DNA from: a virus | Length of the DNA: 64,000 bases | Virus record (IMG/VR): IMGVR_UViG_3300010430_000024 | Location: 1 to 64,000 of that record | Strand: one strand, 5' to 3' | Part shown: one piece after another, positions 1 through 64,000 of the stretch | How the letters are laid out: each line of letters opens with the position of its first letter | Position numbering within the stretch: position 1 is the first letter of the stretch | Notes under the pieces: model-generated | What the model saw: only the letters and a program-made list of their open reading frames with translations | Told to the model about the DNA's origin: nothing | Database searches by the model: none | Made by a program: the position numbers and the translations under genes

Positions 1-3000
1 AAGTCACTAGAGTTCGGGAACGTAACCCAGTCGCCAGTTCCATCGAGCAACAACGACGTGCTACCGAATTTTGTCTGGGCTGTGTCAAGTTGAGCATTAG
101 CTACAAAGGTAGCTACGCGAGCGCCATCATCTATTGACGTATAGGTTGTTGCAGCATCCGTACCATCAAAATCTGCTAACAGTGAAACACTAGCCCAGTC
201 TGAATCTTCAGCTGGATATGCTTCTGTTGGTGCGGTGAAGTTTGCGGTGTATCGAGCTACGCCTTTCGTTACGCGAATATTGTCCAACCAACCATTAAAG
301 TCTTGTACTAAACTGGGCGCAAAGATGCCTCCGATTGTGAATGGCTGGGTTACCGTAAATATAGTGCCAGTGTCTGCTATCTCAGTTCCTAACTGGACTC
401 CATCAACAAAGTGATACAGGAAACCACCAGTCCTAGTAGCAGCAAGGTGATACCACTGCTCGCCAACGGGGTTCCATGCTTGGTCCCTTGAAACGACATC
501 CGCGCCAGTTGTTGAATATCCAAATCGCAGATTATTATTTGTAATCGCAAACGACCACGAGGCTTGACTGCCCGTAGATAGGTACTTATTAAAGAACTGA
601 TGATCGCCAGTGCCGGGGTCGCCGTTAAAACGCACATGACATTCAACCGTGAAGTCACCACTTCCCAAATCCATATCTGTTGATTGCGGGAACTGGATGT
701 AATCATCAGTGCCATCAAACAACGCTGACGCTGTGCCAAACTTAAATTGCGCCGTATCAATTTGCGCTTGATTGAAAAAAGACGATACCAATTCTGGGTG
801 GGCTTGATCTATGGCAGCTGTCGCTGTGTCGGCACCCTCAAAATCCAACAGTATGGAGACGCTACTCCAGTCGGAGTCTCCTGCGGCTACCCCCGGAACA
901 AGAGCTGCCACCTCATTGGCATCTATGTTGATGGCTGCTACAACACTGAGAGACACATCGCTTTGAAAAGAAGCCTCACCAGCGACATCCAAAACGTCAT
1001 CAAAATCAACCGCACCAGTAACACCAAGAGTGGTGTTAAATGTACCTGCCGCATCGACGTTCAGTGTGCTATCGAAGTCAACCGCACCCTGTGCGTTCAG
1101 TGTGTCGGAAAGTACAACTGCACCATCAACATCCAGCGTACCCGCAATAGTCGCATCACCCTCGATACTCGTGAGTGCTGACGTGATCTTTGTTATCAGT
1201 CCGTCAATCTGCGTAGTGTAAGCAGGATCGCCAACATAGAACGTCGTGGGGTCGTTCTGAACAGTCTTGGTATACTCGCAAATCTTTGGGTCAGTGGAAG
1301 AGTCACGTGAGATGAAAATCCTGTTTCCGTCTTGCGATATATGTATTTGATTCCAGAGACCAAACCCAGAATCTGTCTGGACATTCCTACTACCAGTCCA
1401 TGTGATTGTCGTGACATCGAAAGGCACGGTCATTTTCGCGATATAGAAAATGGTGGTGTACAGCGCAATAAGCGTCAGTCCATCTTCTGAAATAGTAAAG
1501 TCATCTATCACATTGCCCGGAGCGCCAGACATGTTGTCGTAACGCTGATTGGACGCAAGTGTATAGCTGGTAATATCGTAGGCAGTGCTGAGGTCGAACA
1601 TCCTCAACTCATAGATGCTGCCAGCCGCTTCACCAACACCGCAGAGCTTGGTGCCATCGCGTGACATCCAGTACCCACTCTCACCTACAGTCGGGAAACC
1701 AAGAGCCGAATTAAGCACCGTAGCATTTGCTGCCACAGAGCCGTTAATCACGTACGCCGAGGAACTGGTATAAGTCTCAACGCTATTACCAGAAGCCAGC
1801 TGAACCATGTACTGAAGGCCGCTTTCAATCCACCTCCCTGTGTACCAAGGATTGGTTAAGGAGTCAGCTGCCCCGTCGCTTGTCGCATTCGAGAAATCAT
1901 ATGCAGTGGTCAGCGTGTAGCTACGCATAACATCTTCGGTGTTATTGCCCATGATGCAATGAAGCCCATCATCGGACAGGTCAAATACATCTATACCATT
2001 GGCTACGTCCTGCGCGATGCCTGTAGATTCAAGTGCCGCTGTGTCATGGGTAACTGCTACGTATGTCCAATCAGTGTCTGGGTCGGTTCCCCAGATGCTC
2101 GAAATAGTAGCGAAGTCGCCAGCAAATATAAGCATCTCCACATCTTCTGCGGCAGGATTCTCCCAATTGATACCAACGTCATTTTTCAGCCCTACGAGCG
2201 TACCGTCGATGTCTGTTCTGTACGCTGGGTCACCCATAGTCCAAGCTGTAGCGCCCGGTCCACCCTCTACGCCGCCTGCTGAAAGCCATAGGTTCGTGTC
2301 ATTGTTCGCTGAGTTGTTGTCCCAGCGCTGCTGCAAGATCAGGACGGTACTATCAGGTGATACGTCAAACCCTTCCGTATTGCCACCAGCGCCAGTTCTG
2401 GTATTGACTATCCCAATAGCACCGAACGAAAGGGTGGTTATATCGAAGGGTGTGGTGGCAACATACTCATCCATCTTCGTGGCATGTAAGACGTACAGCA
2501 ACAAACCATCAGGTGACCACAAAAACTCAGTAATGTTTGTGCCACTGACAATTTCATCATTAGTCTCCGTGCCAGTGCTTAGGTCGAACGGAGCTGTCAT
2601 GGTGATTTCTTTAATGCTCGGACCGACGTTGTACCATAGGGTCAACCCGTCATCAGAGACAGTTACACCTTTAGGTGTTCCAACGACAGAGAACCCATAG
2701 TTTTTTGTTGCTAAATCACCGGATACGGGATTCCATGCAGTACCTGTGTTGCGGCGTTCTTGTATTTCAAGCGTGGTTCCACCAACCGCCATATAGACAG
2801 ACCTGCCTTCATCAGCAAAGCAAAAGCCCCACGTGTCAGACTCATTTAATACTTGTACTGGACTAGCGTTCTCCGGTCTGTAGGGAACGCTATATGTGAC
2901 CCCGGCTCGCCATATGCCACCAGCAGCAGCATTATTCAAGCAAGCTGTATACCCGGCAGTGCCGTCACCATTGAATTTGAAACCAGATGTTTCTGTCTGC

Positions 3001-4577
3001 GGAAATTCAGTGCTGCTGTCCCAACTAAAGGTACTAATAGCAGGCCAACTACCAATAACTGCTGGCAGGTCTCCGAAAATAAGTAACTCAATGTCATCAC
3101 CAGTAGAATTTTCCCAGTCGATGCCAATGGAATTCTTGAGTCCTATGAGGGTGCCATCGATATCTGTTCTGTACGCTGGGTCGCCAACAGTAAATCCTGC
3201 CGCTCCAGCTCCAAAACCGAACGCCTCAGTGGGTGGAGTAAAGTTCGCTGTATATCTGGCAGATTTAGTTATCCTGAGATCATCTATCCAACCATTATGG
3301 TATTCAGCTAACCCTGACCCGGTAGAGGCGACACCAATGTAAAACAGCCCCGTAGTGGCATGAAGGGAATCTGTTGATATATTGACTGTAGCACCCTGCT
3401 GAACTCCATCAACAAACAACCTCAGATCAGCGCCAGATCGACATGCAGCAATGTGATACCACTGATCATCGTCAGGGAACCATGAGCGAGTAGTATTGGT
3501 AGTTGAGGTGCCATTTGTTGAATAAATAAAACGCAAAGTTGCATCATGAAAACCAAACAAATAGGATCGTTGGCTTACCCCATTAGCGTCCCAAAAACCA
3601 CATAGCGTATGCTTTGACCCACCACCGGGAACTAACTCGAAACGTATCCAGCCTTCGATTGTAAAATCACCATCCGCAAGTTGCAGACCTGCGTCATTCG
3701 GGATAGTGATGTACCCCGGACCCGGTGACCCACCAACCTCATCAAAGAATGCTGAAGCGGTGCCATACTTGATAATTGAAGTATCGAGAGATACATCATC
3801 AACAAAAGTTAAGGTGTAATTATTAACAGATAGGTCGGGTGCTGTAGTCGCCCCATTGTCTCCATCAAACGGAACGAGAAGCGCAACATTAGCGTAATCA
3901 GGATCGCTGCCAGTTGTTTCCGAAAATACTACGAACTCTATAGAGTCGAAAGTCTCATTCTGCCAGTTGATTGAGTAATCGTTTGCTAGTTGTAGATACC
4001 CCTCGTACGGGTTCCACTTCAGCAGGCTTGCGGTGTCGTGCCAGTTCTCGCCGTCATCGTTATACAGCATGTCGAAAGCTGTCTGCGTGGTGAGGTCTGT
4101 GTCGGTAAGCTCAAGAAGAGTATCAACGCCACCACCAATAGAACCTACATCCTGCGATTCCCATCGGTTGTTTGCTTCGACCCACGTGAGTACCTGATCG
4201 TCTGTTGGGGTTGGCACATGGACATCAGTCAGTTCGCCAAGGGCTAATGACCCACCAGCTGTTCCGGGTAAGAACTCATCACCATCCCAGATAAGACTCT
4301 GACCAACAGAGGGTGAGCCATTAACGTCAGTAAGGTCGAAAATGCTTGACGGCACACTCAGGTCGGTGATGTCAGCTTCAACATGCGTGTGAATTATCGG
4401 CGCATAGATAGCGTCAAGGTCGTCGGCAAACTCAGTGTCAGGAATAACGGATTCTTCGTTTTCCAACGACTGAAAACGATATTCGAGAGCAGCCACAAGC
4501 TGCCGCATGTCATACGGCTTGATGGGTTCCTCTATCCGAAAGGAAGGAAACGCTACTCGCTGTTTGTTCCGACTCAT
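1..4577 (-). CDS. Large modular tail fibre / receptor-binding protein (>1500 aa, LamG-like and beta-propeller-like repeats); 3' end outside window
   Basis: Absent from the ORF track, apparently because it has no stop inside the window. ATG at 4577 overlaps the TGA of the upstream gene (ATGA) and reads MSRNKQRVAFPSFRIEEPIKPYDMRQLV. The same frame reads SLLLDGTGDWVTFPNSSD at the left edge. Frame was spot-checked, not read at every codon. Confidence 0.85.
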   Translation of the reverse strand, partial: MSRNKQRVAFPSFRIEEPIKPYDMRQLVAALEYRFQSLENEESVIPDTEFADDLDAIYAPIIHTHVEADITDLSVPSSIFDLTDVNGSPSVGQSLIWDGDEFLPGTAGGSLALGELTDVHVPTPTDDQVLTWVEANNRWESQDVGSIGGGVDTLLELTDTDLTTQTAFDMLYNDDGENWHDTASLLKWNPYEGYLQLANDYSINWQNETFDSIEFVVFSETTGSDPDYANVALLVPFDGDNGATTAPDLSVNNYTLTFVDDVSLDTSIIKYGTASAFFDEVGGSPGPGYITIPNDAGLQLADGDFTIEGWIRFELVPGGGSKHTLCGFWDANGVSQRSYLFGFHDATLRFIYSTNGTSTTNTTRSWFPDDDQWYHIAACRSGADLRLFVDGVQQGATVNISTDSLHATTGLFYIGVASTGSGLAEYHNGWIDDLRITKSARYTANFTPPTEAFGFGAGAAGFTVGDPAYRTDIDGTLIGLKNSIGIDWENSTGDDIELLIFGDLPAVIGSWPAISTFSWDSSTEFPQTETSGFKFNGDGTAGYTACLNNAAAGGIWRAGVTYSVPYRPENASPVQVLNESDTWGFCFADEGRSVYMAVGGTTLEIQERRNTGTAWNPVSGDLATKNYGFSVVGTPKGVTVSDDGLTLWYNVGPSIKEITMTAPFDLSTGTETNDEIVSGTNITEFLWSPDGLLLYVLHATKMDEYVATTPFDITTLSFGAIGIVNTRTGAGGNTEGFDVSPDSTVLILQQRWDNNSANNDTNLWLSAGGVEGGPGATAWTMGDPAYRTDIDGTLVGLKNDVGINWENPAAEDVEMLIFAGDFATISSIWGTDPDTDWTYVAVTHDTAALESTGIAQDVANGIDVFDLSDDGLHCIMGNNTEDVMRSYTLTTAYDFSNATSDGAADSLTNPWYTGRWIESGLQYMVQLASGNSVETYTSSSAYVINGSVAANATVLNSALGFPTVGESGYWMSRDGTKLCGVGEAAGSIYELRMFDLSTAYDITSYTLASNQRYDNMSGAPGNVIDDFTISEDGLTLIALYTTIFYIAKMTVPFDVTTITWTGSRNVQTDSGFGLWNQIHISQDGNRIFISRDSSTDPKICEYTKTVQNDPTTFYVGDPAYTTQIDGLITKITSALTSIEGDATIAGTLDVDGAVVLSDTLNAQGAVDFDSTLNVDAAGTFNTTLGVTGAVDFDDVLDVAGEASFQSDVSLSVVAAINIDANEVAALVPGVAAGDSDWSSVSILLDFEGADTATAAIDQAHPELVSSFFNQAQIDTAQFKFGTASALFDGTDDYIQFPQSTDMDLGSGDFTVECHVRFNGDPGTGDHQFFNKYLSTGSQASWSFAITNNNLRFGYSTTGADVVSRDQAWNPVGEQWYHLAATRTGGFLYHFVDGVQLGTEIADTGTIFTVTQPFTIGGIFAPSLVQDFNGWLDNIRVTKGVARYTANFTAPTEAYPAEDSDWASVSLLADFDGTDAATTYTSIDDGARVATFVANAQLDTAQTKFGSTSLLLDGTGDWVTFPNSSD

Positions 4578-7081
4578 CCGCGCTTACCGTGTGGTCCTGC
4601 TCTTCCCCTCCAGTTGCCCATGCGCCACTTGTCTCCGGTATCGTTCGATGAGACCTTGATCGCGACCTGCCGCGCACGAATTCTGGTTGACACTTTCCTT
4701 GTGTTGCCGTCCACCGTGTATGGTCCCTTCGTTATCCTGTCAGCCGCTGGGTATTTGCGTCCTGTCAGGTTCACATCGACGCTTCCTTCGAGCGTCAGGA
4801 AGTCTGGGATTAACTGGTCTACGTGCATTAACTCTTCACCAGCATTCGGTATCTCCATATCGAATGACTCGATATAGCTTGACATCGCTACACCGTCAGC
4901 ATCGGTTCCGGTCTCATGCTCGTACAGGTAACCATCAGCGCTGGTTGCGTAGGCTTTCTCGAACTGTGGTGATCGATCTGCCCATGCTGTACGAGCCAAC
5001 ATGCCAGTAGCCCATGTACCTTCTTCGTAGTTGAACGCCACGTAACGATTCACTTCAATTGGGCTGATGTCAAAGTCCTGTGCAGTTAGTACGCCCACCG
5101 GACCAACCGCAAAGTTGTAGAAGCGAATTGAGTTTTCAGCCGTTACCGCTGGCTCCATATGAAGCCCAGCAGAACCACCTGTGTACAGCAACAACTCAGC
5201 AGCAGACAGAGCGATTTGCCATACCTGAGTACCATCGAGCCACAAGGTGAGGTTTGGCGTATCGAACTGCGCCGTTAAGTTGTACTTCGTTTCCGCTGCC
5301 GCTGCCGATCCAGATACCGCAGTGAATGTGTACGTACCCGGATCATTGTCCAAGACGCTCTTCACACCACTCGCGTTCTTCTTCCTGACGCGAATCGTAT
5401 CAGTGAAGATGTCAGCCTCAATGTAGATGCCCTGAGCATCATCAGAGGTGGTATCTGGGGTGCCTGTGATCTCGGTACGCAGGAACATCATGCCAGACCA
5501 CCGAGTAGCAACTTGTCCTGCCTCAAACGCGAACTCTACACCCCACTCACATTCTGTCGGGGTCAGAATCGGTTCATCGTTGGTCAGGATGTAATCGTAC
5601 TCGTAACCATTGTCAGCCGTGTTTGTTACCGTCGTGAAGCCAGCCGATGAATTGAATTCGTATTCATAGCCAATCACTCCAGCACCACTAGGCGTAGCAA
5701 GAGAGAAACCTGATGGGATTCTCAGGTCGAATGGATGCTGCGCATAAGCCAGCGGGTCGTACGATGGATAGAAGAACCAGACCTCATTGAACTCACGATT
5801 CAGACCACCGTAAACCTTGTCTCGCTGATCGACGTTGATGAAGTCGTACACCCAGTTGCGAACGTCACACGGCAGCACCTTGACGATACCGTCATAGATA
5901 TAGAAGTCAGACTCAGCCATGAAGATCACGCGAGCGTCAATCGGTACTGCTGCGTTCGGACCCAGTATCGAGACGTTCTCACCAACCGTATTCAAGCCGA
6001 AGACATCAAAACCACCGAAGAACGGTAATGTGTGTACGCTGACATCCGTGAAAACGAGCGTCTCAAGCCGTGAGCGTACGCCTGTGACGATTTTAGAGCC
6101 TGAGTATAGTCTTAGGTCACCTGATGTGTTGGTGCTGGTAGGCACCCAATCATTCAGGTCTTCGGTCGAACACCACCTGATCAACATTGGATCAAATGCG
6201 AGGTTGAAGAAATCGTAAGCACCCAGAGCGATCACGTGTCGATCTCGCTGCGAGACGATCATAGCCTCATTATTGGGTGGCGCATCACCGCCAAACGGAG
6301 AGGCTCTTGTGCCAGTACCCTTGGATCGATCCCACCAGTACATCTGTCCACCACGTGGGCAGCACAGTAAGTCTTCGCCCCATGTATCAAGAGACCATGT
6401 GCGGATTGGCAGCACCAGCGTTGATCCTGTCCGGGCATCACCGTAGCCTTCGCGCCCGTACGGACCTGTGCCATAACCTGTAGCCGTGACAGCTGTCTCT
6501 GCCCCTACAGTGATTTGGTACTCAGCCCTGACCGCTGTGCCGCCTTCATTTGCGCCGCCAGTTGCTGCTGTACCAGAATGAGTTATATCGTAAGTGTTCG
6601 GTCCAGTGACAGCATCAACCGTGTACTCACCCTCAAAATCGAGACCACTGGATGCACCGACAATCGTGTTCGTGAATTCCACGTAGTCGCCAAGCTGCGC
6701 TCCATGGTTCGCATCAGTAACCTCTATACGTGACAAGCCAGTGAATGTCTCAAAAGGACCGAGACCACCATTAGCAGGCTCTGAGACGTGCCTCAATGGA
6801 GTGATGTCGTAATAGGTGCCGTCCTGCCATACATACAGCTTGGTATCAGTAGCGACGGCTGACCAGCGTTTAGCATCCAGTGAGGACCAATCCAGCAGGC
6901 GACGACAGATGCCAATGAACTGCGGCGAATCAACCTGCACCCAGCCACCTATCTTCTCAGCCAGACCCTTACGAAAACGCACCTTGTCCATCGAGTACCA
7001 GCGACCCACAGCGCCGCGCTCTGACTGCTCTGTGTACTGACCAGCACTGATGGGTAAATTAAAGATCGCCTTCTGTGTCAT
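4574..7081 (-). CDS. Tail tubular/nozzle (DNA stabilisation-type) protein with inserted domain
   Basis: 835 aa. N-terminal DKVRFRKGLAEKIGGW and motifs WSLDTWGEDL, IRWCSTED and EVWFFYPS are typical of this podophage family. Tail-module position. Confidence 0.75.
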   Translation of the reverse strand: MTQKAIFNLPISAGQYTEQSERGAVGRWYSMDKVRFRKGLAEKIGGWVQVDSPQFIGICRRLLDWSSLDAKRWSAVATDTKLYVWQDGTYYDITPLRHVSEPANGGLGPFETFTGLSRIEVTDANHGAQLGDYVEFTNTIVGASSGLDFEGEYTVDAVTGPNTYDITHSGTAATGGANEGGTAVRAEYQITVGAETAVTATGYGTGPYGREGYGDARTGSTLVLPIRTWSLDTWGEDLLCCPRGGQMYWWDRSKGTGTRASPFGGDAPPNNEAMIVSQRDRHVIALGAYDFFNLAFDPMLIRWCSTEDLNDWVPTSTNTSGDLRLYSGSKIVTGVRSRLETLVFTDVSVHTLPFFGGFDVFGLNTVGENVSILGPNAAVPIDARVIFMAESDFYIYDGIVKVLPCDVRNWVYDFINVDQRDKVYGGLNREFNEVWFFYPSYDPLAYAQHPFDLRIPSGFSLATPSGAGVIGYEYEFNSSAGFTTVTNTADNGYEYDYILTNDEPILTPTECEWGVEFAFEAGQVATRWSGMMFLRTEITGTPDTTSDDAQGIYIEADIFTDTIRVRKKNASGVKSVLDNDPGTYTFTAVSGSAAAAETKYNLTAQFDTPNLTLWLDGTQVWQIALSAAELLLYTGGSAGLHMEPAVTAENSIRFYNFAVGPVGVLTAQDFDISPIEVNRYVAFNYEEGTWATGMLARTAWADRSPQFEKAYATSADGYLYEHETGTDADGVAMSSYIESFDMEIPNAGEELMHVDQLIPDFLTLEGSVDVNLTGRKYPAADRITKGPYTVDGNTRKVSTRIRARQVAIKVSSNDTGDKWRMGNWRGRAGPHGKRG

Positions 7082-8298
7082 TACGGCTCGAACTCAATTC
7101 CTGTAAGTAGCAAACCAGATGCCTGTGCTATTGGGGTAGGCTCAGCGCCTGAGTGACCACCAGTCCTGCCTATCTGGATCAACCCTGAAGCTGAACCAAT
7201 TGATGCTGTTGTGCCAAGTTTGAAGCTCTCACCTACAGTCAGGTCATACCAAGTATCAGACGCACCCGGATCAACTGTCCAGCCGGGTGATCCACCCTCG
7301 GTGTTCGATGGTGCAAAGACAAAGTAATTACCGGGCGTGAACGAGTTACCAACCCACCATGCTGTGGAGTAATCTACATCGCCTCCTGAGTGCTGCCTTC
7401 GGAAGACACCAGTACTCAGAAGTATAAAGCCAACCTCATCAGATGTTGCAGTCATGGTGAATCCAGTTTCTGAGATTTCACTAAACAGCACCAGCTTGCC
7501 GTCAGTCTCACCTTTGATTCGACCCTCTGATCGAAGTGTTGCTTCACTCTTCGCGCCACTGAAAGTAGCGCTCGCTCCATTTGTTGGGGCAAAGGAAGAG
7601 CCACCATCACCACCAGCACCACCATTGCCTTGTTGATTGATTCCAAATCTATTGGTAGATGGGTTGGCGAACTGACCGTATATCCCGGCGTAGCCCCAGT
7701 CGCCACCATCACCGCCATCATTGGTAGCTGCGGTGCCGCCATTGCCACCATTGCCTATTGCAAGCTGACTGCCAGCTGATCCTGCTGCCCCTAACGGAGA
7801 GCCTGTCGGAGAACCCGCAGCGCCACCACTAGCGTCACCCCAACCGACACCACCACCGCCGCCACCGCCCGGAGTGCCACCAGCGCCAGTATCGTTGTAA
7901 GAGCCACCACCGCCGCCACCGCCACCGCCGAAGAGAAAGCCATTATCAACATCAATCGAAACATCAAAAGTGTCGGACTGGATGGCATGTCCACCCGATC
8001 CTCCAGCATTGCCATGAGTGCCTGTCGCACCGTTGTCGTCACCTCCAGAGCCACCAGCACCACCTGTTCCTATAAAGCGCCCACTGTTGATTGCAGTAAA
8101 CTGGAAAGTGCTACCCGCAGCAAAGTCGGTCGTAATGATAATTTCTGCAACATCGGCATCGTCTGCTATGAGTGTGACCTCAACAGGCTCAGATGGAGAG
8201 CCTAGATATACCCACAGGTCACCAATGTAAGTGTCACTGGTGAAATCAATAGTGAACGCACCACCGCCACCGAAAAGAGAGAGAGGCTTTTTCCACAT
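7081..8298 (-). CDS. Glycine-rich fibre-tip adhesin (gp38-like)
   Basis: Likely start MWKKPLSLF at 8298 overlapping the previous stop. Multiple poly-Gly tracts (GFLFGGGGGGGGG, PGGGGGGG). Confidence 0.65.
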   Translation of the reverse strand: MWKKPLSLFGGGGAFTIDFTSDTYIGDLWVYLGSPSEPVEVTLIADDADVAEIIITTDFAAGSTFQFTAINSGRFIGTGGAGGSGGDDNGATGTHGNAGGSGGHAIQSDTFDVSIDVDNGFLFGGGGGGGGGSYNDTGAGGTPGGGGGGGVGWGDASGGAAGSPTGSPLGAAGSAGSQLAIGNGGNGGTAATNDGGDGGDWGYAGIYGQFANPSTNRFGINQQGNGGAGGDGGSSFAPTNGASATFSGAKSEATLRSEGRIKGETDGKLVLFSEISETGFTMTATSDEVGFILLSTGVFRRQHSGGDVDYSTAWWVGNSFTPGNYFVFAPSNTEGGSPGWTVDPGASDTWYDLTVGESFKLGTTASIGSASGLIQIGRTGGHSGAEPTPIAQASGLLLTGIEFEP

Positions 8299-9161
8299 TA
8301 GACCGAAGCCAGTCCTTTGATTATCGACACCACCCACCGTGCGCCACCGATATCATCGAGACCAGTTACGTACTCAAAGCCAAGGTAATCAATCGACCCG
8401 AAGGCAGTTGACAATACAGGTGCGCCACCAGACGCAAGGAACGTGTTGGACGCGAATGTAATGGCATGTGGTGCGCCAGTACCCTGCTCGACAATCAAGC
8501 TGAATGTCTGCCCGTTAGTCGCATTGGTTGGAGCTGTCAAATTAAACGCAGCTGTCGTCAGGTGATAGAAAGCGTTCGAGTCAGCACAGTCAACATTGAC
8601 GTTGCCAGTATCAATCAGGAGTGCTGTACGATCAGTTACCTGACCCTTGGTGAAGGTCTGTGCAACATTCTTCTGCGCGAACTCAGTATCCGCAATACCA
8701 TTCAGCAAAACTGAGTCAGCGGCCAAAGTCGCATTCGCTGCGGTCACTGCCGTTGCTGCGGATGCTGCCTGCACATCAGTACCATCACAGTAAACCCACT
8801 GACCCTCACCAGCGATGATTGTTGGTCCTATGCCTGCAACCGTCTTCACCATGACATCACCATCGGACGTGTTCGCAACCAGATAGACCTTACTGCGAGT
8901 CGGCACAATGATGTTACGCGACCCACCGGGCGAGCCGTTCAAATCAAGGATCATGTAACGAGCGCCAGTCGCGGCAGTAGGACCACCAGCAGTGTCATCC
9001 AGCGTGTAATCCTGTGCGACGGTTATATCGACAACAGCCGTACCAGCAATACTGTCTTCCAGAAGCTGGAGAGCGCTGTCATTAAGAACGGTTCCCCATG
9101 TGTCTGGGTTCTCATCCAGAGCCTGTAGGGTCATCCTGAGTAATGGGCTAATGGTAGACAT
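8298..9161 (-). CDS. Tail fibre / tail-associated structural protein
   Basis: 287 aa. N-terminal ENPDTWGTVLN motif, C-terminal TAPTNATNGQTFSLIVEQ beta domain, tail-module synteny. Confidence 0.65.
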   Translation of the reverse strand: MSTISPLLRMTLQALDENPDTWGTVLNDSALQLLEDSIAGTAVVDITVAQDYTLDDTAGGPTAATGARYMILDLNGSPGGSRNIIVPTRSKVYLVANTSDGDVMVKTVAGIGPTIIAGEGQWVYCDGTDVQAASAATAVTAANATLAADSVLLNGIADTEFAQKNVAQTFTKGQVTDRTALLIDTGNVNVDCADSNAFYHLTTAAFNLTAPTNATNGQTFSLIVEQGTGAPHAITFASNTFLASGGAPVLSTAFGSIDYLGFEYVTGLDDIGGARWVVSIIKGLASV

Positions 9162-9164
9162 TTC

Positions 9165-9824
9165 TTACCTCTGGTTAGTCGGTGACGCTGGCACTTCCAT
9201 CGGTGTCAGGTTGTATCGTTGGTTGAGTAACTCGTAAGTCTCTCTCTTTGCCAGCGGCAGAGAGTCGGTGTAATCCGTCTTCCATATCTCAACGCGATCA
9301 TCAGCCTTCAGGAACTTCTCTGACTCAGCAAGACATGCCTTGAAGAGTAGATCATCCTGATGCAGTGACAGCCACGTGGTGTCCTGTCCAACAGAGAGGC
9401 TCTCTGGGCGTGTTACGCCACGAGCGTTAAGGGTGTAAGTGCCGTCAGGGATCGGGGATAGAAGCCAGTCAGTCTCAGTCTGTTCAGAATAGTATTTAGG
9501 TGGAGCTGTGGACCCAATCACCTGATGATCCCTGACGAAATCGGTTGAACGCAATTCGAGAAAAGTTCTCACGCCTGCGCTGTCGTAATAAATTGATTGT
9601 GTCACCACCAACTCAGTATCGGTGACTGGCTTTGTTGCGGTCTCAACACCCGGCGAGGTAGCTGCCGTTCCCTCTGACGTAAAGATGGACAGGTCGAGAT
9701 CGCGCCATAAACGCATCTCACCAAGATTGATCAGATCATCAATCGACCCTGCGAACTCAAGGTCGTCGTCTTCCATCCACGACTGAAGATTGGCTGAGAG
9801 TTCTGCATATGTTTTGTTGCTCAA
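9165..9824 (-). CDS. Head-tail adaptor / tail tubular protein A-like
   Basis: 219 aa. TYAEL at the N terminus, PKYY...LSPIPD and TTWLS...DLLFKACL motifs; synteny. Confidence 0.65.
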   Translation of the reverse strand: MSNKTYAELSANLQSWMEDDDLEFAGSIDDLINLGEMRLWRDLDLSIFTSEGTAATSPGVETATKPVTDTELVVTQSIYYDSAGVRTFLELRSTDFVRDHQVIGSTAPPKYYSEQTETDWLLSPIPDGTYTLNARGVTRPESLSVGQDTTWLSLHQDDLLFKACLAESEKFLKADDRVEIWKTDYTDSLPLAKRETYELLNQRYNLTPMEVPASPTNQR

Positions 9825-10423
9825 GGTGCCGCTCCATATATCTGCACAGAGGTGATTGCATGATCCCAGAAGGTCGCGTCAGCCTGTGGTGTGATGTAGA
9901 ACGTGCCACCGTTTGTCTGGAAGTCTGACCCTGCGAACAATGGGATAACGAAGTTGAAGTGCTGTGTAACACCAGCGCCCTTGGCAAACACAGCGGTCTG
10001 CGCATAAATAATAGGGAATGAACCACCACCGACATCAAGCTCGAACTCGAACAGATTCTGCGAAGCTACTGTTGATTCAGCCGACATAGCAACACGCACC
10101 ATACCGAAGTTATTCAGACCGTTCGGGATCAGTTTGTTCGTTGTTACATCCCAGAAATGCCCAGCACCACCGTGACCCGTCTCCGGGTGACCGAAGTCAC
10201 CACCAGCGCCATCAATGGTCATCTGCGTTCGAGCCGCTGCCAAGATCGTGCGCGGCGAGCCTACCGTGTAGGTGCCATCCAAGTGGAAGTCCCACCCCTG
10301 ATTTGCAAGGTATCGAGAGCTGACAGTAAAGTCCCGCATGTCCTGCGGTGTGATTGAAGCTGGTCCCTGCCCATCAGCGAAGATGGCTTGCAGTTCAGCT
10401 TCTGTTCTTACGGTGTCTACCAT
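9821..10423 (-). CDS. Putative virion structural protein
   Basis: 200 aa ORF coupled to its neighbours; ITPQDMRD N-terminal motif. Confidence 0.55.
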   Translation of the reverse strand: MVDTVRTEAELQAIFADGQGPASITPQDMRDFTVSSRYLANQGWDFHLDGTYTVGSPRTILAAARTQMTIDGAGGDFGHPETGHGGAGHFWDVTTNKLIPNGLNNFGMVRVAMSAESTVASQNLFEFELDVGGGSFPIIYAQTAVFAKGAGVTQHFNFVIPLFAGSDFQTNGGTFYITPQADATFWDHAITSVQIYGAAP

Positions 10424-10977
10424 TAGTCGAACTCCGCGCTAAAGTCTGAAGTGAATACATTGTCGTACGTGTATCCAAGATAATAATCATTGCCAGCCGC
10501 AGCAACACCATCAAACACTACATTGAACGGCACGGTAAATGACGGACAGTCTGCCTCGGTTCTTGTCATGGACACAAACCAGCTCATATCGTCACGCTGA
10601 ATGTACACACACTCACCAAAGATAAACGTCATTGCCTGATCGAGCACGATATGCCTCTCACCGCCAACGAGAGCCTCTGTGATCGTCCCTGTCGCTGGAT
10701 ACAGTATGTTCGGTTCAGGTGGGCAGGAATTCAGCCCAGTGCCGTCTGGTAACCCGTAGCCATCCTCGATAGATATCTCTGGTGCAGGTCTGTACAGGGC
10801 TATAGGATCAGTCACCGTGACTGGTATCTCTTGAGGGTGTTTCGGCTCCCACCAATCAGGATGCACCAGCAAGCCGGGAACGTGACCGTCCTCGACCAGA
10901 TCGCGGTACATCATCTTCTGTCCTGAGCGCTGACACTCAGCAACAGCGTTATGACCCTTGGCGTAAGTCTTGCTCAT
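10423..10977 (-). CDS. Conserved phage protein (CxxxG...WEPKHPQ) with C-terminal extension
   Basis: 184 aa coupled ORF in the head-tail region. Confidence 0.55.
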   Translation of the reverse strand: MSKTYAKGHNAVAECQRSGQKMMYRDLVEDGHVPGLLVHPDWWEPKHPQEIPVTVTDPIALYRPAPEISIEDGYGLPDGTGLNSCPPEPNILYPATGTITEALVGGERHIVLDQAMTFIFGECVYIQRDDMSWFVSMTRTEADCPSFTVPFNVVFDGVAAAGNDYYLGYTYDNVFTSDFSAEFD

Positions 10978-11702
10978 CGATAATGTCTCGCACTCCCTCT
11001 CCTTCGCCTGCTGCCAGACGTTGGAACGATGCGTACATCACCACGCTCGCGAACAGCATTTTGAGCCTTGAAGAATGCGTTCTCTGCTTTGCCGTATAGC
11101 GCCTGTTCGAGTTCAGGTGGCGCGAACTTCTCAGCCAGACGAAACGCCAGACCGTAAGCGAAAGCATCGTACATTTGGTAAGGGATGTCAGCGGTATCAG
11201 CTGCGGTATCCGAGTCCTCGAATTTACGCACAGTGTCGAACACCAGTATGTCGGTCGAGTTCTCAGGAGTAGTCCAGAGCGTCATGGTAATGCCATCGCG
11301 CCCCTTGTCGATAAATACCCTGTCAGGTCGTCCCTCAATGTCTTTCTCAGGGATGTCGAGGTACTCACTGCGAGGCATGAATGTGACAGGCGTGTCTACG
11401 CCATTACGGCGCAACGCCACATCAATAATGTCGATGATGTTTGTACCACTGACATCGAGATCGAAGTCCGTACCAGCAACGTAAGAAGCCTGACTCTCAA
11501 CAAGAGTCATGGTCTCCTGCACGATACGGAAATCGTGATAGTCCTCAGTCGCCCATGCAGCCAACATGAAACGCATGGAGCGCCGAGCAGATAGAATGTG
11601 CCTGCCAGTAATCTTGGCAGGGTCTATCCGCGCACGCTCCATGGCCTCATCGACCAGCTCAGCGAGATCGGGATTAAAAATGTACGTCCCTGATGTCGCC
11701 AT
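10974..11702 (-). CDS. Head-tail connector/adaptor protein
   Basis: 242 aa. MATSGTY..., SARRS..., EYLDIP.K...GRP and LA..LA.K.AP motifs typical of the family. Confidence 0.7.
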   Translation of the reverse strand: MATSGTYIFNPDLAELVDEAMERARIDPAKITGRHILSARRSMRFMLAAWATEDYHDFRIVQETMTLVESQASYVAGTDFDLDVSGTNIIDIIDVALRRNGVDTPVTFMPRSEYLDIPEKDIEGRPDRVFIDKGRDGITMTLWTTPENSTDILVFDTVRKFEDSDTAADTADIPYQMYDAFAYGLAFRLAEKFAPPELEQALYGKAENAFFKAQNAVRERGDVRIVPTSGSRRRRGSARHYR

Positions 11703-11706
11703 GAGC

Positions 11707-12084
11707 TTATCCTTGCTGAATAGTGTACGTTACAGAGCCAGTGCCAGCCGTGATGTTGATACGAATAGCAAACATCGGTTTATCCGAGATAGCAACGGAA
11801 GCATCAGCACTGCCACTCGCGATCTCGTTATCCCAGTCAGCACTCGCTGGAGCAACATACCTGTCATTCGGATTGCCTGCATTGCCACCACCGACATTAA
11901 CTGCTGCAAGAGCAGTCGCGTCATACATGATGTTTTGAGAGGTAGAGTCAACCGTGAAGGTGACTGTGCCATTCGCAACAACATGTATCCTCATGTCATC
12001 GAGTGCTGTCTCAACAACTACATAGGTCGCGCCTGTACCTGCTGGCGTAGTGCCAGTGATTGGGCGTTTACGAAGGTGTCCCAT
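11707..12084 (-). CDS. Small virion structural protein
   Basis: 125 aa beta-rich ORF in the structural operon. Confidence 0.55.
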   Translation of the reverse strand: MGHLRKRPITGTTPAGTGATYVVVETALDDMRIHVVANGTVTFTVDSTSQNIMYDATALAAVNVGGGNAGNPNDRYVAPASADWDNEIASGSADASVAISDKPMFAIRINITAGTGSVTYTIQQG

Positions 12085-12095
12085 AAGTCACCCCC

Positions 12096-12566
12096 TTAGT
12101 TGTTTACAGAGCCATCATCATCGAACGTGTAGGTGATGAATATGTCGAACGTGCCGCCAGTAGCATTCGTGCCACCACCGTCACTAACGGTGATCTCTGC
12201 CAACTCGGTGTTTGGCACACCAAGTAACACGCCACCACCAGTGCCCATGATCGCGGTAATGCTTGCCGTGATATCAACACCATCAACGAGACCGTCATCG
12301 TCGGGCGTACCCAACTCAAGACCTACATCAAGCAGCGGGTTAGTACCGCCAGTCGCCGCACTGAACACATCAACCTTCAGCGGGATCGCATTGATTGGCA
12401 AAAACTTGCCAGTCAGTATTCCTGCTGCGGCGAGAGTTGCGTCAATGCCTCTAATTGCCAATACAACCGGAACTACAGCAACTGCTGGTGCCGGGGTTTT
12501 ACTGCTGCTTGCCTCTGTTGCGCCACTGGCTCTCCAGTAGCCTTTAATTGTACTTCTGATACCCAT
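12096..12566 (-). CDS. Putative capsid decoration protein
   Basis: 156 aa Ala/Gly/Thr-rich ORF directly after the capsid gene. Confidence 0.55.
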   Translation of the reverse strand: MGIRSTIKGYWRASGATEASSSKTPAPAVAVVPVVLAIRGIDATLAAAGILTGKFLPINAIPLKVDVFSAATGGTNPLLDVGLELGTPDDDGLVDGVDITASITAIMGTGGGVLLGVPNTELAEITVSDGGGTNATGGTFDIFITYTFDDDGSVNN

Positions 12567-12603
12567 CTGTCTGTCTCCAGTCCACTAAGTGGTCGTCAGG
12601 GTG

Positions 12604-12628
12604 AAAGGCAGGGACCGAAGTCCCTGCC
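12604..12628 (-). terminator. Intrinsic terminator after the major capsid gene
   Basis: Minus strand GGCAGGGAC-TTCG-GTCCCTGCC followed by TTT. Confidence 0.7.
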
Positions 12629-12639
12629 AATCAGGTTGC

Positions 12640-13554
12640 TTATGCGCTTCCAGAACTTCCGAATGCGCCTCGGTAGTCAGACCAACCGAACGTGTAGCGT
12701 TCACGCGCTTTGTAACGCATGTTGCCAGTCTCGAAGTCGCCTTCAAGACCACGTTGGATGTTCTTCCTGACCATGTGCTTCAAGCCATCCGGGCAGTCAG
12801 TAATCAAAGTCCACGCACTGGGGTCCGTGAGACGATGATTCTTATGCGATCCACCGGGGATCATGCCCATCTTCTTCACGGCATTGATATCGTTGTCTGC
12901 CGTACCGGGACGGTAAGGAGACATCAACAGCCGCTCAGCGACAAAGCATAGGTCGGTTGGGATGATTAACTTGGTAGCTCGAACAGCGATAGGGATCGAA
13001 CGCTCGTCCACGAACTTGCTGATGGCGATCAGAGCTTCCTCAAGAGAGGTCTCCGACAGGTCAGCCTGTGTCGTAAACGTGTTCGCCTGCGTGCCACCGC
13101 CGAAGAGCGGATGCGCCGTCGAGAACAACTCAACTCCGTCACCGCCCGGATAGGCAGAGTCGTAGCCGTTGTTCAAGGTAGCCGCACCTTTAACTTCCTT
13201 GGTGTGCTGCATTGAGCGTGCAAGTGCCTTGGAGTACTTAGAGCCGAACGATCCATACAGACCATCTTCCTCAGCTTCTTCCGTCAGGGAGAAGGCAAGG
13301 GCAATAGTCTCGTGGACATATCGTGACGTGAATGCTTCGCCGCCCTGATCATAACTGACCGGAGCACCTTCAGGCTTAACTGGAGCACCAGCCAGACCTG
13401 CAAGCAACACATCCTCTTCATACGCTTTAGTGGAATTCTCTACCGCATAGATAGGTCTCCACTCCTGCTCGTACCTACGAAACTCCAGCCCGAAGACGGT
13501 GTTCAAGCCTTCTTGCAAGAGCTTACGAAAACGAGCGCGATTCATGATAGCCAT
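12640..13554 (-). CDS. Major capsid protein (HK97 fold)
   Basis: 304 aa. KLLQEGLNTVFGLE, ETIALAFSLTEEAEEDGLY, ALARSMQHTKEVK and GDFETGNMRYKARERY motifs. Confidence 0.9.
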   Translation of the reverse strand: MAIMNRARFRKLLQEGLNTVFGLEFRRYEQEWRPIYAVENSTKAYEEDVLLAGLAGAPVKPEGAPVSYDQGGEAFTSRYVHETIALAFSLTEEAEEDGLYGSFGSKYSKALARSMQHTKEVKGAATLNNGYDSAYPGGDGVELFSTAHPLFGGGTQANTFTTQADLSETSLEEALIAISKFVDERSIPIAVRATKLIIPTDLCFVAERLLMSPYRPGTADNDINAVKKMGMIPGGSHKNHRLTDPSAWTLITDCPDGLKHMVRKNIQRGLEGDFETGNMRYKARERYTFGWSDYRGAFGSSGSA

Positions 13555-13566
13555 TATTACGCTCCT

Positions 13567-14157
13567 TTACGTAGTAGGTTTAGCAGCTTCAAGCACTGCT
13601 TCGTTGAAGATGACTTCGACCTTGGCGTTCGCACCAATTTCGGCAGGGAAAATGCCGTCAGGTGCGGTAGCTAGACCGAGAGTCAGGAACTGACCAGTTG
13701 CGCCGTACGTCGAATCCAACTGTTGACCGGAGACACCAGTAGCAGCATTACCTGCCGTAACGTCTTCCATGTCAGCAGCCAGACCAATATTCGCAGCAGC
13801 GATGGTCAGGGCTTGTACTGCGTAAACGATGCCGGGGTCGGTATAGACGAACGCCTCAGCAGCTACACTGCCAAGAGTTGCCGTACCGGAAGCCCATTGC
13901 TTTTTCCACTGCACGTCGCCTGCTGCATCTGTGTACTGGCAACCCGCGAATACTCCTAGAACTACCGGAGATGGGGTGCCCTGTGCACCTACGGCAACAT
14001 CGATGTTCTTACTGGTGCCAGTAAGAATAACAACGTCACCAAGGAAGATGTCGGACGCGAGAGCAGAAGCAATAGTAAAACCGCCATCGTAACGCACAGT
14101 GCCACCCTTGAGGTGGCGAACGGGACTAAACCCGCTTTTTGCGTCGAGATTTGCCAT
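13567..14157 (-). CDS. Capsid-associated (cement/auxiliary) protein
   Basis: 196 aa. MANLDAKSGFSPV..., IFLGD.V and GVFAGCQYTD motifs; immediately upstream of the capsid gene. Confidence 0.65.
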   Translation of the reverse strand: MANLDAKSGFSPVRHLKGGTVRYDGGFTIASALASDIFLGDVVILTGTSKNIDVAVGAQGTPSPVVLGVFAGCQYTDAAGDVQWKKQWASGTATLGSVAAEAFVYTDPGIVYAVQALTIAAANIGLAADMEDVTAGNAATGVSGQQLDSTYGATGQFLTLGLATAPDGIFPAEIGANAKVEVIFNEAVLEAAKPTT

Positions 14158-14168
14158 TGAACATTCCT

Positions 14169-14729
14169 TTATTCATCGTCAGCCACCCTAACGGGTTGTA
14201 CCCGTCTTGCTGGGTGGGACACCGATGTTTTATGCTCTGAAATAATCGGATGCCCCGCTATCTGGGCCGACTCAAGGTCATGTTCAACGCTTAGCATCTG
14301 GTTCGCAGTATCGCGCCTGATGGTTTCTTTGCGATTCTCAAGGACACGTGAGTCGATCTCCATCAAGATGAGATCATCCACCACAATCATCCCCTCATTT
14401 GAATTCGCGAAGGTGGCATAAATGCGCCAGTCTTCAGGCAACGAATCAGGTGACCGAGGTCTCCATCCTTCGCGCCATGCACGGTTCAAATTTTTGGGAT
14501 CATCCGCACCGAATAGTGACTTCCTGACCCAGCGTTGAGTCATTCCATCCTGAGCAGGTGGTGCGTCGAGCGAACTCGGTCGCACCCACTGGGCCTCAGT
14601 TTGTTGGTGGGTGGCATCGTACTCCGACATCTCGTCCACACGAGACTCGTGTCCATGGTCAACGCCATGGGTGGTAACAGCTGGCTTAGGTGCTACCTTT
14701 TTGCTTACTTTCTTTTTGCTGGCAGTCAT
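14169..14729 (-). CDS. Conserved head-module protein
   Basis: 186 aa. WVRPSSLDAPPA..G...RWVR...D.KN.....REGW motif; lies between scaffold and capsid. Confidence 0.65.
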   Translation of the reverse strand: MTASKKKVSKKVAPKPAVTTHGVDHGHESRVDEMSEYDATHQQTEAQWVRPSSLDAPPAQDGMTQRWVRKSLFGADDPKNLNRAWREGWRPRSPDSLPEDWRIYATFANSNEGMIVVDDLILMEIDSRVLENRKETIRRDTANQMLSVEHDLESAQIAGHPIISEHKTSVSHPARRVQPVRVADDE

Positions 14730-15781
14730 CGGTTTTCTCCTTGCTCGGCTTCTCGCTTATTACGTGCAAACTCTCTCAAGACCTCTGGGTCGTTCGGGTC
14801 AAGATTAAATTGCCGCATAGTCGCAAAATCCTCCGCATCAAGATTAACCTTACTGCTGCTGGATCGCTGGTGGCGTGTTTCATTGCCGCCGACTGGAGCT
14901 ACAACAGGTTTGCCTCGTCGTCTCTCGGTGTCAGTGTCGCTCTCGGCACCAGCATCCAAATCATCATACAGTTCCGGTGCCTTCTCCTGAATTCGCTTGT
15001 TGAGTTCTTTGAAGTACTCAGGCGTATTAGGATCGTAACCGTCTGCATAAACCTCTTTATCAAGGCGATTGGCAAGACGGGTCTGTCGTTCAAACCCGTC
15101 TTGTTTGTACCAATCACCTTGGTCTTCCATCCACTTCGACGTTTCCGTATCTGTGGCTTTCCGACTCGTTGGTGTAACTCTATCATCAAACGGTTGTACA
15201 TTACCATCTGGTGATAGATTGTCTAGGTTGGTTTCAGCCATCACTTTGTCAGCTTTCAGATCAGTAAGCCGCGTCGTGAGACGCACCTGATCGTCTGTCT
15301 TACCGTCCTCAATAGCTTGTTTGAGATCGGCCTGAGTCTGCGTGATAGCCGAACCAGCCTGTTCGACAGTTCTCTGGAAGGCTTTCTTGTCTCGGTCATG
15401 GGAGTCTTTAGCAAGCCTGTTCGCCTGCTCTTCCCAGTAATCGCCGCGCTGCTTTTCCTTAGCCGTTGCTCGTGTAGCGCGTTGAATCCGAGCCTTCACC
15501 TTCTTCGAGTATCCGTCATCGTCACTGTCACTACTTGCAGTCTGCTTCTTGCTGTCTTGCTTATCGGCTGCTGAATCATCTACTGAGTCATCAACGTCTG
15601 CGGATCGCAATCCATCAAGCTGCTGGCTGTCGTCGTTTACGTCACTAACGTCTGCCGATTGTGCATCGGGAGATAGTTGAATGCCGTCGTCTTTCGTGTC
15701 AGCGTCCAAGTCCACAGTAACAGGTTCTTTCTCCTGCATACCGTGTAAGTCTTCAAAAACTATTTCATTTTCAGTGCCCAT
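14726..15781 (-). CDS. Capsid scaffolding protein
   Basis: 351 aa. Acidic N terminus, YSKKVKARI coiled coil, position after the portal. Confidence 0.7.
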   Translation of the reverse strand: MGTENEIVFEDLHGMQEKEPVTVDLDADTKDDGIQLSPDAQSADVSDVNDDSQQLDGLRSADVDDSVDDSAADKQDSKKQTASSDSDDDGYSKKVKARIQRATRATAKEKQRGDYWEEQANRLAKDSHDRDKKAFQRTVEQAGSAITQTQADLKQAIEDGKTDDQVRLTTRLTDLKADKVMAETNLDNLSPDGNVQPFDDRVTPTSRKATDTETSKWMEDQGDWYKQDGFERQTRLANRLDKEVYADGYDPNTPEYFKELNKRIQEKAPELYDDLDAGAESDTDTERRRGKPVVAPVGGNETRHQRSSSSKVNLDAEDFATMRQFNLDPNDPEVLREFARNKREAEQGENR

Positions 15782-15793
15782 TATTCACCCCTG

Positions 15794-16192
15794 CTAAATG
15801 TGTGCGCGGAACTGAGTCGGGTCTTTAACGATAGCCATAACGCCATCGTCATTCATCGATAAGTACTTCACGCCGTTTTTCATGTGGACCTTCTGCCCAC
15901 CGTAAGTGCCAAACACTATCCAGTCACCAACCTTCGGCTTTGGATCAACGTCTGCCAGATTGATACCCGAACGAGTGACAGCCTTGTAGCAAAGATTACC
16001 CATCGCTACGATCTGTCCGACGTACGTCAGGTACTCTTCTGACTCGCGTGCAGTCTCAGCGTAGACAATCCCACCAGCTGATTCCTTTGGTGGCTCGTAC
16101 GGTCTGACAATCAAGCGCCATCCAATCGGTGTGAGCGGCAGCTCTGCCTCGACCTTTGGAGCTACAAAAGAAACCTCACCCATTGTCGTCAC
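15794..16192 (-). CDS. groES: GroES/Cpn10-like co-chaperonin
   Basis: PIGWRLIVRP...SAGGIVY...GQIVAMG...KVGDWIVFGTYGG...MNDDGVMA matches the Cpn10 pattern. Confidence 0.85.
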   Translation of the reverse strand: MTTMGEVSFVAPKVEAELPLTPIGWRLIVRPYEPPKESAGGIVYAETARESEEYLTYVGQIVAMGNLCYKAVTRSGINLADVDPKPKVGDWIVFGTYGGQKVHMKNGVKYLSMNDDGVMAIVKDPTQFRAHI

Positions 16193-16415
16193 CCGTCATC
16201 TCTGGAAGGTCACTATCGTCTGCTGCCTCAATCATCTTGTTGAGTAAGTCCTTGGATATCTTGACGGTCTGCTCCATGCCCTGAATGCGACCGCACGCTC
16301 GGTTGTACGCCTCCATATTTGGTAGCGAACCCTTCGCTATCGTGACGGACTGTTCGACCACTGACTGCTTGATGATCGTTTCGAGGTTCTTTATGAAATG
16401 TCTAACTTGTTGCAT
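16176..16415 (-). CDS. Conserved small phage protein
   Basis: 79 aa; Y...CGRIQG motif; lies between portal and GroES. Confidence 0.55.
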   Translation of the reverse strand: MQQVRHFIKNLETIIKQSVVEQSVTIAKGSLPNMEAYNRACGRIQGMEQTVKISKDLLNKMIEAADDSDLPEMTGDDNG

Positions 16416-16561
16416 CTAACTTTCTCCTTGCTACGCCTGCCAGTTTATCGAGCAGTGTTTGATATGACGCGCCAGTCTCCTGTGCGGAACGGGCGAATTG
16501 TCGAGGGGATACACCACGAACGCCTCTCTTACGGAGGAACTCGCGTGCTGCACGCACTTCT

Positions 16562-18994
16562 TTAGGTTTTGGTTGTGCCACTCGGTCGTGCCTTTTTCTG
16601 TGTCGCAGCTTTTGCCGCTGCCAGCTTATCTTCTCTTGCGATCTTTGCTTCGTTAGCTCTTGCTTCACGAGCCTCCTTCCTGTTCGCCATGAAGTCATCG
16701 CGCTGCTCTTTGCTCATCGCAGCAGCCTCTTGACGCTCTATATCTGCGAGGGTGGCTTCATCCTGCCGTGCCATCAATCTGTCGTGGGCATCGTCCAGTC
16801 TCGCCTGCTCGCGTTCATGCACTTCATCGTCAGGGTCCATGCTGTCGTCAGGGTCCATGATCTGTATCTGCGGAACCTGAGCCGCTGCCTGTGCGATCTG
16901 CTGCTCCAGCTCTGGTGGCATTGGCTGCTCTGGACCAAACTGTCCGGGTTGCGGCAACTGGTTACCCAGCATCCGTTGCATTTCCACGAAGTACTTGAAT
17001 GAGTAATGCTGTGCCATGTGCGCCTGCATGATCGGACCCAGCTGCTCCAGTGCCTCTGGTTGCAGACCATTGACAAAGTTCATGTGCACCTTGATGTGTG
17101 CGTCATGGTCTTGGTCGATGAACGGTTGGGCACTCTGCCCTTGCAGCATGTCCATGTTCTCCATCACAGGGTCTTTGCGCTGTGGCTGGTTCTTCTGCAA
17201 CACACCGTCTGGATCAGGGATGCGAATAGCCTTCAGGAAGCGCTCTTCGACCTCCATGCGGTTGTACAGGTCAGGCGCTTGTGTTGCCCTCTCGATGAGA
17301 GCTTGTCCCTGAGCGATCCTCTGAGTGCTTGAGAAGATGTTCGGATCACTGATGGGAATAACATCGACCCTGCCGTCGTAGTCATTACGGAGCACTACAG
17401 ACTCAGGGTCTTCAACCTTGTAAGGGTACTGGTCCGGTAGGAATTCATAGTTTAGCTCAGCACGTAGTTTGAACTCTTCTGCCGCCGCCATATGTAGACG
17501 GCGATGGATGGCAGACAAGGGCTTACTGCCCTGCTCTATGAGTGCGATGGTTGTACCCACCGGACCAGTGTTCGATGCCTCACCTGTCAGCACTTCTGTT
17601 GAGCTGCTGAACGATTTGCCTGCCTCAAGCAGAACCTCGAACAGTTTAGCCAGTGCTGGCGATGGGTCTTTGAATGGTGGCGTGTAGAAGGCGCGTGCCA
17701 ACTCTTCAGCCGACATGTTCACTTCTTTGTACAGTCCCGGCGTGATGTGCTCGTCACCGGGCTTCAGCTTAGCGTCATTGGAGACGTAGCCACCCTGCAT
17801 GTTGGCGAACGCAGCAGAGTCGAGAAGCGCCCTGATGGTCGCTGACGTAGCCTCAGCCACGCTGCCGATGAGGTGCAGCAAACCAAAGCCGTAGAAGCCC
17901 AGACCCGGAAGATATTTGTAGTGCGTGAACCAGATGCGCTTTTGCATCAGCTCGTCATCTTCCCTCCAGTTGCGACGGATGGATAACACCTCACGTGTCT
18001 CACGCTCGATGGTGACGATGTACGGCAGTGGTGACTGCTTGCCGTAGCGCTCTTGGTCAGTATCTACCATCAAGTCGCAGTGACACTCAAGCACGGTGTA
18101 CACGTTGTCATCGGTGTGCGTGTCAGGAGACCGTGAGTCAGCAATGTCCTCATGCTCTCGGATGCGGTCATCACCAGTGTCTGTTGCATACGGTGTCAGG
18201 TCAGGTAGCTCCAGCGCCTCCCAGAACCCTGACTCGAACAGCTTCTTCATCTCTGTCGAGTTCTTGAACATCCGATGCGTGTAGCGTGGTGAACTCGCAA
18301 GGTCGGTGGCGATGTACGGCACGATGAAATCAGACGATGGGATGTAGCGACTCACCACCATGTTGCTGAGGCTGTCCCAGTACGTTTTCTTGAACGCTGA
18401 TCCACCCAGTGGCAGATAGAACAACATCGAATCGACCTGCCAGAAGTAGCTGCGATCCTGATCAAGAATCTGGTAGTTCATGTGGTTCTTGATGCGGTCG
18501 GCTTGATCCTCTGTTTCGCGAGTCATCTCACCCACGACCTTGGTCTTCACTGGTCCTTCTGATGGGAATATCTCTTCGATGGCACGCGCCTGAAATTGCA
18601 CCACAGCTTCACCAATGAGCGGATACGTCACTGCACTGGCACCATCGAATGGCAGCTCTTCACCGGGGATGTTGTTCAGACCCAACAGCTCCATGGCTTG
18701 ATCCATGCGTTGCTCCCAGTCCTTACGAGACTCGATGTCGGTCTCCACCCACTCGATCACATCGTTAGCCAGCTTCTGAAGCTCGGTGCGGGACAAGTCG
18801 TACATGATGTTAGCTGCGTGCTCATCACTGTCGTCTTGCGACATACGGCTCATACCGGGATTGAAGTCTACCGTGGCGCTGTTGCCGCGACGTGTTATCT
18901 GTGCGCCGCCAACCTCACCAGAGAATCCCTCATCAGGCATCTCTGGCATCTCAGGACTACGCCCGTAATCAATATCGTCTGGTCGTGTTGCCAT
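16562..18994 (-). CDS. Portal protein
   Basis: 810 aa. DIESRKDWE, EAVVQFQARA, LPLGGSAFKK, YLPGLGFYGFGLLH and PVGTTIALIE motifs; follows terL. Confidence 0.9.
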   Translation of the reverse strand: MATRPDDIDYGRSPEMPEMPDEGFSGEVGGAQITRRGNSATVDFNPGMSRMSQDDSDEHAANIMYDLSRTELQKLANDVIEWVETDIESRKDWEQRMDQAMELLGLNNIPGEELPFDGASAVTYPLIGEAVVQFQARAIEEIFPSEGPVKTKVVGEMTRETEDQADRIKNHMNYQILDQDRSYFWQVDSMLFYLPLGGSAFKKTYWDSLSNMVVSRYIPSSDFIVPYIATDLASSPRYTHRMFKNSTEMKKLFESGFWEALELPDLTPYATDTGDDRIREHEDIADSRSPDTHTDDNVYTVLECHCDLMVDTDQERYGKQSPLPYIVTIERETREVLSIRRNWREDDELMQKRIWFTHYKYLPGLGFYGFGLLHLIGSVAEATSATIRALLDSAAFANMQGGYVSNDAKLKPGDEHITPGLYKEVNMSAEELARAFYTPPFKDPSPALAKLFEVLLEAGKSFSSSTEVLTGEASNTGPVGTTIALIEQGSKPLSAIHRRLHMAAAEEFKLRAELNYEFLPDQYPYKVEDPESVVLRNDYDGRVDVIPISDPNIFSSTQRIAQGQALIERATQAPDLYNRMEVEERFLKAIRIPDPDGVLQKNQPQRKDPVMENMDMLQGQSAQPFIDQDHDAHIKVHMNFVNGLQPEALEQLGPIMQAHMAQHYSFKYFVEMQRMLGNQLPQPGQFGPEQPMPPELEQQIAQAAAQVPQIQIMDPDDSMDPDDEVHEREQARLDDAHDRLMARQDEATLADIERQEAAAMSKEQRDDFMANRKEAREARANEAKIAREDKLAAAKAATQKKARPSGTTKT

Positions 18995-18996
18995 GG

Positions 18997-20652
18997 TTAT
19001 CCTCTTTGACCTCCGTACATGCGAACAGGCTTGTTCACATGATTCATCAGGTTGTCGTTGTCATCATCATCGTCCAAGAAGTCAGCACTCCACTTCTTCC
19101 TCAACCACAGCATTGCCATGGTGCAGGTGTCTACCAAGTCGTCATGATCATCTGCCGGGAAGTTACCACACTGGGAAATCACTTCGCTTGCCCAGTTGCG
19201 CTTCACGTAGAAGACGCAACCACGCTCTAACACAAGAGACGCAGCGTGCGCTCGCACGAACTTCGAGTCAGTGACTTTGATTCGCGCTACGGGGAGGTTC
19301 GCACGCCGCATTTCCTGCGCCAAAGAGTGACCGGATGCCTTCTTCTCGATCAGCACCTTATCGGGTTTCCATAGCTCAGCAGCCTGCATTGCATTGTCAC
19401 GCAACTCAGGGAACTCCATGCGTTTGTTCAGTCGCTCCAGCATGATCAGGCACAGTCGTGTCTGTCCTTTGTATTGTGCTGTCCACGGCAACTTCGGATT
19501 GAGCCGCTCTTCGTACTCGAACACGCCCCACGTGGTCCGGGCACTGTAGTCATGCTCTTCATCCTCTTCAAATGCGGTGTCGTATGACTGGATGATCATG
19601 GACAGCTCTGGCAACTCTGGCTCTACCCACTCGCGCCAGTGATGCTCTTTCATGATGTTGCCGCCCTTGGCTGACGGGTTCTGCTGAATCTGTGACTCGA
19701 AGCCTCGCTCGGTCAGCTCCATGGAGAGCTTCGCCATCTCTTCAGGACCGAAGCGATCCTCTTGCAGTAGGTCGTTCTCCACCTTACGTGGATCAGTGAA
19801 GATCAACTGCTCTTTGCGTAGCGGCGCTATGTGATCACCAAAGGTCCAGATTTCAGGATCAGCAGGGATGACTCTCTTGCTCTCCTTCTTCGCCTTGGTG
19901 ATGCAGCGAGTCTTCGGCATGAAGTAACCGGGAAGGTTGAGGTGCACCCACCCACCAGTTGAGAGTACATGCCCCGGAAGGTCTTGGTGATGACCCCGCT
20001 GTGCGATGATCACGCGACCGAGCTTCTTCATGTCGTTGCCACGTGTTGACATGGTGTCTCGCCACCAGTCGATTACGCCTGCGCGGATCGTGTCGGAGTT
20101 GATCTCTTTCATGTTGTGAGCGTCATCCACTACGATGCGATCACCACCCTCACCCGTTGCAGTACCACCTACTGATGTCGCCAGTCGGTAGCCGTAGTAA
20201 TCGTTATCGAACCTGCCCTTCTGGTTGAGGTCGCTCGACAACTGATAGCAATCCCCGAAACGCTCCTGATACCAAGGCGACTGTATTAAGCGGCGACACT
20301 TCACGCTGTCTCGAATCGTCAGGGACGATGCGTACGTTGCAAACAGCCACTGTGTTGATGGGTTCCATGTCCATTCCCAAGCAGGCCACATGACAGCCAC
20401 GACCGTGGACTTCGAGTGTCGTGGTGGGATGTTGATCACGAGGTCATCGATATCACCCAGTGATACATACGTGAGGTGCTCACAGATGGCATCGATGTGC
20501 CAGCCGCTCTTGAATTCCTTGCCCGGTTCAACCACGTGCCATGCTTCAGCGACGAACCTCTTCAGGTCTCGCTTCATCTCTTCAGCCTGTGCCCACGTCC
20601 ACAGTCGTGAGGCTGAGTGCTGGTCTATATCTTGTGGGAGAATTTCAATCAT
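18997..20652 (-). CDS. terL: Terminase large subunit
   Basis: INIPPRHSKS Walker A, IVVDD Walker B, QQNP, SYDTAF and HDDLVD nuclease motifs. Confidence 0.95.
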   Translation of the reverse strand: MIEILPQDIDQHSASRLWTWAQAEEMKRDLKRFVAEAWHVVEPGKEFKSGWHIDAICEHLTYVSLGDIDDLVINIPPRHSKSTVVAVMWPAWEWTWNPSTQWLFATYASSLTIRDSVKCRRLIQSPWYQERFGDCYQLSSDLNQKGRFDNDYYGYRLATSVGGTATGEGGDRIVVDDAHNMKEINSDTIRAGVIDWWRDTMSTRGNDMKKLGRVIIAQRGHHQDLPGHVLSTGGWVHLNLPGYFMPKTRCITKAKKESKRVIPADPEIWTFGDHIAPLRKEQLIFTDPRKVENDLLQEDRFGPEEMAKLSMELTERGFESQIQQNPSAKGGNIMKEHHWREWVEPELPELSMIIQSYDTAFEEDEEHDYSARTTWGVFEYEERLNPKLPWTAQYKGQTRLCLIMLERLNKRMEFPELRDNAMQAAELWKPDKVLIEKKASGHSLAQEMRRANLPVARIKVTDSKFVRAHAASLVLERGCVFYVKRNWASEVISQCGNFPADDHDDLVDTCTMAMLWLRKKWSADFLDDDDDNDNLMNHVNKPVRMYGGQRG

Positions 20653-21455
20653 GTTCGCAAACTGAAGAACTTCGCGACCGTCAACAGACGACGCACGACG
20701 AACTCTCCGAATGAACTGGTAACTGTGTGAGCTGAGATCAGGGCATCCCAGACGGCTGCTGCCTGAGCATCTGCTGTGGTCTGTGCAAGGATCGCTGCGA
20801 TGTCAGCTTCGAGATCAGGTAAGCCTGCAATCGTTCCTGATGACGATAGCGTCACCACCACCTGCGTGAAGGCAGTCGGTGAGATTGCATTGGTGGGAAC
20901 CAAGAGCGTGTCCAGCCCTACCACGTTGCCACCCTGTACCGTCATCTGCTCGACATTGAAGACGTGATAGAAGTCACCGAACTGGAAAGAGTTGTCGATG
21001 CCGTTCACCAGCGTCTTCGTGGTCAGTGTGTTCAGGTCATCAACTGCTATGACATCAGCGATGCTTCGGTCTGTGAAGTTGATCACCAGTGAGCCACGAT
21101 CAACACCAGCAGTAACGAAGTCAGCTGCCGTATCAACGAAGGTGATCTCTCCCTGTAGTGTTGGTGCGCCTGATGCGGTGGTTACCGTACCAGTCTCAGC
21201 AGGTGTGGTACGTGCCTCGAATGCCAGCTTCAGGTCTTGCTCTGACAGGGTGATGTCAACCAGCTTGCCACCACCAAGGTCATCCTTGCCGCCTGCGCTA
21301 ATCAGGAATGGGTGCGACATAGCCTGAAAGGATGACTCGAACGGACGTGTGGTATCGACGTAATCCTGCACCAGCAATTCTACTGATGGTGAGGCGACCT
21401 CTGCGACCCTTGGGGATCGTCTTAGATCATACGTTACGTCCGTTCGTGTGGTCAT
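20649..21455 (-). CDS. Putative virion structural protein
   Basis: 268 aa Thr/Val-rich; shares a DTAADFVTAGV-like module with the 851-aa protein (DSTADFVTDGV). Confidence 0.5.
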   Translation of the reverse strand: MTTRTDVTYDLRRSPRVAEVASPSVELLVQDYVDTTRPFESSFQAMSHPFLISAGGKDDLGGGKLVDITLSEQDLKLAFEARTTPAETGTVTTASGAPTLQGEITFVDTAADFVTAGVDRGSLVINFTDRSIADVIAVDDLNTLTTKTLVNGIDNSFQFGDFYHVFNVEQMTVQGGNVVGLDTLLVPTNAISPTAFTQVVVTLSSSGTIAGLPDLEADIAAILAQTTADAQAAAVWDALISAHTVTSSFGEFVVRRLLTVAKFFSLRT

Positions 21456-22015
21456 GATCCTTCTGCTACTGCTCCCAGTTTTGCCAGCTCTTTGTCACGC
21501 TGCCTGCACAGTGCTAAGCACTCACTGAACTCCTTGATGCTCGCGTCCTCTGCAACGATGACTGCCTTGCAACGCTCGATGCCCTCATTGTTCTGGATGA
21601 TCTGCTTCCTCATGGCCTTCACGTCGTATGGTGGGAACTTCTTCTTCAGCTCTCTGATGCCATCGTCACGAACCTGTGCCGTTATACCGTTAGAGCCTTG
21701 TCCTTTTTCCAGCTTGTAAATCTCATCATCACGGTGCTGGCACATCCTGATCTGACCGTCGTACTCACTGGTCATTGTGTTGAGCTGACTCATGGTCGTC
21801 TGCATTCGCTTCTTGTTGTCTTCGCACTCATGGATGCGAGAGACCAAGTAGTCAATGCGGTGTGTCGGGTACTCCGCATTGACTGTCTCGATTGCATGTA
21901 ACCGTTCAGCCTTAATGGCCTCTGGCAACTGTGCCTTCGCCTCATTACCCAGACCAAGGGGCAGCTCATCAATCCTCTGCCCCTTGATGCGGATACTATC
22001 TACGCCTTTACTCAT
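21452..22015 (-). CDS. Hypothetical coiled-coil protein
   Basis: 187 aa coupled ORF. Confidence 0.55.
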   Translation of the reverse strand: MSKGVDSIRIKGQRIDELPLGLGNEAKAQLPEAIKAERLHAIETVNAEYPTHRIDYLVSRIHECEDNKKRMQTTMSQLNTMTSEYDGQIRMCQHRDDEIYKLEKGQGSNGITAQVRDDGIRELKKKFPPYDVKAMRKQIIQNNEGIERCKAVIVAEDASIKEFSECLALCRQRDKELAKLGAVAEGS

Positions 22016-22030
22016 ACCCCTGTCTCCTGA

Positions 22031-24586
22031 TTACGTGGCGATTGTGTCTAGCTGCCTTACAACGGTCACTGCACCACCACTGGCTGTTACTTCTGCGTTC
22101 TGCGTGAATGGCAGGATCACCTTGCCCTGCCTGACGTTCACTACAGTGTCGAACACTGTTGATTGTACGAACGTGTTACTGGTCGTCGCACCTGTTGCTT
22201 CTACATCGAGAATCAAGTCGTACACAGTGTCGCTCGTGTCGTATGCCTGAATCGTCTCGTTGATGGTGTACGCCTCGCCAGAATCAGCGAGACCTCCAGC
22301 ACCGTATACCAGCCTGATCACCAGCGTGTTGAGGTCAGTCCTGCTCACCACTTCAAAGGTTGAGCTGCCAACAGACGCGAAGTGAATCAACATGCCCGGA
22401 TTCACACCGTCAGTTACAAAGTCAGCAGTCGAGTCTTCGAGCAACGTATCTGTCGTACCTGTCGTGGTTGAGCTTGGAGTGACCGGATGCAAGACGAATG
22501 AACCACCTGCGCCTGTCACCCTGCTGTCGTACTCGTAGCGATGCTCTTCCTGCTCATCAACTGCGACCACTCGAACGTAACCAGCGGTTGGCACTTCGGT
22601 ATCGACCGTGCCAGTGATCAGCAGAGTCGTTGCAGATATTCCCGTCGCTGCCATGCCACCGAACTGATCCTTATCGATGATGCCATCAACACCTGTGTCG
22701 CGAGCCACCAGCACCCTGTCGAGGGCCGCTGTATTCGAGACGATGAATGACACGGTATTCGGGCTAACCCGTTGCGTACCGTTGTCATCGATCAGCGTGT
22801 ATGCCTGCGTGTCGTTGTCGTGCTGTCCTGTGTACAGGATGCCGCGACTTCCGAACAACTGAGTACCTGTGAACGTGCCGAATGGTGAGCCTTTGTTACT
22901 CGATGGGAAGTTCTGAATTGCCCCACCAGCGCCACCAGTGTCTGCATTAACCGTGTCACCACCAGTCGTATCAGTCAGCAGGTCATTGTCAGCGATGCCA
23001 TCAAGTGACGTTTGCTGATCGGTGACCATGATGTAGTTCTGCAACGTGCCTTCACCTGCTGCTGTTGCATTCACACCAAGCACTCGTGCTGTGTAGCCAC
23101 CCTGCCCGGTGATGTCATCACCCTGAGTGAATGTGCCTGACTCAGTGACGGTCCAGACCTGCGCCTCGATGCCGTGATACTGCTCACCATCAACAGAGCA
23201 AGCCACCGTGTCCCAGAACGTGTTGTCCTGTCCACGTCGCGTCACATACTTGATGCGCTCGTAGACATCGGCTACTGCGACACCGTTGGCACCCGGACCC
23301 TGTGCATCAATCGTCACCGAGTACGGCTCGGTTGTGCCTGATCCATCATGGTCGGACAGCACATGACCGATGGTAATAGTCACTGTGCCACCGTTGCCTG
23401 CACCCGTCTCAGTCGGTCCACCTACATTCGCTGTCGGTGCGCCGTTGATCGTGCCGTTACGGTTGGCACTGGTGAAGGTGTCAGTCGTGGCAAATGGTGT
23501 GAGGTCTCCTACCTCGTAGTACTCGAACGTACCAGTTGCACCTGAGTCATTGACTGCGGTGACAACGTACGCGCCACCCTCCTTACTGCCAGTCGTGTTG
23601 TCCAGTACATCACCGACAAGCATCGCTGTACCCGTACCTGACTGCCACACACCAGCCCAGTAGCCAGTGGTGTTGTTGATGTCAGGACTGGATGCCAGCG
23701 GCAGAGCTGAAAAGCCACCTGCTGCGACGTTCAGTCGGAAGTTGTCGTACAGGGATGTATACCTGCGAGCGAAGACCTCCAAGTCCTCGTCAGCGATGTC
23801 AACACCCTGTGTTCTGGTACGGACCAGAATGGAGATGATGCCCAGTGCGAGGGTTGGATCGGTTGCCCACCACTGGAACACATTGGTCGCTGAGTCTGCC
23901 AGCTTGATGCGGTTCTGCACCACGTACACCTCGGTAGCTGTTGGAACGCTACCAATCGCCTGAATGGCTGTGTACTTGGTGATGCCGTCAGTCTCACCAG
24001 CGTCTGGTGTGTTCGAGCCTGTACCAGCTGGTGTATCACCTGTGCAACTGATCGTGCCAGTCGTGTCATCGAATGAATCACCCGTTCCCGGTGTCGAGTC
24101 ATCGGGCCTGATCCAGCACACGTTGGTGCCGTCAGGTTCGACCTCGAAGTCGAGTAGCGTACCAGTGTCGCCTGACACTGATGCCACTACCTGCTTGCCG
24201 ATGTCACCAGCCACGAAGTCCGTGACGATGGTGTACGGTTTGCGAATCACGCCGTTGCCGTTGGTGTCTGGCAAGATGACGTTGGTCCAGTCGGCTGTGA
24301 TCGTTCCTTCTTTCAGGAACTCGGTTGACGAACGTGGGATGAAGTACTTGTTCTCCATCGTGAATGCGTTCGGTGTGGTCGGCAGCATGGGGTTTGTGAA
24401 TCCCATGGCCTGAAACGCATCAGCCTCATCAGCAACGGCTGAGTAAAGCTGGAGCGTCGTATAGACGGTTGTGCCTGCGCCTGATGCACGACGTATCATT
24501 CTCATGCCAGCATTTGCGTCAGCACCTACCGTCTCGTCATCAAAGAGGATTTCAAAGTCACCTCCGAGAATGCTGAGTGTAGTCAT
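22031..24586 (-). CDS. Large acidic Thr/Gly-rich putative virion appendage protein
   Basis: 851 aa with RBS; beta-rich composition; KGSPFGTFTG...FGSRG motif. Confidence 0.6.
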   Translation of the reverse strand: MTTLSILGGDFEILFDDETVGADANAGMRMIRRASGAGTTVYTTLQLYSAVADEADAFQAMGFTNPMLPTTPNAFTMENKYFIPRSSTEFLKEGTITADWTNVILPDTNGNGVIRKPYTIVTDFVAGDIGKQVVASVSGDTGTLLDFEVEPDGTNVCWIRPDDSTPGTGDSFDDTTGTISCTGDTPAGTGSNTPDAGETDGITKYTAIQAIGSVPTATEVYVVQNRIKLADSATNVFQWWATDPTLALGIISILVRTRTQGVDIADEDLEVFARRYTSLYDNFRLNVAAGGFSALPLASSPDINNTTGYWAGVWQSGTGTAMLVGDVLDNTTGSKEGGAYVVTAVNDSGATGTFEYYEVGDLTPFATTDTFTSANRNGTINGAPTANVGGPTETGAGNGGTVTITIGHVLSDHDGSGTTEPYSVTIDAQGPGANGVAVADVYERIKYVTRRGQDNTFWDTVACSVDGEQYHGIEAQVWTVTESGTFTQGDDITGQGGYTARVLGVNATAAGEGTLQNYIMVTDQQTSLDGIADNDLLTDTTGGDTVNADTGGAGGAIQNFPSSNKGSPFGTFTGTQLFGSRGILYTGQHDNDTQAYTLIDDNGTQRVSPNTVSFIVSNTAALDRVLVARDTGVDGIIDKDQFGGMAATGISATTLLITGTVDTEVPTAGYVRVVAVDEQEEHRYEYDSRVTGAGGSFVLHPVTPSSTTTGTTDTLLEDSTADFVTDGVNPGMLIHFASVGSSTFEVVSRTDLNTLVIRLVYGAGGLADSGEAYTINETIQAYDTSDTVYDLILDVEATGATTSNTFVQSTVFDTVVNVRQGKVILPFTQNAEVTASGGAVTVVRQLDTIAT

Positions 24587-24598
24587 TGCGTGTTACTC

Positions 24599-26728
24599 CT
24601 AATCATTTAGTGGATCGAACTTTGCGATGGAGTCCACGGCTTGAGAAAGAGTAGCGGTAAGACCTGATGATGTAATGGTGCGAACAAGTTCGCCCGTTGG
24701 TGGTATGGGGAGATAGCGCGTCACATCTAGCGTGGCACTTCTGCCCAAGGCTTGGTTCGGAGACGATACCGAACCCACCAGCGCCCGTACAAAGAAGAAC
24801 GGACCCTGTGAATTGATGGTCGTGGTAGCCCAGTCACCCGGTGCGGTCCACGACACGATGTTTGATCCTGACACACTGAACGACGATGTGCCATCCGTCA
24901 CGCCAGTCAGTGCTGTCCATGCACCGTTCCAATACTGCCACGTGATGGTGAAGCCTGAGCCTACATCACTGACATACTGCTTCAGTCGCGTGAACTCTTC
25001 CGAGTGACCGTACAGGTACGCATCACCGTTCACTGCTGTGGCTGGAGTCAGTGTCATGTCATCCACGGCATTGCTATTGGATACGGTTGTCTCATCGGTG
25101 AACGCTCCACCATCATCAGCGATGGCAGCGTTACACAGTCCTTGGTTACGCGCCCTGACAAGAACGTCGATTCCAGCACCAAAGGCTGCTTCGTAGTTGA
25201 ATGTGGTGTCGGTCACTTTGCCAGTCGAGTCAGCCAGTCCTTCGAGCAACACATCACCGATAGTTACTGTGCCTAGTGTTTCGTTGGCAATCATGGTCGC
25301 TGCTGTGCCTTCCGCAAGACCATCGATGGTGATCGTGACAGCGTTGTTGATGGTCGGTGCTGTGCCTGAGTCCCTGATGGTGGGCGTAGCACCACCGTTC
25401 TGGATATTGATCGTTACAGCCGCATTAACTGAGATGTACACCTCTGCGTCTGTCGTGGCATCAGCGCCATAGCCGCTGTATGTGAAGTTGTCAAAGTCAT
25501 AGGTGCCTGTCACGCTGATCTCGATGGCGTGACCTGTGCCGTCACTGTTGAACACAGCGCCAGCCACATTGTTACTGTCGCCACTGGTATCCAGTAGCAC
25601 CGCACCGTTGGCATCGGTCGTACCGTTGTACGTCAGGTCCGACATGTTCATGCCGTTCCATATCATCTGGTCACAGTTGTTGAACGTGATCGAATCAGCG
25701 TTCTTGGATGCGTCAACACCCGGCCATGTGATTGCACCGAAGTCCACGAATGAGCTGCCATCAAGAGTGATCTCATCAAAGTCTGCGTTGTCGAAGTAGA
25801 ACTGACAGCGTGTACCAATGCTCTGGTTGGTAACACGTGTCTGCCTGAAGATGTTGGTGCCAGTGGCGTTACCTACCACTCGCATCGGGAAGTGATTGGC
25901 ACCCACTGCGTGTCCACCACCATTGTCACCCACATACAGCCATGTCTCATCAGTGCCAGCGAATGCTGTAGTTGCAGTGCCTGCGTCTCCCCACTCTGTA
26001 GGCACGAAGATATAGTACGTTGAGCCAATGGGGTTCGAGAACATACCAGCACCGACCGTGATGTCATCACCCACCAAGTCAGTCATAGTCTCTGGCGTAC
26101 CTGATGTGCCTCCAGAGATGGTTGCACAGTAACCTGTGGTCGCGCTGGTGCTGTTGGCAAGGTAGTAGATGCCATCGAAGAAGGTGTTCGGGATCGTACC
26201 CTGTCCCTTAATCAGATGGATTGAGCCGTAACCCACCTGCTTGATGATGGTCTGATCAAGCGTGGCTTCAGTACCTGCGTGAGTGTAGAAGTCCACGTTA
26301 TCGGTGCCGGGTGCTGCCACGATAACTGACACATCCAGCTTCATGGTTGAGTACTTCTTCTCGTACGGTAAACCAATAACATCATAGCCAGCCACTGCAT
26401 ACCCGATGACATGGGTGCTGGTGCCATCTGCTGTGTCAGCGAGAACAACCTGAGCGCCGAGTCCTGCAAAATTATCGTGCAGGTTGTCCTTGATCATCAG
26501 GTAGATGGTGGAGTCGGACAGATCAAGGTTGAACGTCGAACCAGCAGCGTCCTGATCGTATGCCAGATACTCCTGTGCGTTGGTAACCTGAAACTGCAAC
26601 GCATTGGTGCCTTCGATGACAACACCAGACTCTGCTGTGTTCGACTGCGGGTCAGCGTTACTGTCCGATGCTACATCAGCAACAGCTTCACAATCTTGGA
26701 GTTGGGTTCTGTTATCAGCGAGTGCCAT
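24599..26728 (-). CDS. Large acidic putative virion protein, possible beta-helix segment
   Basis: 709 aa. Asn/Thr/Asp-rich repeats (GHAIEISVTGTYDFDNFTYSGY). Confidence 0.55.
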   Translation of the reverse strand: MALADNRTQLQDCEAVADVASDSNADPQSNTAESGVVIEGTNALQFQVTNAQEYLAYDQDAAGSTFNLDLSDSTIYLMIKDNLHDNFAGLGAQVVLADTADGTSTHVIGYAVAGYDVIGLPYEKKYSTMKLDVSVIVAAPGTDNVDFYTHAGTEATLDQTIIKQVGYGSIHLIKGQGTIPNTFFDGIYYLANSTSATTGYCATISGGTSGTPETMTDLVGDDITVGAGMFSNPIGSTYYIFVPTEWGDAGTATTAFAGTDETWLYVGDNGGGHAVGANHFPMRVVGNATGTNIFRQTRVTNQSIGTRCQFYFDNADFDEITLDGSSFVDFGAITWPGVDASKNADSITFNNCDQMIWNGMNMSDLTYNGTTDANGAVLLDTSGDSNNVAGAVFNSDGTGHAIEISVTGTYDFDNFTYSGYGADATTDAEVYISVNAAVTINIQNGGATPTIRDSGTAPTINNAVTITIDGLAEGTAATMIANETLGTVTIGDVLLEGLADSTGKVTDTTFNYEAAFGAGIDVLVRARNQGLCNAAIADDGGAFTDETTVSNSNAVDDMTLTPATAVNGDAYLYGHSEEFTRLKQYVSDVGSGFTITWQYWNGAWTALTGVTDGTSSFSVSGSNIVSWTAPGDWATTTINSQGPFFFVRALVGSVSSPNQALGRSATLDVTRYLPIPPTGELVRTITSSGLTATLSQAVDSIAKFDPLND

Positions 26729-27139
26729 CTACTGACCCCACCTGACTGCTAACGCGATGGCTGCTGCATTGCATCCATAGAGGTGAGCCTTGGTTGGTCC
26801 AGCCTCAGTGCTGATGCTGTAGGTCTCATTGACTCGTGCGTGTTCCATGTTGTTCATAGCAGTGTTGCCCACCACGATCACGATGTCCTCATCCTGTGGT
26901 ATGGCAGACACCGGGTTGTAACCTGTTGGCTCAAGGAAGACTCGTGTACCCGGACCAGCACTAAGCAGTGCCGTCATCATGTTGTCGCACTGCATGAAGG
27001 CGTAGTTATCCATCGACTCAACCACAGGCGTGAAGATGAAGTTGTCAACCTTGAATGATCCCTTCAGTTGTCGCCACAGCTGCCACTCCACTTCAGGTGG
27101 CATCTGCGTGGTCTCCCATCGTGCGACGACCGTGATCAC
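26729..27139 (-). CDS. SPOUT (SpoU/TrmH/TrmL-like) RNA methyltransferase-like protein
   Basis: RVFLEPTG...DIVIVVGN...YSIST...LYGCNAAAIAL resembles the SPOUT trefoil-knot motifs; GTG start. Confidence 0.45.
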   Translation of the reverse strand: MITVVARWETTQMPPEVEWQLWRQLKGSFKVDNFIFTPVVESMDNYAFMQCDNMMTALLSAGPGTRVFLEPTGYNPVSAIPQDEDIVIVVGNTAMNNMEHARVNETYSISTEAGPTKAHLYGCNAAAIALAVRWGQ

Positions 27140-27318
27140 CTATTCAGGTCATCCGACATTGGCTTGCGTGCCTTCGGTCTATTGCGACCGGGATGTGCTC
27201 CACCCGGACCTGAATCACCCGGCTTGCCCGGTGTGGTTATCTTCTTCGGCTTTGTCTTTGCTCGCTCTGGTTTAGCCCAGTCGCGCCGCTGTCTGCTCAT
27301 GTTGCTCATCTGCTGCTC

Positions 27319-27939
27319 CTATGAGTACGACAGGCTTAGCCTGTTGTCCCAGATGTTATCGAAGTTATCGTTGCCATCAGCAAACACGATAGCGATGTCA
27401 CCGTCTGACTGCATGGTCAGTCGTGAGATGCGCCATGATGCTGCTGATGTGAGTACACCGGGGAGTGCGTCACCACGGTAGGTCACCTCTGGAAATACAG
27501 AGGGGTCAATGGTGTCTGATCGAGTTGTTAGTGCCAAGCTGCCCGGACTCCCTTGCAAGACCCATGACCCAGTGACCTTGAGATAGATGTCACCGTTGTC
27601 TGCGTCAGTGTAGACATCTCCATCGCTACCCAGACCAGCGCCCGGTGCGCCGTTGCCAACGTAGTGAGTATTGCCATCAGCGCCGTCCTGACCACTAACT
27701 CCTGCTGGACCAGCCGCACCATCAGCACCATCTTCTCCCTGCTCACCCTGTGGGCCGCGTGGTGGCGTGTCTGATATGAGACCTTCTTCGTACCCTTCCT
27801 CATAGGCTGTCCACGAGCCACGGACCACTGATGCGTCGTAAGGGTTGTCGCGAGGACGACCAAACAAGGCATCGTTGAAGCCGTGGTCGAATGCGATCTT
27901 GCGTTGTCCAGAATATGCCAATGACTGTTCCCAATACAC
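27319..27939 (-). CDS. Collagen-repeat protein with RMF-like N terminus
   Basis: Gly-X-Y run (GPQGEQGEDGADGAAGPAG). N terminus AFDHGFND...DNPY...AYEEGYEEG. C terminus WRISRL...FDNIWDNRLSLSY. Confidence 0.6.
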   Translation of the reverse strand: MYWEQSLAYSGQRKIAFDHGFNDALFGRPRDNPYDASVVRGSWTAYEEGYEEGLISDTPPRGPQGEQGEDGADGAAGPAGVSGQDGADGNTHYVGNGAPGAGLGSDGDVYTDADNGDIYLKVTGSWVLQGSPGSLALTTRSDTIDPSVFPEVTYRGDALPGVLTSAASWRISRLTMQSDGDIAIVFADGNDNFDNIWDNRLSLSYS

Positions 27940-28217
27940 ATAGGGCAGCGGTTAAGCTGCCCCTGTTTGTTTGAGTCGCCACCTGTGGCAGGGACTAGGT
28001 GTTGATGGCTCAGCACCGTGCGCTATTCGTTACTGATTACTGACCGCGCTTGATCGCCATCGTTGTGAATCTTATACCATCAGCTGCTAATCAGCCAGTC
28101 TTCTTCTTTGACTTCTTCTTGGTCTTCTTTTTGGTGGTAGCCGTACCAGCTGATTGCTTAGCACGCAGCTCTTGGAGTTTGCGCCTCTGCGCCATGAAGG
28201 GTGTCTCGCTCATAGTG

Positions 28218-28532
28218 TTAGTTCCATGTGATTAGCCCCTGTCGTAGATCATCGACCTCTTGCGCGGTCAATCCGAATGGTTCAGTTGTATTCCACGAGT
28301 GGTGGCGCAGCTCGAAGTGAGTGCCACAGTTGACGACCATGATGCTGTCACCCTCGTTCGGGCACAGTCGGTACACATCCACAGTGCCCGTCAGCTCATC
28401 GATTCCATCTTTGTTGCTCATGCGGTGCCTCGTCATACTATGCACCCCTGCAACGCCACTGTAACGCTTAGACGGGACAATGCAACTCCATATCGTCTTC
28501 AGTACCAACCTTACACCAACCATTATCTCCAT
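28218..28532 (-). CDS. Hypothetical protein
   Basis: ORF in a coupled string; true start uncertain. Confidence 0.4.
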   Translation of the reverse strand: MEIMVGVRLVLKTIWSCIVPSKRYSGVAGVHSMTRHRMSNKDGIDELTGTVDVYRLCPNEGDSIMVVNCGTHFELRHHSWNTTEPFGLTAQEVDDLRQGLITWN

Positions 28533-29044
28533 CCCTTGAGACCGTCCTCATCTTCTCGTATGCGCTCTCTTGGTGTGTAGGCTGTCGAGTAGTAGTCAGG
28601 CTCGTACACCTTGTCAGCAACGATCACATCATCTCCCAGTGAGTTCACGCAGCTCCAGTACTCACGCTGCTGAGTGCTCTGTGAGCATTGCTGCTCTAAG
28701 GGGCTTTTGGTCCTATCCTGTGCCAGTGTTCCCTCAGTGAGGTGCTCTGGGTTCTCTATACGGTATCCTGATGCCAGTGACACCATGTTAGGTGTGTCTG
28801 CTTGCATAGGGGCTAGGGCTTTACTTGCGTGTCTTGCCAACCAACTGTAGAACTTCTTGATTGTGACCGTCTCATACTCAGGACCAATGTACCTGATGTT
28901 GTTGCCCATGATCTCGAAGATTGATGGACCATAGAACTGCTTGCCACTGGGTATCGAGATCATCTTCTGTCCCGGTATCCACAGTCCAGCTGCGGTCATC
29001 ACACCACCTGCCATCAGTCCCTTCAGTAAGTCTCGTCTGTTCAT
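28523..29044 (-). CDS. Twin-arginine-leader protein carrying a domain similar to the N terminus of the 851-aa protein
   Basis: MNRRDLLKGL leader; PMQADTPN...EHLTEGTL versus PMLPTTPN...EFLKEGTI. Confidence 0.65.
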   Translation of the reverse strand: MNRRDLLKGLMAGGVMTAAGLWIPGQKMISIPSGKQFYGPSIFEIMGNNIRYIGPEYETVTIKKFYSWLARHASKALAPMQADTPNMVSLASGYRIENPEHLTEGTLAQDRTKSPLEQQCSQSTQQREYWSCVNSLGDDVIVADKVYEPDYYSTAYTPRERIREDEDGLKGWR

Positions 29045-29224
29045 TCCATAAATTCCCGGTACATCCTGTCCAGCAACTCCTGATCACTCTCCCTCCAGAT
29101 GAAGGGCTTTGTGTACGGTGCGCCAGTGATCTTGATGTGCATCTCCTTGGCTGTCTCGATCATGGCGTGCTTCATCGCGTCCTTGATCCGCATCTCTTCG
29201 TATCCGTGGTTACCGTTCACCATG

Positions 29225-29467
29225 TTATTCCATCACCCTCATTCCAACTACTTCTCGTGTCTCCATCATGGACTTAGCTAATGCCTTCGCATAGCGGTCG
29301 CTGATATCACCGTACAGACCCTCATCGATCTCTTCCTCGGTGATTGTGTACGCCAGCTTCACGCTTTTACGACCGAACTCTGGGAACTTCGGTGCCAGCT
29401 TTGATGCCATGGCGACCGTGGCAACACCTGCCACCAGTCCCTGCATAAATTTGCGTCTACTTAGCAT
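29225..29467 (-). CDS. Twin-arginine-leader miniprotein carrying a major-capsid fragment
   Basis: MLSRRKFM leader; 20 of 41 residues identical, ungapped, to the capsid protein in this window. Confidence 0.75.
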   Translation of the reverse strand: MLSRRKFMQGLVAGVATVAMASKLAPKFPEFGRKSVKLAYTITEEEIDEGLYGDISDRYAKALAKSMMETREVVGMRVME

Positions 29468-29723
29468 ACGTCCAGTCTTCTGCCATCAGGTCACCCTGAG
29501 ATGCCAGCCACGGCACAATGGTCCCTTGAGCGTTACGGATATCTATGTGTGGCAGGTAATTGATCACAGTGCCCTCTGGGTAGATGCCAAGCAGTGGTGG
29601 TCTGTCCACCGTGAACGTACTGCCCGGCACAAGAAAGATGAACTGGTCTGCACCATTCCATCCCTCTCTGGTCATCCTGTTGCCTTCTTTGATCTCAAAT
29701 AGTGCGTCTGAAAAATCCATCAT
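29457..29723 (-). CDS. DUF2829 / Tad2-like signalling-molecule sponge
   Basis: MDFSDAL..IK.G..MTR.GWNG..QFIFL...VPWLASQGDLMAEDW is the DUF2829 signature. Confidence 0.8.
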   Translation of the reverse strand: MMDFSDALFEIKEGNRMTREGWNGADQFIFLVPGSTFTVDRPPLLGIYPEGTVINYLPHIDIRNAQGTIVPWLASQGDLMAEDWTYAK

Positions 29724-29884
29724 CTTTCTCCACTTTGGTAGCTCTATCAATTACTGCAATCGTCTCTGCTGATATACCACGCATCCTAACGAACTGTGAC
29801 ATCTCCTTGAGTGCTTCGGCCTGTTCCCTAACCAAAGGACGTGAGGCTTTCACCTCATTGCGTAGCTCTCGCTCGCTCATCTTG

Positions 29885-30271
29885 TCAGGGTTCTTCATGC
29901 GCCTCTCTCCTTGCCTCAATCATTGGTCCGATGTTGCCCTTGCCGACGACTTCCGTGTACCGCATAGTCCTCCCCGAAGCGTGATCAAGCACTTCGTTGC
30001 GCTCTGCGTGGTACGTTCGCACTCTTCCTGCATCCTTACGACGCGCATTAGGTCTCTCGTAGTGGGAGAGTAATCGAGCAGCCAGATGATTGAACGCAGT
30101 TCTCTGATTTGTGACACGGCTTTTGCTGGCTGTTCCAATAGCTGTGATACCAGTGTCACGATGCGTGATTCGGCAGCAGTTTTCGTGTTTATTTCTGTGT
30201 TGTCCACCGCTTCCCTCCCCGGAGTACCACTCCAGTTTGAAATCTTTTTTTGTGAGGTGTAGCTCATCCAT
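29885..30271 (-). CDS. Stand-alone GGQ release-factor-domain (peptidyl-tRNA hydrolase-like) protein
   Basis: GSGGQHRNK.ENCCRITH..TGI...SRVTNQ..A and VRTYH...V.DH..G. Confidence 0.85.
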   Translation of the reverse strand: MDELHLTKKDFKLEWYSGEGSGGQHRNKHENCCRITHRDTGITAIGTASKSRVTNQRTAFNHLAARLLSHYERPNARRKDAGRVRTYHAERNEVLDHASGRTMRYTEVVGKGNIGPMIEARREAHEEP

Positions 30272-30678
30272 TAGTCAATCGTCACACTCAGGTCATCAAT
30301 GCCTGCTGGTGCTGCCAGCAGGGTGCCAGTTACCACAGCATCGACTGAGCGCCTGTCTGCTGTGTCCACAACTGTAGCCTTGAACGCATAGGTGCCTGCG
30401 GTTAGGTTGTCCACCACGAACGTCTGAGGGACATCTGAGGCAACTACGACAACAGGGCTATAGTTCGCCCCACCATCAGCACTCATGCTGATCTCAGTTC
30501 CCATGATCTCGCTCACGTCCAATGCTACGCCGTCTTCGCGAGTCGTTGGTAGTGTCCAGTTCAGTGTCGCTCTTCCCATCTCAATCTCCAGTGTCATGTT
30601 ACTGACAGGCATCGGCCTGTCGTTGATAAGTCCCAGCAGCCTCAATAGCCACCGAACAAGTTTTAGCCACCAGCTCAT
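30271..30678 (-). CDS. Fibronectin type III-like protein
   Basis: ATLNWTLPTTREDG...VDNLTAGTYAFKATVVDT...S...APA pattern. Confidence 0.7.
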   Translation of the reverse strand: MSWWLKLVRWLLRLLGLINDRPMPVSNMTLEIEMGRATLNWTLPTTREDGVALDVSEIMGTEISMSADGGANYSPVVVVASDVPQTFVVDNLTAGTYAFKATVVDTADRRSVDAVVTGTLLAAPAGIDDLSVTID

Positions 30679-31229
30679 GCGCAGTCAGCGACTACCAGTG
30701 GCTTGGGTATTACTCCCGATGACCAGCTCACACTGGTTGTCGGAACTGCATATTTTCCATTTACATTCTGGTTGACGATGCACTCAACATCAGCACTGAC
30801 CGTGCCTACTGGCAGCAACCAAAATCCATTCGCAATCGATACAGGCTGGTACACCATCGCACCCATTGCTGCGGTGAACGTGGTGACCGTTTTCTCTGCC
30901 TTGCCTGAAACTCGCGACTCTTCGCCGTCTGTCGTGTACGACGTTGCCACGTACTGGTAATCACCGGGGAGTTTTCCATTTAAGGTCACTGTCGTGGTCG
31001 CTGGATCGTCAATTTCAGCCACTAACTGCCATATTCGGGTGCCAGCCAGAGTGGTCAGCGGTCCAGCATCAGTGCATTGTTCCTGCCCTGTTGGGTTGGT
31101 CCAGTCCAGTATCACGTCATCAGCAAGTGCTTCCTTGACGCAGTACGCAAAATACAACACCACTCCCACGGCAATCAGGGTTGGAAACCATAGGCTGTCG
31201 AAGAACTTTTTCATGAGCTGCACTGGCAC
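30675..31229 (-). CDS. Secreted/membrane-anchored FN3-like protein
   Basis: N-terminal hydrophobic segment, ALA|D cleavage-like site, VILDWTNP and PGDYQYVATSY...ES. Confidence 0.6.
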   Translation of the reverse strand: MPVQLMKKFFDSLWFPTLIAVGVVLYFAYCVKEALADDVILDWTNPTGQEQCTDAGPLTTLAGTRIWQLVAEIDDPATTTVTLNGKLPGDYQYVATSYTTDGEESRVSGKAEKTVTTFTAAMGAMVYQPVSIANGFWLLPVGTVSADVECIVNQNVNGKYAVPTTSVSWSSGVIPKPLVVADCA

Positions 31230-31665
31230 TCATCAATCCTCAGATCGAGGAACACTGCATCCCATGTGGTCACTGGTGTATCGCAGAACTTGTTGTAGCT
31301 GGCTGCTTCGTTGTGTGCCATGAACCACACCATCAACACCAAGAATGAAATCATGCCAGCAAACATCAGCGGCACCAGTATTCTGTCATCACTTAGTCTC
31401 ATTTCGGCACCTCCAAGCACTGAGCCACAAGCGCATACTTGTAGGTCTGTTTCGCCTTCGGGTTTGCTTCAGTCAGGCTCTCTGCTGCTGCCTGACAATC
31501 CTCCATCGTCTTGAAGCCCTCGATCCTCTGTGGATCGGTTACGCCGTTGTTCACCATCACCCAGAACAGCAGTATTACTTTCATCCTCTTCCCCTGTTGA
31601 CAACAGACAGCACTCCGCTTCGTCACATGCGTCACTACACGGAATGCTACCCGTTGCGTAACACA

Positions 31666-32376
31666 TTAGCTGTGATCAGCCTCTGTGGTGTCGCTGTTTA
31701 GGACCACCGAGGATGCAGACTTCAGAGTTTCTTCTGGGTCTACACTGTCAGGGTCCAGTCCAGCATCGTGGTAGAACGACTGTGTTGCTCCTGCTGCCCC
31801 ACCAACGGACGTATTGCAAGCGTACGTCGATGTTGCCTGTGCAAGATTCATCATAGCCGCGCCTCTCAAATTACTTGAGAAGTTCGCCACGTTGCCAATG
31901 CCAAAGTCATAGCCAGCGTTCCACGCTTGTTCACCTTCACCGAGGTATACAAACGTCCAGCCTCTCTTCTTCTCCAGCCTTTTGACCATGTTCTTGATGC
32001 GTTCCTGATTGTATTGACTCGAAGCGTTCTCGTAGCCATCAGTGTGAACAACGAACAGGACCTTAGCTTCTTTCGGAAGACGCTCTTTTGTCTTCTTGAT
32101 CAGCATACCCATTGCGTCGTAAAGCGGAGTACCACCACAAGGCTGGTACTGATCCATCGTCAGCGCGTAGCACTCTTTCACCTTACGGTTTTTGAATACC
32201 TTGCGAAGATATGGAATACCCGGACGTGCATCAAATTTGTAGAGCGAGATAAAGCATCGCTTCGTCTCTTTCTTCAGGTTTGAAACATAGTCGTTGAAGG
32301 AGTCAATCACAGATTTGCGATGACACCCCATGGAACCGCTTTCATCAAGCAGCATTACTACATGCGTTTTTTGCAT
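31666..32376 (-). CDS. von Willebrand factor A domain protein
   Basis: VVMLLDESGSM (MIDAS), GGTPLYDA, TDGYENAS and WTFVYLG. Confidence 0.9.
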   Translation of the reverse strand: MQKTHVVMLLDESGSMGCHRKSVIDSFNDYVSNLKKETKRCFISLYKFDARPGIPYLRKVFKNRKVKECYALTMDQYQPCGGTPLYDAMGMLIKKTKERLPKEAKVLFVVHTDGYENASSQYNQERIKNMVKRLEKKRGWTFVYLGEGEQAWNAGYDFGIGNVANFSSNLRGAAMMNLAQATSTYACNTSVGGAAGATQSFYHDAGLDPDSVDPEETLKSASSVVLNSDTTEADHS

Positions 32377-32707
32377 GGTCATCTCCAGACAGAGACAGCT
32401 TGAACGCTGCCTCAATAGTTGGCAGAGAAGTTATGGCCTCTGCCGTGCCATATCTCTTGACCATCCTACAGACCTCACTGAAGTCCGACATCCGCGTGAA
32501 TCTGTCGTGACTACAACACGACTGCCAGTCTCTTCCCCTGCAAATCTGGTACGCCAGTTGCGACCGTCTTGCAGCAGCACGCACGACCGTTTTCCGGTGG
32601 TGCTGAAGATTCCATTTCGCCATGCCATGGAGCTTGCTTTCTTCCTTTCGGATGGTCCTCGCCTCATCAGCGAGGTTCTTGATTTTGATCTTGAGTTCAA
32701 TGCTCAT
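32345..32707 (-). CDS. Hypothetical phage protein
   Basis: 120 aa. LKIKIKNLADEARTIRKEE...HR..VVR..AR...LAY. Confidence 0.6.
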   Translation of the reverse strand: MSIELKIKIKNLADEARTIRKEESKLHGMAKWNLQHHRKTVVRAAARRSQLAYQICRGRDWQSCCSHDRFTRMSDFSEVCRMVKRYGTAEAITSLPTIEAAFKLSLSGDDHAKNACSNAA

Positions 32708-32931
32708 TTTAATGTCCCTTGATAGATTAAAGTTTTTAGCGTTTTTCTTTAATCTGGGACGGGCGGCGCTCTACATTCAGTTCATCTCTGTATCCTCAGT
32801 TGTAAGTACCGCCGATAAGGGGTGCACTACCACCCCTCATCGACTTGAGGGCATCATCACCCCCTTACGGACATTCTATTTTTTTCTCGGAGCTGAATGT
32901 CTAAGGCGCTCCACTTCGGTGTACACGGATT

Positions 32932-33007
32932 TGGACCCGCTGCCGGGAGTCGAACCCGGTCTCTCCGCTTTGAAAGGCGTTGACACTCCACAGTGCCTTC
33001 AGCGAGT
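32932..33007 (-). tRNA. Atypical tRNA-like gene, Glu(TTC)-like with an 8-nt anticodon loop
   Basis: Acceptor CTCGCTG/CAGCGGG-T-CCA; T arm CCGGG-TTCGACT-CCCGG; D arm GGCACT-GTGG-AGTGTC; anticodon arm CGC-CTTTCAAA-GCG. Confidence 0.65.
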
Positions 33008-33058
33008 TAATGTACTTTGTACTTTACCACATAGTGTGAACTAATTCACACTATCTGA

Positions 33059-33370
33059 TCATTGTCCTGCCATGATCCTGAGTATCTCTTTGGTGTCCTC
33101 TTCGACAAGTTCAACCTGCTCACTGACACGTCCGATCTCAGTCCTCGCTCCAGTGATTGCGTTCGTGTTCGTTTGGATTGCGCCAGTCATCTGCACGATG
33201 GCTGGTTGCTCCAGTGTCTGTGTCTTGATGGCTTTGGATATCTTCGCATCCAACCATAGCTCGCTGTAGCCAAACATCAGCCCAACAACCACACCATAAA
33301 TAGGCCAACCCTTGATCATCATCTTGATGATCTCAGCCAGCCTGTCTACTGCTTGATCTTCGTTGCTCAT
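33059..33370 (-). CDS. Membrane-anchored coiled-coil protein
   Basis: 103 aa; one TM segment followed by heptads. Confidence 0.55.
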   Translation of the reverse strand: MSNEDQAVDRLAEIIKMMIKGWPIYGVVVGLMFGYSELWLDAKISKAIKTQTLEQPAIVQMTGAIQTNTNAITGARTEIGRVSEQVELVEEDTKEILRIMAGQ

Positions 33371-34302
33371 TCATCAGGTTCCTTGTCTTCCCCTTTGTTA
33401 TAACGAGCATCGAGACGGCGCTTAAATTGTGCGCGGATATCGGATTGCTTTTTCTCTTCAGCTTCCTGCGCGGCCCGAAGAGCTGCCGCTTCCTGCTTTA
33501 GTCGATCAATGTCTTCATCGTCAGTCTCGTGCTTTGCTATCTCCAGCTTCAGCTCTTCAATTAAGCTCTGCTGTTGGGAGTGACGATACTCACCAAGCTC
33601 GACAGCTTCCTCAAACTCTTCTTTCTGCACTGCTTGTGCCATTAGGTCACTGTACTCAGCCTCATCTATCTGGATCATCCCAGTAGGCACTGGTGCTGGT
33701 TGGATGGGTTCGGGTTCAGGGGCGATGGTCGGCATCTCTATGCGCCGACTCCCACCAAACTCAAACCCAAAGCTACCTCGTACTGCTGTCTCGTCACCAG
33801 CTCTACCGACTGATAGTGTCAGTGCAGAGTTGCGTTCGTTATCGAACATGTACGCATAGCCAACACCAACACCTGTCGTGTTGTTGATTTTTGCCCCACT
33901 AAAGGTAATGCGCTGAGTCTGGTCCTGCGGCAAAAATACCTGCATGGCTGTCTGTGCTGCTAACGCATCACGTGCTGACTGAATCCATTTATTGTGGATG
34001 TTGAATGTGTTGTTGGTGTTAGTGATCCACTCTGTTGGAACCACACCATCCTTGCCGTCAATGCCGTCGCGTCCGTCTTTACCATCAATGCCATCAATAC
34101 CGTCAATGCCGTCGCGTCCGTCCTGCCCATCAGCACCATCAGCACCATCAGCGCCATCCTCGCCTTCATAGCCGCAACCATGCTCCAAGAATCGTGGGTG
34201 GTCACACTCTTCCCAGTCTGTTGCGTACGCTGCTGACGTGGTAAACATAAACCACGCAACCAACATCAACGCGCCGAGACTAAGCCCCGTCGTCGTCTTC
34301 AT
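33367..34302 (-). CDS. Signal peptide + collagen-like repeats + YadA-type trimeric autotransporter anchor + C-terminal coiled coil
   Basis: GADGADGQDGRDGIDG repeats; ALAAQTAM...GVGVGYAY...LTLSVG...VRGSFGFEF. Start uncertain (34302-34365). Confidence 0.6.
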   Translation of the reverse strand: MKTTTGLSLGALMLVAWFMFTTSAAYATDWEECDHPRFLEHGCGYEGEDGADGADGADGQDGRDGIDGIDGIDGKDGRDGIDGKDGVVPTEWITNTNNTFNIHNKWIQSARDALAAQTAMQVFLPQDQTQRITFSGAKINNTTGVGVGYAYMFDNERNSALTLSVGRAGDETAVRGSFGFEFGGSRRIEMPTIAPEPEPIQPAPVPTGMIQIDEAEYSDLMAQAVQKEEFEEAVELGEYRHSQQQSLIEELKLEIAKHETDDEDIDRLKQEAAALRAAQEAEEKKQSDIRAQFKRRLDARYNKGEDKEPDE

Positions 34303-34419
34303 CAATCCCGTCATCATCAAAGTCCTCGTCGTATTGATAGCACTGTGCAGTCGCCAGCACCTCAATAAGTTTCTCCAACGCTGGGCTTACCTCCAGCTTT
34401 ATCGTTATCGTCACATCGC

Positions 34420-34656
34420 TCATACGAGACGTTCCTGAACGCCTTCATACTGAAGGTGGTTGTCCACCTTCTCGCGACTCACGAACTCGTGCTTCCACAG
34501 TTTCCTCAGCGCCTTCTGGGCTGAGCTGTAGCTCGTCCGATACCTTGTCGTCGCTCCCCGTATGGTCAACTTCATACCGGGCGTTAAGTCCTGAATAATC
34601 TGATCCTCTATCGCCATCAGTCCATCCTCCGATGCTTGATTCTGGCAGCTGCACAA
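34420..34656 (-). CDS. Small winged-helix-like protein
   Basis: LTIR......TSYSSAQKALRKL....FVSREK. Confidence 0.45.
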   Translation of the reverse strand: MCSCQNQASEDGLMAIEDQIIQDLTPGMKLTIRGATTRYRTSYSSAQKALRKLWKHEFVSREKVDNHLQYEGVQERLV

Positions 34657-34974
34657 AGCGGTAAAACTCCAGCAGTGGCAGGGTTATAAATTTGCGCTCG
34701 CCACTGGTTAGTTCAACCCTGACCCATAAAATCTGAGGGTTCGGCACAGCGCCCTTTGGATATACCAAGTCGCAGGATGTCACCTGCTCAGCACCAAAGG
34801 CTTGGTGCCGACATAACTCGTCAAGTTTGATTGTGTACCCGGTCAAGGATGCCCACCAGTGAACGCTGTCATCAGCGCTGGAACAAATATCATGCCCAGT
34901 ATCAACAATACTAAGCCAGCAATGAGCCACTTAAATCCTGTTCGCATAGTTTTTCTCCTGATAAACCAGTGTAC

Positions 34975-35214
34975 TTAGTTTGGCACGACTATTCCAGATG
35001 GCTTGTCCTTGACCTGCTCCTTGAGTGCCGCTCTGGCTTCATCCTCGAACGTGCTTCGCAGGATCGTCAGGAACTTGTACACCGTGTACTGAGCCTCGGT
35101 CAGGTCTTCCACGTCCTCTGGTAAAAGCTCTCCCTCTGGTAACCCAAAGTCAGCGCCATACTCCAGAGCGTCCTGCCCCTCTACATCCTTCACCATCAAA
35201 TAACATTCAGCCAC
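34975..35214 (-). CDS. Hypothetical acidic protein
   Basis: 79 aa, overlapping the terS stop. Confidence 0.5.
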   Translation of the reverse strand: MAECYLMVKDVEGQDALEYGADFGLPEGELLPEDVEDLTEAQYTVYKFLTILRSTFEDEARAALKEQVKDKPSGIVVPN

Positions 35215-35824
35215 TCTTCACCTCTTTGTAGTTTCCTTCGATTGGTGTTGGTTCTGACATGACACCAATCACCGCTGTTCGTAATTTGTCCAGCTGGGCT
35301 GGTGAGGCATTCTTGAATGGATTCTGCTGGTTGCCCACCAACTTCAGCTTGTCATCGAAGATGCCGAAGTGTCTGCCCATGTTCTCCAGTGCCTTCGATT
35401 TGTCTGCCAGCACATACGTGTAGTGCTTGACCCAAATCTTCTGCGGCTTGCCGTCCTCAATGATTGTGATGTCGTGCAGGTTGTATGTGACCTTTTCCAC
35501 GATGGCTCGCTGATCGACTGTCAGCTCATCTGGTGATTTATAGACGAACTCTCCGGGGCAATATTCATCTTCCTTCAGGAAGTCCACCCGGTCGGTGAAT
35601 GCAATCTTCGAGAACTCGTTGATAACATCAGCGGCTGACTTCTCCACTCTCTCATTGACTCTTGCCCTGAGCCGTTTGATCTCAGCGACAATCTCAGGAT
35701 CATCCAGTAAACGATATGCACGCTGCGTAGCGTACTTCTCAGAAAACCCTGCCGCCTTCGCCGCCTGAGTCACGTTGGGGTCTTTCGCATAGAACTGGCA
35801 GAACAATAGTCGTCTTGGTGTCAT
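35207..35824 (-). CDS. terS: Terminase small subunit
   Basis: FCQFY...NVTQAAKAAGFSEKYA...AYRLL..PEI, VINEFSKIAF and DKSKALENMGRHFGIF. Confidence 0.9.
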   Translation of the reverse strand: MTPRRLLFCQFYAKDPNVTQAAKAAGFSEKYATQRAYRLLDDPEIVAEIKRLRARVNERVEKSAADVINEFSKIAFTDRVDFLKEDEYCPGEFVYKSPDELTVDQRAIVEKVTYNLHDITIIEDGKPQKIWVKHYTYVLADKSKALENMGRHFGIFDDKLKLVGNQQNPFKNASPAQLDKLRTAVIGVMSEPTPIEGNYKEVKSG

Positions 35825-35895
35825 GCCTATAGTGTACCTAACCCATTGATAGAGATAAAGTTACCACTGAGTGTGAAATAAATAACAGAAAGGGG

Positions 35896-35923
35896 TTGAC
35901 ATTCCTGTGGAAGTGGTTACAAT
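35896..35923 (+). promoter_or_regulatory. Sigma70-type promoter for tRNA-Tyr and the early operon
   Basis: TTGACA-16 nt-TACAAT, 9 nt before the tRNA. Confidence 0.75.
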
Positions 35924-35932
35924 GCGCAGCAT

Positions 35933-36016
35933 GGAAGCGTTGAGCAACTGGTCGCTCAGCAGACTGTAAATCTGTGCCCTCTGGGATTGTAGGTTCGAAC
36001 CCTACCGCTTCCACCA
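35933..36016 (+). tRNA. tRNA-Tyr(GTA)
   Basis: GGAAGCG/CGCTTCC-A-CCA acceptor; GCAGA-CTGTAAA-TCTGT anticodon arm; long variable arm; GTAGG-TTCGAAC-CCTAC. Confidence 0.92.
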
Positions 36017-36027
36017 AACATAGAGAC

Positions 36028-36123
36028 AGTTGGTCTCGCCGGGTGTACTCCTACCTACTCATAAAAGGAGCCGGGAAGTCTGGGTCAGCCAGAACGTACC
36101 TCCGCGATAGAGGCGAGACCGAT
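36028..36123 (+). ncRNA. Unassigned structured RNA A (multibranch)
   Basis: Closing stem TTGGTCTCGCC/GGCGAGACCGA; internal hairpins CTCCT/AGGAG and TCTGG/CCAGA. Confidence 0.45.
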
Positions 36124-36130
36124 TTTATTT

Positions 36131-36206
36131 TGGGGAGATGTTACTACGTTAGCATCCTCGCGATGGGCGCGGCTCTTGATGCCTCAGCCAAACGAACGTC
36201 TCCCCA
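36131..36206 (+). ncRNA. Unassigned structured RNA B (possible pseudoknot)
   Basis: Closing stem TGGGGAGATGTT/AACGTCTCCCCA followed by a T run; interleaved GCATC/GATGC and GGCT/AGCC. Confidence 0.45.
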
Positions 36207-36252
36207 CTTTTTATATGCCAGCGTTGCGCTGGTTGCTTAACAGGAGAATGTC

Positions 36253-36852
36253 ATGTTGACAGAAGACGACAGGAATAACATAAGGGTTCGCTTTACGAAC
36301 CGATTCAGGGATAAATCCTTTGAGGGTGACCTTCAAGCGGATGTGAACGAAACAGCAGAACTCATTCAGCTGGATCGACGCATCAAGAACCTTGAGGCTG
36401 ACCTGTGGGATGCCCAGCAAGAGAAACACATCGTTAGGCGAGCACACTCTACCGTAATCAATGAAGAGCGTGTCCGAGTTGCCAAAGCTAATCTTGGTGT
36501 TCGCGTTTTCACTGAATCTTTGATTAACGAAGTTCATGCGCGTGCCCAGCAAGTGAAGAAGCTGCGCGGCGAGGACTTGGGCTGGAGAAGCAGGCACGGT
36601 GGTCAGTACCCCACCATTCGTCAGTTCGTAAAAAGCGGTACGTATGGTAACGGCTACCACAATGATCGTGACTTTCACCCCTTGTTTGTAGAGACCCAAT
36701 TGCTGGGCGCTGCCCTCGGAGTAATCAGCCAGAGCACCGCAAAGAAAGATGCCGATCTGTACGATAGGGTTTACACGCACTACACAAAGGTTCGTGCAGA
36801 ACACATCGACATTGGTCAGCCTGTAGACCGTAAGGAGAATGACAATGCCTAG
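36253..36852 (+). CDS. Hypothetical early protein
   Basis: 199 aa with AGGAG RBS. Confidence 0.65.
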   Translation: MLTEDDRNNIRVRFTNRFRDKSFEGDLQADVNETAELIQLDRRIKNLEADLWDAQQEKHIVRRAHSTVINEERVRVAKANLGVRVFTESLINEVHARAQQVKKLRGEDLGWRSRHGGQYPTIRQFVKSGTYGNGYHNDRDFHPLFVETQLLGAALGVISQSTAKKDADLYDRVYTHYTKVRAEHIDIGQPVDRKENDNA

Positions 36853-37489
36853 AGTAACGCACGTAAAAGCAGCACGAAAAGACAACCCTGTCGCGAAGAA
36901 GGGAGAATCATATTACTGGTGGAAGTTCAGGTACGGTGGCAAGCGCTACTCCCTGACTTACCCGAAGGCTTCACAGCTCACCCAGTCAGCCTACTTCGGC
37001 ACGGTGTATTCCATGCAGGAAGAGGTCGAGGCTTGGGAAGGCGAGGACGTGCTTTCGTTCGAGGGGCTGAAGGAAGACATCTTGGGTCAAGTTGAAGAGC
37101 TGCGTGAAGAGACGCAGAGCAGCTTGGACAATATGCCTGACCAGTTGCAGTACTCACCGACAGGCGAGCTGTTACAGGAGCGTGTAGACGCTCTTGATAG
37201 CGCTGAGTCTGACATAGAGTGCATTGATGAGCCTGATGACGCTGAAGAGTTCGACCGTGAAGAGTTCGACCGTGAAGAGTTCGATGGCAGCGATATCGAT
37301 GATGAAGATGATCGACTCGAAGCTGAAGAGGAACACGACGAAGAACAGGACGAGCTGGAGCGTCAGCACGATCAAGAACAGAGTGATCTTGAGGGTGAGC
37401 ACAACGACGAACAGGAGTCTATCTTTAGGGACTGGATAGAAAACGCTAAGTCTGAGCTGACTGATGCACTGGATGGAGCAATCGTATGA
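36839..37489 (+). CDS. Hypothetical early protein with highly acidic insert
   Basis: 216 aa; KGESYYWWKFRYGG N-terminal domain; EEFDR repeats. Confidence 0.7.
   Translation: MTMPRVTHVKAARKDNPVAKKGESYYWWKFRYGGKRYSLTYPKASQLTQSAYFGTVYSMQEEVEAWEGEDVLSFEGLKEDILGQVEELREETQSSLDNMPDQLQYSPTGELLQERVDALDSAESDIECIDEPDDAEEFDREEFDREEFDGSDIDDEDDRLEAEEEHDEEQDELERQHDQEQSDLEGEHNDEQESIFRDWIENAKSELTDALDGAIV
37243..37284 (+). repeat. 15-bp in-frame tandem repeat (~2.8 copies)
   Basis: TGAAGAGTTCGACCG repeated. Confidence 0.85.
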
Positions 37490-37653
37490 TGACACTTGAG
37501 AGCATGACAAACGAAGACCTGCGCTGGTTCATTATGCGAGCTAAGCAGAACGTAAAGACCAACCCAAAGAATGGGTGGGAGCGCAGGTTGCGTGAATTGC
37601 GTCAGGAGCAGAAACGAAGAGTGATTTCGTAGCGACTCCACTGGAGGTGGGGC

Positions 37654-37682
37654 TTGACACCACCTCCAGAGTCAGGTATACT
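37654..37682 (+). promoter_or_regulatory. Sigma70-type promoter with -35 box inside an inverted repeat
   Basis: TTGACA-17 nt-TATACT; CTGGAGGTGG/CCACCTCCAG flanks the -35 box. Confidence 0.7.
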
Positions 37683-37693
37683 GTCTGTTGTAA

Positions 37694-37981
37694 ATGGAGA
37701 AAGCTATGTACCAACTGATGGATTACTTTTCAGACCACGGTCACAAGACCGTGTTGGTCGGCCCAAAGGGCAGGAAGCTGATGCCCATCCTTGTGATGGA
37801 GTCCAGCGGCCTGACAGTAAAGAAGGTTCCTCTCACTGAAGAGCGCTTCCTTACTGAGATACCTCTGCCCCCAAGGTCAAGAGGAATTAGCACCGTCGCC
37901 AAAAGATTCAAGGCGTTCGGTAACAGAAATGGAATGACTAAAGCAGCCAAGTCTTTCCTGAAAAACGTATCGGCTGCATAA
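37694..37981 (+). CDS. Hypothetical early protein
   Basis: 95 aa downstream of the promoter. Confidence 0.6.
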   Translation: MEKAMYQLMDYFSDHGHKTVLVGPKGRKLMPILVMESSGLTVKKVPLTEERFLTEIPLPPRSRGISTVAKRFKAFGNRNGMTKAAKSFLKNVSAA

Positions 37982-37994
37982 CTGGAGAAACACA

Positions 37995-38216
37995 ATGTCA
38001 CTTATTACTTTAACGGCAATAGCAAAAGTCCTGAAAGAATCAGGCGTAACTGCTGACGACATCCTTGGTGAGGCTGGTTTGTCTCGCGAAGAAGCTGTCG
38101 CAGCTCTGTCCGAAGAGCTTGGCATCAAGGCACCTGAAGGTGCTGTCGAGGTCACTGACGCTGAGGTCAGAACAGTTCGTGAAGCTCTCGCCATTCAGAC
38201 GCGAATCTTCTCCTAA
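37995..38216 (+). CDS. Hypothetical early protein
   Basis: 73 aa with GGAG RBS. Confidence 0.6.
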   Translation: MSLITLTAIAKVLKESGVTADDILGEAGLSREEAVAALSEELGIKAPEGAVEVTDAEVRTVREALAIQTRIFS

Positions 38217-38221
38217 CTTGA

Positions 38222-38241
38222 TGGGGAGGTTCGCCTCCCCA
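38222..38241 (+). terminator. Hairpin/terminator copy 1
   Basis: GGGGAGG-TTCG-CCTCCCC; identical core at 39907-39924. Confidence 0.6.
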
Positions 38242-38446
38242 CTCTTTAAAGGGTGAGACATGAGTGATCCAACACTTGAAGACACATGGACAGTTTTCTG
38301 TCCACATTGCGGCGCTGATCCTATGGAGGTTTGCAAACCTATGGGGCATGGCTCAGATATGTCATCCCATTCTCTGCGGTGGAAGGCGCTGAAAAGGCAA
38401 CGCATAGCCGCTGCTGATAAGGAGGTGAGTGATGCAGGAGACGATT

Positions 38447-38686
38447 ATGAACGACTGTAAATGGTATGGAATGCACCAACGCGATAACCGCATCTGGCTG
38501 AAGCGCTTCATGAAGCACTTCGGATTGACCAGACCGCACATCGCCGCATTCGTAGAGGTAAACATCAGCACCGTAGATCGATGGCTGACACCAGAGGACG
38601 CAAAGAGCCACAGAGCCATGCCCAACATGGCACGAAAGCTGCTGTTCTCTTTGGTCGAAACTGGAGACATCAAAGAAAAGACTTGA
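38447..38686 (+). CDS. Small HTH DNA-binding protein
   Basis: LKRFMKHFGLTRPHIAAFVEVNISTVDRWL. Confidence 0.7.
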   Translation: MNDCKWYGMHQRDNRIWLKRFMKHFGLTRPHIAAFVEVNISTVDRWLTPEDAKSHRAMPNMARKLLFSLVETGDIKEKT

Positions 38687-38710
38687 CTTCCAATGGAAGT
38701 TACCTATAAT
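38683..38710 (+). promoter_or_regulatory. Sigma70-type promoter with palindrome in the spacer
   Basis: TTGACT-16 nt-TATAAT; ACTTCC-AAT-GGAAGT. Confidence 0.75.
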
Positions 38711-38754
38711 ACGCACATCAAGTCCGGTTGTCGGGCTTGCAATTGGAGAAAATT

Positions 38755-39900
38755 ATGAAACGTGGAATGTCACTTGAGAACCTTCTTACCACAGTAGTCG
38801 AGCAAAACAAGGTTAAGCGTGATTTCGTAGCTAACACCGGAGAGTCTATCTCCATGGTCGCCGCTACCGACATGCCTAACAAGGTTGCCTTGGTACTACT
38901 CAAGGAAGGTGCCTCTGAGCTGGAACGATTCTCGATCTCTGAGAATTGCCACCGTCAAATCGCAGGTCGTCTTCGGATTCCTCTGAAGCACTACTTTCGT
39001 ATGCTGGAAGATTACCGTGACCTGATCATCAATGAGGTCAATGCAATCTTCAAGCAGGAACCCCAGACACGCTTGCTGCGTACACTGGATGGAAAGGCTC
39101 GTGCCTTCTTGTCCGATAAGTACAAGGTTCTGGACAACGATCAGGTTCTGGAGCAGGTCTTGCCTCCCATAGTAAAAGGCGATATCCCTTCTCAGTTGCT
39201 GTCAGCTAACATCACAGAGAACAACATGTACATGAAAGTACTGTTCACTGATGACTCGCTGGCGCAGGACATCGGAGAGCTGGCTCGACCCTCTAACCAC
39301 ATTGGTGGTCAGGACAACGGTCAGACTCGCGACATCGTTCGCCCCGGTGCCATCATCAAGAACTCTGAGACTGGTATGGGTTCAATGGTCACTGAAGGGT
39401 TCTTCTACCGGGACTACTGCCTTAATGGTTGCGTCTACGGTGTGTCGAACATCTTCTCGACTAAGCGCATCCACCTTGGTGGAAAGCTGGTTGCTAATGG
39501 CGACTTCGAGGTCTTCTCGGACGAGACAAAACGCAAGCAGAATGAGCTGGTCATCGCTGAAGTTACTGACACGATGAAAGCCCTGACCAACCCAGAGAAC
39601 GTCCAGAAGATGGGCGATGCTTTGAGAGCTACCAAGGAAGGTACGCAGGTCGAAAATGCTTTCGCAGCTGTTGACCAGTTGGCGAAGGAAGTAGACATCC
39701 GTGACGGTGAGAAGGAGAGCGTGATCTCGAACTTCTTGCAGGATGGCGACTTCAGTCGATGGGGTATGTTGAACGCAGTCACCAAGATCGCTAACACCGA
39801 TGCTGTTGACTACGAGCGAGCTTGCGAGCTGGAGAACATCGGCTCACAACTGATCGACATGCAGATGTCTCAGTGGAACCGCATCGCGGTAGCCGCGTAA
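38755..39900 (+). CDS. DUF932-like phage protein
   Basis: LLRTLDGKARAFLSDKY..LDN, IKNSETG.GS and R..CLNG motifs. Confidence 0.7.
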   Translation: MKRGMSLENLLTTVVEQNKVKRDFVANTGESISMVAATDMPNKVALVLLKEGASELERFSISENCHRQIAGRLRIPLKHYFRMLEDYRDLIINEVNAIFKQEPQTRLLRTLDGKARAFLSDKYKVLDNDQVLEQVLPPIVKGDIPSQLLSANITENNMYMKVLFTDDSLAQDIGELARPSNHIGGQDNGQTRDIVRPGAIIKNSETGMGSMVTEGFFYRDYCLNGCVYGVSNIFSTKRIHLGGKLVANGDFEVFSDETKRKQNELVIAEVTDTMKALTNPENVQKMGDALRATKEGTQVENAFAAVDQLAKEVDIRDGEKESVISNFLQDGDFSRWGMLNAVTKIANTDAVDYERACELENIGSQLIDMQMSQWNRIAVAA

Positions 39901-39906
39901 CTGGGT

Positions 39907-39924
39907 GGGGAGGTTCGCCTCCCC
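39907..39924 (+). terminator. Hairpin/terminator copy 2
   Basis: GGGGAGG-TTCG-CCTCCCC followed by TTT. Confidence 0.6.
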
Positions 39925-39943
39925 TTTCCCTTTGGAGACGATC

Positions 39944-40960
39944 ATGAAGAAGCACCCCAAACCCGGATACCTCGGACCAGCGTTCCATCGCTATCTCGAA
40001 TACCTTGAGACGGTGGAGCACGCTGTCGTCACAGGCAAGCAGCCTAAGAAGTTTCGCAACACCACCATCACAGTGAACAACCGTCTCTGGGATTGCGGTG
40101 ATGAGGAACAGTTCGGTGAGATGATCAAGGATGCCTTTCCGGTTGATGCTGTGCTCGCTGGTGTCGTCAGGTCATCAGTCAAGTACAAGCTCACCGTTGA
40201 TACGTTCGTCCAGCTGGGCGACACATACGGGCACGAGCTTCTCAATATCTCACGCACCACACCCGTTCACCTGCCACACGAGTGGTGCACTATTATTGTT
40301 GAGGGGTTCGGCAACGACGACATCATTCTGGTTGCTCAGCGACAGACAGCAGACAACCACAAGTCTTACCCGGAGCTGGAGCTTGAGCCTGATGAACCAT
40401 TCATCTGTCTCAACATCGGAGCATATCGCTCTCGTGGCGTTGAGCTGGAGGACGGCACCACGTCACAGAACAACAAGCTAAGCTACTTCCCGGTGGAGAT
40501 ACACATGCGTGAAGGTGTTGTCGAGAAAGGCAACAAGGTTCTATACGCCATGGCAGGCAAGGCTGAACCCACCAAGCAAGGTCAGAAGATCATGGACCTC
40601 CTGTACAGGACGTTCCTGATCTGGCATCACCAGTTTCACCTTCAATCTTTACTGCGCAGTAAGAGCATCCCCGGAGCAAAGGCTTCACCCGGAAGGATGT
40701 TCCGCAGGACACAGCTGCGCAAACGAATCGATCACCCTCAGTTTGAACACACGATCATACAAGTGGAGATGGACTCACCTGAGCCATCACAGACTGGGCG
40801 CTCGATGTTCCAGCCGCACAAGCGGCTACACCAAGTCCGAGGCTTCTGGAGGCACTACAAGAAGACAGGGCGTAAAGTATGGGTCAAGCCTCACTGGCGC
40901 GGAGATGAAAAGCTCGGTGTCGTGAAGCGAGACTTTGAAATGATAATGCACGACCACTAG
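39944..40960 (+). CDS. Hypothetical protein with C-terminal HxVRGxWR...WVKPHWRG motif
   Basis: 338 aa from the RBS-supported ATG. Confidence 0.65.
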   Translation: MKKHPKPGYLGPAFHRYLEYLETVEHAVVTGKQPKKFRNTTITVNNRLWDCGDEEQFGEMIKDAFPVDAVLAGVVRSSVKYKLTVDTFVQLGDTYGHELLNISRTTPVHLPHEWCTIIVEGFGNDDIILVAQRQTADNHKSYPELELEPDEPFICLNIGAYRSRGVELEDGTTSQNNKLSYFPVEIHMREGVVEKGNKVLYAMAGKAEPTKQGQKIMDLLYRTFLIWHHQFHLQSLLRSKSIPGAKASPGRMFRRTQLRKRIDHPQFEHTIIQVEMDSPEPSQTGRSMFQPHKRLHQVRGFWRHYKKTGRKVWVKPHWRGDEKLGVVKRDFEMIMHDH

Positions 40961-40969
40961 GAGAAAACT

Positions 40970-41512
40970 ATGTCGTTATCACAAAAGCAGTATGCAACAA
41001 ACCTGCTGGACCGACTCATCAGTCTTGATGATCAGGTCACTGGAGCGTTCTATGAGATGGGTCAGATTCTGTCTGCCATCGAACACGGAAAGCTCTGGGA
41101 GATGCTTGGCTATGAGTCGTTCGCTCATCTCGTTGAAGAAGAGATGTCGTTCACCTCTGGCACCGCTGGTAAGTACTACCACACCTACCGTCACTTCAAG
41201 CGTCTGGGCTACAACAAGACAGAAGCTCTGGAGTTGATTCGCAGCTTCAGCTTCACCCGCGTAGCGGAGTGGGCTGCTAAAGCGAAGGTCAAGGTCAGCA
41301 AGCGAGCGGTCGGTAATGCGATCAAGAAGATTCTGGAGAACAAACACCAGATCAACTTCACCGTCAACAAGGACCAGTACGAGATGGTCAATCGAGTGCT
41401 ACGCGCCCATGGTGCAGAGCAAAGCGACAGTGGTCGCTGGCTGTACAGCACGGATGCCTTCGTTGATGCAATGAAGGTTGCTGATCGACCGAAGCTCAAA
41501 GCAGTGAGCTAA
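40970..41512 (+). CDS. Hypothetical protein
   Basis: 180 aa; YEMG..L..I....LW..LGY.SF motif. Confidence 0.65.
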   Translation: MSLSQKQYATNLLDRLISLDDQVTGAFYEMGQILSAIEHGKLWEMLGYESFAHLVEEEMSFTSGTAGKYYHTYRHFKRLGYNKTEALELIRSFSFTRVAEWAAKAKVKVSKRAVGNAIKKILENKHQINFTVNKDQYEMVNRVLRAHGAEQSDSGRWLYSTDAFVDAMKVADRPKLKAVS

Positions 41513-41513
41513 T

Positions 41514-41546
41514 AAAAAAGGGACCACCAGAATAGGTGGTCCCTTT
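41514..41546. terminator. Terminator between convergent operons, probably bidirectional
   Basis: AAAAAAGGGACCACC-AGAATA-GGTGGTCCCTTT. Confidence 0.75.
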
Positions 41547-41596
41547 CCATTGCACTTTGGAGAATAACAATGTGCCCCATTAGGAAGGCACAACCA

Positions 41597-41956
41597 CTAT
41601 CTCACAATCTCAATCTCAATTCCATTCTCAGCCTCAACCATGGCGATCTTCAAGGTGCCCAGTGGCGTGTCAAAGCCCTTCACATCTTCGTAGCGCATCC
41701 TTCGCTCTTCGTTGTCCCAGTACTTGAAGTCCACCACGTAGTAACGCTGCCGCTTGTTCCTGCCCATCACTGGCTTGCCACCACAGGCGAGGTTCATCTT
41801 TACCTGACACTGTAGCTCGCGAATCACTCCAGCCTTCTCCATGAGAGCCAGTTCCTGATAGCGCTCGAACTCCCTGATGGAGTCGAACGTCATGCCACCC
41901 CATTCGACCTTTTTGTTTCGGTACTTGGCTGGCTTTTTCGGTTTGTCTCTTCCCAC
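41597..41956 (-). CDS. DUF1064-type PD-(D/E)xK nuclease
   Basis: KYRNKK....G.TFDS..E..RY.EL...YVVDF.Y...EDVKG; probable GTG start at 41956. Confidence 0.8.
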   Translation of the reverse strand: MGRDKPKKPAKYRNKKVEWGGMTFDSIREFERYQELALMEKAGVIRELQCQVKMNLACGGKPVMGRNKRQRYYVVDFKYWDNEERRMRYEDVKGFDTPLGTLKIAMVEAENGIEIEIVR

Positions 41957-42282
41957 CGTACTGCCTCTGCGAAGATGTTGTATGGAAGCTGGTCGTTTAC
42001 CCATATCAGATGATCCCATTGTCTGCCGAATTGTGATTCCCATGTCTCTACTCCCATGCCTGAGTCGATGCCCATGTCGCCTATGTGATAGTCGTCCTTC
42101 AGTGGTATCTGAAGGAACGGGTTTTGTTTCTGTGCGACACCAACGTGCCAACCCATCTCCTTCATGGACCCACCATGACAGTGATGCAAAGTTATGAATG
42201 GACTACGTGAGACCGCACAACGCAGCTCACGCAGGCTCTTCTCGTGTTTGCTCACCGCTATCTGTTGGTGGAGTGTTGTCAA
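41890..42282 (-). CDS. Ref/DUF968-like HNH-type nuclease
   Basis: LRELRCAVS...LHH...IPL...H.G..GI....WE..FG pattern. Confidence 0.6.
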   Translation of the reverse strand: MTTLHQQIAVSKHEKSLRELRCAVSRSPFITLHHCHGGSMKEMGWHVGVAQKQNPFLQIPLKDDYHIGDMGIDSGMGVETWESQFGRQWDHLIWVNDQLPYNIFAEAVRWEETNRKSQPSTETKRSNGVA

Positions 42283-42763
42283 ACAGCACCTGTATAGGTT
42301 TTAGACTTTCAACTGGAAGGCTCAACCTTGGTCCATACCCAAAGTCACGTGTCTCGCTTTTTTTCGCGAACTCTTTTCGATGGATGCACCCAAGTATCTT
42401 TACCTTTGTTGGCGATAGTGCCTGACAACAAATGCCAACCGGAGCAGTGAAGCACTCCATGTTGTCCATCAGGTAGTGCGGGTTTGGTCCGGTGAACGCT
42501 ATCGTCTTTACATGGCAAGGCCACCCATTGATAACAATGTCTATACCATCGTCTCCACCGACATGGACATCCATATTTAGCGGCACATCGTACTCCTTGT
42601 GCAGCGCGAACTCACCCATGCTACCGAGATACTGTAGCTCAAACTCACCACGATCTTTTGCGTATTTTTTACTCTTCACCCGCAGCGCTCGCTTCACACA
42701 CCTCTGCCGCTCTGAGAACAGCGCTATGAACTGAAGATCAAACGCCGTCAGGTCAACTATCAA
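42227..42763 (-). CDS. Hypothetical protein with PD-(D/E)xK-like motif
   Basis: G.MGE.A...DDGID......HVKT. Confidence 0.5.
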   Translation of the reverse strand: MIVDLTAFDLQFIALFSERQRCVKRALRVKSKKYAKDRGEFELQYLGSMGEFALHKEYDVPLNMDVHVGGDDGIDIVINGWPCHVKTIAFTGPNPHYLMDNMECFTAPVGICCQALSPTKVKILGCIHRKEFAKKSETRDFGYGPRLSLPVESLKPIQVLFDNTPPTDSGEQTREEPA

Positions 42764-43443
42764 AACGGTGCCTCATAAACTTCGCTGTACCACTTCTGAT
42801 ACGGCTCCAGTATGTCCTGAACAAAACGGTTAGCCACAATGCTGTCGTGGTCAAGGTCAGCCCTACTGTTGATACCCAGTTCCTGATACATCCATAGCTT
42901 CGCAACATCTTCTCCCATGACTGGCGTTGACAGTATGTCGTCCTTCTTGTTGACCCACTCCCAGAACTCAGCGCTGCGACAGAACATAGCGGCGACATTC
43001 GATAGCTTCTGCTTCCCAGTGTCGTGCTGCTTCTCCACCCTGTCACGCATCTTGGGGTCGATCACCTCCTGATCGTCGTCCAGCTCGAACAGGGAGATCA
43101 GCAGGGCCGTCTTCCTGTTCATCCCCTCGAACGGATGACCCATGCCATCGTTGGCGATCCAGAACTTCGCGGTATGTCCGTTCTGCTGGCTGTCGTTCCA
43201 GCCTGCCAGCATCACCTCATCTTCGTACAAGGCGTGTCTGACTGCTCCTGCCGTGTGGCACGCCATCATGAACCGAGTCCCGGCCTTACCCTTGCGGCGC
43301 TTTGTGTACGCATGGAATGGGTTCCGCTTGTCCTCGGCCTTGTCGTTCATCGGTAGCTTGAACGTCACCGTAGAGCCTGTCTCGTCGCCCCACGCGGCAC
43401 TGTGCATTGTTACCTGTGCGCTGTATGAAATCATGGTGCCCAC
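42760..43443 (-). CDS. Hypothetical replication-module protein
   Basis: 227 aa; C-terminal GINSRADLD motif. Confidence 0.6.
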   Translation of the reverse strand: MGTMISYSAQVTMHSAAWGDETGSTVTFKLPMNDKAEDKRNPFHAYTKRRKGKAGTRFMMACHTAGAVRHALYEDEVMLAGWNDSQQNGHTAKFWIANDGMGHPFEGMNRKTALLISLFELDDDQEVIDPKMRDRVEKQHDTGKQKLSNVAAMFCRSAEFWEWVNKKDDILSTPVMGEDVAKLWMYQELGINSRADLDHDSIVANRFVQDILEPYQKWYSEVYEAPF

Positions 43444-44384
43444 CTCATTAGTGCTGCTGGTCGCAACCCCTCCATGTCCTCATGGAGAGAGTCAACCATA
43501 TCTGTGTCTATTGCCTCTGGCATTATCACGACGGTCTCGACCTTCAGCTTCTGCTTCATGGTCTTGGCGCAGGTAAAGGCAGCAGCCTGACCAGTGAACG
43601 ATGCGTCGTTGTCTGCCGCGATGATCACCTTCGTCACATGCCGTGGGATCGACTTGAACTCTGCCAGCCCGTGTGCGCTGATCGTCGCCCATGCTGGATG
43701 ACCAGTGAGCGACCATGCTGCCAGTGCGGTCTCGATTCCTTCTGCCAGCACGAGCGTATCCTCCGGCTCACCAAGGCGCACACAGGCTCCTGTGATGCTC
43801 TCCAGAGTGGGCATGATCTTCTTCTCTTTGCCGTCTGGTGTCAGGTATGTGCGGTGTATTGATACTGGCTCGCCCTTCGGGTTGCGGATAAGTCCCAGCA
43901 TCGCGTTGTAGGTTCCTTTGTGCGCCTTGCCGTCATACAGGTCCAACTTCTCGATGCCCCTGATATCCTTGCCAACCTGATCAACGATCTCCGATGGGAT
44001 GCCACGACCAACCAGATAGTTATAGGCATAGAATGGCTCATTCGCGTTTGACCATGTGACGTTCAGGTTTTTCCTGCGCCTGTCGATATCAACGTCAGGC
44101 TTGAATGGCTTCTCTTCGACGTTATTCACAACCTCATCCACACGCCGTGCGGCTTCGGAAAAGTCGATGCCCAGCGTTTCCATGATGAGCTTAAACCCAT
44201 CTCCTGTACCACAGTGATTGCAGAACCAGTCACCATCGTTCCGATTGTTATCGAACCTGTAACGGTCAGTGCCTCCGCATATAGGACATGATGTGTGCCG
44301 TCTACTGACGGCTGATTCACCAACAAGTTGTGTGATGATGCCATCCCACTTACCCTTGGCTGCTTGCTTGGTTGTCATTCTCAT
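43431..44384 (-). CDS. DNA primase (Zn-binding + TOPRIM)
   Basis: HTSCPICGGTDRYRFD...WFCNHCGTGDG; AEGIETALA; IIAADND. Confidence 0.9.
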   Translation of the reverse strand: MRMTTKQAAKGKWDGIITQLVGESAVSRRHTSCPICGGTDRYRFDNNRNDGDWFCNHCGTGDGFKLIMETLGIDFSEAARRVDEVVNNVEEKPFKPDVDIDRRRKNLNVTWSNANEPFYAYNYLVGRGIPSEIVDQVGKDIRGIEKLDLYDGKAHKGTYNAMLGLIRNPKGEPVSIHRTYLTPDGKEKKIMPTLESITGACVRLGEPEDTLVLAEGIETALAAWSLTGHPAWATISAHGLAEFKSIPRHVTKVIIAADNDASFTGQAAAFTCAKTMKQKLKVETVVIMPEAIDTDMVDSLHEDMEGLRPAALMRWAP

Positions 44385-45909
44385 TCTGTTTCTCCATCGC
44401 TTTTGCGTATCTTATATCCATGCCCCGGCACCATGACTTCACCTCTGGTGCTGGTTCTTCGAGCGGCACTTTTGAAAAGTCATTGTCAGGCCACACGCCC
44501 ATTTTCTTTTTGTATTTATGTGCCGCCCAGCCCTCTACTTTTTTCACCTTCGGCTTCTTTGTTCCAATCGCCAGTAGCGACCTGTACCACAGCTCACGTT
44601 CCTCTGGTGTGAACTTACGCTCCTTGGCTGTGCGTCGTGATTCTGCTCTGACCTCCATCAGGTCACCAGAGCGTGACTCTACGTACCTGCCCTTCTTCTC
44701 TGGGATATGACCACAGGTCGGACACGGCAGTTGCCGGGTGTACACCGTCGCACACATGACGCATGTGATAGGCTTCTTGTCATCTAAATCCTTTTGTCGT
44801 TCAGCTGGAGTTGATATGAGAGCGCGACCCTCTTCGAGCAGCCACCTGTGGTTATCTTGGATGAAACCGTGTTCGTAGACGTTACCGCTATGGTCGATGA
44901 TGCGGGAGTCTTTCTTGTTTGTGGATTCGCAAGTTCGGAGCGTCCTACCGCCCATCTGAATATAGAGGCCCAAGTGCTTTGTCGGACGAGCGAGAACACA
45001 GGCACTCAGGCTGGGTTCATCGAACCCCTCGGTGAGTACCCCGTAGTTGCAGACAACCTGTACCTTGCCTACCTTCAGGTCGTACACCAGCTGCTTCCGT
45101 TCAGGCAGCGGCGTATCTCCATCCACGTGCGCCACCGCAACCCCTGCTTTATGGAACTCGTCGCGCAAGTTAATCGAATGTTTGACCCCGCTCGCAAACA
45201 CTACAGTTGGCCTGTCATGAGCAAGCCTGTACCAGTGTTCAACAATGTCACCAACCAATGAGCGCTGATTCATTTTCGCTTCGAGGTCAGCCGGGTCATA
45301 GTCACCACCACGAACCTTCACTCCAGTCAGGTCGAGAATGGTCGGCGCGAAGGTGATGGGTTGAACCAGATACCCGTTGTCGATCATCCACTGGGTACTG
45401 GGACCGAGCACCATGTAATCGTACACGTGACCCAGACCCTTGCCGTCTCCGCGAATGGGTGTAGCGGTCAATCCTATAACGACACTTTCACCGTAGTGGT
45501 TGATGAGTGTGATGTAGGTCGGTGCGAGAGAGCGGTGAGCTTCATCAACGATAACTATGTCAGAGTCAGGGAAGGGCAGCTTGTCCGTTGTGATACATCT
45601 GGCAGCGATAGTCTGGACACTGGCGACTTGGCAATCCGCTGCGCCATATGGATATTCGCCAGCCATGAGAATCCCATGGTCCACTCCGAAGTTTTCGAGC
45701 TTGTCAGCACACTGGTAAATAAGCTCGCGGCGATGGGCGAGGAACTGGGAACGACGACCCTTCTGCGCGGCAAGTTTTACGATCTGTGCTGCTATGACAG
45801 TCTTGCCCCCACCAGTAGGGACGACCACGAGAATCTTCCGGTGTCCAGCGGCAATCGCCTGTCTCACCTGATTGATGATGTCGTTCTGGTAGTCGCGAAG
45901 GACGAACAC
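44350..45909 (-). CDS. Superfamily 2 (DExH) helicase
   Basis: LRDYQ, PTGGGKT, DEAH, LTATP, EGFD, QMGGR and a C-terminal Zn finger. Confidence 0.92.
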   Translation of the reverse strand: MFVLRDYQNDIINQVRQAIAAGHRKILVVVPTGGGKTVIAAQIVKLAAQKGRRSQFLAHRRELIYQCADKLENFGVDHGILMAGEYPYGAADCQVASVQTIAARCITTDKLPFPDSDIVIVDEAHRSLAPTYITLINHYGESVVIGLTATPIRGDGKGLGHVYDYMVLGPSTQWMIDNGYLVQPITFAPTILDLTGVKVRGGDYDPADLEAKMNQRSLVGDIVEHWYRLAHDRPTVVFASGVKHSINLRDEFHKAGVAVAHVDGDTPLPERKQLVYDLKVGKVQVVCNYGVLTEGFDEPSLSACVLARPTKHLGLYIQMGGRTLRTCESTNKKDSRIIDHSGNVYEHGFIQDNHRWLLEEGRALISTPAERQKDLDDKKPITCVMCATVYTRQLPCPTCGHIPEKKGRYVESRSGDLMEVRAESRRTAKERKFTPEERELWYRSLLAIGTKKPKVKKVEGWAAHKYKKKMGVWPDNDFSKVPLEEPAPEVKSWCRGMDIRYAKAMEKQNENDNQASSQG

Positions 45910-46298
45910 TAAAACGTATCCTCTGATTTACGCGCACGGTAAGCTCGCTTCTGTTCTGCCCAGTGTGCGCGTAACGACTCCATGTTTTTCGCATTCGCAT
46001 ACTTCTCGTAGTTGGTAATTCTCCAGCCCCACTCTCGATGCTCATCCAACCGCACGATGCGACGACCATCCTGACCATCGGTTCTACTTGTCGGGTCATC
46101 TTCCTCAAGGGCTTTGATGCCCTTCTCAAATATCTCTTTGGGGATTGTGGTGCGATGAGATAGTGCGGTCGGGGTCATGTCCACGATGCCGTGCTTGTCT
46201 GCAAAGGTGATTAGAACCATGAAGGTGACGACTGCTTCCCAGCGAGTCTCTACCAGTGAGCCGTCGAACATCGACTCCCAAACTTTCCCGTATGCCAT
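45909..46298 (-). CDS. Replication-initiator-like N-terminal domain protein
   Basis: YGKVWESMFDGSL...ADKHGIV...D..SRT..QDGRRI....GW.ITNYEKY...QKRAYR. Confidence 0.55.
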   Translation of the reverse strand: MAYGKVWESMFDGSLVETRWEAVVTFMVLITFADKHGIVDMTPTALSHRTTIPKEIFEKGIKALEEDDPTSRTDGQDGRRIVRLDEHREWGWRITNYEKYANAKNMESLRAHWAEQKRAYRARKSEDTF

Positions 46299-46350
46299 TG
46301 CTTCCCTTCTTAGTATTAACAGTATTGCTAATCATTGGTGGGTAGGGTTT

Positions 46351-46432
46351 ATCTACATCTACATCTACATCTATATCTACATGTACAAATGTCCGTAGAC
46401 AGTCCACAGACAATAGCAACTGTCCATAGACA
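46351..46432. repeat. Candidate replication-origin repeats
   Basis: ATCTAC x5 (one variant) at 46351-46380; GTCCRYAGACA x3 at 46391, 46402 and 46422. Confidence 0.55.
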
Positions 46433-46434
46433 GG

Positions 46435-46689
46435 TCAAGCAGGAAAGATGTCGGTAATACTGAGGGGATAGTCGTTGCGGCTTGCGATCTCGATGATCTT
46501 GAGTGCGGCTGGTCCACGTGGTTTTGACTTGCCTGCCTCCCAGACCCGGAGCGTGTCGATCTTGGCTTCTATCAGGTCAGCAAACTCTGGTCGGTCCATT
46601 CTGAGTTCTTCACGGAAGCGTCGAATCACATTCTGGTGGGGAGGTGTCGCGTCCGGTCTCTCGTTGGGACCAAAGGAATTTGCCATCAC
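46435..46689 (-). CDS. XRE/Cro-like HTH regulator
   Basis: IRRFREELRMDRPEFADLIEAKIDTLRVWEAGKSKP. Confidence 0.85.
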   Translation of the reverse strand: MMANSFGPNERPDATPPHQNVIRRFREELRMDRPEFADLIEAKIDTLRVWEAGKSKPRGPAALKIIEIASRNDYPLSITDIFPA

Positions 46690-46739
46690 GGTGTTCTCGT
46701 TTGTGTTATCAGGAAGGGTGATTATCTTACCACTGAGTG

Positions 46740-46767
46740 TTGACTTTCACCAGCGCGAGAGTATCAT
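46740..46767 (+). promoter_or_regulatory. Promoter of the Y-RNA array
   Basis: TTGACT-16 nt-TATCAT; predicted +1 coincides with G46774, the start of unit 1. Confidence 0.7.
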
Positions 46768-46773
46768 GCTTTC

Positions 46774-46866
46774 GCCTGAGCCGAATGCTCGTCGGTTATC
46801 CGAGCCAAACCTTCGGACGTAACCGCGAAAGCGGTCGTCAATCCGACAGCAACAACATGTTCAGGC
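46774..46866 (+). ncRNA. Y-like RNA unit 1
   Basis: GCCTGAGC(C)GA / CATGTTCAGGC stem; GTCGG-TTATC...CCGAC; internal CCGC-GAAA-GCGG hairpin. Confidence 0.75.
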
Positions 46867-46869
46867 TAA

Positions 46870-46969
46870 GCGGGATGCCAGTGGTGGCATTGCTCCATCG
46901 TCTACACCATGCTCGACAGCGAGCCGACTGAGGATGGTTATCATAGTTCGATTCTATAATCCCGCTCCA
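46870..46969 (+). ncRNA. Unit 2: tRNA-ended RNA with a permuted Ro-binding helix replacing the anticodon arm
   Basis: GCGGGAT/ATCCCGC-T-CCA; D arm GCC-AGTGGT-GGC; T arm ATAG-TTCGATT-CTAT; CATGCTCG-ACAG-CGAGCCGA followed by GGTTATC. Confidence 0.75.
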
Positions 46970-47008
46970 ATTTTGACACGTTGCGAAGCGACGTGGTGAT
47001 ACAAGTTT

Positions 47009-47090
47009 TGTGGACCGAAGATCAATCGTTATCTGTTGAGTGCGAAAAGCGCTTCTTGGAAATACCTCGGTTGCTCATACCATGTCCACA
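47009..47090 (+). ncRNA. Y-like RNA unit 3
   Basis: TGTGGAC(C)GA / CATGTCCACA; CAATCG-TTATC...CGGTTG. Confidence 0.75.
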
Positions 47091-47099
47091 TTTAAGTTT

Positions 47100-47180
47100 T
47101 GCGAGCCGATGAGTAAGAGCGTTACCCAACCTGTTAAGTTGATGGCGAAAGCCACACCGCTCTCTCGCAACATGTTCGCA
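47100..47180 (+). ncRNA. Y-like RNA unit 4 with Asn-type anticodon hairpin
   Basis: TGCGAGC(C)GA / CATGTTCGCA; AGAGCG-TTACC...CGCTCT; CAAC-CTGTTAA-GTTG. Confidence 0.75.
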
Positions 47181-47188
47181 TTTAAGTT

Positions 47189-47335
47189 TTTAGGACCGGA
47201 TGGATTGAAGGTTATCTTCTGAAAAGAGTAGGTCACTGGTTCGATTCCAGTTGCGCACCCTACAATGGTGCGTATAGCTCAGCTGGCAGAGCAACTTGCC
47301 GTAAGGCATCTCCTTCGCCAACAACATGTCCTAAA
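47189..47335 (+). ncRNA. yrlA: YrlA-type Y RNA (permuted tRNA-like domain), unit 5
   Basis: TTTAGGAC(C)GG / CATGTCCTAAA; T arm ACTGG-TTCGATT-CCAGT; loop-closed acceptor TGCGCACC/GGTGCGTA; D arm GCTC-AGCTGGCA-GAGC; adjacent to Ro60. Confidence 0.88.
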
Positions 47336-47341
47336 TTTAGT

Positions 47342-47369
47342 TTGACTTCCTATGTCAGTTGTGTACAAT
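47342..47369 (+). promoter_or_regulatory. Promoter for the Ro60 leader/mRNA
   Basis: TTGACT-16 nt-TACAAT. Confidence 0.7.
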
Positions 47370-47477
47370 CGCCTTTCGGTTGTTCAACAACATGCTCGAC
47401 AGCCCCACAACCGGGCGCAGCTGCGTAGCTGCTTTTATTCGAGCCGAGGAAGAATCGTTATCTATGATGAAGAGGCG
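47370..47477 (+). ncRNA. Unit 6: circularly permuted Y-like element in the Ro leader
   Basis: 3'-type strand CAACAACATGCTCGA precedes 5'-type strand TCGAGCCGA...AATCGTTATC. Confidence 0.65.
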
Positions 47478-47535
47478 TTTGAGGCTCAGTCGGTGAATAG
47501 ACTTCTCAAAGGAGGACACCACTGAGCCGAGCCAA

Positions 47536-47571
47536 TTTTTGTATGCTCGTGATGGACGAGCCGAACAGGGG
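47536..47571 (+). promoter_or_regulatory. Unit 7: minimal Ro-binding hairpin overlapping the Ro60 ribosome-binding site
   Basis: TTTTGT-ATGCTCGT-GATGG-ACGAGCCGA-ACAGGGG, 6 nt before ATG 47578. Confidence 0.6.
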
Positions 47572-47577
47572 AAAAAG

Positions 47578-49209
47578 ATGGACTATTCAAAGCACGTAAA
47601 TACTCGCGCCACCTCACAGCGTGAGCGCACTCCCGGCAGGACTGATGAAGTCAAGAACAGCGAAGGTGGATTCGTCCATGCTGTTAGTGATTGGGATCGT
47701 CTTGACCGCTTCCTGATTCTGGGTTCTGAAGGTGGAACCTTTTACATCAGCGAGAGCAACCTGACCAAGGACAATGCTGAAGGCACCATCCGACTAATCA
47801 AACAGGATGGACTTCGTGTCGTTAATACGGTTGTCGAAATCTCACAGGCTGGTCGTTCGCATAAGAACGATGCTGCCCTGTTTGTACTCGCTATGTGCGC
47901 GAAGCTGGGCAATGAGCAGACTCGTAAGCTGGCACTTGGCGTATTGCCCAAGGTCGCTCGAACGGGTACTCACTTGTTTCAGTTCGCAACCTTCATTGAA
48001 GCCTTCGGTGGTTGGGGCCGCGCAACTAAGCGTGCCTTCCAGCGTTGGTACAATGAGCGGGACAACGACAAGCTGGCTTACCAGCTGTTGAAGTACCGTC
48101 AGCGTGATGGTTGGACTCACCGTGACATCATGCGTCTGGCTCACCCGGTTACGACCGATGACCAGAAGCGTGCGATGTTCGATGTGACGACTCACCCAGA
48201 GAAGCTGGATAACGTAGACGTTCGTGCCGAGCTGCCTGAGATTTATCAGGGCTATCACATGGCGCGTGACGACATGCCCAGCGCTGACAGGGTTGAGCTT
48301 CTGAAAGACTTCAACCTGTCGTGGGAAATGCTACCGACTGAGTGGCTGAAGGATGAAGCTGTGAACACGCAGCTGCTCCAGAAGATGCCGCTCATGGCTA
48401 CCATTCGTCAGCTCGGTAAGATGACTGCGAACGGTACGCTGAAGCCGATGGACATGAACACCAAGCTGGTGTTGGAGCGTCTGATGGATGACGAGCAGAT
48501 CAAGCGCTCACGCATTCACCCGATGCACTACTTGCTGGCGTTGAAGAACTACTCAGCTGGTCACGGCTTCCGTGGCGGCATGACTTGGAACTCTGACCCA
48601 CGTGTGATCTCTGCACTGGATAAGGGATTCGAGAAGTCGTTCGCGAATGTCGAGCCTACTGGTAAGGCGTTCATGCTCGGTGTCGATGTCTCAAGCTCGA
48701 TGCGATGTGCGGTCTCTGGATCGAACATCAGTTGTGCAGAGGCTGCTGGTGCCATGGCAATGGTGATCGCTCGTACTGAGCCTGTTCACTTCGTCCACGG
48801 CTTTACCAGTGGATCGAGTCGCGGCTACAGCTATCGTCAGTCCAATGTTGAGGGCTTCGTTGATCTCGGCATTGGCTCGAACGACTCAATGGCAAGCGTG
48901 ATGAGTAAGGTGCAGAACCGAAACTTTGGTGGCACCGACTGCGCAGTTCCGATGTTGTACGCCTCGGCAAACAACATCATGGTTGACACCTTCGTGGTGT
49001 TGACTGATTCGGAAACGTGGGCTGGTGACATCAAGCCAGCTCAGGCTTTGCAGTCATACCGTCAGACCCATAACCCGAACGCTAAGCTCGTGGTTGTTGG
49101 CATGACTTCAAATGGATTCAGCATTGCTGATCCGAACGATGCTGGCATGTTGGATGTGGTCGGCTTCGACGCTAACGTACTCCCCGTTATCGCGGAGTTC
49201 AGTAGATAA
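47578..49209 (+). CDS. rsr: Ro60 / Rsr (TROVE + vWA) RNA-binding protein
   Basis: NSEGGF...RLDRFLILGSEGGTFY, GWGR...WY, KYRQRDGWTHRD..RLAHP, IHP, DVSSSM, GGTDCA.PM, TDSETW and SIADPNDAGMLDVVGFD. Confidence 0.96.
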   Translation: MDYSKHVNTRATSQRERTPGRTDEVKNSEGGFVHAVSDWDRLDRFLILGSEGGTFYISESNLTKDNAEGTIRLIKQDGLRVVNTVVEISQAGRSHKNDAALFVLAMCAKLGNEQTRKLALGVLPKVARTGTHLFQFATFIEAFGGWGRATKRAFQRWYNERDNDKLAYQLLKYRQRDGWTHRDIMRLAHPVTTDDQKRAMFDVTTHPEKLDNVDVRAELPEIYQGYHMARDDMPSADRVELLKDFNLSWEMLPTEWLKDEAVNTQLLQKMPLMATIRQLGKMTANGTLKPMDMNTKLVLERLMDDEQIKRSRIHPMHYLLALKNYSAGHGFRGGMTWNSDPRVISALDKGFEKSFANVEPTGKAFMLGVDVSSSMRCAVSGSNISCAEAAGAMAMVIARTEPVHFVHGFTSGSSRGYSYRQSNVEGFVDLGIGSNDSMASVMSKVQNRNFGGTDCAVPMLYASANNIMVDTFVVLTDSETWAGDIKPAQALQSYRQTHNPNAKLVVVGMTSNGFSIADPNDAGMLDVVGFDANVLPVIAEFSR

Positions 49210-49228
49210 CATCCTTTATCACTGGGTG

Positions 49229-49256
49229 TTGATTTGTCAGCACCCAGTGGTATACT
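49229..49256 (+). promoter_or_regulatory. Promoter embedded in an inverted repeat after Ro60
   Basis: TTGATT-16 nt-TATACT; TATCACTGGGTGTTGA/TCAGCACCCAGTGGTA. Confidence 0.6.
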
Positions 49257-49260
49257 TAGG

Positions 49261-49390
49261 ATGTGTGAGTGAAGCTGGACAGGCACCTATTAAGGTACAC
49301 GAGTCCGGGTCTGACTGGGGAGCATTCCCCTATTAGGTGAGCGGTTGAAAGTATCGCTGTAAAGCAGGTTGGATTCCTGCCCTCGCACAT
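49261..49390 (+). ncRNA. tRNA-like RNA with expanded anticodon arm
   Basis: ATGTGTGAG/CTCGCACAT; T arm GCAGG-TTGGATT-CCTGC; variable arm AGCGGT/ATCGCT; CACCTA/TAGGTG enclosing two hairpins. Confidence 0.6.
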
Positions 49391-49438
49391 TTTATCCGTA
49401 TGCACTGGTTGTCAGTGCATCACAATTAGGAGAACAGC

Positions 49439-50383
49439 ATGTCCCTTACAAAGGCGCAGCTCGAAGAACGACGAACAGGGGTAGGTGGCTCAGACGCAGC
49501 GACCGTACTCGATATCAATCCATACACCACCGCTTATGAACTCTATCTCGATAAGCTGGGTGAAGCCCCACCAGAAGACGAAGACTTTCTCAAGGAAGCA
49601 CGCTACTGGGGTTCCGTTTTGGAACAGCCTGTCTGCGACCGTTATGCGGAAGAGACTGGCTACAAAGTCCAGAAAGCCAACCAACTTATTCGCTCGAAAA
49701 AGCACCCGTTTATGATCGCCAACATCGACCGCAAGGTGGTGGGCGAAGATCGTAAGATTGGGTTCGAGGCAAAGACCGCAGCTCGACCAGATGGCTGGGG
49801 TGACTCTGGCTCAAACGAGATACCTCCGTACATCATGCTCCAGTGTCAACACTACCTCGCTGTCACTGGATACGACTGCTGGGACCTCGCTGTACTCATC
49901 GGTAACCGCGACTATCGCATGTACCGAATCAACCCCATTGAATCGATCATCACTGACCTCATAGAGGCAGAGGAAGAGTTTTGGGATCAAGTACAGGCGA
50001 AGGTGGCACCAGAGCCGAAATGGCAGTCAGCGGCAACCACGCGGCTGCTCAAGAACATGTACCCCGGCACCAACGGTCAGGTAGTACGCTTGCCAGAGGT
50101 CGCTCAAAAATATCAGGACGTAATGAAAGATGCCCAAGAACAAAAGAAGTTATTCGACGGTGTTATCGACGGCTGCAAGAACCGGATTGCTATGCTCCTT
50201 GGCGAAGCCGCAGTCGGCATCCTCCCCGACCAGACCGCATTTACCCGTAAGGAACAAACACGGAAAGAATTCACGGTTGCAGAGAATACTTACGTTGTCA
50301 CAAGGCACGCCACAAAGTTACCAGTCGCGGCTGTTAAAGCTATCGAAGAAGGAACAGTAATCCAGATCGAGGCACCGTCATGA
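49439..50383 (+). CDS. YqaJ-like (lambda Exo family) exonuclease
   Basis: RRTGVGGSDAA, WG..LE, HPFMIANIDR, FEAKT and Y.LQCQHY. Confidence 0.92.
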   Translation: MSLTKAQLEERRTGVGGSDAATVLDINPYTTAYELYLDKLGEAPPEDEDFLKEARYWGSVLEQPVCDRYAEETGYKVQKANQLIRSKKHPFMIANIDRKVVGEDRKIGFEAKTAARPDGWGDSGSNEIPPYIMLQCQHYLAVTGYDCWDLAVLIGNRDYRMYRINPIESIITDLIEAEEEFWDQVQAKVAPEPKWQSAATTRLLKNMYPGTNGQVVRLPEVAQKYQDVMKDAQEQKKLFDGVIDGCKNRIAMLLGEAAVGILPDQTAFTRKEQTRKEFTVAENTYVVTRHATKLPVAAVKAIEEGTVIQIEAPS

Positions 50384-50691
50384 GCCAACGATTCGCGATT
50401 ACGATTAACGATGACGGCACCGTCGAATGGCACGGAGTGGACGCTGGCAAGACCACAGTGCTGGCAATGAATGAAGAGAAGAGGCTCATCGTGCTGCACA
50501 CGGCTGGAAGTTACTGGTCGGATAATGGTGGCAGGCATTACGGTGAAGCAAGAGTCGCTGTGCACGAGTTTGAATATGCAAAGCGCTCTAATCCGTTCAA
50601 TGAACCGAACCCAAGAGAATTATTTTTAACTGAATTGTTTGGCGTGATGGACTGGAAACCACGCGGCAATAACTGGAGACCAAAACAATGA
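50380..50691 (+). CDS. Hypothetical protein
   Basis: 103 aa, coupled on both sides. Confidence 0.55.
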   Translation: MSQRFAITINDDGTVEWHGVDAGKTTVLAMNEEKRLIVLHTAGSYWSDNGGRHYGEARVAVHEFEYAKRSNPFNEPNPRELFLTELFGVMDWKPRGNNWRPKQ

Positions 50692-51611
50692 CAACGAAGA
50701 AAGCAGCTAAGAAAAAAGCGAAGAAGAAAACGTCGCGTGCACGTACACCAGCGAAGCGTAAAGAGGTGATCGACACATCCACAGGTGAGGTCGTAGTGAC
50801 TCAGGCTGAGGCCGAAGAGTCGTTGACTCAGGCTGCTGGTAAGGCGCTTGCCAGTGACCCTGCGTTCGCCAAGTACGAACTCGCTAAGCGTGTTGCTCAG
50901 TCGCTGGCGAACTCTAACCTTGTGCCATCGGATTACCGTGGCAAACCCAACGATGTCTTTGTTGCAATCAACATGGGATCAGAGCTTGGCATGGAGCCGT
51001 TTCAGGCTATCCAGTCCATAGCTGTGATCGAAGGAAAGCCCTGTCTGTATGGCGACGGCTTGATTGGGGTAGTGAGAGCCTCCCCGAAATGTCTCTGGAT
51101 TGAGGAAACCCTTTCTGAGGATGGTAAAACAGCAACCTGTCGCACACAGCGCGACGGTGATCCTAATCCGGTGACAGCGCAGTACTCCATGACTGACGCT
51201 ATGCAGGCAGGCATTGACTCGAAGTTCAACTGGAAGAAGCACCCGAAGAGGATGCTCCAGATGCGTGCTCGTGCGTACTGCCTGCGTGATGCTTACCCCG
51301 ACCTACTCAAAGGTCTGGGTGTCGTTGAAGAGAGGCAGGACCATGACGACACACCTCCACCAGTGACTGAATACACGCTGCCTGAGCAGCAGAACAACGA
51401 GCAGCTTGAGAAGGCCAAGGATGTCTTTGGTGAAGGCGTTGAGGTGTGTCCTACGCTGTCCGAGGTCGAGCGTGCGATACATCAGTCTGACTCCATGGAG
51501 GACCTGCTGGCTGCTGGTCAGAAAGCCAAGCTATTAACGCCAGAGGAACAGAGCACTGCTCGCATCACGTACAAGAAGATGAGGGCTGTTCTGCTGGAGG
51601 ATCAGCAATGA
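50688..51611 (+). CDS. recT: RecT/Red-beta-like single-strand annealing protein
   Basis: LVP.DYRGKP..V..AI..G.ELG..P.QAIQSIAVI.GKP.LYGD; W...PKRML..RAR..CLRDAYPD.L.G. Confidence 0.85.
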   Translation: MTTKKAAKKKAKKKTSRARTPAKRKEVIDTSTGEVVVTQAEAEESLTQAAGKALASDPAFAKYELAKRVAQSLANSNLVPSDYRGKPNDVFVAINMGSELGMEPFQAIQSIAVIEGKPCLYGDGLIGVVRASPKCLWIEETLSEDGKTATCRTQRDGDPNPVTAQYSMTDAMQAGIDSKFNWKKHPKRMLQMRARAYCLRDAYPDLLKGLGVVEERQDHDDTPPPVTEYTLPEQQNNEQLEKAKDVFGEGVEVCPTLSEVERAIHQSDSMEDLLAAGQKAKLLTPEEQSTARITYKKMRAVLLEDQQ

Positions 51612-51862
51612 GTAAGCGAGACAAATATCCCCGCATCAATAGCGAGCGAAAAAAGGGTCCGGGTGCGTCATGCCAGCCTTGTGAAGAGCTAGGACTCGAA
51701 ACTGGAGCAACTCACGATGTCTGCATGGAGTTCACATACATGCGCGGAGAAGATGAGTTCACCAGAGTGTGTGAGATTCATCTGAAGGAGATTCGCGAAC
51801 TGGTCCACCCGGCTCGCCGCAGCAAGCAGTGGCCTTTGTGGTTTCAGGGAGTATGGAAATGA
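51608..51862 (+). CDS. Small Cys/His hypothetical protein
   Basis: CQPC...CEIH; coupled ORF. Confidence 0.5.
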   Translation: MSKRDKYPRINSERKKGPGASCQPCEELGLETGATHDVCMEFTYMRGEDEFTRVCEIHLKEIRELVHPARRSKQWPLWFQGVWK

Positions 51863-52013
51863 ACTGGCGAAAAATTAAATGCTTCTTTGGTTTCCATGCG
51901 GTGGACACCGCGAAAGATGATGGAAGCATAATCACTCAGAGCTGTTTGTACTGTGACCGACTGGTCAGGATGTATGAGCGCGACAACGAAAACGTAATCA
52001 GGAGAGTAAGATA

Positions 52014-52439
52014 ATGGCACGCGGAATCAATAAAGTAATAGCAATCGGTAACCTTGGTCAGGACCCTGAGACACGCTACGTGCCTTCAGGTGCTGCGGTA
52101 ACCAACTTCAGTATGGCAGTCAGCGAGTCGTGGAAAGACAAGCAGACAGGCGAACAGAAGGAGCGTACCGAGTGGATCAATGTCGAGGTATGGGGAAAGC
52201 TGGCAGAGATATGCGCCCAGTACCTGACCAAAGGATCGCAGTGCTACATCGAGGGCAAGCTACAGACTGACTCATGGGACGACAAAGAGACAGGGCAGAA
52301 GCGCTACAAGACCAAGGTCCGGGCAGATAATGTGCAGTTCCTCAGCAGCAAGGGTGATCGACCACCGCAGCAGGATGGTGGAAACAAAGCACCACCTCAG
52401 CCGGGTCCTGACGACTTCGATGATGACATTCCCTTTTAG
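52014..52439 (+). CDS. ssb: Single-stranded DNA-binding protein
   Basis: [19 protein letters not shown]; C-terminal DDFDDDIPF. Confidence 0.97.
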
Positions 52440-52463
52440 TGGTAATACTTTCACACTTAGTGT

Positions 52464-52492
52464 TAGACTTCCTGTGGCAGGTATGGTAAAAT
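52464..52492 (+). promoter_or_regulatory. Sigma70-type promoter
   Basis: TAGACT-17 nt-TAAAAT with extended TG. Confidence 0.65.
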
Positions 52493-52514
52493 ACCTGCTA
52501 ACAGGAGAAAGACA

Positions 52515-53285
52515 ATGAATAAATTAGTGATACACCCGAAGGACAAGAGTACCGACTTCTTGAAGCCGATATACCACGGTCGTAACGATACGACTGTGAT
52601 CACTGGCGGCTGCACGAAGAAGGACGTAGAGGATGCCATCAAAGAGCACGACCACATTATCATGCTCGGACACGGTACACCGCAGGGACTTCTTGCGATG
52701 AACCAGTTCAATGGCAAGGTAGCACCACGAGCCGCATACAAGCCTGTGGTTAAGCCAAGCACAGCTATCCGTAAGTCTACGACTGGATTACCCCTCAAAA
52801 GGGATGACATCAAGGACTTCTACACGCCGAGCCAGATCATCCAAGATGAAGATGACTGGTTCGCTAACCGACAGGTTGGTGGTGGTAGCTATGGTGGCTA
52901 TTCAAGCACCCTGACAACCAGCTACGTCATCGATGATGAAACGGCTGATCTGTTGCGCGAGAAGAAGCTGACTACGATCTGGTGTAATGCCGATCAGTAC
53001 ATAGAGTGGAATGAGCTGGAAGGTTTCTACACCGGAATGTTCATCAGTGAGGAAGGTGAGGCTAGGATGATTGGCACTGCCGACACCGACAAATGGCAGG
53101 TTGAGGAAAGCAACTACGCTTTCGTCAGCATTGTTCGCAGGTTCCTCGACCACTCGGCAGAGAAGTTACACGCTGCCCTGACGCTGGAGTACGGAGAGAT
53201 GGCTGATCGTAACGCCGTCGCAAAGTACAACCTGCATCGGCTGTACACACGCAGCAATGCAAACGCCAAATTGCATCTCGCGTGA
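52515..53285 (+). CDS. Hypothetical protein, possible caspase/CHAT-like His-Cys fold
   Basis: IIMLGHG and TIWCNA motifs. Confidence 0.5.
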   Translation: MNKLVIHPKDKSTDFLKPIYHGRNDTTVITGGCTKKDVEDAIKEHDHIIMLGHGTPQGLLAMNQFNGKVAPRAAYKPVVKPSTAIRKSTTGLPLKRDDIKDFYTPSQIIQDEDDWFANRQVGGGSYGGYSSTLTTSYVIDDETADLLREKKLTTIWCNADQYIEWNELEGFYTGMFISEEGEARMIGTADTDKWQVEESNYAFVSIVRRFLDHSAEKLHAALTLEYGEMADRNAVAKYNLHRLYTRSNANAKLHLA

Positions 53286-53453
53286 GGTACGGGGTCATGA
53301 TCTTTGTGTCTCTGTCCCTACTGGCAATAGTGGCGTTCACCGTTAAGGTGTTCGTCACTGCCAGCTCTGCATATGAAGACAAGATCGAGCGCCTGTGTGC
53401 GCCGAAACAAGAAAGCAAATGGGCATACCTTGCCCCACCAATGGAGAAAAATA

Positions 53454-53855
53454 ATGTTTGGATTGAATCAGAAGCATCTCGCAAAGAGATGTGCAAATCT
53501 CGAAGAGAGGGTGACGGAGCTACTGACAGTTCGCGATAGACTGAGTGACGAGAACCACCAGCTGGTAACCGAGAATAAAAGTCTCGCCCAGACCAAGCAA
53601 ATGGATGAAGAGATGATCGCGCACAAGCTCAAGATGCGTGAAGAGTCTGTCGTCCTGAATGCCGACAAGAAAGTATCTGAAGCAGTACGTAAAGCTGCCA
53701 AAGAAAAAGATGAAGGCATAGCTGCGACCAAGGATGAATACCGTGACAAACTGGAGAGCCAGCTGGAGAAACGCGGCGACGAGATGAAGGAAATTCAGAT
53801 TGAAATTCTTAATCGTTTGCCTGACGTGAGTCTGGCGATCAAACAGAAAAGCTGA
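53454..53855 (+). CDS. Coiled-coil hypothetical protein
   Basis: RBS-supported ATG; heptad-rich. Confidence 0.6.
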   Translation: MFGLNQKHLAKRCANLEERVTELLTVRDRLSDENHQLVTENKSLAQTKQMDEEMIAHKLKMREESVVLNADKKVSEAVRKAAKEKDEGIAATKDEYRDKLESQLEKRGDEMKEIQIEILNRLPDVSLAIKQKS

Positions 53856-54478
53856 TGGGTGTTCTGCGTCCCGGCGCACACATTGCCATGAACGGGAAAA
53901 CCATGGACCCGGAGTCAGCCAGACGGTTGGCTTCGGGATTCTGGAAGCACGAGTGGTCTCCCCTTGACGACATCACAACGTGGGTCTGCGACAAGCGCAA
54001 ACTGCACGAAGAAGTGCAGAGGTTAGGACAGGACCATCGGATATGGGAGAAGTTCGCACGTGACCCGACAGCCTTTCTCGATGCTCGCTTCGGTGAGGGA
54101 ACAGGCGAGGCGTATCGACACTCAGGTCAGGACCGAGTAGCAATGCGGTTCGATCCATTCATGAATGAGAGAAATAAAATGGCACTAGGATATATTCACA
54201 ACACAGGCTTCACCACCGCCACAGGCACAGCCACCAACATCACTACCACAAGCAATACAGACTCGTGGATCATGGAGCACCAGCAGGAACAGCGCATCTA
54301 TGAGCAGCAACAGCGCGTACGCAAGAAGCGAATGCAGGAGAAAGAATCCATCCGCTTCAAGCCGAACTCTCTGGTCAGGAACCTACCCTTCGTCCATGGT
54401 GGCGACAGCTTACTGGCAACCCTGCAACGTGACTTCGATCACTGGGCAAAACCACAAATGAGGTTACTCAATGGATAA
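53855..54478 (+). CDS. Hypothetical protein
   Basis: 207 aa coupled ORF. Confidence 0.5.
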   Translation: MGVLRPGAHIAMNGKTMDPESARRLASGFWKHEWSPLDDITTWVCDKRKLHEEVQRLGQDHRIWEKFARDPTAFLDARFGEGTGEAYRHSGQDRVAMRFDPFMNERNKMALGYIHNTGFTTATGTATNITTTSNTDSWIMEHQQEQRIYEQQQRVRKKRMQEKESIRFKPNSLVRNLPFVHGGDSLLATLQRDFDHWAKPQMRLLNG

Positions 54479-54884
54479 CACACAAGCACAACAGGTATAT
54501 GGTCTCGACTCTGCCGAGTGGCTCAGCCGATGGGATGACAACAAGATCGTCTGGTCCGTAGAGATGGGTGGACTCGGACCCGGTTACGAGCAGGCAATCC
54601 AAACCGCTGTAGCAGAATTCCTGCGCATCATCGTCGCTGAAAACTTTGATCACCACACATGGGGTGACAAGGATGTCTGGGCTAAAGATCGTGACAAGAT
54701 CAACGAGCTGGCACATAAGAACGAAACGATCTCAGGGATGGGATTGAGTGGCGCTCAGGCTGGCGCAGCGCTCAGCGTTGCCACACAGTTCTATATGCGA
54801 GACCCATGGGTAGCGCTCAACGATACCGCAATCAGGGACCGTCTCATACAGGTCCAGAAGGAGTTTCCCAATGGTGGTGTATGA
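54471..54884 (+). CDS. Hypothetical protein
   Basis: 137 aa; W...WD....VWSVEMGGLGPGYEQAIQ. Confidence 0.6.
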   Translation: MDNTQAQQVYGLDSAEWLSRWDDNKIVWSVEMGGLGPGYEQAIQTAVAEFLRIIVAENFDHHTWGDKDVWAKDRDKINELAHKNETISGMGLSGAQAGAALSVATQFYMRDPWVALNDTAIRDRLIQVQKEFPNGGV

Positions 54885-55350
54885 ATCACTACAGAGACTC
54901 TCTCTTGACGTTGGTGATGAGGTTGTCGCAGCAACCCTTTTCAGGGATTACGTGATGGTGTTCACGCGAATGGGGCGCGTCTACAGGGTGAGGCATGATG
55001 GCTGACTTCATTCACCTGACCAACATCATTCAGGGTGAGGTACTCAGGATCAGGGAGCGTAGGCCGCTGGAGCAGCAACCAGAGCTACTCTTAGAGCTGA
55101 TCGACTACCTGAACGACCAAACCACAGCTGTGACAATGACGCGCCTGAAGGTCGCTGAGGAACTCTCAGAGGCTTGATCTGTCAGTTATATTCACATAAG
55201 GTGTGAATATGAACACGTTGACTGAGAAAGTTTTACCGCTCTACGAGAAGGTTATCCATATAGCCTTTGGGTGCGGTTGTGTCCAGACGTTTTCCCCGAA
55301 CCAGATGACGGCTCAGCGCTGCCCAACCCATGGCGACAGCATGATCTCGT

Positions 55351-55677
55351 CTACTGAGGAACTTCAGCGGGTGCCGTCAGTTCACCAGCATCAGCCTTGT
55401 CATTGTTAGCCTGATCCAGAGCGTCGTACAGGTCGAAGATCAGGTCGAACAGGTCATCGACCGTGAATTCCTCATCAAGCCCAGCAGGGTAGGCTACAGG
55501 GGCTGTCAGGTTAGCTGGCAGTTCCTTGTAGACCTCGACCTGTTCAATTACTGTCTGCGTCTCCGTTACTACCCGGACCTCTGGATCGCTGGCGCAGCTG
55601 GTCAGCAGTAGCGGGACAGAAAAAATCAACCCGCAAACCAGCAAGGTCCTTGCAGTCAGCATTCTCATCTTGTTCAT
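55351..55677 (-). CDS. o-spanin (Rz1-like) lipoprotein
   Basis: Lipobox LTSC; Pro-containing segment; overlaps the i-spanin 3' end. Confidence 0.75.
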   Translation of the reverse strand: MNKMRMLTARTLLVCGLIFSVPLLLTSCASDPEVRVVTETQTVIEQVEVYKELPANLTAPVAYPAGLDEEFTVDDLFDLIFDLYDALDQANNDKADAGELTAPAEVPQ

Positions 55678-55984
55678 CTTCTCTTGCTTCCCTTAGTATG
55701 TCGTTCTCTGCTCTCGCTGCCAGTAGGTCTGCCTCGCGTTCAACCAGTATCCTCTCGCGCTTCACTGTGTCTACACGTCGATCTTCAATCATGATGTCAA
55801 TGCGTTTTCGCAAACTATTGATCGTGACCAAGTTCGTTTTGTTTGCGTCAGCAGCCTCGATGGTCTCTGCTGCCTGAGCCTCCAGCTTGGCTTCCAGCTC
55901 ACCGTTGCGGGTAATGGATGACTTCAGCTGCCACCCCATAACAATGATCACCAGAGCAGCCCCACCAAGTACGTATGGATTCAT
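55544..55984 (-). CDS. i-spanin (Rz-like)
   Basis: N-terminal TM segment, coiled coil, C-terminal Cys. Confidence 0.75.
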   Translation of the reverse strand: MNPYVLGGAALVIIVMGWQLKSSITRNGELEAKLEAQAAETIEAADANKTNLVTINSLRKRIDIMIEDRRVDTVKRERILVEREADLLAARAENDILREAREDEQDENADCKDLAGLRVDFFCPATADQLRQRSRGPGSNGDADSN

Positions 55985-56232
55985 GGGATAACCTCGTGTT
56001 CTCTTTTCTCAAGCAAAGAAACCCGATCCTGCAAGTCACCAAGCTGGCGAGCAAGGTCGCTATGAATCAGCATCGGCTCTTCAGCTGCTGCCTTCAGGTA
56101 CGCAAGCTCTACTCGCATCTCAGCCACAGCCACAGCTGTACTCTGGGTGGTGTTACCAACCCACAGCAACAAAGCAACCAGCAGTAACACAAGTACTGTC
56201 TGTGCGTGTCGTTCAAGTACATTCGATGGCAT
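55981..56232 (-). CDS. Membrane protein of the lysis cassette
   Basis: One TM segment (VLVLLLVALLLWV) plus coiled coil. Confidence 0.55.
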   Translation of the reverse strand: MPSNVLERHAQTVLVLLLVALLLWVGNTTQSTAVAVAEMRVELAYLKAAAEEPMLIHSDLARQLGDLQDRVSLLEKREHEVIP

Positions 56233-56249
56233 ACTCACATTATCACCAC

Positions 56250-56537
56250 TCAATGCCCCACTCCTTGGTGCGAAGAGCCATTCCAATAGCTCTGTGTCAG
56301 GTCTTTCAGAATCTTCGATAAGATGCCCAGTATGATAGCAGGAAACCCAGCGACTGCTGCTGCCGCCACTGATCCTACGATCTGATCATCTGGCAAGGTG
56401 TTCCAGTCAAACGCAATGAACCACTTCACAATAAAGAACCATGCGTACATAAAGAACGAATAGTAAGCAGCCAGCACCAACCTCGGAATGACGCGGTAAC
56501 TGTTGAGCAGCACCGCACCTCTGTCCCACCTATCCAT
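56250..56537 (-). CDS. Holin-like membrane protein
   Basis: Two TM segments, R.IPR motif, next to the endolysin. Confidence 0.6.
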   Translation of the reverse strand: MDRWDRGAVLLNSYRVIPRLVLAAYYSFFMYAWFFIVKWFIAFDWNTLPDDQIVGSVAAAAVAGFPAIILGILSKILKDLTQSYWNGSSHQGVGH

Positions 56538-56970
56538 TGAACGGACCCCTGTACTCAAAGTGTGGAAGGTCATCGAAATTCTGATCATCGATGATCACGT
56601 TGTCCTCATCCCAATTTCCACCCCACCTGATGTCATGACCCAGTGCCCTGCCCGTACCAATGATCAGCCCAGCAAGATAGATGAAACGCTTAGCGTCGTT
56701 CCAGTCGATAGGATACGGCGCTACATCGACAGCCTCTGACAGCCAGCCCTCCATTTCAGTTCCACCACGATTCATCGGTGCATTGTGTTTCGACTTGCCG
56801 GGACCGAGTTTGGTTTTGTTCTTGCGCAGCAGCTCTCCCTGCCTCTCCCACGAACGACGACCCTCAAGTACCGAGTTATCGAACTCCTTGACCACGACCT
56901 CCAGCGTCTCAACAAGCTGTGGACAAACTGTGTCTAACTGTGCGCGTGATGCACTTCCGTACGATGCCAT
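56530..56970 (-). CDS. Endolysin, M15 family peptidase
   Basis: EGRRS..RQ, SKHN, AVD.APYP, RWGGNW and D.PHFE. Confidence 0.9.
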   Translation of the reverse strand: MASYGSASRAQLDTVCPQLVETLEVVVKEFDNSVLEGRRSWERQGELLRKNKTKLGPGKSKHNAPMNRGGTEMEGWLSEAVDVAPYPIDWNDAKRFIYLAGLIIGTGRALGHDIRWGGNWDEDNVIIDDQNFDDLPHFEYRGPFNG

Positions 56971-56972
56971 GA

Positions 56973-59900
56973 CTATTCCCTCGTTTTTACCAGTGATGCA
57001 AGATTCGGCACGGACATGTCGTTCGACACCATCTCCAACAGCTCAGCAGTAGTTGGTGCATCCTCTTGAATGCGCCTCATGTACGCGACCGAGTTATCCA
57101 CACCCCACTCGTCAATCAGGTCGATCACCTGACTTGTCTCGATAGGCTCATCAGTGATCGGGTTGTACTCACCACCCGGTCGCAATTTCCAAGCCTCCTT
57201 GAATAACGTGTTGCGTGTCTCTTCAAGAGTGTCAATTTCCTTCTGCTTCCTATCTCTGAACTCACCATCAGTTTCGCCTTTTTCTTTCTCTTTGTTGATG
57301 GTGATCTGCATGATCGCAGTGTTCACGTTTTGAATGTTCTCGCGAACATTCTCCAGCGAACTTGCTGCACGAATATATGGAGCATTATCGGTATGGGTCT
57401 TGAGATATTCCTCGACGTTACCTTGCTTCTCATGGAACGAGAGCGACCCTTGAATCGCAGTAACCTTGTCGAGCATCTCATAAACCTCAGTCTCGTACTT
57501 GGTGTTGCGTGGTGGATTGTCACCACGGTTGAATCGACCAAGCACAGCATAGTCCTGAGTTTCAGGAGATGGTGGCAGCGGGTAGTCAAGCATCCGCTCA
57601 ACTCCCCAGTCAGCAGCCTGAAGGACGTAACGCCCAATGGTTCCTGTGTACCCCGCATACAGGTTCTGTAGGTGCATTGGAGACCTGATCTTGCCGCTTA
57701 TTGTATCCAGCCCTTCTGGCAGTCGCTTCGCCAACTCAATCATCATCGGACTGGTACGATAGTTGTACTGGTCAGGAGGAAGCCGCTTGCCTTGGTAGTA
57801 GCTGACAATCGGTCTACCCCTGAAGTAGTTCATGTTGTTATTCATTTCACGGATTGGCGCGATTGTCTGCGGGATCGGACTCATGGCAAACGTCTGTGCC
57901 ATCATGTGAGCGAACTCTTTCATCAACGTCTTGCCAGCATCAGTCTCTTGGTCATACCTATAGTTGAAGAACATCTCTGGGATGGTGTTGAAGATAGCGC
58001 CAACCTCGAATGGTTTTGGCAGACGGTAATGCGTATCGCCAACCCACCAGTGGTAGTAAGCGTGTCGGTCCCATGGCTGTAGGCTCTTGTAACGCTCATC
58101 GTCTTTGAACGCTCCGTACAGAGCCAGACCAGCAAGGCTGATCGCTAAACCCTTAATGGTGAACGCTATTGGGTGCTCCCTTGCGCCTCTTCCGAGACGG
58201 TACATGCCCTGTGCGCGAGCATTCATAAACGGCACCGTCTGAATCAGGAATTGAACCACAGGCCAATCGCCTCCCATGGAGAAGTCCATCAGGTCCTTCG
58301 CCTCGTAAGCAGCTCGCTTCTTCGATTTGCCTGCGGCGATGGCAGCATTGTAAACAGCCATACGGTTCGAGTTCTCAATCGATGAGCCGAGGTGCATCCA
58401 TGCCCTGATAAGTTTCTTCGGTGAGTCAAGCACTGAGCCAACAAAGCCCTTATTCTTCATTGCCTCCTTCAGCATCTTCCTCGTCTGTTGAGGATCACCA
58501 CCAGTGATGTATCCATTTTCAAACGCTGCTCCTGCGCCCACCAAGGTACGCATGGTCTCGTCTTCCATGAGCGCCTGACCGAAGCCCTTGATCGCAGAAA
58601 GTACAGGTAGGTTGCCCTTATCCCTGCCGATAACAAACGCTGATCCGGTATCACGAATGAAGTTCGACAGCATGAACGAAGGATCGATTGTGATCAGCGT
58701 CGTCAGTAGTCGCTTAGGTGCACGGAACAGGTTGATCCACTCACCAAAGTGCTTCTTGTTGATCGCGCTGAGGGAGCGATACAGAAGCATGTCGTCGGTG
58801 TAGTAGTACTCACGTTTGCCGTCGCGCATGACGCTAACGATACCGTCACCCTGCGGTGCCTTGAGCGCGAACATCTTCGCCATTCCAGTGAGTGCTTTCT
58901 CTGGGAGATCGTTCATGTGGATGCCAGCCTGATCTTCAGGAACGATCACGCCCTTCTCGATCAGCACCTTTTTCAGCTGCGCCATCGGGATCATCTCTGG
59001 CTTCCAGTCCAACGGCTTCTTCGAGATGATGCCAGAGCCACGCAGCGCATCAATCGATTCGAGTGCAGCGTTGTTCTTCACGGATGCGTCCACCAGCTTG
59101 GTGACGTTCATCATGATGTTGCCAATGATGTCGCTGACGTTCTCTTTCCCACCACGCAGACGACGAATCGGTGCACGCTGATTCGCAATACCGGATGTTG
59201 GTGACATGCCAGAACCAGAAAGCCTGTTGTCGTCAACACGATAGAACGGCACGTAATCAGCGCTCTCCCACGTCGGTCTGGTCTCTGCATCTATGATGCC
59301 TGACGCTTCACCAAAGTCGAGCATCTTCTTATTGAATGCAGCGTAGTCTTTTGCTACGCGCTCGAAGTGTGGGAACTTGTCGCCCAGTGCGACCATCGCC
59401 TTGAGTTCGTTCGCGCCGAATAGATGCTCACGGCCTGTTCGCGAAACTTTGTCAAGCGATTTGGCAGCATCAGCCATGATCTTCTGACGTGCGTTAGCCT
59501 CTCCCTGCTTCTTCAAAGCAAGCTCGGTCAGCTTGTCCATGATCGCGTTGGCTTCAGCTTCAGTCTTAATGCCCTTGCCTTTGAGGTAGGCCCAGCCCAT
59601 CTTGTATTTCACATAGATGTTTTCGCTGGTGTTCCGGGTATCGGGTTCACGCCAATTCCAAATCTTCCACCGATGTGTTCCAGCTTTGGCGCGTTTACCG
59701 CCAGCCTGCTTTTTCACGTGCGGGAGAAACTCATTGTCCCAGTACTCTTGCTCCACCTTGGATAGAGCGGCTCGCTCATCCTTAGTTATATGGTCTGGCT
59801 TCACTTCCCAGTGGCGCAGAAGTTCTTTATCTGCTTGCAGTGCCAGAAGAGCCATGATGTTGTCGTTCTCATTGCCGTGATCTACTCCGCTAGATTCGAT

Positions 59901-62900
59901 CATTGCTTGAACGGCATCATCAACTCTCTTCTTCTGTTCAGGTGGTAGGTTGCCGTAACCCTCCAACATCAGAGACTTGCCACGCTTGCCTGCCATGTAC
60001 AGACCCCACGTGTCCGGGTCGCCCAGTATTGGCTGAAGAATCTCAAGCAAGCCCTTGCCCTCGTTCTGCACAATGCCGTCCTTCCAGACAGGGTTTCCGT
60101 AGTACAGGACAGCCTTCATCATTGAGTCCAGTGATGTCGTCAGGCGAGCGCTTATGTACGCACCATCACTCTCACCAGCAGCATTGAGTGCTCGCCTCAG
60201 TCCATAGAACTGATCGACCATACCCTGCCGCATCTCTGCGCCCAGACCTTCGCGGAACTCAGCAGCACGTTGCGTTAATGTCTTCGGCTGGTAGCCAACT
60301 TTTTTCGCAGCGGTCTTCAGCTTCGGGTCTGTCTTTGGGCTGTAATGGAACGGAGCAACCGGACCACTAAACTCTTCACGCATCTTCTCGTTGATCGGGA
60401 AGTACATGACCCTCACACCCTCGCGATCAGAGCCGTAGTTCTCATCGATGTACACATCAAGACGCGATTGAGCATAGCTCTGCTCAGTGAATACGTCCTG
60501 CACAACTGGACCCTTCTTGTCACTCATGACAACCCAACCGTGCATCTCACCAGTAAGCTCAGTGACGTGCAACTTGCCATGATCATCAGCAATCTGCTTG
60601 TCCCGATTCGGTGACTTCCGCGTGAACTGACCTTCTTCTTTTGTGGCCTTGTTCATATCGTTTGCTTTCACATACGTGTCGCTGATATGCACGCCGTACT
60701 TCTTCAGTTCCTTGTTCCACATTCGCACAGTGATGTCTTCGTACGACTGCCTTGCGCCAGCCAGCTTCGGTCGCCCGTACGTCTCTGAGTAACTACCAAC
60801 TTGGTCACCGACCATGACGTTGATTAAGCCACCAGCCATCTCTTCATCAATCAACCCTTGACTGATGACTTCACCTAAAGGTTCCCCAGTCGGTGGCATC
60901 TCATCGCTCGGTCGGCTCGTTCTTCTTCTGCGTGGACGATTTCGTTGCTCTATGTCCTGAGTAATCAGATCATTGATTGCGGCCTCGTCGTTAGCAAAAC
61001 CGATGAAGCCATTGTCGGACCTTCGGTGCACCGCAGTTGTGGTCTCATTTGTTGTCGAGAGAATGTAATCGTCACGACTTATATTGCCGTCTTCGTCTAC
61101 TTCTGGCGCAGCAGGCAGCTCTGGTGTTGGTATCTTGCCGCTCTCCTGCTGATAAATCAGTTTGGCAACATCAGCTCCAAGCACAGGCACCATGCTACTG
61201 CGTGATACCACTATCGGTTTTGCTGCCTCTGGGTAACGAATGACATAGACCTCCTGCTCTTCGCCACGGATGCCTACGTTCTCTTTGCTCCATGAGATTC
61301 GTTTGGTTGGTTGAACACCACTCAAACCCATCCCACCACGAGTTGCAGATGACAGTCCGTTGTTCCACATCACGCCACCCAACCCACGACGCACTGCGTC
61401 AGCGATCAGGTACTTGAGTGCCAGCGGTCTCCACTGGTCATCCTTCGAGACTGGACTATCCTTATGAACTTGTCCGTAGTTCAGGCGTTTCTTTACTACA
61501 ACAAATCGCTCGAACACCTTGTCCATCTTCTGCGACTCATCGCTCATCATAGCCATGTTCTCGACCATGTTGCCCTTTACGATGTCCCAGTTCGGACCTG
61601 CCGCCCCTTCTTCTTCGGTTGCAGGTTCAGGAGTAGCTGGTGCCTCTGGTCCGAATGCCGCACCAACTGGTGGGGAAAGCTCTTCTTGTTCGTAGTAGTT
61701 CTTGATGGCATCAGAAAAGTTCCTCTTAGCGTCATCAAGATCAGACTCGTAATCGTGCTCTTCGCCATCGATCATCATGTCATAGGCATCACCAGCTTCC
61801 TTGGCAATGATCATTATCTCTACGTAGTTAGTCGGGTCACCATCCTCATCCCAGCTGACTGGGAGGCTACCTATAACCAGCGCAGTCGGACCCCTCTCGT
61901 GCCACTCTTCCCGAATTTGCTCATCAGCCTGTTCACGATATGCGTCGTCGTCGTACATGACATCTCTGCGATAGTCTTCGCGAGCTTCTGAAAGCGCTTC
62001 TTCAGCATCGGAGTTATCCACATCACCGTCTGCATCGATCTCAACCGCATCACGGTAGGTTTCGCCCTGCCTGCTGACACCTTCGTGATATTGTTCGAGG
62101 TTGTCCCAATCGTCCTCGCCCATGTTGTCGTAAGCGTACTGGATGATGTCACTGAGGTGCTCGCCATCGTCGTTCATCTCATAGTCGTAATACGACTCGA
62201 CACCATGATCGCGCATCGTAGAGGTTGCCTCACCATCCACATCTTCTTCCTCGAAGTTGAATAGCGATTCAAGTTCATCCCAGTCGTAGTCCTGCTCACC
62301 GACAAGCGACAGTCCAGACTCGTTGCGACGATGAGTGTCAAGAGAGATGCGACGTTTCTCTGCTGCGTGGTTCTCCATCCATGTCTTAACCAGTTTAGGC
62401 ATCAGGTCTTTTGCTTTTTCTACATCAGCTTTACTGCCTAACACCTTGACATCAATAAAGTCATCACCTGCTCTGACGGCATCCAGTATCAGCGTGCCCG
62501 GTGCAATATCACTGTGTCGGCTGACTCGACTTGGCGAGATAATTTCTTTCATCAATGAGATTGCGTCGTACCCAGTTCTCATTGCGGTGTTGGCATCATT
62601 GAGCACTACGTTCGGGATGCGTACCGTCGCCTGCTCGCGAGTGCCTAGCCCGGACAATAGCTCAGCTATTCGGTTGGTATCAGCGCCCGTCCTGCCGTAG
62701 AGAGTTTCAAGGAACGGCTTCAGCCTGTAGCCAATCATCGGCATCCGCAACCCTTCGTCGTAGTTGCTGCTGCTGGCTATGCGATCCATGTTCTGACCGA
62801 AGTTTCTCTTCAGGACATTGACAGCATCAACCAGCGCTTTCTGAGTGGAAGCATAACGAAGATCGTTGTGAATGGAATCAATAACCTTGTTCAGCTCACC

Positions 62901-64000
62901 TCTCATTGAGATAGCAATTCGGTTCATTGCTTTGCCGTCGAGGTACTCAAAGCCACGAGCATCCATCGACCCTGCGATCTCAGCATCAGTGATCTCTGTA
63001 ATTGTTTCCTCTACGCCATCACGAGCATCGCTGAGCATCTCTTTAATCTTGTCGAGTTCCTCAACAGTATGGGTCTTCCAGACCTCTCTCTTCTGGTCTG
63101 CGGATAAGTCTTCCCATACGTCACCAGTTTGCGTAACCGCACGTTCACGCAGAGAACTAAAGGCTGTTCCAGTCATGCCCTCGGTTGATCCATCTGGCAA
63201 ATTCAGGATAGGTTTAAGGGTGTCATTCACGACCTGCCAAATGTCCTGACTCACGCCACGACCGAACTGATCGCCCACCATGTTAAGGAGGTTGCGTTTC
63301 TCGGTGTACTCCTGATCGACCTCAGCCTTCTCGTTGCCACTTGCGAAGCCCTTGCGTAACTTCTGCAACCAGTCAGACTGGAGTTCGATGAGCGACAACA
63401 GCTTGCCCTTCATCCTTTCATTCGGAAACTCCAGCTCTGGCATTCCATCAAACTCAAGCAACTCGGCAACGCCAGTACGGATGTGCATGAGGTTCGCTTC
63501 ATAATGCCCGGTGTAGCCCATCTCGCCACCACGACCTTCACTCTTGATCAGGGCAACACGAAAGTCCTGCGTGTAACGCGAACCCTGTGGCGACCACTCA
63601 GAATACTCAGTGGTATGAGCTGCCCAATCAAACCAGCGATCCAAGTCCTTGTCGTAACCGATGTTAAAGCCTTTGGCGCGGGTCTTCTCACGCTCAGCTT
63701 TGATCATCTCCTTCTGTTCATCAGTTAGATTGTCTATCTCTTCGTCGGTCAGCTTGCCAAACAATCTGTCCAGCGCATCCGTGTAACTCATGCGCTGGTA
63801 ATCACCTTGCTGGTCAGCGTAAATGCGGTACGCATTTTCAGACAACATGTGAGCCTGCATCAGCTCTTTGGTTAGTTGAGTCTTCTTCGGGTTTAGCTTC
63901 TGCGTCATGATCTCGGTAATCCGAGTACGCATCATTTCAGGGGTGGCTTCATTGACTCGCGGTCGATATTCCTCGCCCTGCATTTCCTTGAGCGGCCCAA
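56973..64000 (-). CDS. Giant internal virion/ejection (large polyvalent, LPD38-like) protein; 5' end probably outside window
   Basis: >=2336 aa; LIELQSDW, DYVPFYR, NFIRDT, PFMNARAQG and RLPKPFEVG motifs. Confidence 0.75.
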   Translation of the reverse strand, partial: GPLKEMQGEEYRPRVNEATPEMMRTRITEIMTQKLNPKKTQLTKELMQAHMLSENAYRIYADQQGDYQRMSYTDALDRLFGKLTDEEIDNLTDEQKEMIKAEREKTRAKGFNIGYDKDLDRWFDWAAHTTEYSEWSPQGSRYTQDFRVALIKSEGRGGEMGYTGHYEANLMHIRTGVAELLEFDGMPELEFPNERMKGKLLSLIELQSDWLQKLRKGFASGNEKAEVDQEYTEKRNLLNMVGDQFGRGVSQDIWQVVNDTLKPILNLPDGSTEGMTGTAFSSLRERAVTQTGDVWEDLSADQKREVWKTHTVEELDKIKEMLSDARDGVEETITEITDAEIAGSMDARGFEYLDGKAMNRIAISMRGELNKVIDSIHNDLRYASTQKALVDAVNVLKRNFGQNMDRIASSSNYDEGLRMPMIGYRLKPFLETLYGRTGADTNRIAELLSGLGTREQATVRIPNVVLNDANTAMRTGYDAISLMKEIISPSRVSRHSDIAPGTLILDAVRAGDDFIDVKVLGSKADVEKAKDLMPKLVKTWMENHAAEKRRISLDTHRRNESGLSLVGEQDYDWDELESLFNFEEEDVDGEATSTMRDHGVESYYDYEMNDDGEHLSDIIQYAYDNMGEDDWDNLEQYHEGVSRQGETYRDAVEIDADGDVDNSDAEEALSEAREDYRRDVMYDDDAYREQADEQIREEWHERGPTALVIGSLPVSWDEDGDPTNYVEIMIIAKEAGDAYDMMIDGEEHDYESDLDDAKRNFSDAIKNYYEQEELSPPVGAAFGPEAPATPEPATEEEGAAGPNWDIVKGNMVENMAMMSDESQKMDKVFERFVVVKKRLNYGQVHKDSPVSKDDQWRPLALKYLIADAVRRGLGGVMWNNGLSSATRGGMGLSGVQPTKRISWSKENVGIRGEEQEVYVIRYPEAAKPIVVSRSSMVPVLGADVAKLIYQQESGKIPTPELPAAPEVDEDGNISRDDYILSTTNETTTAVHRRSDNGFIGFANDEAAINDLITQDIEQRNRPRRRRTSRPSDEMPPTGEPLGEVISQGLIDEEMAGGLINVMVGDQVGSYSETYGRPKLAGARQSYEDITVRMWNKELKKYGVHISDTYVKANDMNKATKEEGQFTRKSPNRDKQIADDHGKLHVTELTGEMHGWVVMSDKKGPVVQDVFTEQSYAQSRLDVYIDENYGSDREGVRVMYFPINEKMREEFSGPVAPFHYSPKTDPKLKTAAKKVGYQPKTLTQRAAEFREGLGAEMRQGMVDQFYGLRRALNAAGESDGAYISARLTTSLDSMMKAVLYYGNPVWKDGIVQNEGKGLLEILQPILGDPDTWGLYMAGKRGKSLMLEGYGNLPPEQKKRVDDAVQAMIESSGVDHGNENDNIMALLALQADKELLRHWEVKPDHITKDERAALSKVEQEYWDNEFLPHVKKQAGGKRAKAGTHRWKIWNWREPDTRNTSENIYVKYKMGWAYLKGKGIKTEAEANAIMDKLTELALKKQGEANARQKIMADAAKSLDKVSRTGREHLFGANELKAMVALGDKFPHFERVAKDYAAFNKKMLDFGEASGIIDAETRPTWESADYVPFYRVDDNRLSGSGMSPTSGIANQRAPIRRLRGGKENVSDIIGNIMMNVTKLVDASVKNNAALESIDALRGSGIISKKPLDWKPEMIPMAQLKKVLIEKGVIVPEDQAGIHMNDLPEKALTGMAKMFALKAPQGDGIVSVMRDGKREYYYTDDMLLYRSLSAINKKHFGEWINLFRAPKRLLTTLITIDPSFMLSNFIRDTGSAFVIGRDKGNLPVLSAIKGFGQALMEDETMRTLVGAGAAFENGYITGGDPQQTRKMLKEAMKNKGFVGSVLDSPKKLIRAWMHLGSSIENSNRMAVYNAAIAAGKSKKRAAYEAKDLMDFSMGGDWPVVQFLIQTVPFMNARAQGMYRLGRGAREHPIAFTIKGLAISLAGLALYGAFKDDERYKSLQPWDRHAYYHWWVGDTHYRLPKPFEVGAIFNTIPEMFFNYRYDQETDAGKTLMKEFAHMMAQTFAMSPIPQTIAPIREMNNNMNYFRGRPIVSYYQGKRLPPDQYNYRTSPMMIELAKRLPEGLDTISGKIRSPMHLQNLYAGYTGTIGRYVLQAADWGVERMLDYPLPPSPETQDYAVLGRFNRGDNPPRNTKYETEVYEMLDKVTAIQGSLSFHEKQGNVEEYLKTHTDNAPYIRAASSLENVRENIQNVNTAIMQITINKEKEKGETDGEFRDRKQKEIDTLEETRNTLFKEAWKLRPGGEYNPITDEPIETSQVIDLIDEWGVDNSVAYMRRIQEDAPTTAELLEMVSNDMSVPNLASLVKTRE

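Follow-up and report, generated by a model that had tools for sequence, protein, structure and literature searches.

A family of phage miniproteins that pairs a predicted twin-arginine leader with segments related to the major capsid protein

The Gol peptide of T4 gp23 is sensed by the bacterial protein Lit, and CapRel senses the major capsid protein (MCP). Among the cos-type PICIs, Ccm is a satellite capsid-protein homologue that redirects assembly of the helper capsid. Imm and Sp of phage T4 are superinfection-exclusion proteins of the periplasm or membrane. We know of no superinfection-exclusion protein that derives from a capsid protein or that uses the twin-arginine (Tat) pathway. Sensing of phage capsids has been reported for Thoeris TIR proteins (PMC12578639), and binding of MCPs for Avs proteins (10.64898/2026.01.04.697583). 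A literature search that took in articles without their supplements found no description of capsid fragments behind a Tat leader. Here we describe a small phage gene whose product appears to have this structure.

The DNA analysed (the window) covers 64 kb of a virus record that is 73.6 kb long and rated complete, and it is laid out like the genome of a tailed phage. The genes for the small terminase (TerS, 35207–35824) and large terminase (TerL, 18997–20652) are on the minus strand and are separated by a block of small accessory genes on the same strand at about 35–28 kb. The structural block, also on the minus strand, contains the genes for the portal (16562–18994) and the MCP (12640–13554) together with scaffold-like genes, among them the scaffold gene at 14726–15781. 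A gene for a GroES-like co-chaperonin (15794–16192, minus strand; phrog_3188, E 3e-15) lies between the portal and scaffold genes, a position that recalls phages whose capsid protein requires help from a chaperonin. Replication genes occupy 36–55 kb. They are followed by a lysis cassette (55351–56970) with an endolysin and an Rz/Rz1-like spanin, and the host is therefore diderm. A scan of genome contigs found no relative, so that prophages gave no clue to the host.

Other features of the window are noted here for completeness. Two giant ORFs run off its ends (3–4577 and 56973–63998, both minus strand), with coding capacity for over 1525 and over 2341 aa, respectively; at the matching place the relative G001 has a 3942-aa ORF, which may encode a virion protein. 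A phage-encoded Ro60 homologue is present on the plus strand (47539–49209; TROVE and Ro60 vWA domains, E 7e-39 and 6e-60), and a search for a Y-RNA-like Rfam match found none anywhere in the window. A tRNA-Tyr gene (35933–36016, plus strand) adjoins a near-consensus sigma-70-like promoter (35896–35923). An odd tRNA-like element with a two-base anticodon (32932–33006, minus strand) was called by ARAGORN and was not confirmed by Rfam.

The miniprotein gene (29225–29467, minus strand) is located within the accessory block and consists of an ATG start, 80 codons in all and a TAA stop. The record's own gene call (P0001) begins at Met8 and gives a product of 73 aa. We favour the longer start because RRKF is in frame in all seven aligned loci and because nowhere in the gene is constraint stronger than in the leader codons.

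Most of the miniprotein resembles the MCP encoded elsewhere in the same genome. The MCP is a 304-aa protein that scored 44.4 bits with Pfam Phage_capsid_4 (cut-off 27) and also matched phrog_371 ('major head protein'), and its AlphaFold2 model (pLDDT 85.9) had HK97-fold phage capsids and encapsulins as its best PDB matches. Residues 33–79 of the miniprotein (29231–29371, minus strand) correspond to MCP residues 81–127 (13174–13314, minus strand), a stretch that in the AlphaFold2 model comprises P-domain strand 82–90, a short helix at 92–96 and spine helix 100–128. This correspondence was seen with an MCP HMM (iE 3e-16), BLASTP (E 7e-13), hhalign and a search of the phage's own genome. The initial annotation had reported a gap-free alignment over 41 residues with 20 identities, and this was exact (miniprotein 35–75 against MCP 83–123). 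The similarity is far beyond chance: the Smith-Waterman score was 117, compared with a mean of 27.9 for shuffled sequences (sd 4.5, maximum 56), and was reached by none of 2000 shuffles. When alignments of the miniprotein and MCP families were compared using hhalign, the probability was 99.3% (E 1.1e-20); miniprotein residues 30–80 were placed on the MCP from residue 78 onwards, and the match extended to MCP residue 146 through the longer C-termini of other members.

A search of the whole record with the miniprotein matched only its own ORF and the MCP, and an all-against-all BLAST of 806 frames in the window gave no further paralogous pair except for an internal repeat in the giant ORF region. 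At the DNA level, only 64 of 123 bases are identical between the two stretches. The relationship is therefore old and visible at the protein level. A complete HK97 fold (N-arm, E-loop, P-domain and A-domain) needs about 280–400 aa, of which the miniprotein covers the equivalent of MCP 81–127 only. Searches of Pfam, PHROGs and NCBIfam found no family covering the passenger, and no capsid family was called. Judged by its sequence, the miniprotein derives from a capsid protein but is not one.

The MCP-like segment is preceded by a leader (residues 1–21; 29405–29467, minus strand) that resembles a Tat-type signal peptide. Residues 3–9 read S-R-R-K-F-M-Q, including the SRRKF motif, and lie close to the Tat consensus (S/T)RRxFLK. 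The h-region is rich in Gly, Ala, Val and Thr, with an uncharged stretch of 16 residues and a mean hydropathy of 1.52. In the c-region, A-M-A at positions 19–21 (−3 to −1) forms an AxA before Ser22, so that a small-x-small cleavage motif is present, followed by Ser-Lys. The NCBIfam model TIGR01409 scored the leader at 18.4 bits, above its cut-off of 16.7, and Pfam TAT_signal (PF10518) scored it at 17.0 bits, below its cut-off of 22.7. Five leaders were scored with TIGR01409: that of the miniprotein and that in L011 (17.1 bits) were above the cut-off, and the remaining three (P0005, L003 and the 173-aa protein described below) were beneath it. Residues 1–21 match a Tat-type signal peptide, and export is predicted. 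Modelled alone with AlphaFold2 (pLDDT 56), the miniprotein formed a leader helix (residues 4–23) and a second helix at the C-terminus, with disorder between the two. Descent of the leader from the MCP N-arm was considered and rejected, as neither hhalign nor the MCP HMM aligned the leader. No phage-encoded TatA-like protein was found among the window ORFs that were scanned with Pfam (15 + 48 ORFs).

A word-indexed search found 11 close homologues of the miniprotein, 74–102 aa in length and 58–76% identical, among which the leader and the next few residues hardly vary. A profile built from 16 members was then compared with 1.84 billion representatives, giving 332 matches at E ≤ 1e-3. Among the best 150 of these 332, there were 54 short RR-leader proteins of 67–221 aa, 23 MCP-sized proteins and 69 other short or intermediate sequences, the latter being mostly MCP fragments with a few miniproteins that are late-start or possibly leaderless. 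The other four of the best 150 (P0019, P0034, P0038 and P0049) are giant repeat proteins and were rejected as chance matches to a short repeat motif. A further 19 RR-leader ORFs were found in 16 loci. The anatomy given in the initial annotation, a twin-arginine-like leader joined to an MCP fragment, is therefore borne out and is common to the whole family. No leader is apparent in a few short proteins with MCP segments (P0107, P0117, P0123 and P0144); if these are not genuinely leaderless, their starts have been called too late. Several miniproteins (P0020, P0043–P0048, P0159, L048 2153–2479 and L058 5442–5768) end in a conserved stretch of about 17 residues that is rich in Gly and Arg, which may serve in sorting or may result from reading through a structured DNA element.

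The distribution of the family is patchy. It is present in three genomes (G000, G001 and G002) and absent from two complete relatives (G003 and G004), and none of five cultured phages with a related MCP has it. A tblastn search of 50,697 phage records with three miniproteins found MCP genes only, and megablast of positions 27000–32000 against phages gave no match. By this comparison of genomes, the miniprotein family is accessory.

The selection acting on the gene was estimated from the seven loci for which DNA was available. The pN/pS ratio ranged from 0.32 to 0.61 and was below 1 in all 21 pairs, 20 of which are near saturation for synonymous differences. When the gene was divided, the ratio was 0.09–0.41 for the leader compared with 0.33–0.65 for the rest. 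A search of sequencing runs for expression listed no RNA run and gave small shares in DNA runs. The pN/pS values bear on a possibility that had been raised at the outset, namely that the gene is a decaying partial duplicate of the MCP gene without function. That the gene is short and lacks a strong ribosome-binding site would agree with decay, but conserved homologues exist, length and sequence are maintained across many clusters, the leader is invariant and pN/pS never reaches 1. A decaying duplicate is thus contradicted, and we consider it barely credible. The sequence comparisons instead indicate a functional accessory gene under purifying selection.

The leaders of 66 RR-leader proteins were compared. 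The twin arginines are present in 66 of 66, partly because the set was picked by a regular expression, which also admitted KR; both arginines are likewise invariant in an alignment of 32 diverse family members. After the arginines, F is present at +3 in 61 of 66, L or I at +4 in 61 of 66 and K, Q or R at +5 in 53 of 66. The resulting logo is (N/T/S/D)RRxF(L/I)(K/Q/R)G, followed by 12–25 uncharged residues with a median hydropathy of 1.8. One subfamily has an unusually conserved stretch just after the h-region. A conserved N-terminal cassette with variable cargo is also what would be expected if the leader were a segment for virion incorporation or membrane insertion rather than a Tat signal, and the miniproteins were internal head proteins packaged through docking of their MCP-like parts. 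The capsid-targeting sequences of T4 internal proteins have the same layout. However, the close agreement with the Tat consensus at six consecutive positions in 66 proteins, the h-region and basic c-region that accompany it, and the TIGR01409 score above cut-off for the miniprotein all argue against packaging, which we regard as very improbable.

To define the cargo, an HMM of 25 MCPs was mapped onto the RR-leader proteins. The spine-helix core was carried by 64 of 66, partly because the search profile was itself anchored on the spine helix. Miniproteins of the window type have the spine helix and the preceding P-domain strand. Others add the tip of the E-loop (MCP about 51–72), the C-terminal P-domain strand (about 272–300) or the A-domain entry motif (about 129–157). 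At least two significant MCP segments were found in 11 of the 66 proteins, and in 7 of these 11 the segments are not collinear with the MCP. A second type of miniprotein has no spine helix and consists of A-domain, E-loop, A-domain-helix and N-arm motifs strung together with almost no spacing (L058 1375–1872 and L029 1109–1483). All eight of the mosaics tested outscored 300 of 300 shuffles of their own cargo. Paired RR-leader miniproteins are found side by side in L025 and L029, and two occur in one locus in L058. The family is a large one in phages, in which a Tat-type leader is combined with variable, sometimes re-ordered, sets of conserved elements of the MCP lineage.

Two side observations concern RMF-like sequences. 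In L003 (4143–4472 and 5951–6289), an RMF-like small protein ends with a P-strand motif of roughly 12 residues that is also found in the miniprotein of that contig. A collagen-repeat protein in the window (27319–27939) has a weak RMF-like N-terminus.

The N-arm, E-loop, P-domain strand and spine helix are the contact-forming parts of HK97-fold shells, and these are the elements that were mapped on the MCP model. Such a mimic might use interface elements to bind unassembled MCP, of its own phage or of a co-infecting relative, and either poison the assembly of a competitor or couple the level of free MCP to the timing of lysis; the adjacent miniproteins in L025 and L029, which have complementary sets of elements, would be in keeping with this. 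On the other hand, the phage's own MCP has the same motifs, so that self-poisoning would be expected, the lysis cassette is elsewhere (55351–56970) and there is no link of the miniproteins to holins. We consider such a regulator of assembly or lysis improbable.

We asked how closely each miniprotein resembles the MCP of its own phage. When MCPs were ranked by resemblance to a miniprotein, the MCP of the same phage was 38th of 68 in one case and 49th of 67 in another. The idea that miniproteins track their own MCP was therefore rejected; as the own MCP is no closer than others, the miniproteins keep residues that are conserved across the whole MCP lineage.

The genes around the miniprotein gene also encode proteins with N-terminal leaders or hydrophobic segments. 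One base after the miniprotein gene is an ORF of 60 aa (29041–29223, minus strand) without a family match, which is missing at this place in L007 and L009. Its stop overlaps the start of a gene for a second RR-leader protein of 173 aa (28523–29044, minus strand), whose scores of 19.9 bits for Pfam TAT_signal and 14.0 bits for TIGR01409 are both below cut-off. The miniprotein and the 173-aa protein have the only RR leaders of this type in the window. In L007 and L009 the 173-aa gene directly follows that for the miniprotein, so that with the window this arrangement is seen in 3 of 17 miniprotein-bearing places. The 173-aa protein has a family of 25 other clusters. Its leader cassette (the RR motif, the h-region and the conserved stretch after it) recurs with 63–82% identity on unrelated cargo (P0185–P0188), and in P0031 the h-region of this cassette is joined to an MCP segment. 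The cassette and its variable cargo have, on these alignments, the structure of a polymorphic leader-cargo system.

Further searches with the 173-aa protein yielded little. One homologue is labelled by its source as coming from a Planctomycetota MAG, which is a lead only, and an Atlas search gave low-score leads only, the best at 0.85. The possibility that the 173-aa protein, or a 204-aa RR protein in L059, is a mosaic of other virion proteins was rejected, the similarity being not above noise.

A third family of RR-leader proteins, 149–233 aa in length, is encoded in the TerS-TerL island of other loci (L025 1889–2491, L026 2529–2975, L027 7912–8610 and L059 7866–8477). The leaders of this family are closely like that of the miniprotein, and the cargo has no family match and does not resemble virion proteins. 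Three RR-leader frames are present in G002. Upstream of the miniprotein gene in the window, two ORFs with N-terminal hydrophobic segments (30271–31229, minus strand) have a weak PKD/fn3-like signature (PKD E 0.0027, below cut-off), and homologues of these ORFs precede the miniprotein gene in L007. In related loci there are fn3 proteins with signal peptides, and fn3 is above cut-off in L025 and L058. As far as these predictions go, the genomic setting of the miniprotein is envelope-directed. The same accessory block includes an RF-1 domain protein of the peptidyl-tRNA hydrolase/ArfB-like type (29885–30271, minus strand; PF00472, E 8e-15), possibly a gene for ribosome rescue or counter-defence. 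A terminator-like hairpin (27942–27963, minus strand), recognized by match to consensus only, lies downstream of the co-directional block of small genes.

This setting makes it conceivable that the capsid origin is only historical, a piece of MCP having been exapted as a small helix-forming unit for work in the periplasm or membrane that has nothing to do with capsids, for example remodelling the envelope or masking a receptor. Cargo unrelated to virion proteins is found behind the same leader cassettes, and the island encodes other predicted exported proteins. An old origin would also fit the tree of 54 shared columns, where the miniproteins are mostly split from the MCPs: one side of the best split holds 66 of 68 MCPs and 3 of 46 miniproteins (support 0.79). 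Two properties of the cargo speak against a purely historical origin. Different members hold different MCP elements (E-loop, N-arm, C-terminal strand and A-domain motifs), and MCP pieces have therefore been captured, or retained, repeatedly. Furthermore, the residues that are conserved in miniproteins coincide with those conserved in MCPs. We thus regard exaptation as rather unlikely.

Immediately upstream of the miniprotein gene is a Tad2-like gene with a Thoeris anti-defence 2-like domain (29457–29750, minus strand; PF11195, E 9.9e-23). Its stop codon is 8 bases past the miniprotein ATG, which lies inside the end of the Tad2-like gene to give an 11-base overlap; the domain itself belongs to the upstream gene and is absent from the miniprotein. 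The coupling of the two genes that had been inferred initially is thus real in the window, but it is not conserved. A Tad2-like gene is near the miniprotein in 4 of 17 miniprotein-bearing places (the window, L009, L010 and L011) and in varying positions, although many of the contigs are short and gene absences carry little weight.

The association with a putative anti-Thoeris gene is one of several observations that would suit a capsid-epitope decoy of the kind put forward in the initial annotation, acting in the cytoplasm. The MCP motifs would occupy a capsid sensor and the Tat leader would tether the complex to the membrane, or export it by hitch-hiking, silencing the sensor. Tat substrates are completed in the cytoplasm, and hitch-hiking of a partner is known for Tat. 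The motifs carried are those most conserved among MCPs, in the form of linear pieces that can be re-ordered, and they are closer to the family consensus than to the MCP of the same phage, as would be expected of something aimed at a pattern-recognition receptor. That members differ in their sets of these motifs, some of them scrambled, makes a decoy or an assembly inhibitor indirectly more plausible. Recognition of capsids by Thoeris TIR proteins (PMC12578639) and by Avs proteins (10.64898/2026.01.04.697583), as reported, would also be in keeping with a decoy. Against this, one would expect a sensor to be triggered by a peptide bound to it, export takes the decoy away from the site at which known sensors work, these uncultured hosts have no known sensor of this type and the Tad2 association is limited to the 4 places. 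As none of the selected family members lacks the leader, Tat targeting looks integral to the miniproteins, and such a leader fits a purely cytoplasmic decoy poorly. We consider a cytoplasmic decoy doubtful.

The reading that we tentatively favour, as quite possible rather than probable, is that the miniprotein would be a Tat-targeted mimic of the capsid protein acting at or beyond the inner membrane. The product would be a pre-protein that starts with the Tat signal peptide (residues 1–21), continues into a short disordered linker and ends in 47 residues copied from the MCP, namely the P-domain strand, the short helix and the spine helix. This pre-protein would be made in the cytoplasm and delivered post-translationally by its leader to the host Tat translocase, and would then be released into the periplasm or stay anchored to the inner membrane on the periplasmic face. 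In that compartment the capsid-derived part, for which no independent fold is predicted, would imitate conserved contact elements of the MCP and occupy a partner that normally recognizes them. Both export and mimicry as a function are what we infer from the sequence.

For such a mimic we weakly prefer a protein of incoming related virions as the target, which would result in superinfection exclusion. Capsid shells are not known to enter the periplasm, so that any partner of an MCP mimic there is hypothetical. Lytic phages usually express their exclusion genes early, whereas the miniprotein gene shares its strand with the structural genes; it may therefore be expressed late, which counts against exclusion. 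A broader possibility, which we rate as speculative and on the unlikely side, is that the polymorphic, Tat-routed arrays of MCP 'epitopes' are decoys in an arms race over capsid recognition, either neutralizing or evicting host sensors or capturing the capsid-binding proteins of rival virions in the envelope.

If capsid mimicry is true, these proteins would be the first virus-encoded exported mimics of a virus's own shell, and would show phages sending an entire group of small polymorphic effectors through the Tat pathway of the host. If the epitope-decoy reading is true, self-mimicry combined with a host export route would be a new principle of viral counter-defence. The family would also help to find out which conserved features of a capsid are 'seen' by other proteins, such as sensors of the host, proteins of rival phages or partners in assembly, as evolution has already cut the MCP into the relevant pieces. 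Even if the capsid origin is incidental, the layout of a leader cassette with variable cargo would define envelope effectors of a kind not yet studied, encoded by aquatic phages that are abundant but uncultured.

Of the known systems, bacterial Tat signals (TIGR01409/PF10518) are the closest to the leader: both have an (S/T/N)RRxF(L/I)K-type motif, a weakly hydrophobic h-region of 12–25 residues and a basic residue after it. The miniprotein differs in being phage-encoded and in having as its passenger a capsid fragment of roughly 59 residues rather than a cofactor enzyme, and its export is predicted only. The capsid peptides involved in defence (Gol/Lit, CapRel, Thoeris TIR and Avs) are similar to the cargo in that short conserved parts of an HK97-fold MCP are, or may be, the unit that is recognized. 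The corresponding systems, however, sense the real capsid protein in the cytoplasm, whereas the miniprotein pieces are encoded separately behind a predicted export signal.

Satellite capsid homologues of the Ccm type likewise provide a second MCP-derived product that could engage capsid contacts, but they have a full-length HK97 fold and co-assemble in the cytoplasm, whereas the miniproteins are pieces of 20–60 residues without the fold and with a Tat leader. Exclusion proteins of the T4 Imm/Sp type are, like the miniproteins, small envelope-aimed accessory proteins of phages that are non-essential and patchily distributed; there is no sequence relation between the two. Finally, polymorphic effectors share the organization of a conserved N-terminal trafficking part and a variable C-terminal cargo, an organization also evident from the swap of leader and cargo in P0031. 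In contrast to these effectors, the RR-leader proteins are very small and phage-encoded, and one of their classes of cargo is a mosaic of capsid motifs. The miniprotein family therefore shares one feature with each of the nearest known ideas and differs from each of them otherwise.

What the first reader, a model, noticed from the sequence alone, without database searches (positions are those of the whole stretch)
46870..46969. Inside-out Y RNA: tRNA ends with CCA and a Ro handle in place of the anticodon arm
Seen: 7-bp acceptor GCGGGAT/ATCCCGC, discriminator T, encoded CCA, D arm and canonical TTCGATT T loop. Where the anticodon arm belongs, the Ro helix appears with strands in reversed order, closed by a loop (CATGCTCG-ACAG-CGAGCCGA), followed by GGTTATC. 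This is the circular permutation of unit 5. Known: YrlA has a loop-closed acceptor and cannot be charged; G1-C72, C2-G71, G3-C70 and U73 are bacterial tRNA-Gly acceptor determinants. Inference: a potentially RNase P-processed and glycylatable Ro-bound RNA, conceptually like tmRNA's tRNA domain, or an evolutionary link between tRNA and Y RNA.
Basis: partly seen in the sequence, partly recalled or inferred. Interest (0 to 1): 0.92.

Follow-up and report, generated by a model that had tools for sequence, protein, structure and literature searches.

The report
tRNA-shaped Y RNA with free CCA end
An uncultured phage encodes a conserved 100-base RNA built like a glycine tRNA, with real tRNA ends, whose anticodon loop is replaced by the docking site for the phage's Ro60 protein, a way of building a Y RNA that I did not find described in print.

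Summary
Window 46870-46969 (+) has a 7-bp acceptor stem, D arm, 5-bp anticodon-type stem, UUCGAUU T arm, U73 and an encoded CCA. A 33-nt insert replaces the anticodon loop. It carries the helix/internal-loop module shared by the neighbouring Y-RNA units, but closed by a loop instead of by the RNA ends.

It lies 609 nt upstream of an intact Ro60 gene (TROVE + vWA_Ro60), in an array that includes a YrlA-like unit.

I found 14 such sequences (about 11 lineages) in phage contigs, metagenomes and two Chloroflexia MAGs. Wherever the contig is long enough, the unit is upstream of Ro on the same strand, and in two cases it sits inside a tRNA gene array.

All five helices covary: 98% of cells pair, 19 of 25 pairs show double-sided changes, and 0 of 500 shuffles reach this. 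A model built without the window finds it at E 7e-21.

The glycine-type acceptor set U73/G1-C72/C2-G71 is present in 11 of 14.

It is neither a YrlA by topology nor a decoding tRNA. It is best read as a new topological variant of the tRNA-like Y RNA. Ro binding, processing and charging are untested, and no RNA data exist. The scan noted an analogous un-permuted form on other DNA (e1-6158639), which I did not test.

The parts
46740..46767 (+). Sigma-70-like promoter (TTGACT-16-TATCAT) in front of the Y-RNA array
   Evidence: It matches 10 of 12 consensus positions. The region holds 5 promoter-like sites versus 1.0 +/- 0.9 in shuffles. The same GTGTTGACTT...TA..AT box stands before unit 1 in L003, L004, L005 and L007.
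46775..46865 (+). Unit 1: a standard-topology Y-RNA-like unit. Its outer helix CCUGAGC/GUUCAGG is formed by the unit's two ends. It ends 4 nt before the element.
   Evidence: Read from the sequence. A unit of this kind directly precedes the element in L003, L005, L007, L027, L161, L275 and L278.
46870..46876 (+). Acceptor stem, 5' strand (GCGGGAU)
   Evidence: It pairs 7 of 7 with 46959-46965. All 7 pairs show double-sided changes across 12 sequences.
46877..46888 (+). D-arm-like hairpin GCCA-GUGG-UGGC. It is atypical: no 8-9 linker before it and a 6-nt linker after it.
   Evidence: All 8 core members keep GG in this loop. 3 of its 4 pairs show double-sided changes.
46895..46899 (+). Anticodon-type stem, 5' strand (CCAUC)
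   Evidence: It pairs with 46933-46937. 4 of 5 pairs show double-sided changes and 100% of cells pair.
46900..46932 (+). 33-nt insert in place of the 7-nt anticodon loop. It runs: 3'-strand-type motif ..CACCAU, apical helix GCUCG (46911-46915) / CGAGC (46920-46924) closed by ACAG, then 5'-strand-type motif CGA.. . This is the inferred Ro60 docking module.
   Evidence: The same two motifs (GRRCCGR and CA[A/C]CAUG) flank the outer helices of units 1, 3, 4 and 5 in the opposite backbone order. The junction lengths are kept at 9-12 and 8-9 nt in 8 members. The apical loops vary freely: ACAG, GCAA, GUAA, GAAA, GUU, AAAUA, AUACGU, and inserts of 27 and 29 nt. GAGCCGA resembles the GGUCCGA contacted by X. 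laevis Ro60 and the YrlA motif GNCGAAN0-1G (PMC4201824, passage).
46933..46937 (+). Anticodon-type stem, 3' strand (GAUGG), followed by the variable-loop-like UUAU(C)
46942..46958 (+). T arm: CAUAG-UUCGAUU-CUAUA (C.A at the base)
   Evidence: Three of the 4 T-stem pairs in the model show double-sided changes across the 12 sequences. The invariant T loop is partly a product of the search patterns.
46959..46969 (+). Acceptor stem 3' strand (AUCCCGC), discriminator U73 and encoded CCA
   Evidence: UCCA is followed by an A/U-rich tail in all close relatives. Whether CCA is encoded follows the usage of the tRNA genes on the same contigs.
46977..46995 (+). 8-bp hairpin 8 nt after the CCA (CACGUUGC-GAA-GCGACGUG). 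It has no U tract and its role is unknown.
   Evidence: Read from the sequence. A hairpin stands at the same place, with different letters, in L003, L007, L027 and L278.
47194..47336 (+). Unit 5: YrlA-like unit of standard topology (Ro helix at the ends, acceptor closed by a loop)
   Evidence: Rfam RF02553 YrlA matches 47205-47321 at 36.4 bits, E 5.9e-06, below the gathering score of 69.
47578..49209 (+). Ro60 (Rsr) gene, 543 aa
   Evidence: Pfam vWA_Ro60 E 5.4e-60 and TROVE E 6.4e-39.

Best explanation
The element is a real, conserved, structured RNA: a Y RNA built on an un-permuted, tRNA-Gly-like body.

Proposed course of events:
1. It is transcribed from the promoter at 46740 as part of a polycistronic array of Y-RNA units (inferred).
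2. It is then handled like a tRNA. RNase P cuts before G46870, and 3' trimming stops at the encoded CCA (46969). These cuts also free the 3' end of unit 1 and the 5' side of unit 3 (inferred from the anatomy and from what is established for tRNA precursors and for M. smegmatis YrlA).
3. The mature ~100-nt RNA folds into a tRNA L-shape. The tip of its anticodon arm carries the same helix / internal loop / helix module as the neighbouring units, and the phage Ro60 docks there (inferred from motif identity only).

The particle would have the same three-dimensional layout as a Ro-YrlA particle. The difference is that the backbone opening lies at the acceptor end instead of in the Ro helix. The RNA is therefore a single piece with an authentic, exonuclease-resistant N73-CCA terminus, free to meet enzymes that read tRNA acceptor ends.

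Shown: the structure, its conservation, its association with Ro genes and tRNA arrays, and its glycine-type acceptor. Inferred: transcription, cleavage sites, Ro binding and the effector role.
For: - Structure: the cloverleaf is the MFE and centroid fold of the isolated 100 nt. The full cloverleaf is the MFE in 6 of 8 core relatives folded independently.
- Hand-indexed helices: 200 of 204 cells are canonical and 18 of 26 pairs change on both sides.
- Tool counts: 98.4% paired with 19 of 25 pairs on 8 sequences, and 98.2% with 19 of 25 on 12 sequences. In both, 0 of 500 shuffles reach this and slid controls pair at 31-45%.
- Independent detection: model R2, built without the window, L027, L003 and L278, scores the window 86.5 bits, E 7.3e-21, as the top hit in 465 kb. 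The accepted units L027, L278, L003, L246 and L208 score 44-79 bits, the less clear variants L008 and L068 47.3 and 45.5 bits, and the best genuine tRNA 39.7 bits.
- Ro association: the window unit is 609 nt upstream of a TROVE + vWA_Ro60 gene. All 8 core units lie upstream of Ro on the same strand. Of the units found by patterns that were blind to Ro, 7 of 7 on contigs long enough have Ro about 50 to 2,070 nt downstream: L027, L057, L119, L141, L161, L208 and L246. Only 4 of 120 genome contigs pattern loci hold Ro within the locus.
- tRNA handling: in L246 the unit starts 1 nt after tRNA-Phe at the end of a 22-tRNA array. In L119 it starts 7 nt after tRNA-Asn inside a tRNA cluster.
- Encoded CCA follows local tRNA usage. 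In the window, 2 of 2 tRNA-like genes encode CCA and so does the unit. In L119, 0 of 5 tRNAs encode it and the unit does not. In L246, 14 of 22 do and the unit does.
- Gly-like body: the acceptor is identical to phage tRNA-Gly(GCC) genes. Of 228 ARAGORN tRNAs in 42 sources, 8 are Gly, yet the two best genuine tRNA hits of model R1, and 3 of its best 4, are Gly.
- Precedent: M. smegmatis YrlA is cut by RNase P and gains CCA while bound to Rsr (PMC4201824, section 8).
Against: - There is no RNA evidence. All 12 listed sequencing runs that hold the DNA are DNA runs, so transcription and the mature ends are unverified.
- Ro binding rests on motif resemblance alone. The window motif GCCGAC matches GNCGAA at 5 of 6 positions, and the apical helix is only 3-5 bp, against 6-7 bp in the standard units.
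- Thermodynamic support is modest: z from -0.68 to -3.73. Two of the 8 core MFEs (L027, L003) differ inside the acceptor.
- In the MFE of the whole 881-nt array the acceptor helix is not formed.
- The window's D arm is atypical (no 8-9 linker).
- L004, a close relative with a complete upstream region, lacks the unit, so it is dispensable.
- None of the 4 cultured Ro phages examined, out of 356 phage records with a Ro match, has one.
- The alignments behind the pair counts were fitted to the structure or indexed by hand.
- The family was collected with patterns that require GUUAYC and the T loop, so those features are not independent evidence.
Confidence: 0.62

Rival explanations
1. It is a chargeable RNA. 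After RNase P and CCA maturation it is glycylated by the host GlyRS and perhaps bound by EF-Tu. Ro60 would then be tethered to an aminoacylated tRNA mimic, as tmRNA is to alanine.
For: - The window carries all four bacterial Gly acceptor determinants: U73, G1-C72, C2-G71 and G3-C70 (Table 1 of PMC9976931).
- U73 + G1-C72 + C2-G71 are present in 11 of 14 sequences (8 of about 11 lineages), while acceptor pairs 3-7 covary freely. This includes units whose Ro is only 42-46% identical to the window's (L141, L246).
- The same review says that U73 with G71 is a combination found only in tRNA-Gly isoacceptors.
- tRNA-Gly genes are the best true-tRNA matches.
- CCA is encoded in 11 of 14.
Against: - The anticodon determinants C35 and C36 are missing, because there is no anticodon loop.
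- No consistent anticodon-like triplet exists.
- L057, L119 and L208 have G73 or A73 and other first base pairs.
- G3-C70 is replaced by C3-G70 in 5 of 14.
- Retention of the first two pairs and U73 could simply reflect descent from a tRNA-Gly gene.
- No charging data of any kind exist.
Confidence: 0.15
2. It is mainly a cis-acting punctuation element. The tRNA shape recruits RNase P and 3' tRNA-processing enzymes to cut the polycistronic transcript and release the flanking Y RNAs, as tRNA-like elements do at the ends of some long non-coding RNAs. The excised piece would have no function of its own.
For: - Unit 1 ends 4 nt before G1 in the window, and 3-4 nt before it in all close relatives.
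- In L057, L141 and L285 the next Y unit starts 3-4 nt after the tail.
- No terminator-like site lies between units 1 and 5.
- Cleavage of tRNA-like structures by RNase P to form the 3' end of an upstream RNA is established (cited in 10.1101/312249, Introduction passage).
Against: - A pure processing signal needs no Ro-type module. Yet the module, its junction lengths and its two helices are conserved with compensatory changes.
- Other unit junctions in the same array lack any tRNA-like element.
- The two roles are not exclusive.
Confidence: 0.15
3. It is a decoding tRNA gene interrupted by a short intron or insert that is removed to give a normal tRNA.
For:
- At a relaxed threshold it of 9 units as intron-containing tRNAs.
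Against: - The called anticodons disagree between relatives: Gln, Ala, Gly, Leu, Asp, Gly, Leu, Gly.
- The insert is the conserved part, and it matches the Ro-type motifs of the neighbouring units.
- At 33 nt it is far too short for a bacterial group I intron (from general knowledge).
- The genetic context is bacterial-phage: YqaJ, RecT and sigma-70-like promoters.
Confidence: 0.03
4. It is a chance cloverleaf at the junction of two ordinary Y units, with no function.
For: - Junctions of tandem standard YrlA units do give spurious model hits: L118, L129 and L069.
- The single-sequence z-score is only -1.81.
Against: - The acceptor stem closes across the whole unit, and all 7 of its pairs covary.
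- No downstream partner exists for the acceptor 3' strand.
- The independent model gives E 7.3e-21.
Confidence: 0.01

Closest known systems
[quoted passage not shown] 2014, PMC4201824; sections 8 and 10 read)
   Same: A Ro60/Rsr-associated RNA encoded upstream of rsr. Its tRNA-like domain has a 7-bp acceptor stem, a tRNA-type 5' end and a CCA 3' end. Its authors considered possible aminoacylation.
   Different: There the gene has YrlA order and the open acceptor arises only by cutting a closing loop. That gives two fragments (about 82 and 65 nt) held together by the Ro-binding stem, and CA is added after transcription. Here the gene itself is in tRNA order, the Ro-type helix is covalently closed by a loop, the product would be one piece, and CCA is encoded.
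Salmonella Typhimurium YrlA, Rfam RF02553 (Wang et al. 2018 preprint 10.1101/312249; abstract and passages read)
   Same: A tRNA L-shape with D and T arms, with the Ro-binding stem emerging from the anticodon-stem position. A YrlA-like unit (36.4 bits) stands 225 nt downstream in the same array.
   Different: [quoted passage not shown] The element here has the opposite connectivity, and the Rfam YrlA model does not match it at E up to 10.
Deinococcus radiodurans Yrn1 (as described in PMC4201824, Discussion passage)
   Same: According to that passage, the order of its T and D arms relative to the RNA 5' end differs from YrlA. That is consistent with a D-before-T order as in the element, though the passage does not state the order.
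   Different: In Yrn1 the RNA ends still form the Ro-binding helix, and the stem-loop between the arms takes the anticodon-arm place. So there is no free acceptor or CCA.
Bacterial and phage tRNA-Gly
   Same: The same acceptor stem as phage tRNA-Gly(GCC) genes. Also U73, CCA, GGUUAUC after the anticodon stem and the UUCGAUUC T loop. It is the best true-tRNA match of both models.
   Different: There is no 7-nt anticodon loop and no anticodon, and the D arm is atypical in the window. Neither ARAGORN (default) nor Rfam tRNA calls it.
Thermus phage phiLo Ro60 with Yrl1 and Yrl2 (NAR 2025, PMC12135203; abstract and passages read)
   Same: A phage Ro60 with several Y-RNA-like genes directly upstream. 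They bind the phage Ro60 and, together with it, the host PNPase.
   Different: Those Yrls have the canonical 5'-3' terminal stem, and no tRNA ends are described.
Scan note e1-6158639 (another genome; an AI note, not tested here)
   Same: A CCA-ended, un-permuted tRNA-shaped phage RNA carrying a handle for a Ro60-like protein.
   Different: That handle is reported at the 26/27 hinge with an anticodon retained, and the RNA travels with a divergent Ro60 branch. Here the module replaces the anticodon loop and Ro is a canonical TROVE + vWA protein.

Membership tests
YrlA (Rfam RF02553; Chen et al. 2014) | Encoded within 4 kb of a Ro60 ortholog, on the same strand | tested here: met
   The unit lies 609 nt upstream of the TROVE + vWA_Ro60 gene, on the + strand.
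YrlA (Rfam RF02553; Chen et al. 2014) | GNCGAAN0-1G motif near the 5' end (putative Rsr contact) | tested here: inconclusive
   GCCGAC at 46923-46928 matches 5 of 6 positions but sits mid-molecule rather than near the 5' end. L285 has the full motif.
YrlA (Rfam RF02553; Chen et al. 2014) | tRNA-like D and T arms | tested here: met
YrlA (Rfam RF02553; Chen et al. 2014) | 5' and 3' ends pair to form the Ro-binding stem, and the acceptor-like stem is closed by a loop | tested here: not met
   The connectivity is the opposite: the ends form the acceptor, and the Ro-type helix is closed by ACAG.
YrlA (Rfam RF02553; Chen et al. 2014) | Match to the family covariance model at its gathering score (69 bits) | tested here: not met
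   There is no RF02553 match over 46870-46969, even at E up to 10.
tRNA (Rfam RF00005 / ARAGORN) | 7-bp acceptor, T arm with a canonical loop, and N73-CCA | tested here: met
tRNA (Rfam RF00005 / ARAGORN) | 7-nt anticodon loop with a conserved anticodon | tested here: not met
   A 33-nt insert takes its place. Anticodon calls are inconsistent across relatives.
tRNA (Rfam RF00005 / ARAGORN) | Recognition by tRNA gene finders | tested here: not met
   ARAGORN (default) and Rfam tRNA give no call here, either at the gathering score or at E up to 10.
tRNA-Gly identity (bacterial; Giege & Eriani 2023, Table 1) | Acceptor determinants U73, G1-C72, C2-G71 and G3-C70 | tested here: met
   The window has 4 of 4. 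Across the family, 6 of 14 have 4 of 4 and 11 of 14 have the first three.
tRNA-Gly identity (bacterial; Giege & Eriani 2023, Table 1) | Anticodon determinants C35 and C36 | tested here: not met
   There is no anticodon loop.
tRNA-Gly identity (bacterial; Giege & Eriani 2023, Table 1) | Aminoacylation by GlyRS | not testable with these tools
   This needs a biochemical assay.
tmRNA tRNA-like domain | G3.U70 alanine identity, with a linked mRNA-like tag frame | tested here: not met
   The element has G3-C70. ARAGORN's tmRNA search of the window found nothing.
Y RNA in the functional sense (RNA bound by Ro60) | Physical binding to Ro60 | not testable with these tools
   Only motif identity with the neighbouring units and linkage to Ro genes are available.

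The most novel reading that the evidence does not exclude
The element is a true client of the tRNA-Gly pathway that is also bound to Ro60. It would be cut by RNase P, end in CCA, be recognised through U73/G71 by GlyRS or by other enzymes that read the tRNA-Gly acceptor end, and perhaps be charged. The phage would then deliver Ro60 and its nuclease partners to the translation or tRNA-surveillance machinery, or decoy enzymes that act on tRNA-Gly.

In the same reading it represents the un-permuted form from which YrlA-type RNAs could arise by tandem duplication. Two head-to-tail copies, read from the middle of the first to the middle of the second, give exactly the YrlA order.
Probability: 0.15. 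Interest if true: 0.9.

Novelty: new variant of a known kind. Interest (0 to 1): 0.7.

Why it matters
Bacterial and phage Y RNAs of the YrlA type are known as tRNA mimics. What their tRNA-like domain is for remains open. [quoted passage not shown]

This element is the natural counterpart with normal tRNA connectivity:
- It is one piece, with a real acceptor stem.
- It carries glycine-type identity nucleotides and often an encoded CCA.
- In some genomes it sits inside tRNA gene arrays.

If Ro60 binds it, several questions become directly testable with a defined 100-nt RNA and its own protein: whether Ro particles engage acceptor-end enzymes (RNase P, the CCA-adding enzyme, 3' exonucleases, synthetases, EF-Tu), and how Y RNAs arose from tRNAs.

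It also shows that the Ro-type module works as a portable cassette. The cassette can be closed by a loop, and it occurs three times in this form in this one locus.

Tried and rejected
- Rfam at gathering and at E up to 10: no family covers 46870-46969. The only weak overlap, RAGATH-26 on the minus strand (16.5 bits, E 5.5), is noise.
- DNA search of 46400-47600 against 50,697 GenBank phage records: no match.
- Expression: the look-up of sequencing runs listed 12 holders, all DNA (marine or sediment metagenomes), and no RNA holder. I did not use read laying because DNA contigs cannot show RNA ends.
- MAFFT alignment of 8 units (A1) mis-aligned the 5' half. RNAalifold on it recovered only the acceptor and T stems plus a false helix. 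I replaced it with model-guided alignments and hand indexing.
- Cultured phages: I examined 4 of the 356 phage records with a Ro match (Gordonia Cashline, Streptomyces Beuffert, Mycobacterium Sparky, Sinorhizobium Phosso). Model R1 found no unit, only weak tRNA hits at E 0.18-0.38. R2 found only tRNAs there.
- Model hits rejected as junctions of two standard YrlA units: L118, L129:2062-2179, L069:7980-8118, L142:5770-5882 and L120:1738-1851.
- L008:5523-5622, L068:2040-2163 and L094:10162-10260 score 34.6-47.3 bits with R2 but have unclear modules or no Ro on their fragmentary records. I left them out of all counts.
- Intron-tRNA reading: rejected.
- Overlapping ORF 46737-46931 (64 aa): rejected as coding. 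Relatives differ there by compensatory stem changes and by a 29-nt insert in L003 (a length that is not a multiple of three) and a 27-nt insert in L278.
- Literature: four full-text searches gave no description of a Y RNA in tRNA order with the Ro helix closed by a loop. The reviews PMC10870794 and PMC6047535 are not held.
- A scan note mentioned a preprint on a phage Ro60-like protein countering a defence system. I did not find it.
Full report
**Setting**

The window is part of a 73,646-base virus record rated complete. Around the finding lie phage replication and recombination genes:
- a Toprim primase (43431-44384, minus strand)
- a ResIII/DEAD helicase (44350-45909, minus strand)
- a YqaJ exonuclease (49439-50383)
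- a RecT-like protein (50688-51611)
- an intact Ro60 gene at 47578-49209 (Pfam vWA_Ro60 E 5.4e-60, TROVE E 6.4e-39).

Between a sigma-70-like promoter (46740-46767, 10 of 12 matches) and the Ro start lies an 800-nt non-coding stretch made of repeated RNA units.

Units at about 46775-46865, 47009-47092, 47103-47183 and 47194-47336 have the standard Y-RNA layout. Their two ends pair into an outer helix (CCUGAGC/GUUCAGG, UGUGGAC/GUCCACA, GCGAGC/GUUCGC, UAGGAC/GUCCUA). On the 5' strand the helix is followed by CGR, then 4-8 nt, an inner stem and GUUAYC. On the 3' strand it is preceded by CA(A/C)CAUG. The last of these units is recognised by the Rfam YrlA model (36.4 bits, E 5.9e-06, below the gathering score of 69).

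The 5'-strand motif GAGCCGA/GGACCGA is close to the GGUCCGA contacted by X. laevis Ro60 and to the YrlA motif GNCGAAN0-1G (Chen et al. 2014, PMC4201824, passage).

**The observation**

At 46870-46969 the same motifs appear in the opposite backbone order, inside a tRNA frame:
- acceptor GCGGGAU/AUCCCGC
- a D-arm-like hairpin, GCCA-GUGG-UGGC
- a 5-bp stem CCAUC/GAUGG where the anticodon stem belongs
- a 33-nt insert: GUCUACACCAU, then the helix GCUCG-ACAG-CGAGC, then CGACUGAG
- UUAU(C)
- a T arm with loop UUCGAUU
- U73 and CCA.

Folded alone, this cloverleaf is both the MFE and the centroid structure, but z is only -1.81. ARAGORN and the Rfam tRNA and YrlA models do not call the element.

**Relatives**

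I collected relatives in three ways: through Ro60 relatives in IMG/VR, through DNA patterns blind to Ro in viral, genome and metagenome collections, and through covariance models. This gave 14 sequences with the same architecture: the window, L027, L003, L278, L005, L161, L275, L007, L057, L119, L141, L285, L246 and L208. They form about 11 lineages at less than 85% identity.

L003 and L278 carry unrelated 29- and 27-nt inserts in the apical loop. Other apical loops are GCAA, GUAA, GAAA, GUU, AAAUA and AUACGU. So the tip tolerates anything, as expected if it takes the place of the free ends of a standard Y RNA. The two junction strands keep their lengths (9-12 and 8-9 nt).

L208 has an extra hairpin between the D arm and the inner stem. 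I dropped three less clear variants (L008, L068, L094) from all counts.

**Structure statistics**

- Hand-indexed helices of 8 core sequences: 200 of 204 cells are canonical and 18 of 26 pairs change on both sides.
- Model-guided alignment of 8 sequences: 98.4% of cells paired versus 71.4 +/- 2.4 in shuffles, and 19 of 25 pairs with double-sided change versus 11.0 +/- 1.8. In both measures 0 of 500 shuffles reach the observed value.
- Model-guided alignment of 12 sequences: 98.2% versus 72.2 +/- 1.9, and 19 of 25 versus 13.0 +/- 1.5, again 0 of 500. Sliding the partners by 1-3 columns gives 31-45% pairing and 4-5 such pairs.
- All five helices contribute. In one search the pairs with double-sided change are: acceptor 7 of 7, D 3 of 4, anticodon-type 4 of 5, apical 2 of 5, T 3 of 4.
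- These alignments lean towards the structure, because they were fitted to it.
- As a non-circular check I built model R2 from seven relatives at most 68% identical to the window, excluding the window, L027, L003 and L278. It ranks the window element first in 465 kb (86.5 bits, E 7.3e-21). The accepted units L027, L278, L003, L246 and L208 score 44-79 bits, the less clear variants L008 and L068 47.3 and 45.5 bits, and the best genuine tRNA 39.7 bits.
- Independent MFE folding gives the full cloverleaf in 6 of 8 core sequences, with z from -0.68 to -3.73.
- Against this, the MFE of the whole 881-nt array does not form the acceptor helix.

**Context**

All 8 core units lie upstream of a Ro gene on the same strand. 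Every unit discovered without reference to Ro, and lying on a contig long enough to judge, also does: L027, L057, L119, L141, L161, L208 and L246, at roughly 50 to 2,070 nt. Ro was present in only 4 of the 120 genome loci fetched by the pattern.

Two contexts tie the unit to tRNA biogenesis:
- In a Chloroflexia MAG (L246) it starts 1 nt after tRNA-Phe, as the last member of a 22-tRNA array.
- In phage contig L119 it starts 7 nt after tRNA-Asn, inside a tRNA cluster.

Whether CCA is encoded follows the local tRNA genes:
- In the window both tRNA-like genes encode it, and so does the unit.
- In the record of L007, a tRNA-Tyr does, and so does the unit.
- In L119, 0 of 5 tRNAs do, and the unit does not.
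- In L246, 14 of 22 do, and the unit does.

In the close relatives, unit 1 always ends 3-4 nt before G1. In L057, L141 and L285 the next unit begins 3-4 nt after the tail. tRNA-type cuts would therefore also release the neighbouring units.

One close relative with a complete upstream region, L004, lacks the element.

**tRNA-Gly likeness**

The first pattern scan returned many genuine phage tRNA-Gly(GCC) genes with exactly the window's acceptor stem, U73 and CCA. That pattern itself demanded GUUAUC, the T loop and CUCCA, so only the acceptor identity is independent evidence.

A less biased test used 42 sources holding 228 ARAGORN tRNAs, of which 8 are Gly:
- The best genuine tRNA hits of model R1 are Gly(UCC) 31.3 bits, Gly(UCC) 23.3, Arg 18.5 and Gly(GCC) 17.9. 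Three tRNA-Cys follow, the other U73 isotype.
- R2's best genuine tRNA is again a Gly(UCC).

Table 1 of Giege & Eriani 2023 (PMC9976931, passages) lists the bacterial Gly determinants as U73, G1-C72, C2-G71 and G3-C70, plus C35 and C36.
- The window has all four acceptor determinants.
- 6 of 14 sequences have all four.
- 11 of 14 have U73, G1-C72 and C2-G71, while pairs 3-7 covary freely.
- L057, L119 and L208 do not have them (G73 or A73).
- There is no anticodon. With introns allowed, ARAGORN assigns mutually inconsistent anticodons. This also disposes of the intron-tRNA reading.

**What is known**

- Chen et al. 2014 (PMC4201824; sections 8 and 10 and further passages read) defined YrlA and reported 355 putative YrlAs in 254 bacteria and 22 phages. 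They showed that M. smegmatis YrlA, which has a 7-bp acceptor stem, is cut by RNase P in the acceptor loop and gains CCA in vivo while bound to Rsr, and 'could potentially be aminoacylated'.
- Wang et al. [quoted passage not shown]
- A 2025 paper (PMC12135203; abstract and passages read) shows a Thermus phage Ro60 binding two upstream Y-like RNAs of canonical topology and assembling with host PNPase.
- In four full-text searches I found no description of a Y RNA in un-permuted tRNA order with the Ro helix closed by a loop.
- The scan itself holds a note on another genome (e1-6158639) describing a CCA-ended un-permuted tRNA with a Ro60-partner handle at the 26/27 hinge. That is the same idea with a different insertion site. 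I did not test it.

**Reading**

The best-supported explanation (0.62) is a one-piece, tRNA-topology Y RNA. It would be made and trimmed like a tRNA, bound by the phage Ro60 at the tip of its anticodon arm, and would present a genuine glycine-type acceptor end as its effector side. Its excision would also punctuate the array.

The structure, its conservation and its context are shown. Transcription, the cleavage sites and Ro binding are inferred. Charging is possible but unsupported beyond the acceptor identity set (0.15). A purely cis-acting processing role is the main sober rival (0.15).

Because a defining YrlA feature (ends in the Ro helix, closed acceptor) is tested and not met, I do not file it as a YrlA. 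I file it as a new topological variant of the tRNA-like Y RNA kind.

Noticed in passing
window 47342-47450: A second Ro-type module closed by a loop: CAACAACAUGCUCG, a loop of about 40 nt, then CGAGCCGA..GUUAUC. It follows its own promoter-like site (47342-47369, 10 of 12 matches). A terminator-like hairpin with a U tract (47417-47432) lies inside its apical loop. This could be a leader or attenuator of the Ro mRNA. Similar units occur in L004 and L005.
   Followed up: partly
window 47544-47568: A third loop-closed copy of the helix (AUGCUCG-UGAUGGA-CGAGCCGA) stands just before the purine-rich ribosome-binding site and the ATG of Ro60. It is almost unchanged in L002, L003, L004, L005/L006 and L007. 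It is a candidate for Ro60 binding its own leader (autoregulation).
   Followed up: partly
window 46977-46995: An 8-bp hairpin 8 nt after the CCA of the element, with no U tract. A hairpin occupies the same place, with different letters, in L003, L007, L027 and L278. Its role is unknown (a 3' processing or protection signal?).
   Followed up: no
window 32932-33006 (- strand): An odd tRNA-like gene that ARAGORN calls 'tRNA-???', with a 6-nt anticodon loop, a C1-G72 acceptor, U73 and an encoded CCA. R2 gives it 17.8 bits.
   Followed up: no
window 49261-49390: Another RNA in tRNA order directly after the Ro stop codon. It has acceptor GUGUGAG/CUCGCAC, a T arm with loop UUGGAUU, and an anticodon-type stem with a 44-nt insert that contains GAGUCCGG. 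There is only a weak R2 hit over its 3' part (14.9 bits, E 0.55).
   Followed up: partly
L246:692-3690 (- strand) and L270:4306-4408 (- strand): A Chloroflexia MAG carries a 22-tRNA array that ends in the tRNA-topology Y unit. Ro60 lies 2.07 kb further on, and another loop-closed Ro-type module lies in between. This is a chromosomal or prophage tRNA array coupled to Ro.
   Followed up: partly
L020:2659-2830: A tRNA-Gly-like gene in a 359-kb phage contig: a GCGGGUA acceptor, UCCA, and an insert of about 95 nt in the anticodon loop after CUUCCA. It has no Ro-type motif and may be an intron.
   Followed up: no
L038:about 1790-1852 and L046:about 4377-4439: A minimal tRNA-like RNA behind a consensus TTGACT/TATAAT promoter. 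It has a 7-bp acceptor, a single hairpin, GUUAUC, a T arm and UCCA, but no D arm and no Ro module.
   Followed up: no
L153, L281, L286: Standard-topology YrlA-type units whose acceptor-closing loop begins with N-CCA (ACCA, UCCA, GCCA), as if prepared for RNase P cutting and a ready-made CCA end as in M. smegmatis. L281 even has a Gly-type acceptor (G1-C72, C2-G71, U73).
   Followed up: no
window 46340-46440: Tandem hexamer repeats (ATCTAC)n and repeated GTCC(G/A)TAGACA-like words lie between the divergent replication genes and a small gene at 46435-46689 (minus strand). That gene looked repressor-like to me by eye but matched no Pfam family. The repeats are iteron-like and suggest an origin or operator region. 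Relatives have different repeats at the same place.
   Followed up: no

Follow-up and report, generated by a model that had tools for sequence, protein, structure and literature searches.

Ro60-linked Y RNAs of a phage array and a possible mimic of the tRNA anticodon arm

The Y RNA array upstream of a phage Ro60 gene

The window analysed in this study covers the opening 64 kb of a virus (phage) record of 73,646 bases, and Pfam identifies among its genes terminase subunits, a primase, a helicase, a YqaJ exonuclease, RecT, SSB and a 2336-aa polyvalent protein. A Ro60/TROVE gene is located on the + strand at 47578..49209 and codes for 543 aa from the ATG at 47578 (Pfam TROVE 6.4e-39, vWA_Ro60 5.4e-60). 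The ~890 bases upstream of this gene (46690-47577) contain no open reading frame longer than 64 aa, and their + strand carries an array of Y-RNA-like units, each of which opens with G-R-N-C-C-G-R, has GTTAYC 6-18 bases further on and closes with CAYGYYC. Units 4 and 5 occupy 47100-47335 (the units themselves run over 47101-47332) and are on the same strand as the Ro60 gene, which begins 245 nt downstream of them, an adjacency to Ro60/TROVE that is characteristic of Y RNAs. As terminal-stem motif of Y RNAs, unit 4 has GAGCCGA and unit 5 has GGACCGG, both within the terminal stems of the predicted folds; these resemble, but do not exactly match, the Ro motifs GGUCCGA or GNCGAAN0-1G.

A sigma-70-like promoter, TTGACT-16-TATCAT (10/12 matches), was found on the + strand at 46740..46767, where its position suits units 1-5 as one transcript, and the site is conserved in relatives. 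A second such site is present at 47342-47369, and the array region as a whole contains 4 sigma-70-like sites against 0.8 expected. At the gathering threshold, the only Rfam match in the window is a tRNA at 35933, and ARAGORN made no tRNA call in 46700-47600. The best Rfam tRNA score on the array was 18.3 bits (E 1.1, at 47186-47259), under the 29-bit criterion for a genuine tRNA gene.

Unit 4 (47101..47179, + strand) is a small Y RNA, as judged from its fold and its orthologues, with a terminal Ro-type stem (GCGAGCC.../...GTTCGC), an inner stem (AGAGCG/CGCTCT), a GTTACC junction at 47121-47126 and two hairpins. The first of these, at 47127..47141, directly follows the junction and consists of CAAC (47127-47130), the loop CUGUUAA (47131-47137) and GUUG (47138-47141), while the second, TGGC-GAAA-GCCA at 47143..47154, is capped by a GNRA tetraloop. 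The fold has a z score of -2.79 and the first hairpin is part of the minimum-energy structure. In tRNA numbering its loop reads C-U-GUU-A-A and obeys the Y32, U33, R37, A38 rule; we take it to be the same as the anticodon loop of bacterial tRNA-Asn. The stem has 4 pairs plus a C-A mismatch, as opposed to the 5-bp anticodon stem of tRNA. The hairpin alone is worth only -0.2 kcal/mol, which weighs against the interpretation favoured below. Unit 4 is devoid of T, acceptor and D arms and had no Rfam YrlA match. A search for a kissing partner of the loop was negative: its complement TTAACAG is no more frequent in the window than expected (5 occurrences, 5.23 expected) and is absent from the array RNA.

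Relatives of unit 4 were gathered through the Ro60 protein (viral, genome and metagenome contigs) and through a DNA pattern, which yielded 8 orthologues. In viral contigs the pattern search returned 106 stretches, reduced to 5 by a stricter filter; 3 of these were repeats of known loci and L235 alone was new. The remaining one, L278, was rejected, as it is without the hairpins and the 3' strand and looks like a chance match. Pairs in the first hairpin were counted by script, MAFFT having misaligned such short hairpins. The four inner pairs, 28:42 to 31:39, form in 8/8 orthologues, with 2-4 pair types each. The inner stem shows a compensatory change in L002 (AGAGCG/CGCTCT to AGATCG/CGATCT) and the tetraloop hairpin at the position of 47143-47154 is kept in all of them, with GAAA in seven and UUCG in L003. 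The loops of the first hairpin are CTGTTAA (three times), CTTGAAA, CTGAAAT, CTAAAAC and the 8-nt CTCTGAAA (twice), so that the centres are GUU in three, UGA, GAA and AAA in one each, plus the two 8-nt loops. The CU at the start of the loop and A37 are invariant and the centre is variable. Comparison among the orthologues thus indicates that the unit 4 hairpin is real and that its loop is under selection.

Unit 5 (47192..47332, + strand) is a YrlA-like Y RNA, in which a Ro-type stem, AGGACCGG.../...CATGTCCT, encloses a circularly permuted tRNA (fold z -2.73). It is the sole match in the array to the Rfam YrlA family (RF02553; 36.4 bits, E 5.7e-6) and does not reach the gathering score of 69; five of its relatives score 34.8-47 bits. 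T arm, closed acceptor stem and D arm follow each other in permuted order, as in YrlA. All features of the unit are on the + strand. After GTTATC (47211-47216) and a weak hairpin in the place of the anticodon arm (47215..47229; CTT 47216-47218, CTGAAAA 47219-47225, GAG 47226-47228) come the variable-loop-like AGGUC (47230-47234) and the T arm ACUGG-UUCGAUU-CCAGU (47235-47251). The acceptor stem of 7 pairs (47252..47274; TGCGCAC 47252-47258, GTGCGTA 47268-47274) is closed by a conserved joining loop, CCTACAATG, and shows compensatory changes in relatives (TGCTCAC/GTGAGTA, TGCCCAC/GTGGGTA). U8-A9, the D arm GCUC-AGCUGGCA-GAGC and A26 occupy 47275..47293, and a GNRA-capped hairpin, TGCC-GTAA-GGCA (47297..47308), separates the D arm from the 3' strand of the Ro stem.

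The anticodon-place hairpin of unit 5 is marginal in every register. Read as CUU-CUGAAAA-GAG it has 3 pairs, one of them U-G, costs +1.7 kcal/mol alone and is one base off the tRNA register; the tRNA-register reading, UCU-UCUGAAA-AGA, costs +1.0 kcal/mol and has C33, and a pentaloop reading, UCUU-CUGAA-AAGA, reaches -0.2 kcal/mol. Its closest relatives disagree with one another. In L001 the CUU/GAG stem is broken and just 2 pairs are kept in the tRNA register, in L002 a UCUGAAA loop is closed by UAUC/GAUG in a register that differs from that of CUU-CUGAAAA-GAG, and in L235, L012 and L032 stems of UCA/UGA or UCU/AGA carry different loops. Because of these energies and of the disagreeing relatives, a Phe GAA anticodon is just one of several possible readings of unit 5. 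The sequence-only reading had quoted the letters of both units correctly, all of them at their place, and had seen in each an anticodon-like hairpin with a loop of the CU-NNN-AA type. This is borne out for unit 4, with its CUGUUAA loop on a stem that pairs in every orthologue, but not for unit 5, where the hairpin is weak and CUGAAAA is out of register by one base and not conserved, so that the proposed Phe GAA loop was not retained.

The hairpin after GUUAYC across Ro60 loci

We surveyed ~190 Ro60 loci, a sample enlarged by Ro60 alignment to 80 viral and 80 genome loci. A scan for the 5' motif followed by GTTAYC found 350 distinct units. The loci are mutually related and unit counts are not independent events. 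The 23S rRNA stretch CCGT-aactata-ACGG is a false positive of the unit pattern; it was removed from the counts of units without a T arm and from those on 49 loops and on 120 loci and is still included in the 37/152, spacing and register counts given below.

Among hairpins that begin 0-8 nt after GTTAYC and have 4 or more pairs and a loop of 7 nt, 37/152 read CTNNNAA in the loop, against 298/40930 (0.73%, real tRNAs included) for comparable hairpins anywhere in the same loci. The proposal that the hairpin following GUUAYC mimics a tRNA anticodon arm is upheld by this excess, and the case for more than chance, thin within the window alone, is strong across loci. Where no T arm is present, 51/228 units have a best first hairpin with a 7-nt loop, which is CTNNNAA in 20 of the 51; another 77/228 have no first hairpin of at least 4 pairs, which weighs against the reading of the hairpin as an anticodon mimic. 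Anticodon-like hairpins are present in 42/120 loci having units, and they are as frequent in cellular loci (25/72) as in viral ones (15/40); the feature is therefore not specific to phages, which argues against a purely anti-defence role. In the window array itself only one of ~7 units has a clean anticodon-like loop. ARAGORN, unaided, called 12/351 units tRNA with this hairpin as the anticodon arm. A parse of the 498 tRNAs that ARAGORN found in the loci gave CTNNNAA in 155, a comparison that is only rough because 86 were parsed with C33, a sign of parsing errors.

A T arm follows within 45 nt in 116 distinct units, and in these the position of the hairpin was assessed. GTTAYC and the T stem are most often 18-19 nt apart (54/116), a distance that corresponds exactly to a 5-7-5 arm plus a 5-nt variable loop, with the AUC of GUUAUC at positions 27-29. 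When positions were counted back from the T stem, loop letters being ignored, and a 7-nt loop with at least 3 pairs was demanded at 27-43, 44/116 units closed their loop exactly there. In these 44 loops position 32 is C in 31 and U in 8, position 33 is U in 40, position 37 is A in 26 and G in 15, and position 38 is A in 35, so that Y32, U33, R37 and A38 are found in 39, 40, 41 and 35, respectively. The five bases 3' of these hairpins follow the class I variable-loop pattern (A30 G39 G43 U38 C34 of 44). The remaining 72/116 units have no in-register hairpin, and this too weighs against the favoured reading. In the class with spacing 19 (n=30), 83.3% of cells pair, compared with 26-46% when partners are slid, and the observed covariation was reached by 0/500 shuffles; 4 pairs covary, and 27:43 never pairs. 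The view that unit 5 holds all four tRNA arms in permuted order accordingly agrees with its family, through the modal spacing of 18-19 nt, but fits less well with the weak anticodon hairpin of unit 5 itself.

Un-permuting the units did not contribute to this picture. Strict D-arm and acceptor rules allowed 19/116 T-arm units to be rebuilt, and 18/19 were called tRNA by ARAGORN (unit 5 of the window as tRNA-Phe(gaa)), but shuffles of the anticodon arm were still called in 15/19, so the test does not discriminate and is not taken as support.

The loop starts at a variable distance, 0-7 nt, after GTTAYC, and the CU is therefore tied to the loop and not to the GTTAYC junction. A survey of homologous arrays for constant flanks and variable centres, proposed in the sequence-only reading, gave the expected result in two sets: the unit 4 orthologues keep the CU and A flanks while their centres vary, and a Longimicrobium/Gemmatimonadota group carries many different triplets on one constant stem. 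Position 37 is not independent of position 36: G37 occurs only after G36 (4/7 vs 0/42, Fisher p 1.7e-4), a coupling that presumably matches the m1G37 rule of bacterial tRNAs and that would hardly be expected unless some enzyme or factor reads the loop. Among the centres GUU is the most frequent (9/49), yet not above the prediction from base frequencies (p 0.14). G34-U35 is present in 17/49 loops, and colicin E5-type nucleases, like Tgt, recognise the dinucleotide G-U at these positions. Many loops of the survey are, we assume, the same as bacterial anticodon loops, namely those of Asn (CUGUUAA), Lys (CUUUUAA), Ser (CUGCUAA), Thr (CUCGUAA and CUUGUAA), Asp (CUGUCAC), Ile (CUGAUAA) and Tyr (CUGUAAA). 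The centres AUU, ACU, AUC, AAA and AUG are, to our knowledge, not natural bacterial anticodons, and these fit drift rather than mimicry of particular tRNAs.

Possible roles of the hairpin

The explanation that we favour, and regard as moderately probable when taken as a whole, is that these are Ro60-linked Y RNAs bearing a mimic of the tRNA anticodon stem-loop as their protein-recruiting end. Units 4 and 5 would belong to a set of at least six Y RNAs that bind Ro60 and are transcribed from a sigma-70-like promoter a short way upstream of the phage Ro60 gene. Each unit combines a Ro-type terminal stem (5' GRNCCGR..., 3' ...CAYGYYC), a conserved GUUAYC junction and an effector module. In unit 5 this module appears to be a tRNA circularly permuted at 26/27, with the Ro stem placed between the D and anticodon arms and a loop that closes the acceptor; unit 4 would have lost the tRNA core and kept only the hairpin in the anticodon place and the GNRA-capped hairpin. 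The first hairpin, with its 4-5 pairs and a 7-nt loop of the form C32-U33-NNN-A37-A38, would be the anticodon stem-loop mimic and most likely descended from a tRNA anticodon arm. It may show a U-turn-like anticodon loop to a host protein that reads such loops, for which Tgt, the t6A or i6A enzymes, TrmD, the anticodon-binding domain of a synthetase and an anticodon nuclease are candidates, and a protein captured in this way would be tethered to Ro60 or kept from tRNA.

Y RNAs tether Ro60 to effector proteins, as described in the part of the source available to us (Wang 2018, bioRxiv 10.1101/312249), and in Deinococcus the second protein tethered is, as published, PNPase. According to sections of Chen 2014 (PMC4201824), YrlA is modified by TruB and DusA, and the YrlA of M. 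smegmatis is cleaved by RNase P, after which CCA is added. With Y RNAs acting as tethers and YrlA as a substrate of TruB, DusA and RNase P, an anticodon-like loop would most simply be a handle for a loop-reading protein. One piece of structural evidence counts against this: in the crystal structure of Salmonella YrlA, as presented in the available portion of Wang 2018, the helix that connects to Ro, and no hairpin, is found at the position of the anticodon stem.

The same structure lends itself to a different assignment, in which the anticodon stem is represented by the Ro-connecting helix and the hairpin, named variable arm in the part of Chen 2014 consulted here, is a long class II-like variable arm. 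The order along the chain agrees with it as well, since the hairpin sits between the connecting helix and the T arm. However, a class II variable arm is, as far as we know, followed by no more than one or two bases and has a loop of 3-5 nt, and here the hairpin is followed by a full A-G-G-U-C and has a 7-nt loop with Y32-U33...R37-A38, at a spacing that equals 5-7-5 plus 5. Because of these three features the anticodon arm is the better fit, and we consider a variable arm very improbable. A hairpin that is left over from a tRNA ancestor, aids folding of the multi-helix junction and has a loop that nothing reads strikes us as unlikely, if somewhat less so. It would agree with the origin of YrlA from a dimeric tRNA transcript, a model cited in the accessible text of Wang 2018 (bioRxiv 10.1101/312249). 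The freely varying centres, non-anticodon triplets included, the drift of loop size and sequence in the closest relatives of unit 5 and the many T-arm units that have no in-register hairpin also speak for a relic. Such a relic is difficult to reconcile with a CU and an A37 that are fixed while stems turn over completely: CTGTTAA alone sits on 7 different stems in the survey, with an eighth, TAAA/TTTA, in L235. The persistence of the hairpin in unit 4-type RNAs that have none of the rest of the tRNA, and the coupling between G36 and G37, are equally against it.

A decoy function, as put forward in the sequence-only reading, is one form that such a handle could take, with Ro60 stabilising anticodon-loop baits that absorb, or are cut by, host tRNA-cleaving defence enzymes and so spare phage translation. 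The loops obey the anticodon consensus, arrays hold several units with different loops and a good share of these loops present the G-U dinucleotide at 34-35, all of which would suit a bait. In jumbo phages, Ro60 is grouped with RNA-repair genes (PMC7824862, in the part available), and rsr is in an operon with rtcBA, which responds to damaged tRNAs, according to an excerpt of PMC7790460. The idea is weakened because bacteria carry the hairpin as often as phages do, and because Pfam searches on 37 of the 73 called ORFs of the window found no nuclease, RNA ligase or repair gene. It also sits poorly with the single clean anticodon-like loop of the window array and with the several centres that, as far as we know, are not real anticodons, and we rate it as decidedly unlikely.

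If the hairpin does act as an anticodon-arm mimic, the search for effectors would narrow to proteins that read anticodon loops, the descent of these RNAs from tRNA would gain direct support, and the question could be addressed on a hairpin of 15-19 nt and simple mutants of its loop. As regards phages, Ro60 arrays might then act on the tRNA metabolism of the host or on defence directed at tRNA. A bolder version of the favoured reading, which we put forward as a long shot, is that Ro60 particles display exchangeable anticodon loops as a specificity module that captures, sequesters or senses anticodon-reading enzymes, among which may be anticodon nucleases, Tgt and the t6A, i6A and m1G37 enzymes; phage arrays would then serve as an RNA counter-defence or reprogram host tRNA metabolism. 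Going a step further, units with a 7-bp acceptor such as unit 5 could be opened by RNase P, like the YrlA of M. smegmatis, then given CCA and even charged, because an anticodon identity element would also be present.

Comparison with known Y RNAs and other tRNA mimics

tRNA-mimicking Y RNAs of the YrlA type were known before, and YrlA-related sequences have been described in 22 phages in the portion of Chen 2014 (PMC4201824) at hand; what is new here is the proposed reading of their hairpin as an anticodon arm. In the published picture these RNAs lack an anticodon loop, which is said of YrlA in the available part of Wang 2018 (bioRxiv 10.1101/312249). Our full-text literature search retrieved no statement of an anticodon-loop mimic on Y RNAs, and the accessible portions of a 2026 tRNA-mimic preprint and of a 2025 paper on a Thermus phage Ro60 likewise contain none. 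The recurrence of the hairpin in Ro60-linked RNAs of many phages and bacteria suggests that these RNAs copy more of the tRNA than was thought, and the sequence comparison supports mimicry as a general trait of Ro60-linked RNAs. The cultured Microbacterium phage Cece has three units in its Ro60 leader, laid out as in the window array, with a UUUGA-CUAGUAA-UCGAA hairpin, a CUGGC-GAAA-GCC hairpin and a tRNA-like unit; a test system therefore already exists.

The closest known relative is YrlA (RF02553) of Salmonella and Mycobacterium smegmatis, for which our control-genome search retrieved no canonical example for comparison. As in YrlA, the RNAs of the array are adjacent to Ro60 on the same strand and have a Ro-binding type of 5' motif, and unit 5 shows the permuted succession of T arm, closed acceptor stem and D arm together with a pyrimidine of the tRNA-type variable loop. 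They differ in the sub-threshold Rfam score of unit 5 and in the missing T, D and acceptor arms of unit 4, and, as far as the published YrlA descriptions available to us go, in the separate hairpin that many GUUAYC-type units carry at the anticodon-loop place. This hairpin is almost certainly the same as the 'V' stem-loop of YrlA, which is likewise upstream of the T arm and after a conserved YUAY (here GUUAYC), and which is less conserved and present in many YrlA RNAs according to the sections of Chen 2014 (PMC4201824) consulted here. These sections mention for the 'V' stem-loop neither a 7-nt CU-NNN-RA loop nor the 27-43 register nor the variable-loop consensus that follows.

Other systems share single traits with the array. 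Yrn1 of Deinococcus radiodurans is a Y RNA that the available part of Chen 2014 draws with a potential anticodon arm on a 5-bp stem, but with a 6-nt loop, no V arm and T and D arms oriented otherwise, and it is considered an independent lineage. The circularly permuted tRNA genes of some algae and one archaeon, as outlined in the accessible text of Wang 2018, have a loop-closed acceptor and RNA ends elsewhere in the cloverleaf, as here; they are processed into working tRNAs, whereas in our units a Ro-binding type of helix fills the 26/27 break and nothing suggests decoding. Finally, tmRNA and the tRNA-like structure of TYMV, treated in the same portion of Wang 2018, are tRNA mimics in which the anticodon domain has a stand-in, as would be the case in the array, but these RNAs have free CCA ends, are aminoacylated, have no link to Ro60 and are not permuted in this way.

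A tRNA-like RNA with its parts in natural order

Upstream of the Ro60 gene, positions 46870-46969 of the window encode a tRNA-like RNA whose parts stand in natural order. Its acceptor strands are GCGGGAT and ATCCCGC, with TCCA directly after the second strand, and it also has a D arm and the T arm ATAGTTCGATTCTAT. The anticodon arm of this RNA is replaced by a long Ro-type stem, the kind of stem predicted to bind Ro60, that is capped by ACAG, and its variable loop reads TTATC. The RNA is kept in the surveyed Ro60 loci L002, L004, L006, L010 and L235.

Matches of 120-127 nt to the Rfam tRNA model were obtained at three other surveyed loci (L175:4485-4607 and 4923-5043, L124:1847-1973 and L185:1861-1981), and these may extend from a D arm in one Y unit into the T arm of the following unit. 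Another conceivable reading of tandem units is as tRNAs into which a Ro stem is inserted at positions 26/27.

Other elements around the Ro60 gene and elsewhere in the window

A putative second transcription unit (47372-47540) lies 3' of the sigma-70-like promoter site at 47342-47369. The strands of its Ro-type stem appear to be in reversed order, with the 3' strand ahead of the 5' strand and a terminator-like hairpin (47417-47432) between them, and the 3' end of the unit reads ...GAGCCAATTTTT.

Directly 5' of the Ro60 ribosome-binding site and ATG is a hairpin, ATGCTCG-TGATGGA-CGAGCCGAA (47543-47565), which resembles a loop-closed Ro-type stem placed in the leader of the Ro60 mRNA. This hairpin is kept in loci L001-L004, L006, L010, L011 and L235, as well as in Microbacterium phage Cece. 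Ro60 may autoregulate its translation via this leader hairpin.

Farther upstream, short tandem repeats of TCTACA and its variants, with repeated GTCCNTAGACAG-like words, occupy 46340-46435 between divergent early genes and upstream of a small ORF (46438-46689, minus strand); these repeats may be operator sites. Elsewhere in the window, ARAGORN called a tRNA at 32932-33006 on the minus strand, its type unknown and its 'anticodon' two bases long (tc), for which Rfam gave no report at the gathering threshold.

tRNA genes around Ro60

In Myxococcota and other bacteria, Ro60 is found within dense same-strand tRNA arrays (loci L114-L193, such as L175, L180, L146 and L158). Over 73 loci of this set ARAGORN called 519 tRNAs, of which 509 share the strand of Ro60, and the densest array reaches 27 tRNAs in 6.6 kb. 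A tRNA-Asn(GTT) starts no more than about 350 nt from the Ro60 stop in at least 14 loci of the set. In Gordonia phage Boopy (L302, MK894436), the record's own annotation places tRNA-Asn, tmRNA and more tRNA genes after Ro60.
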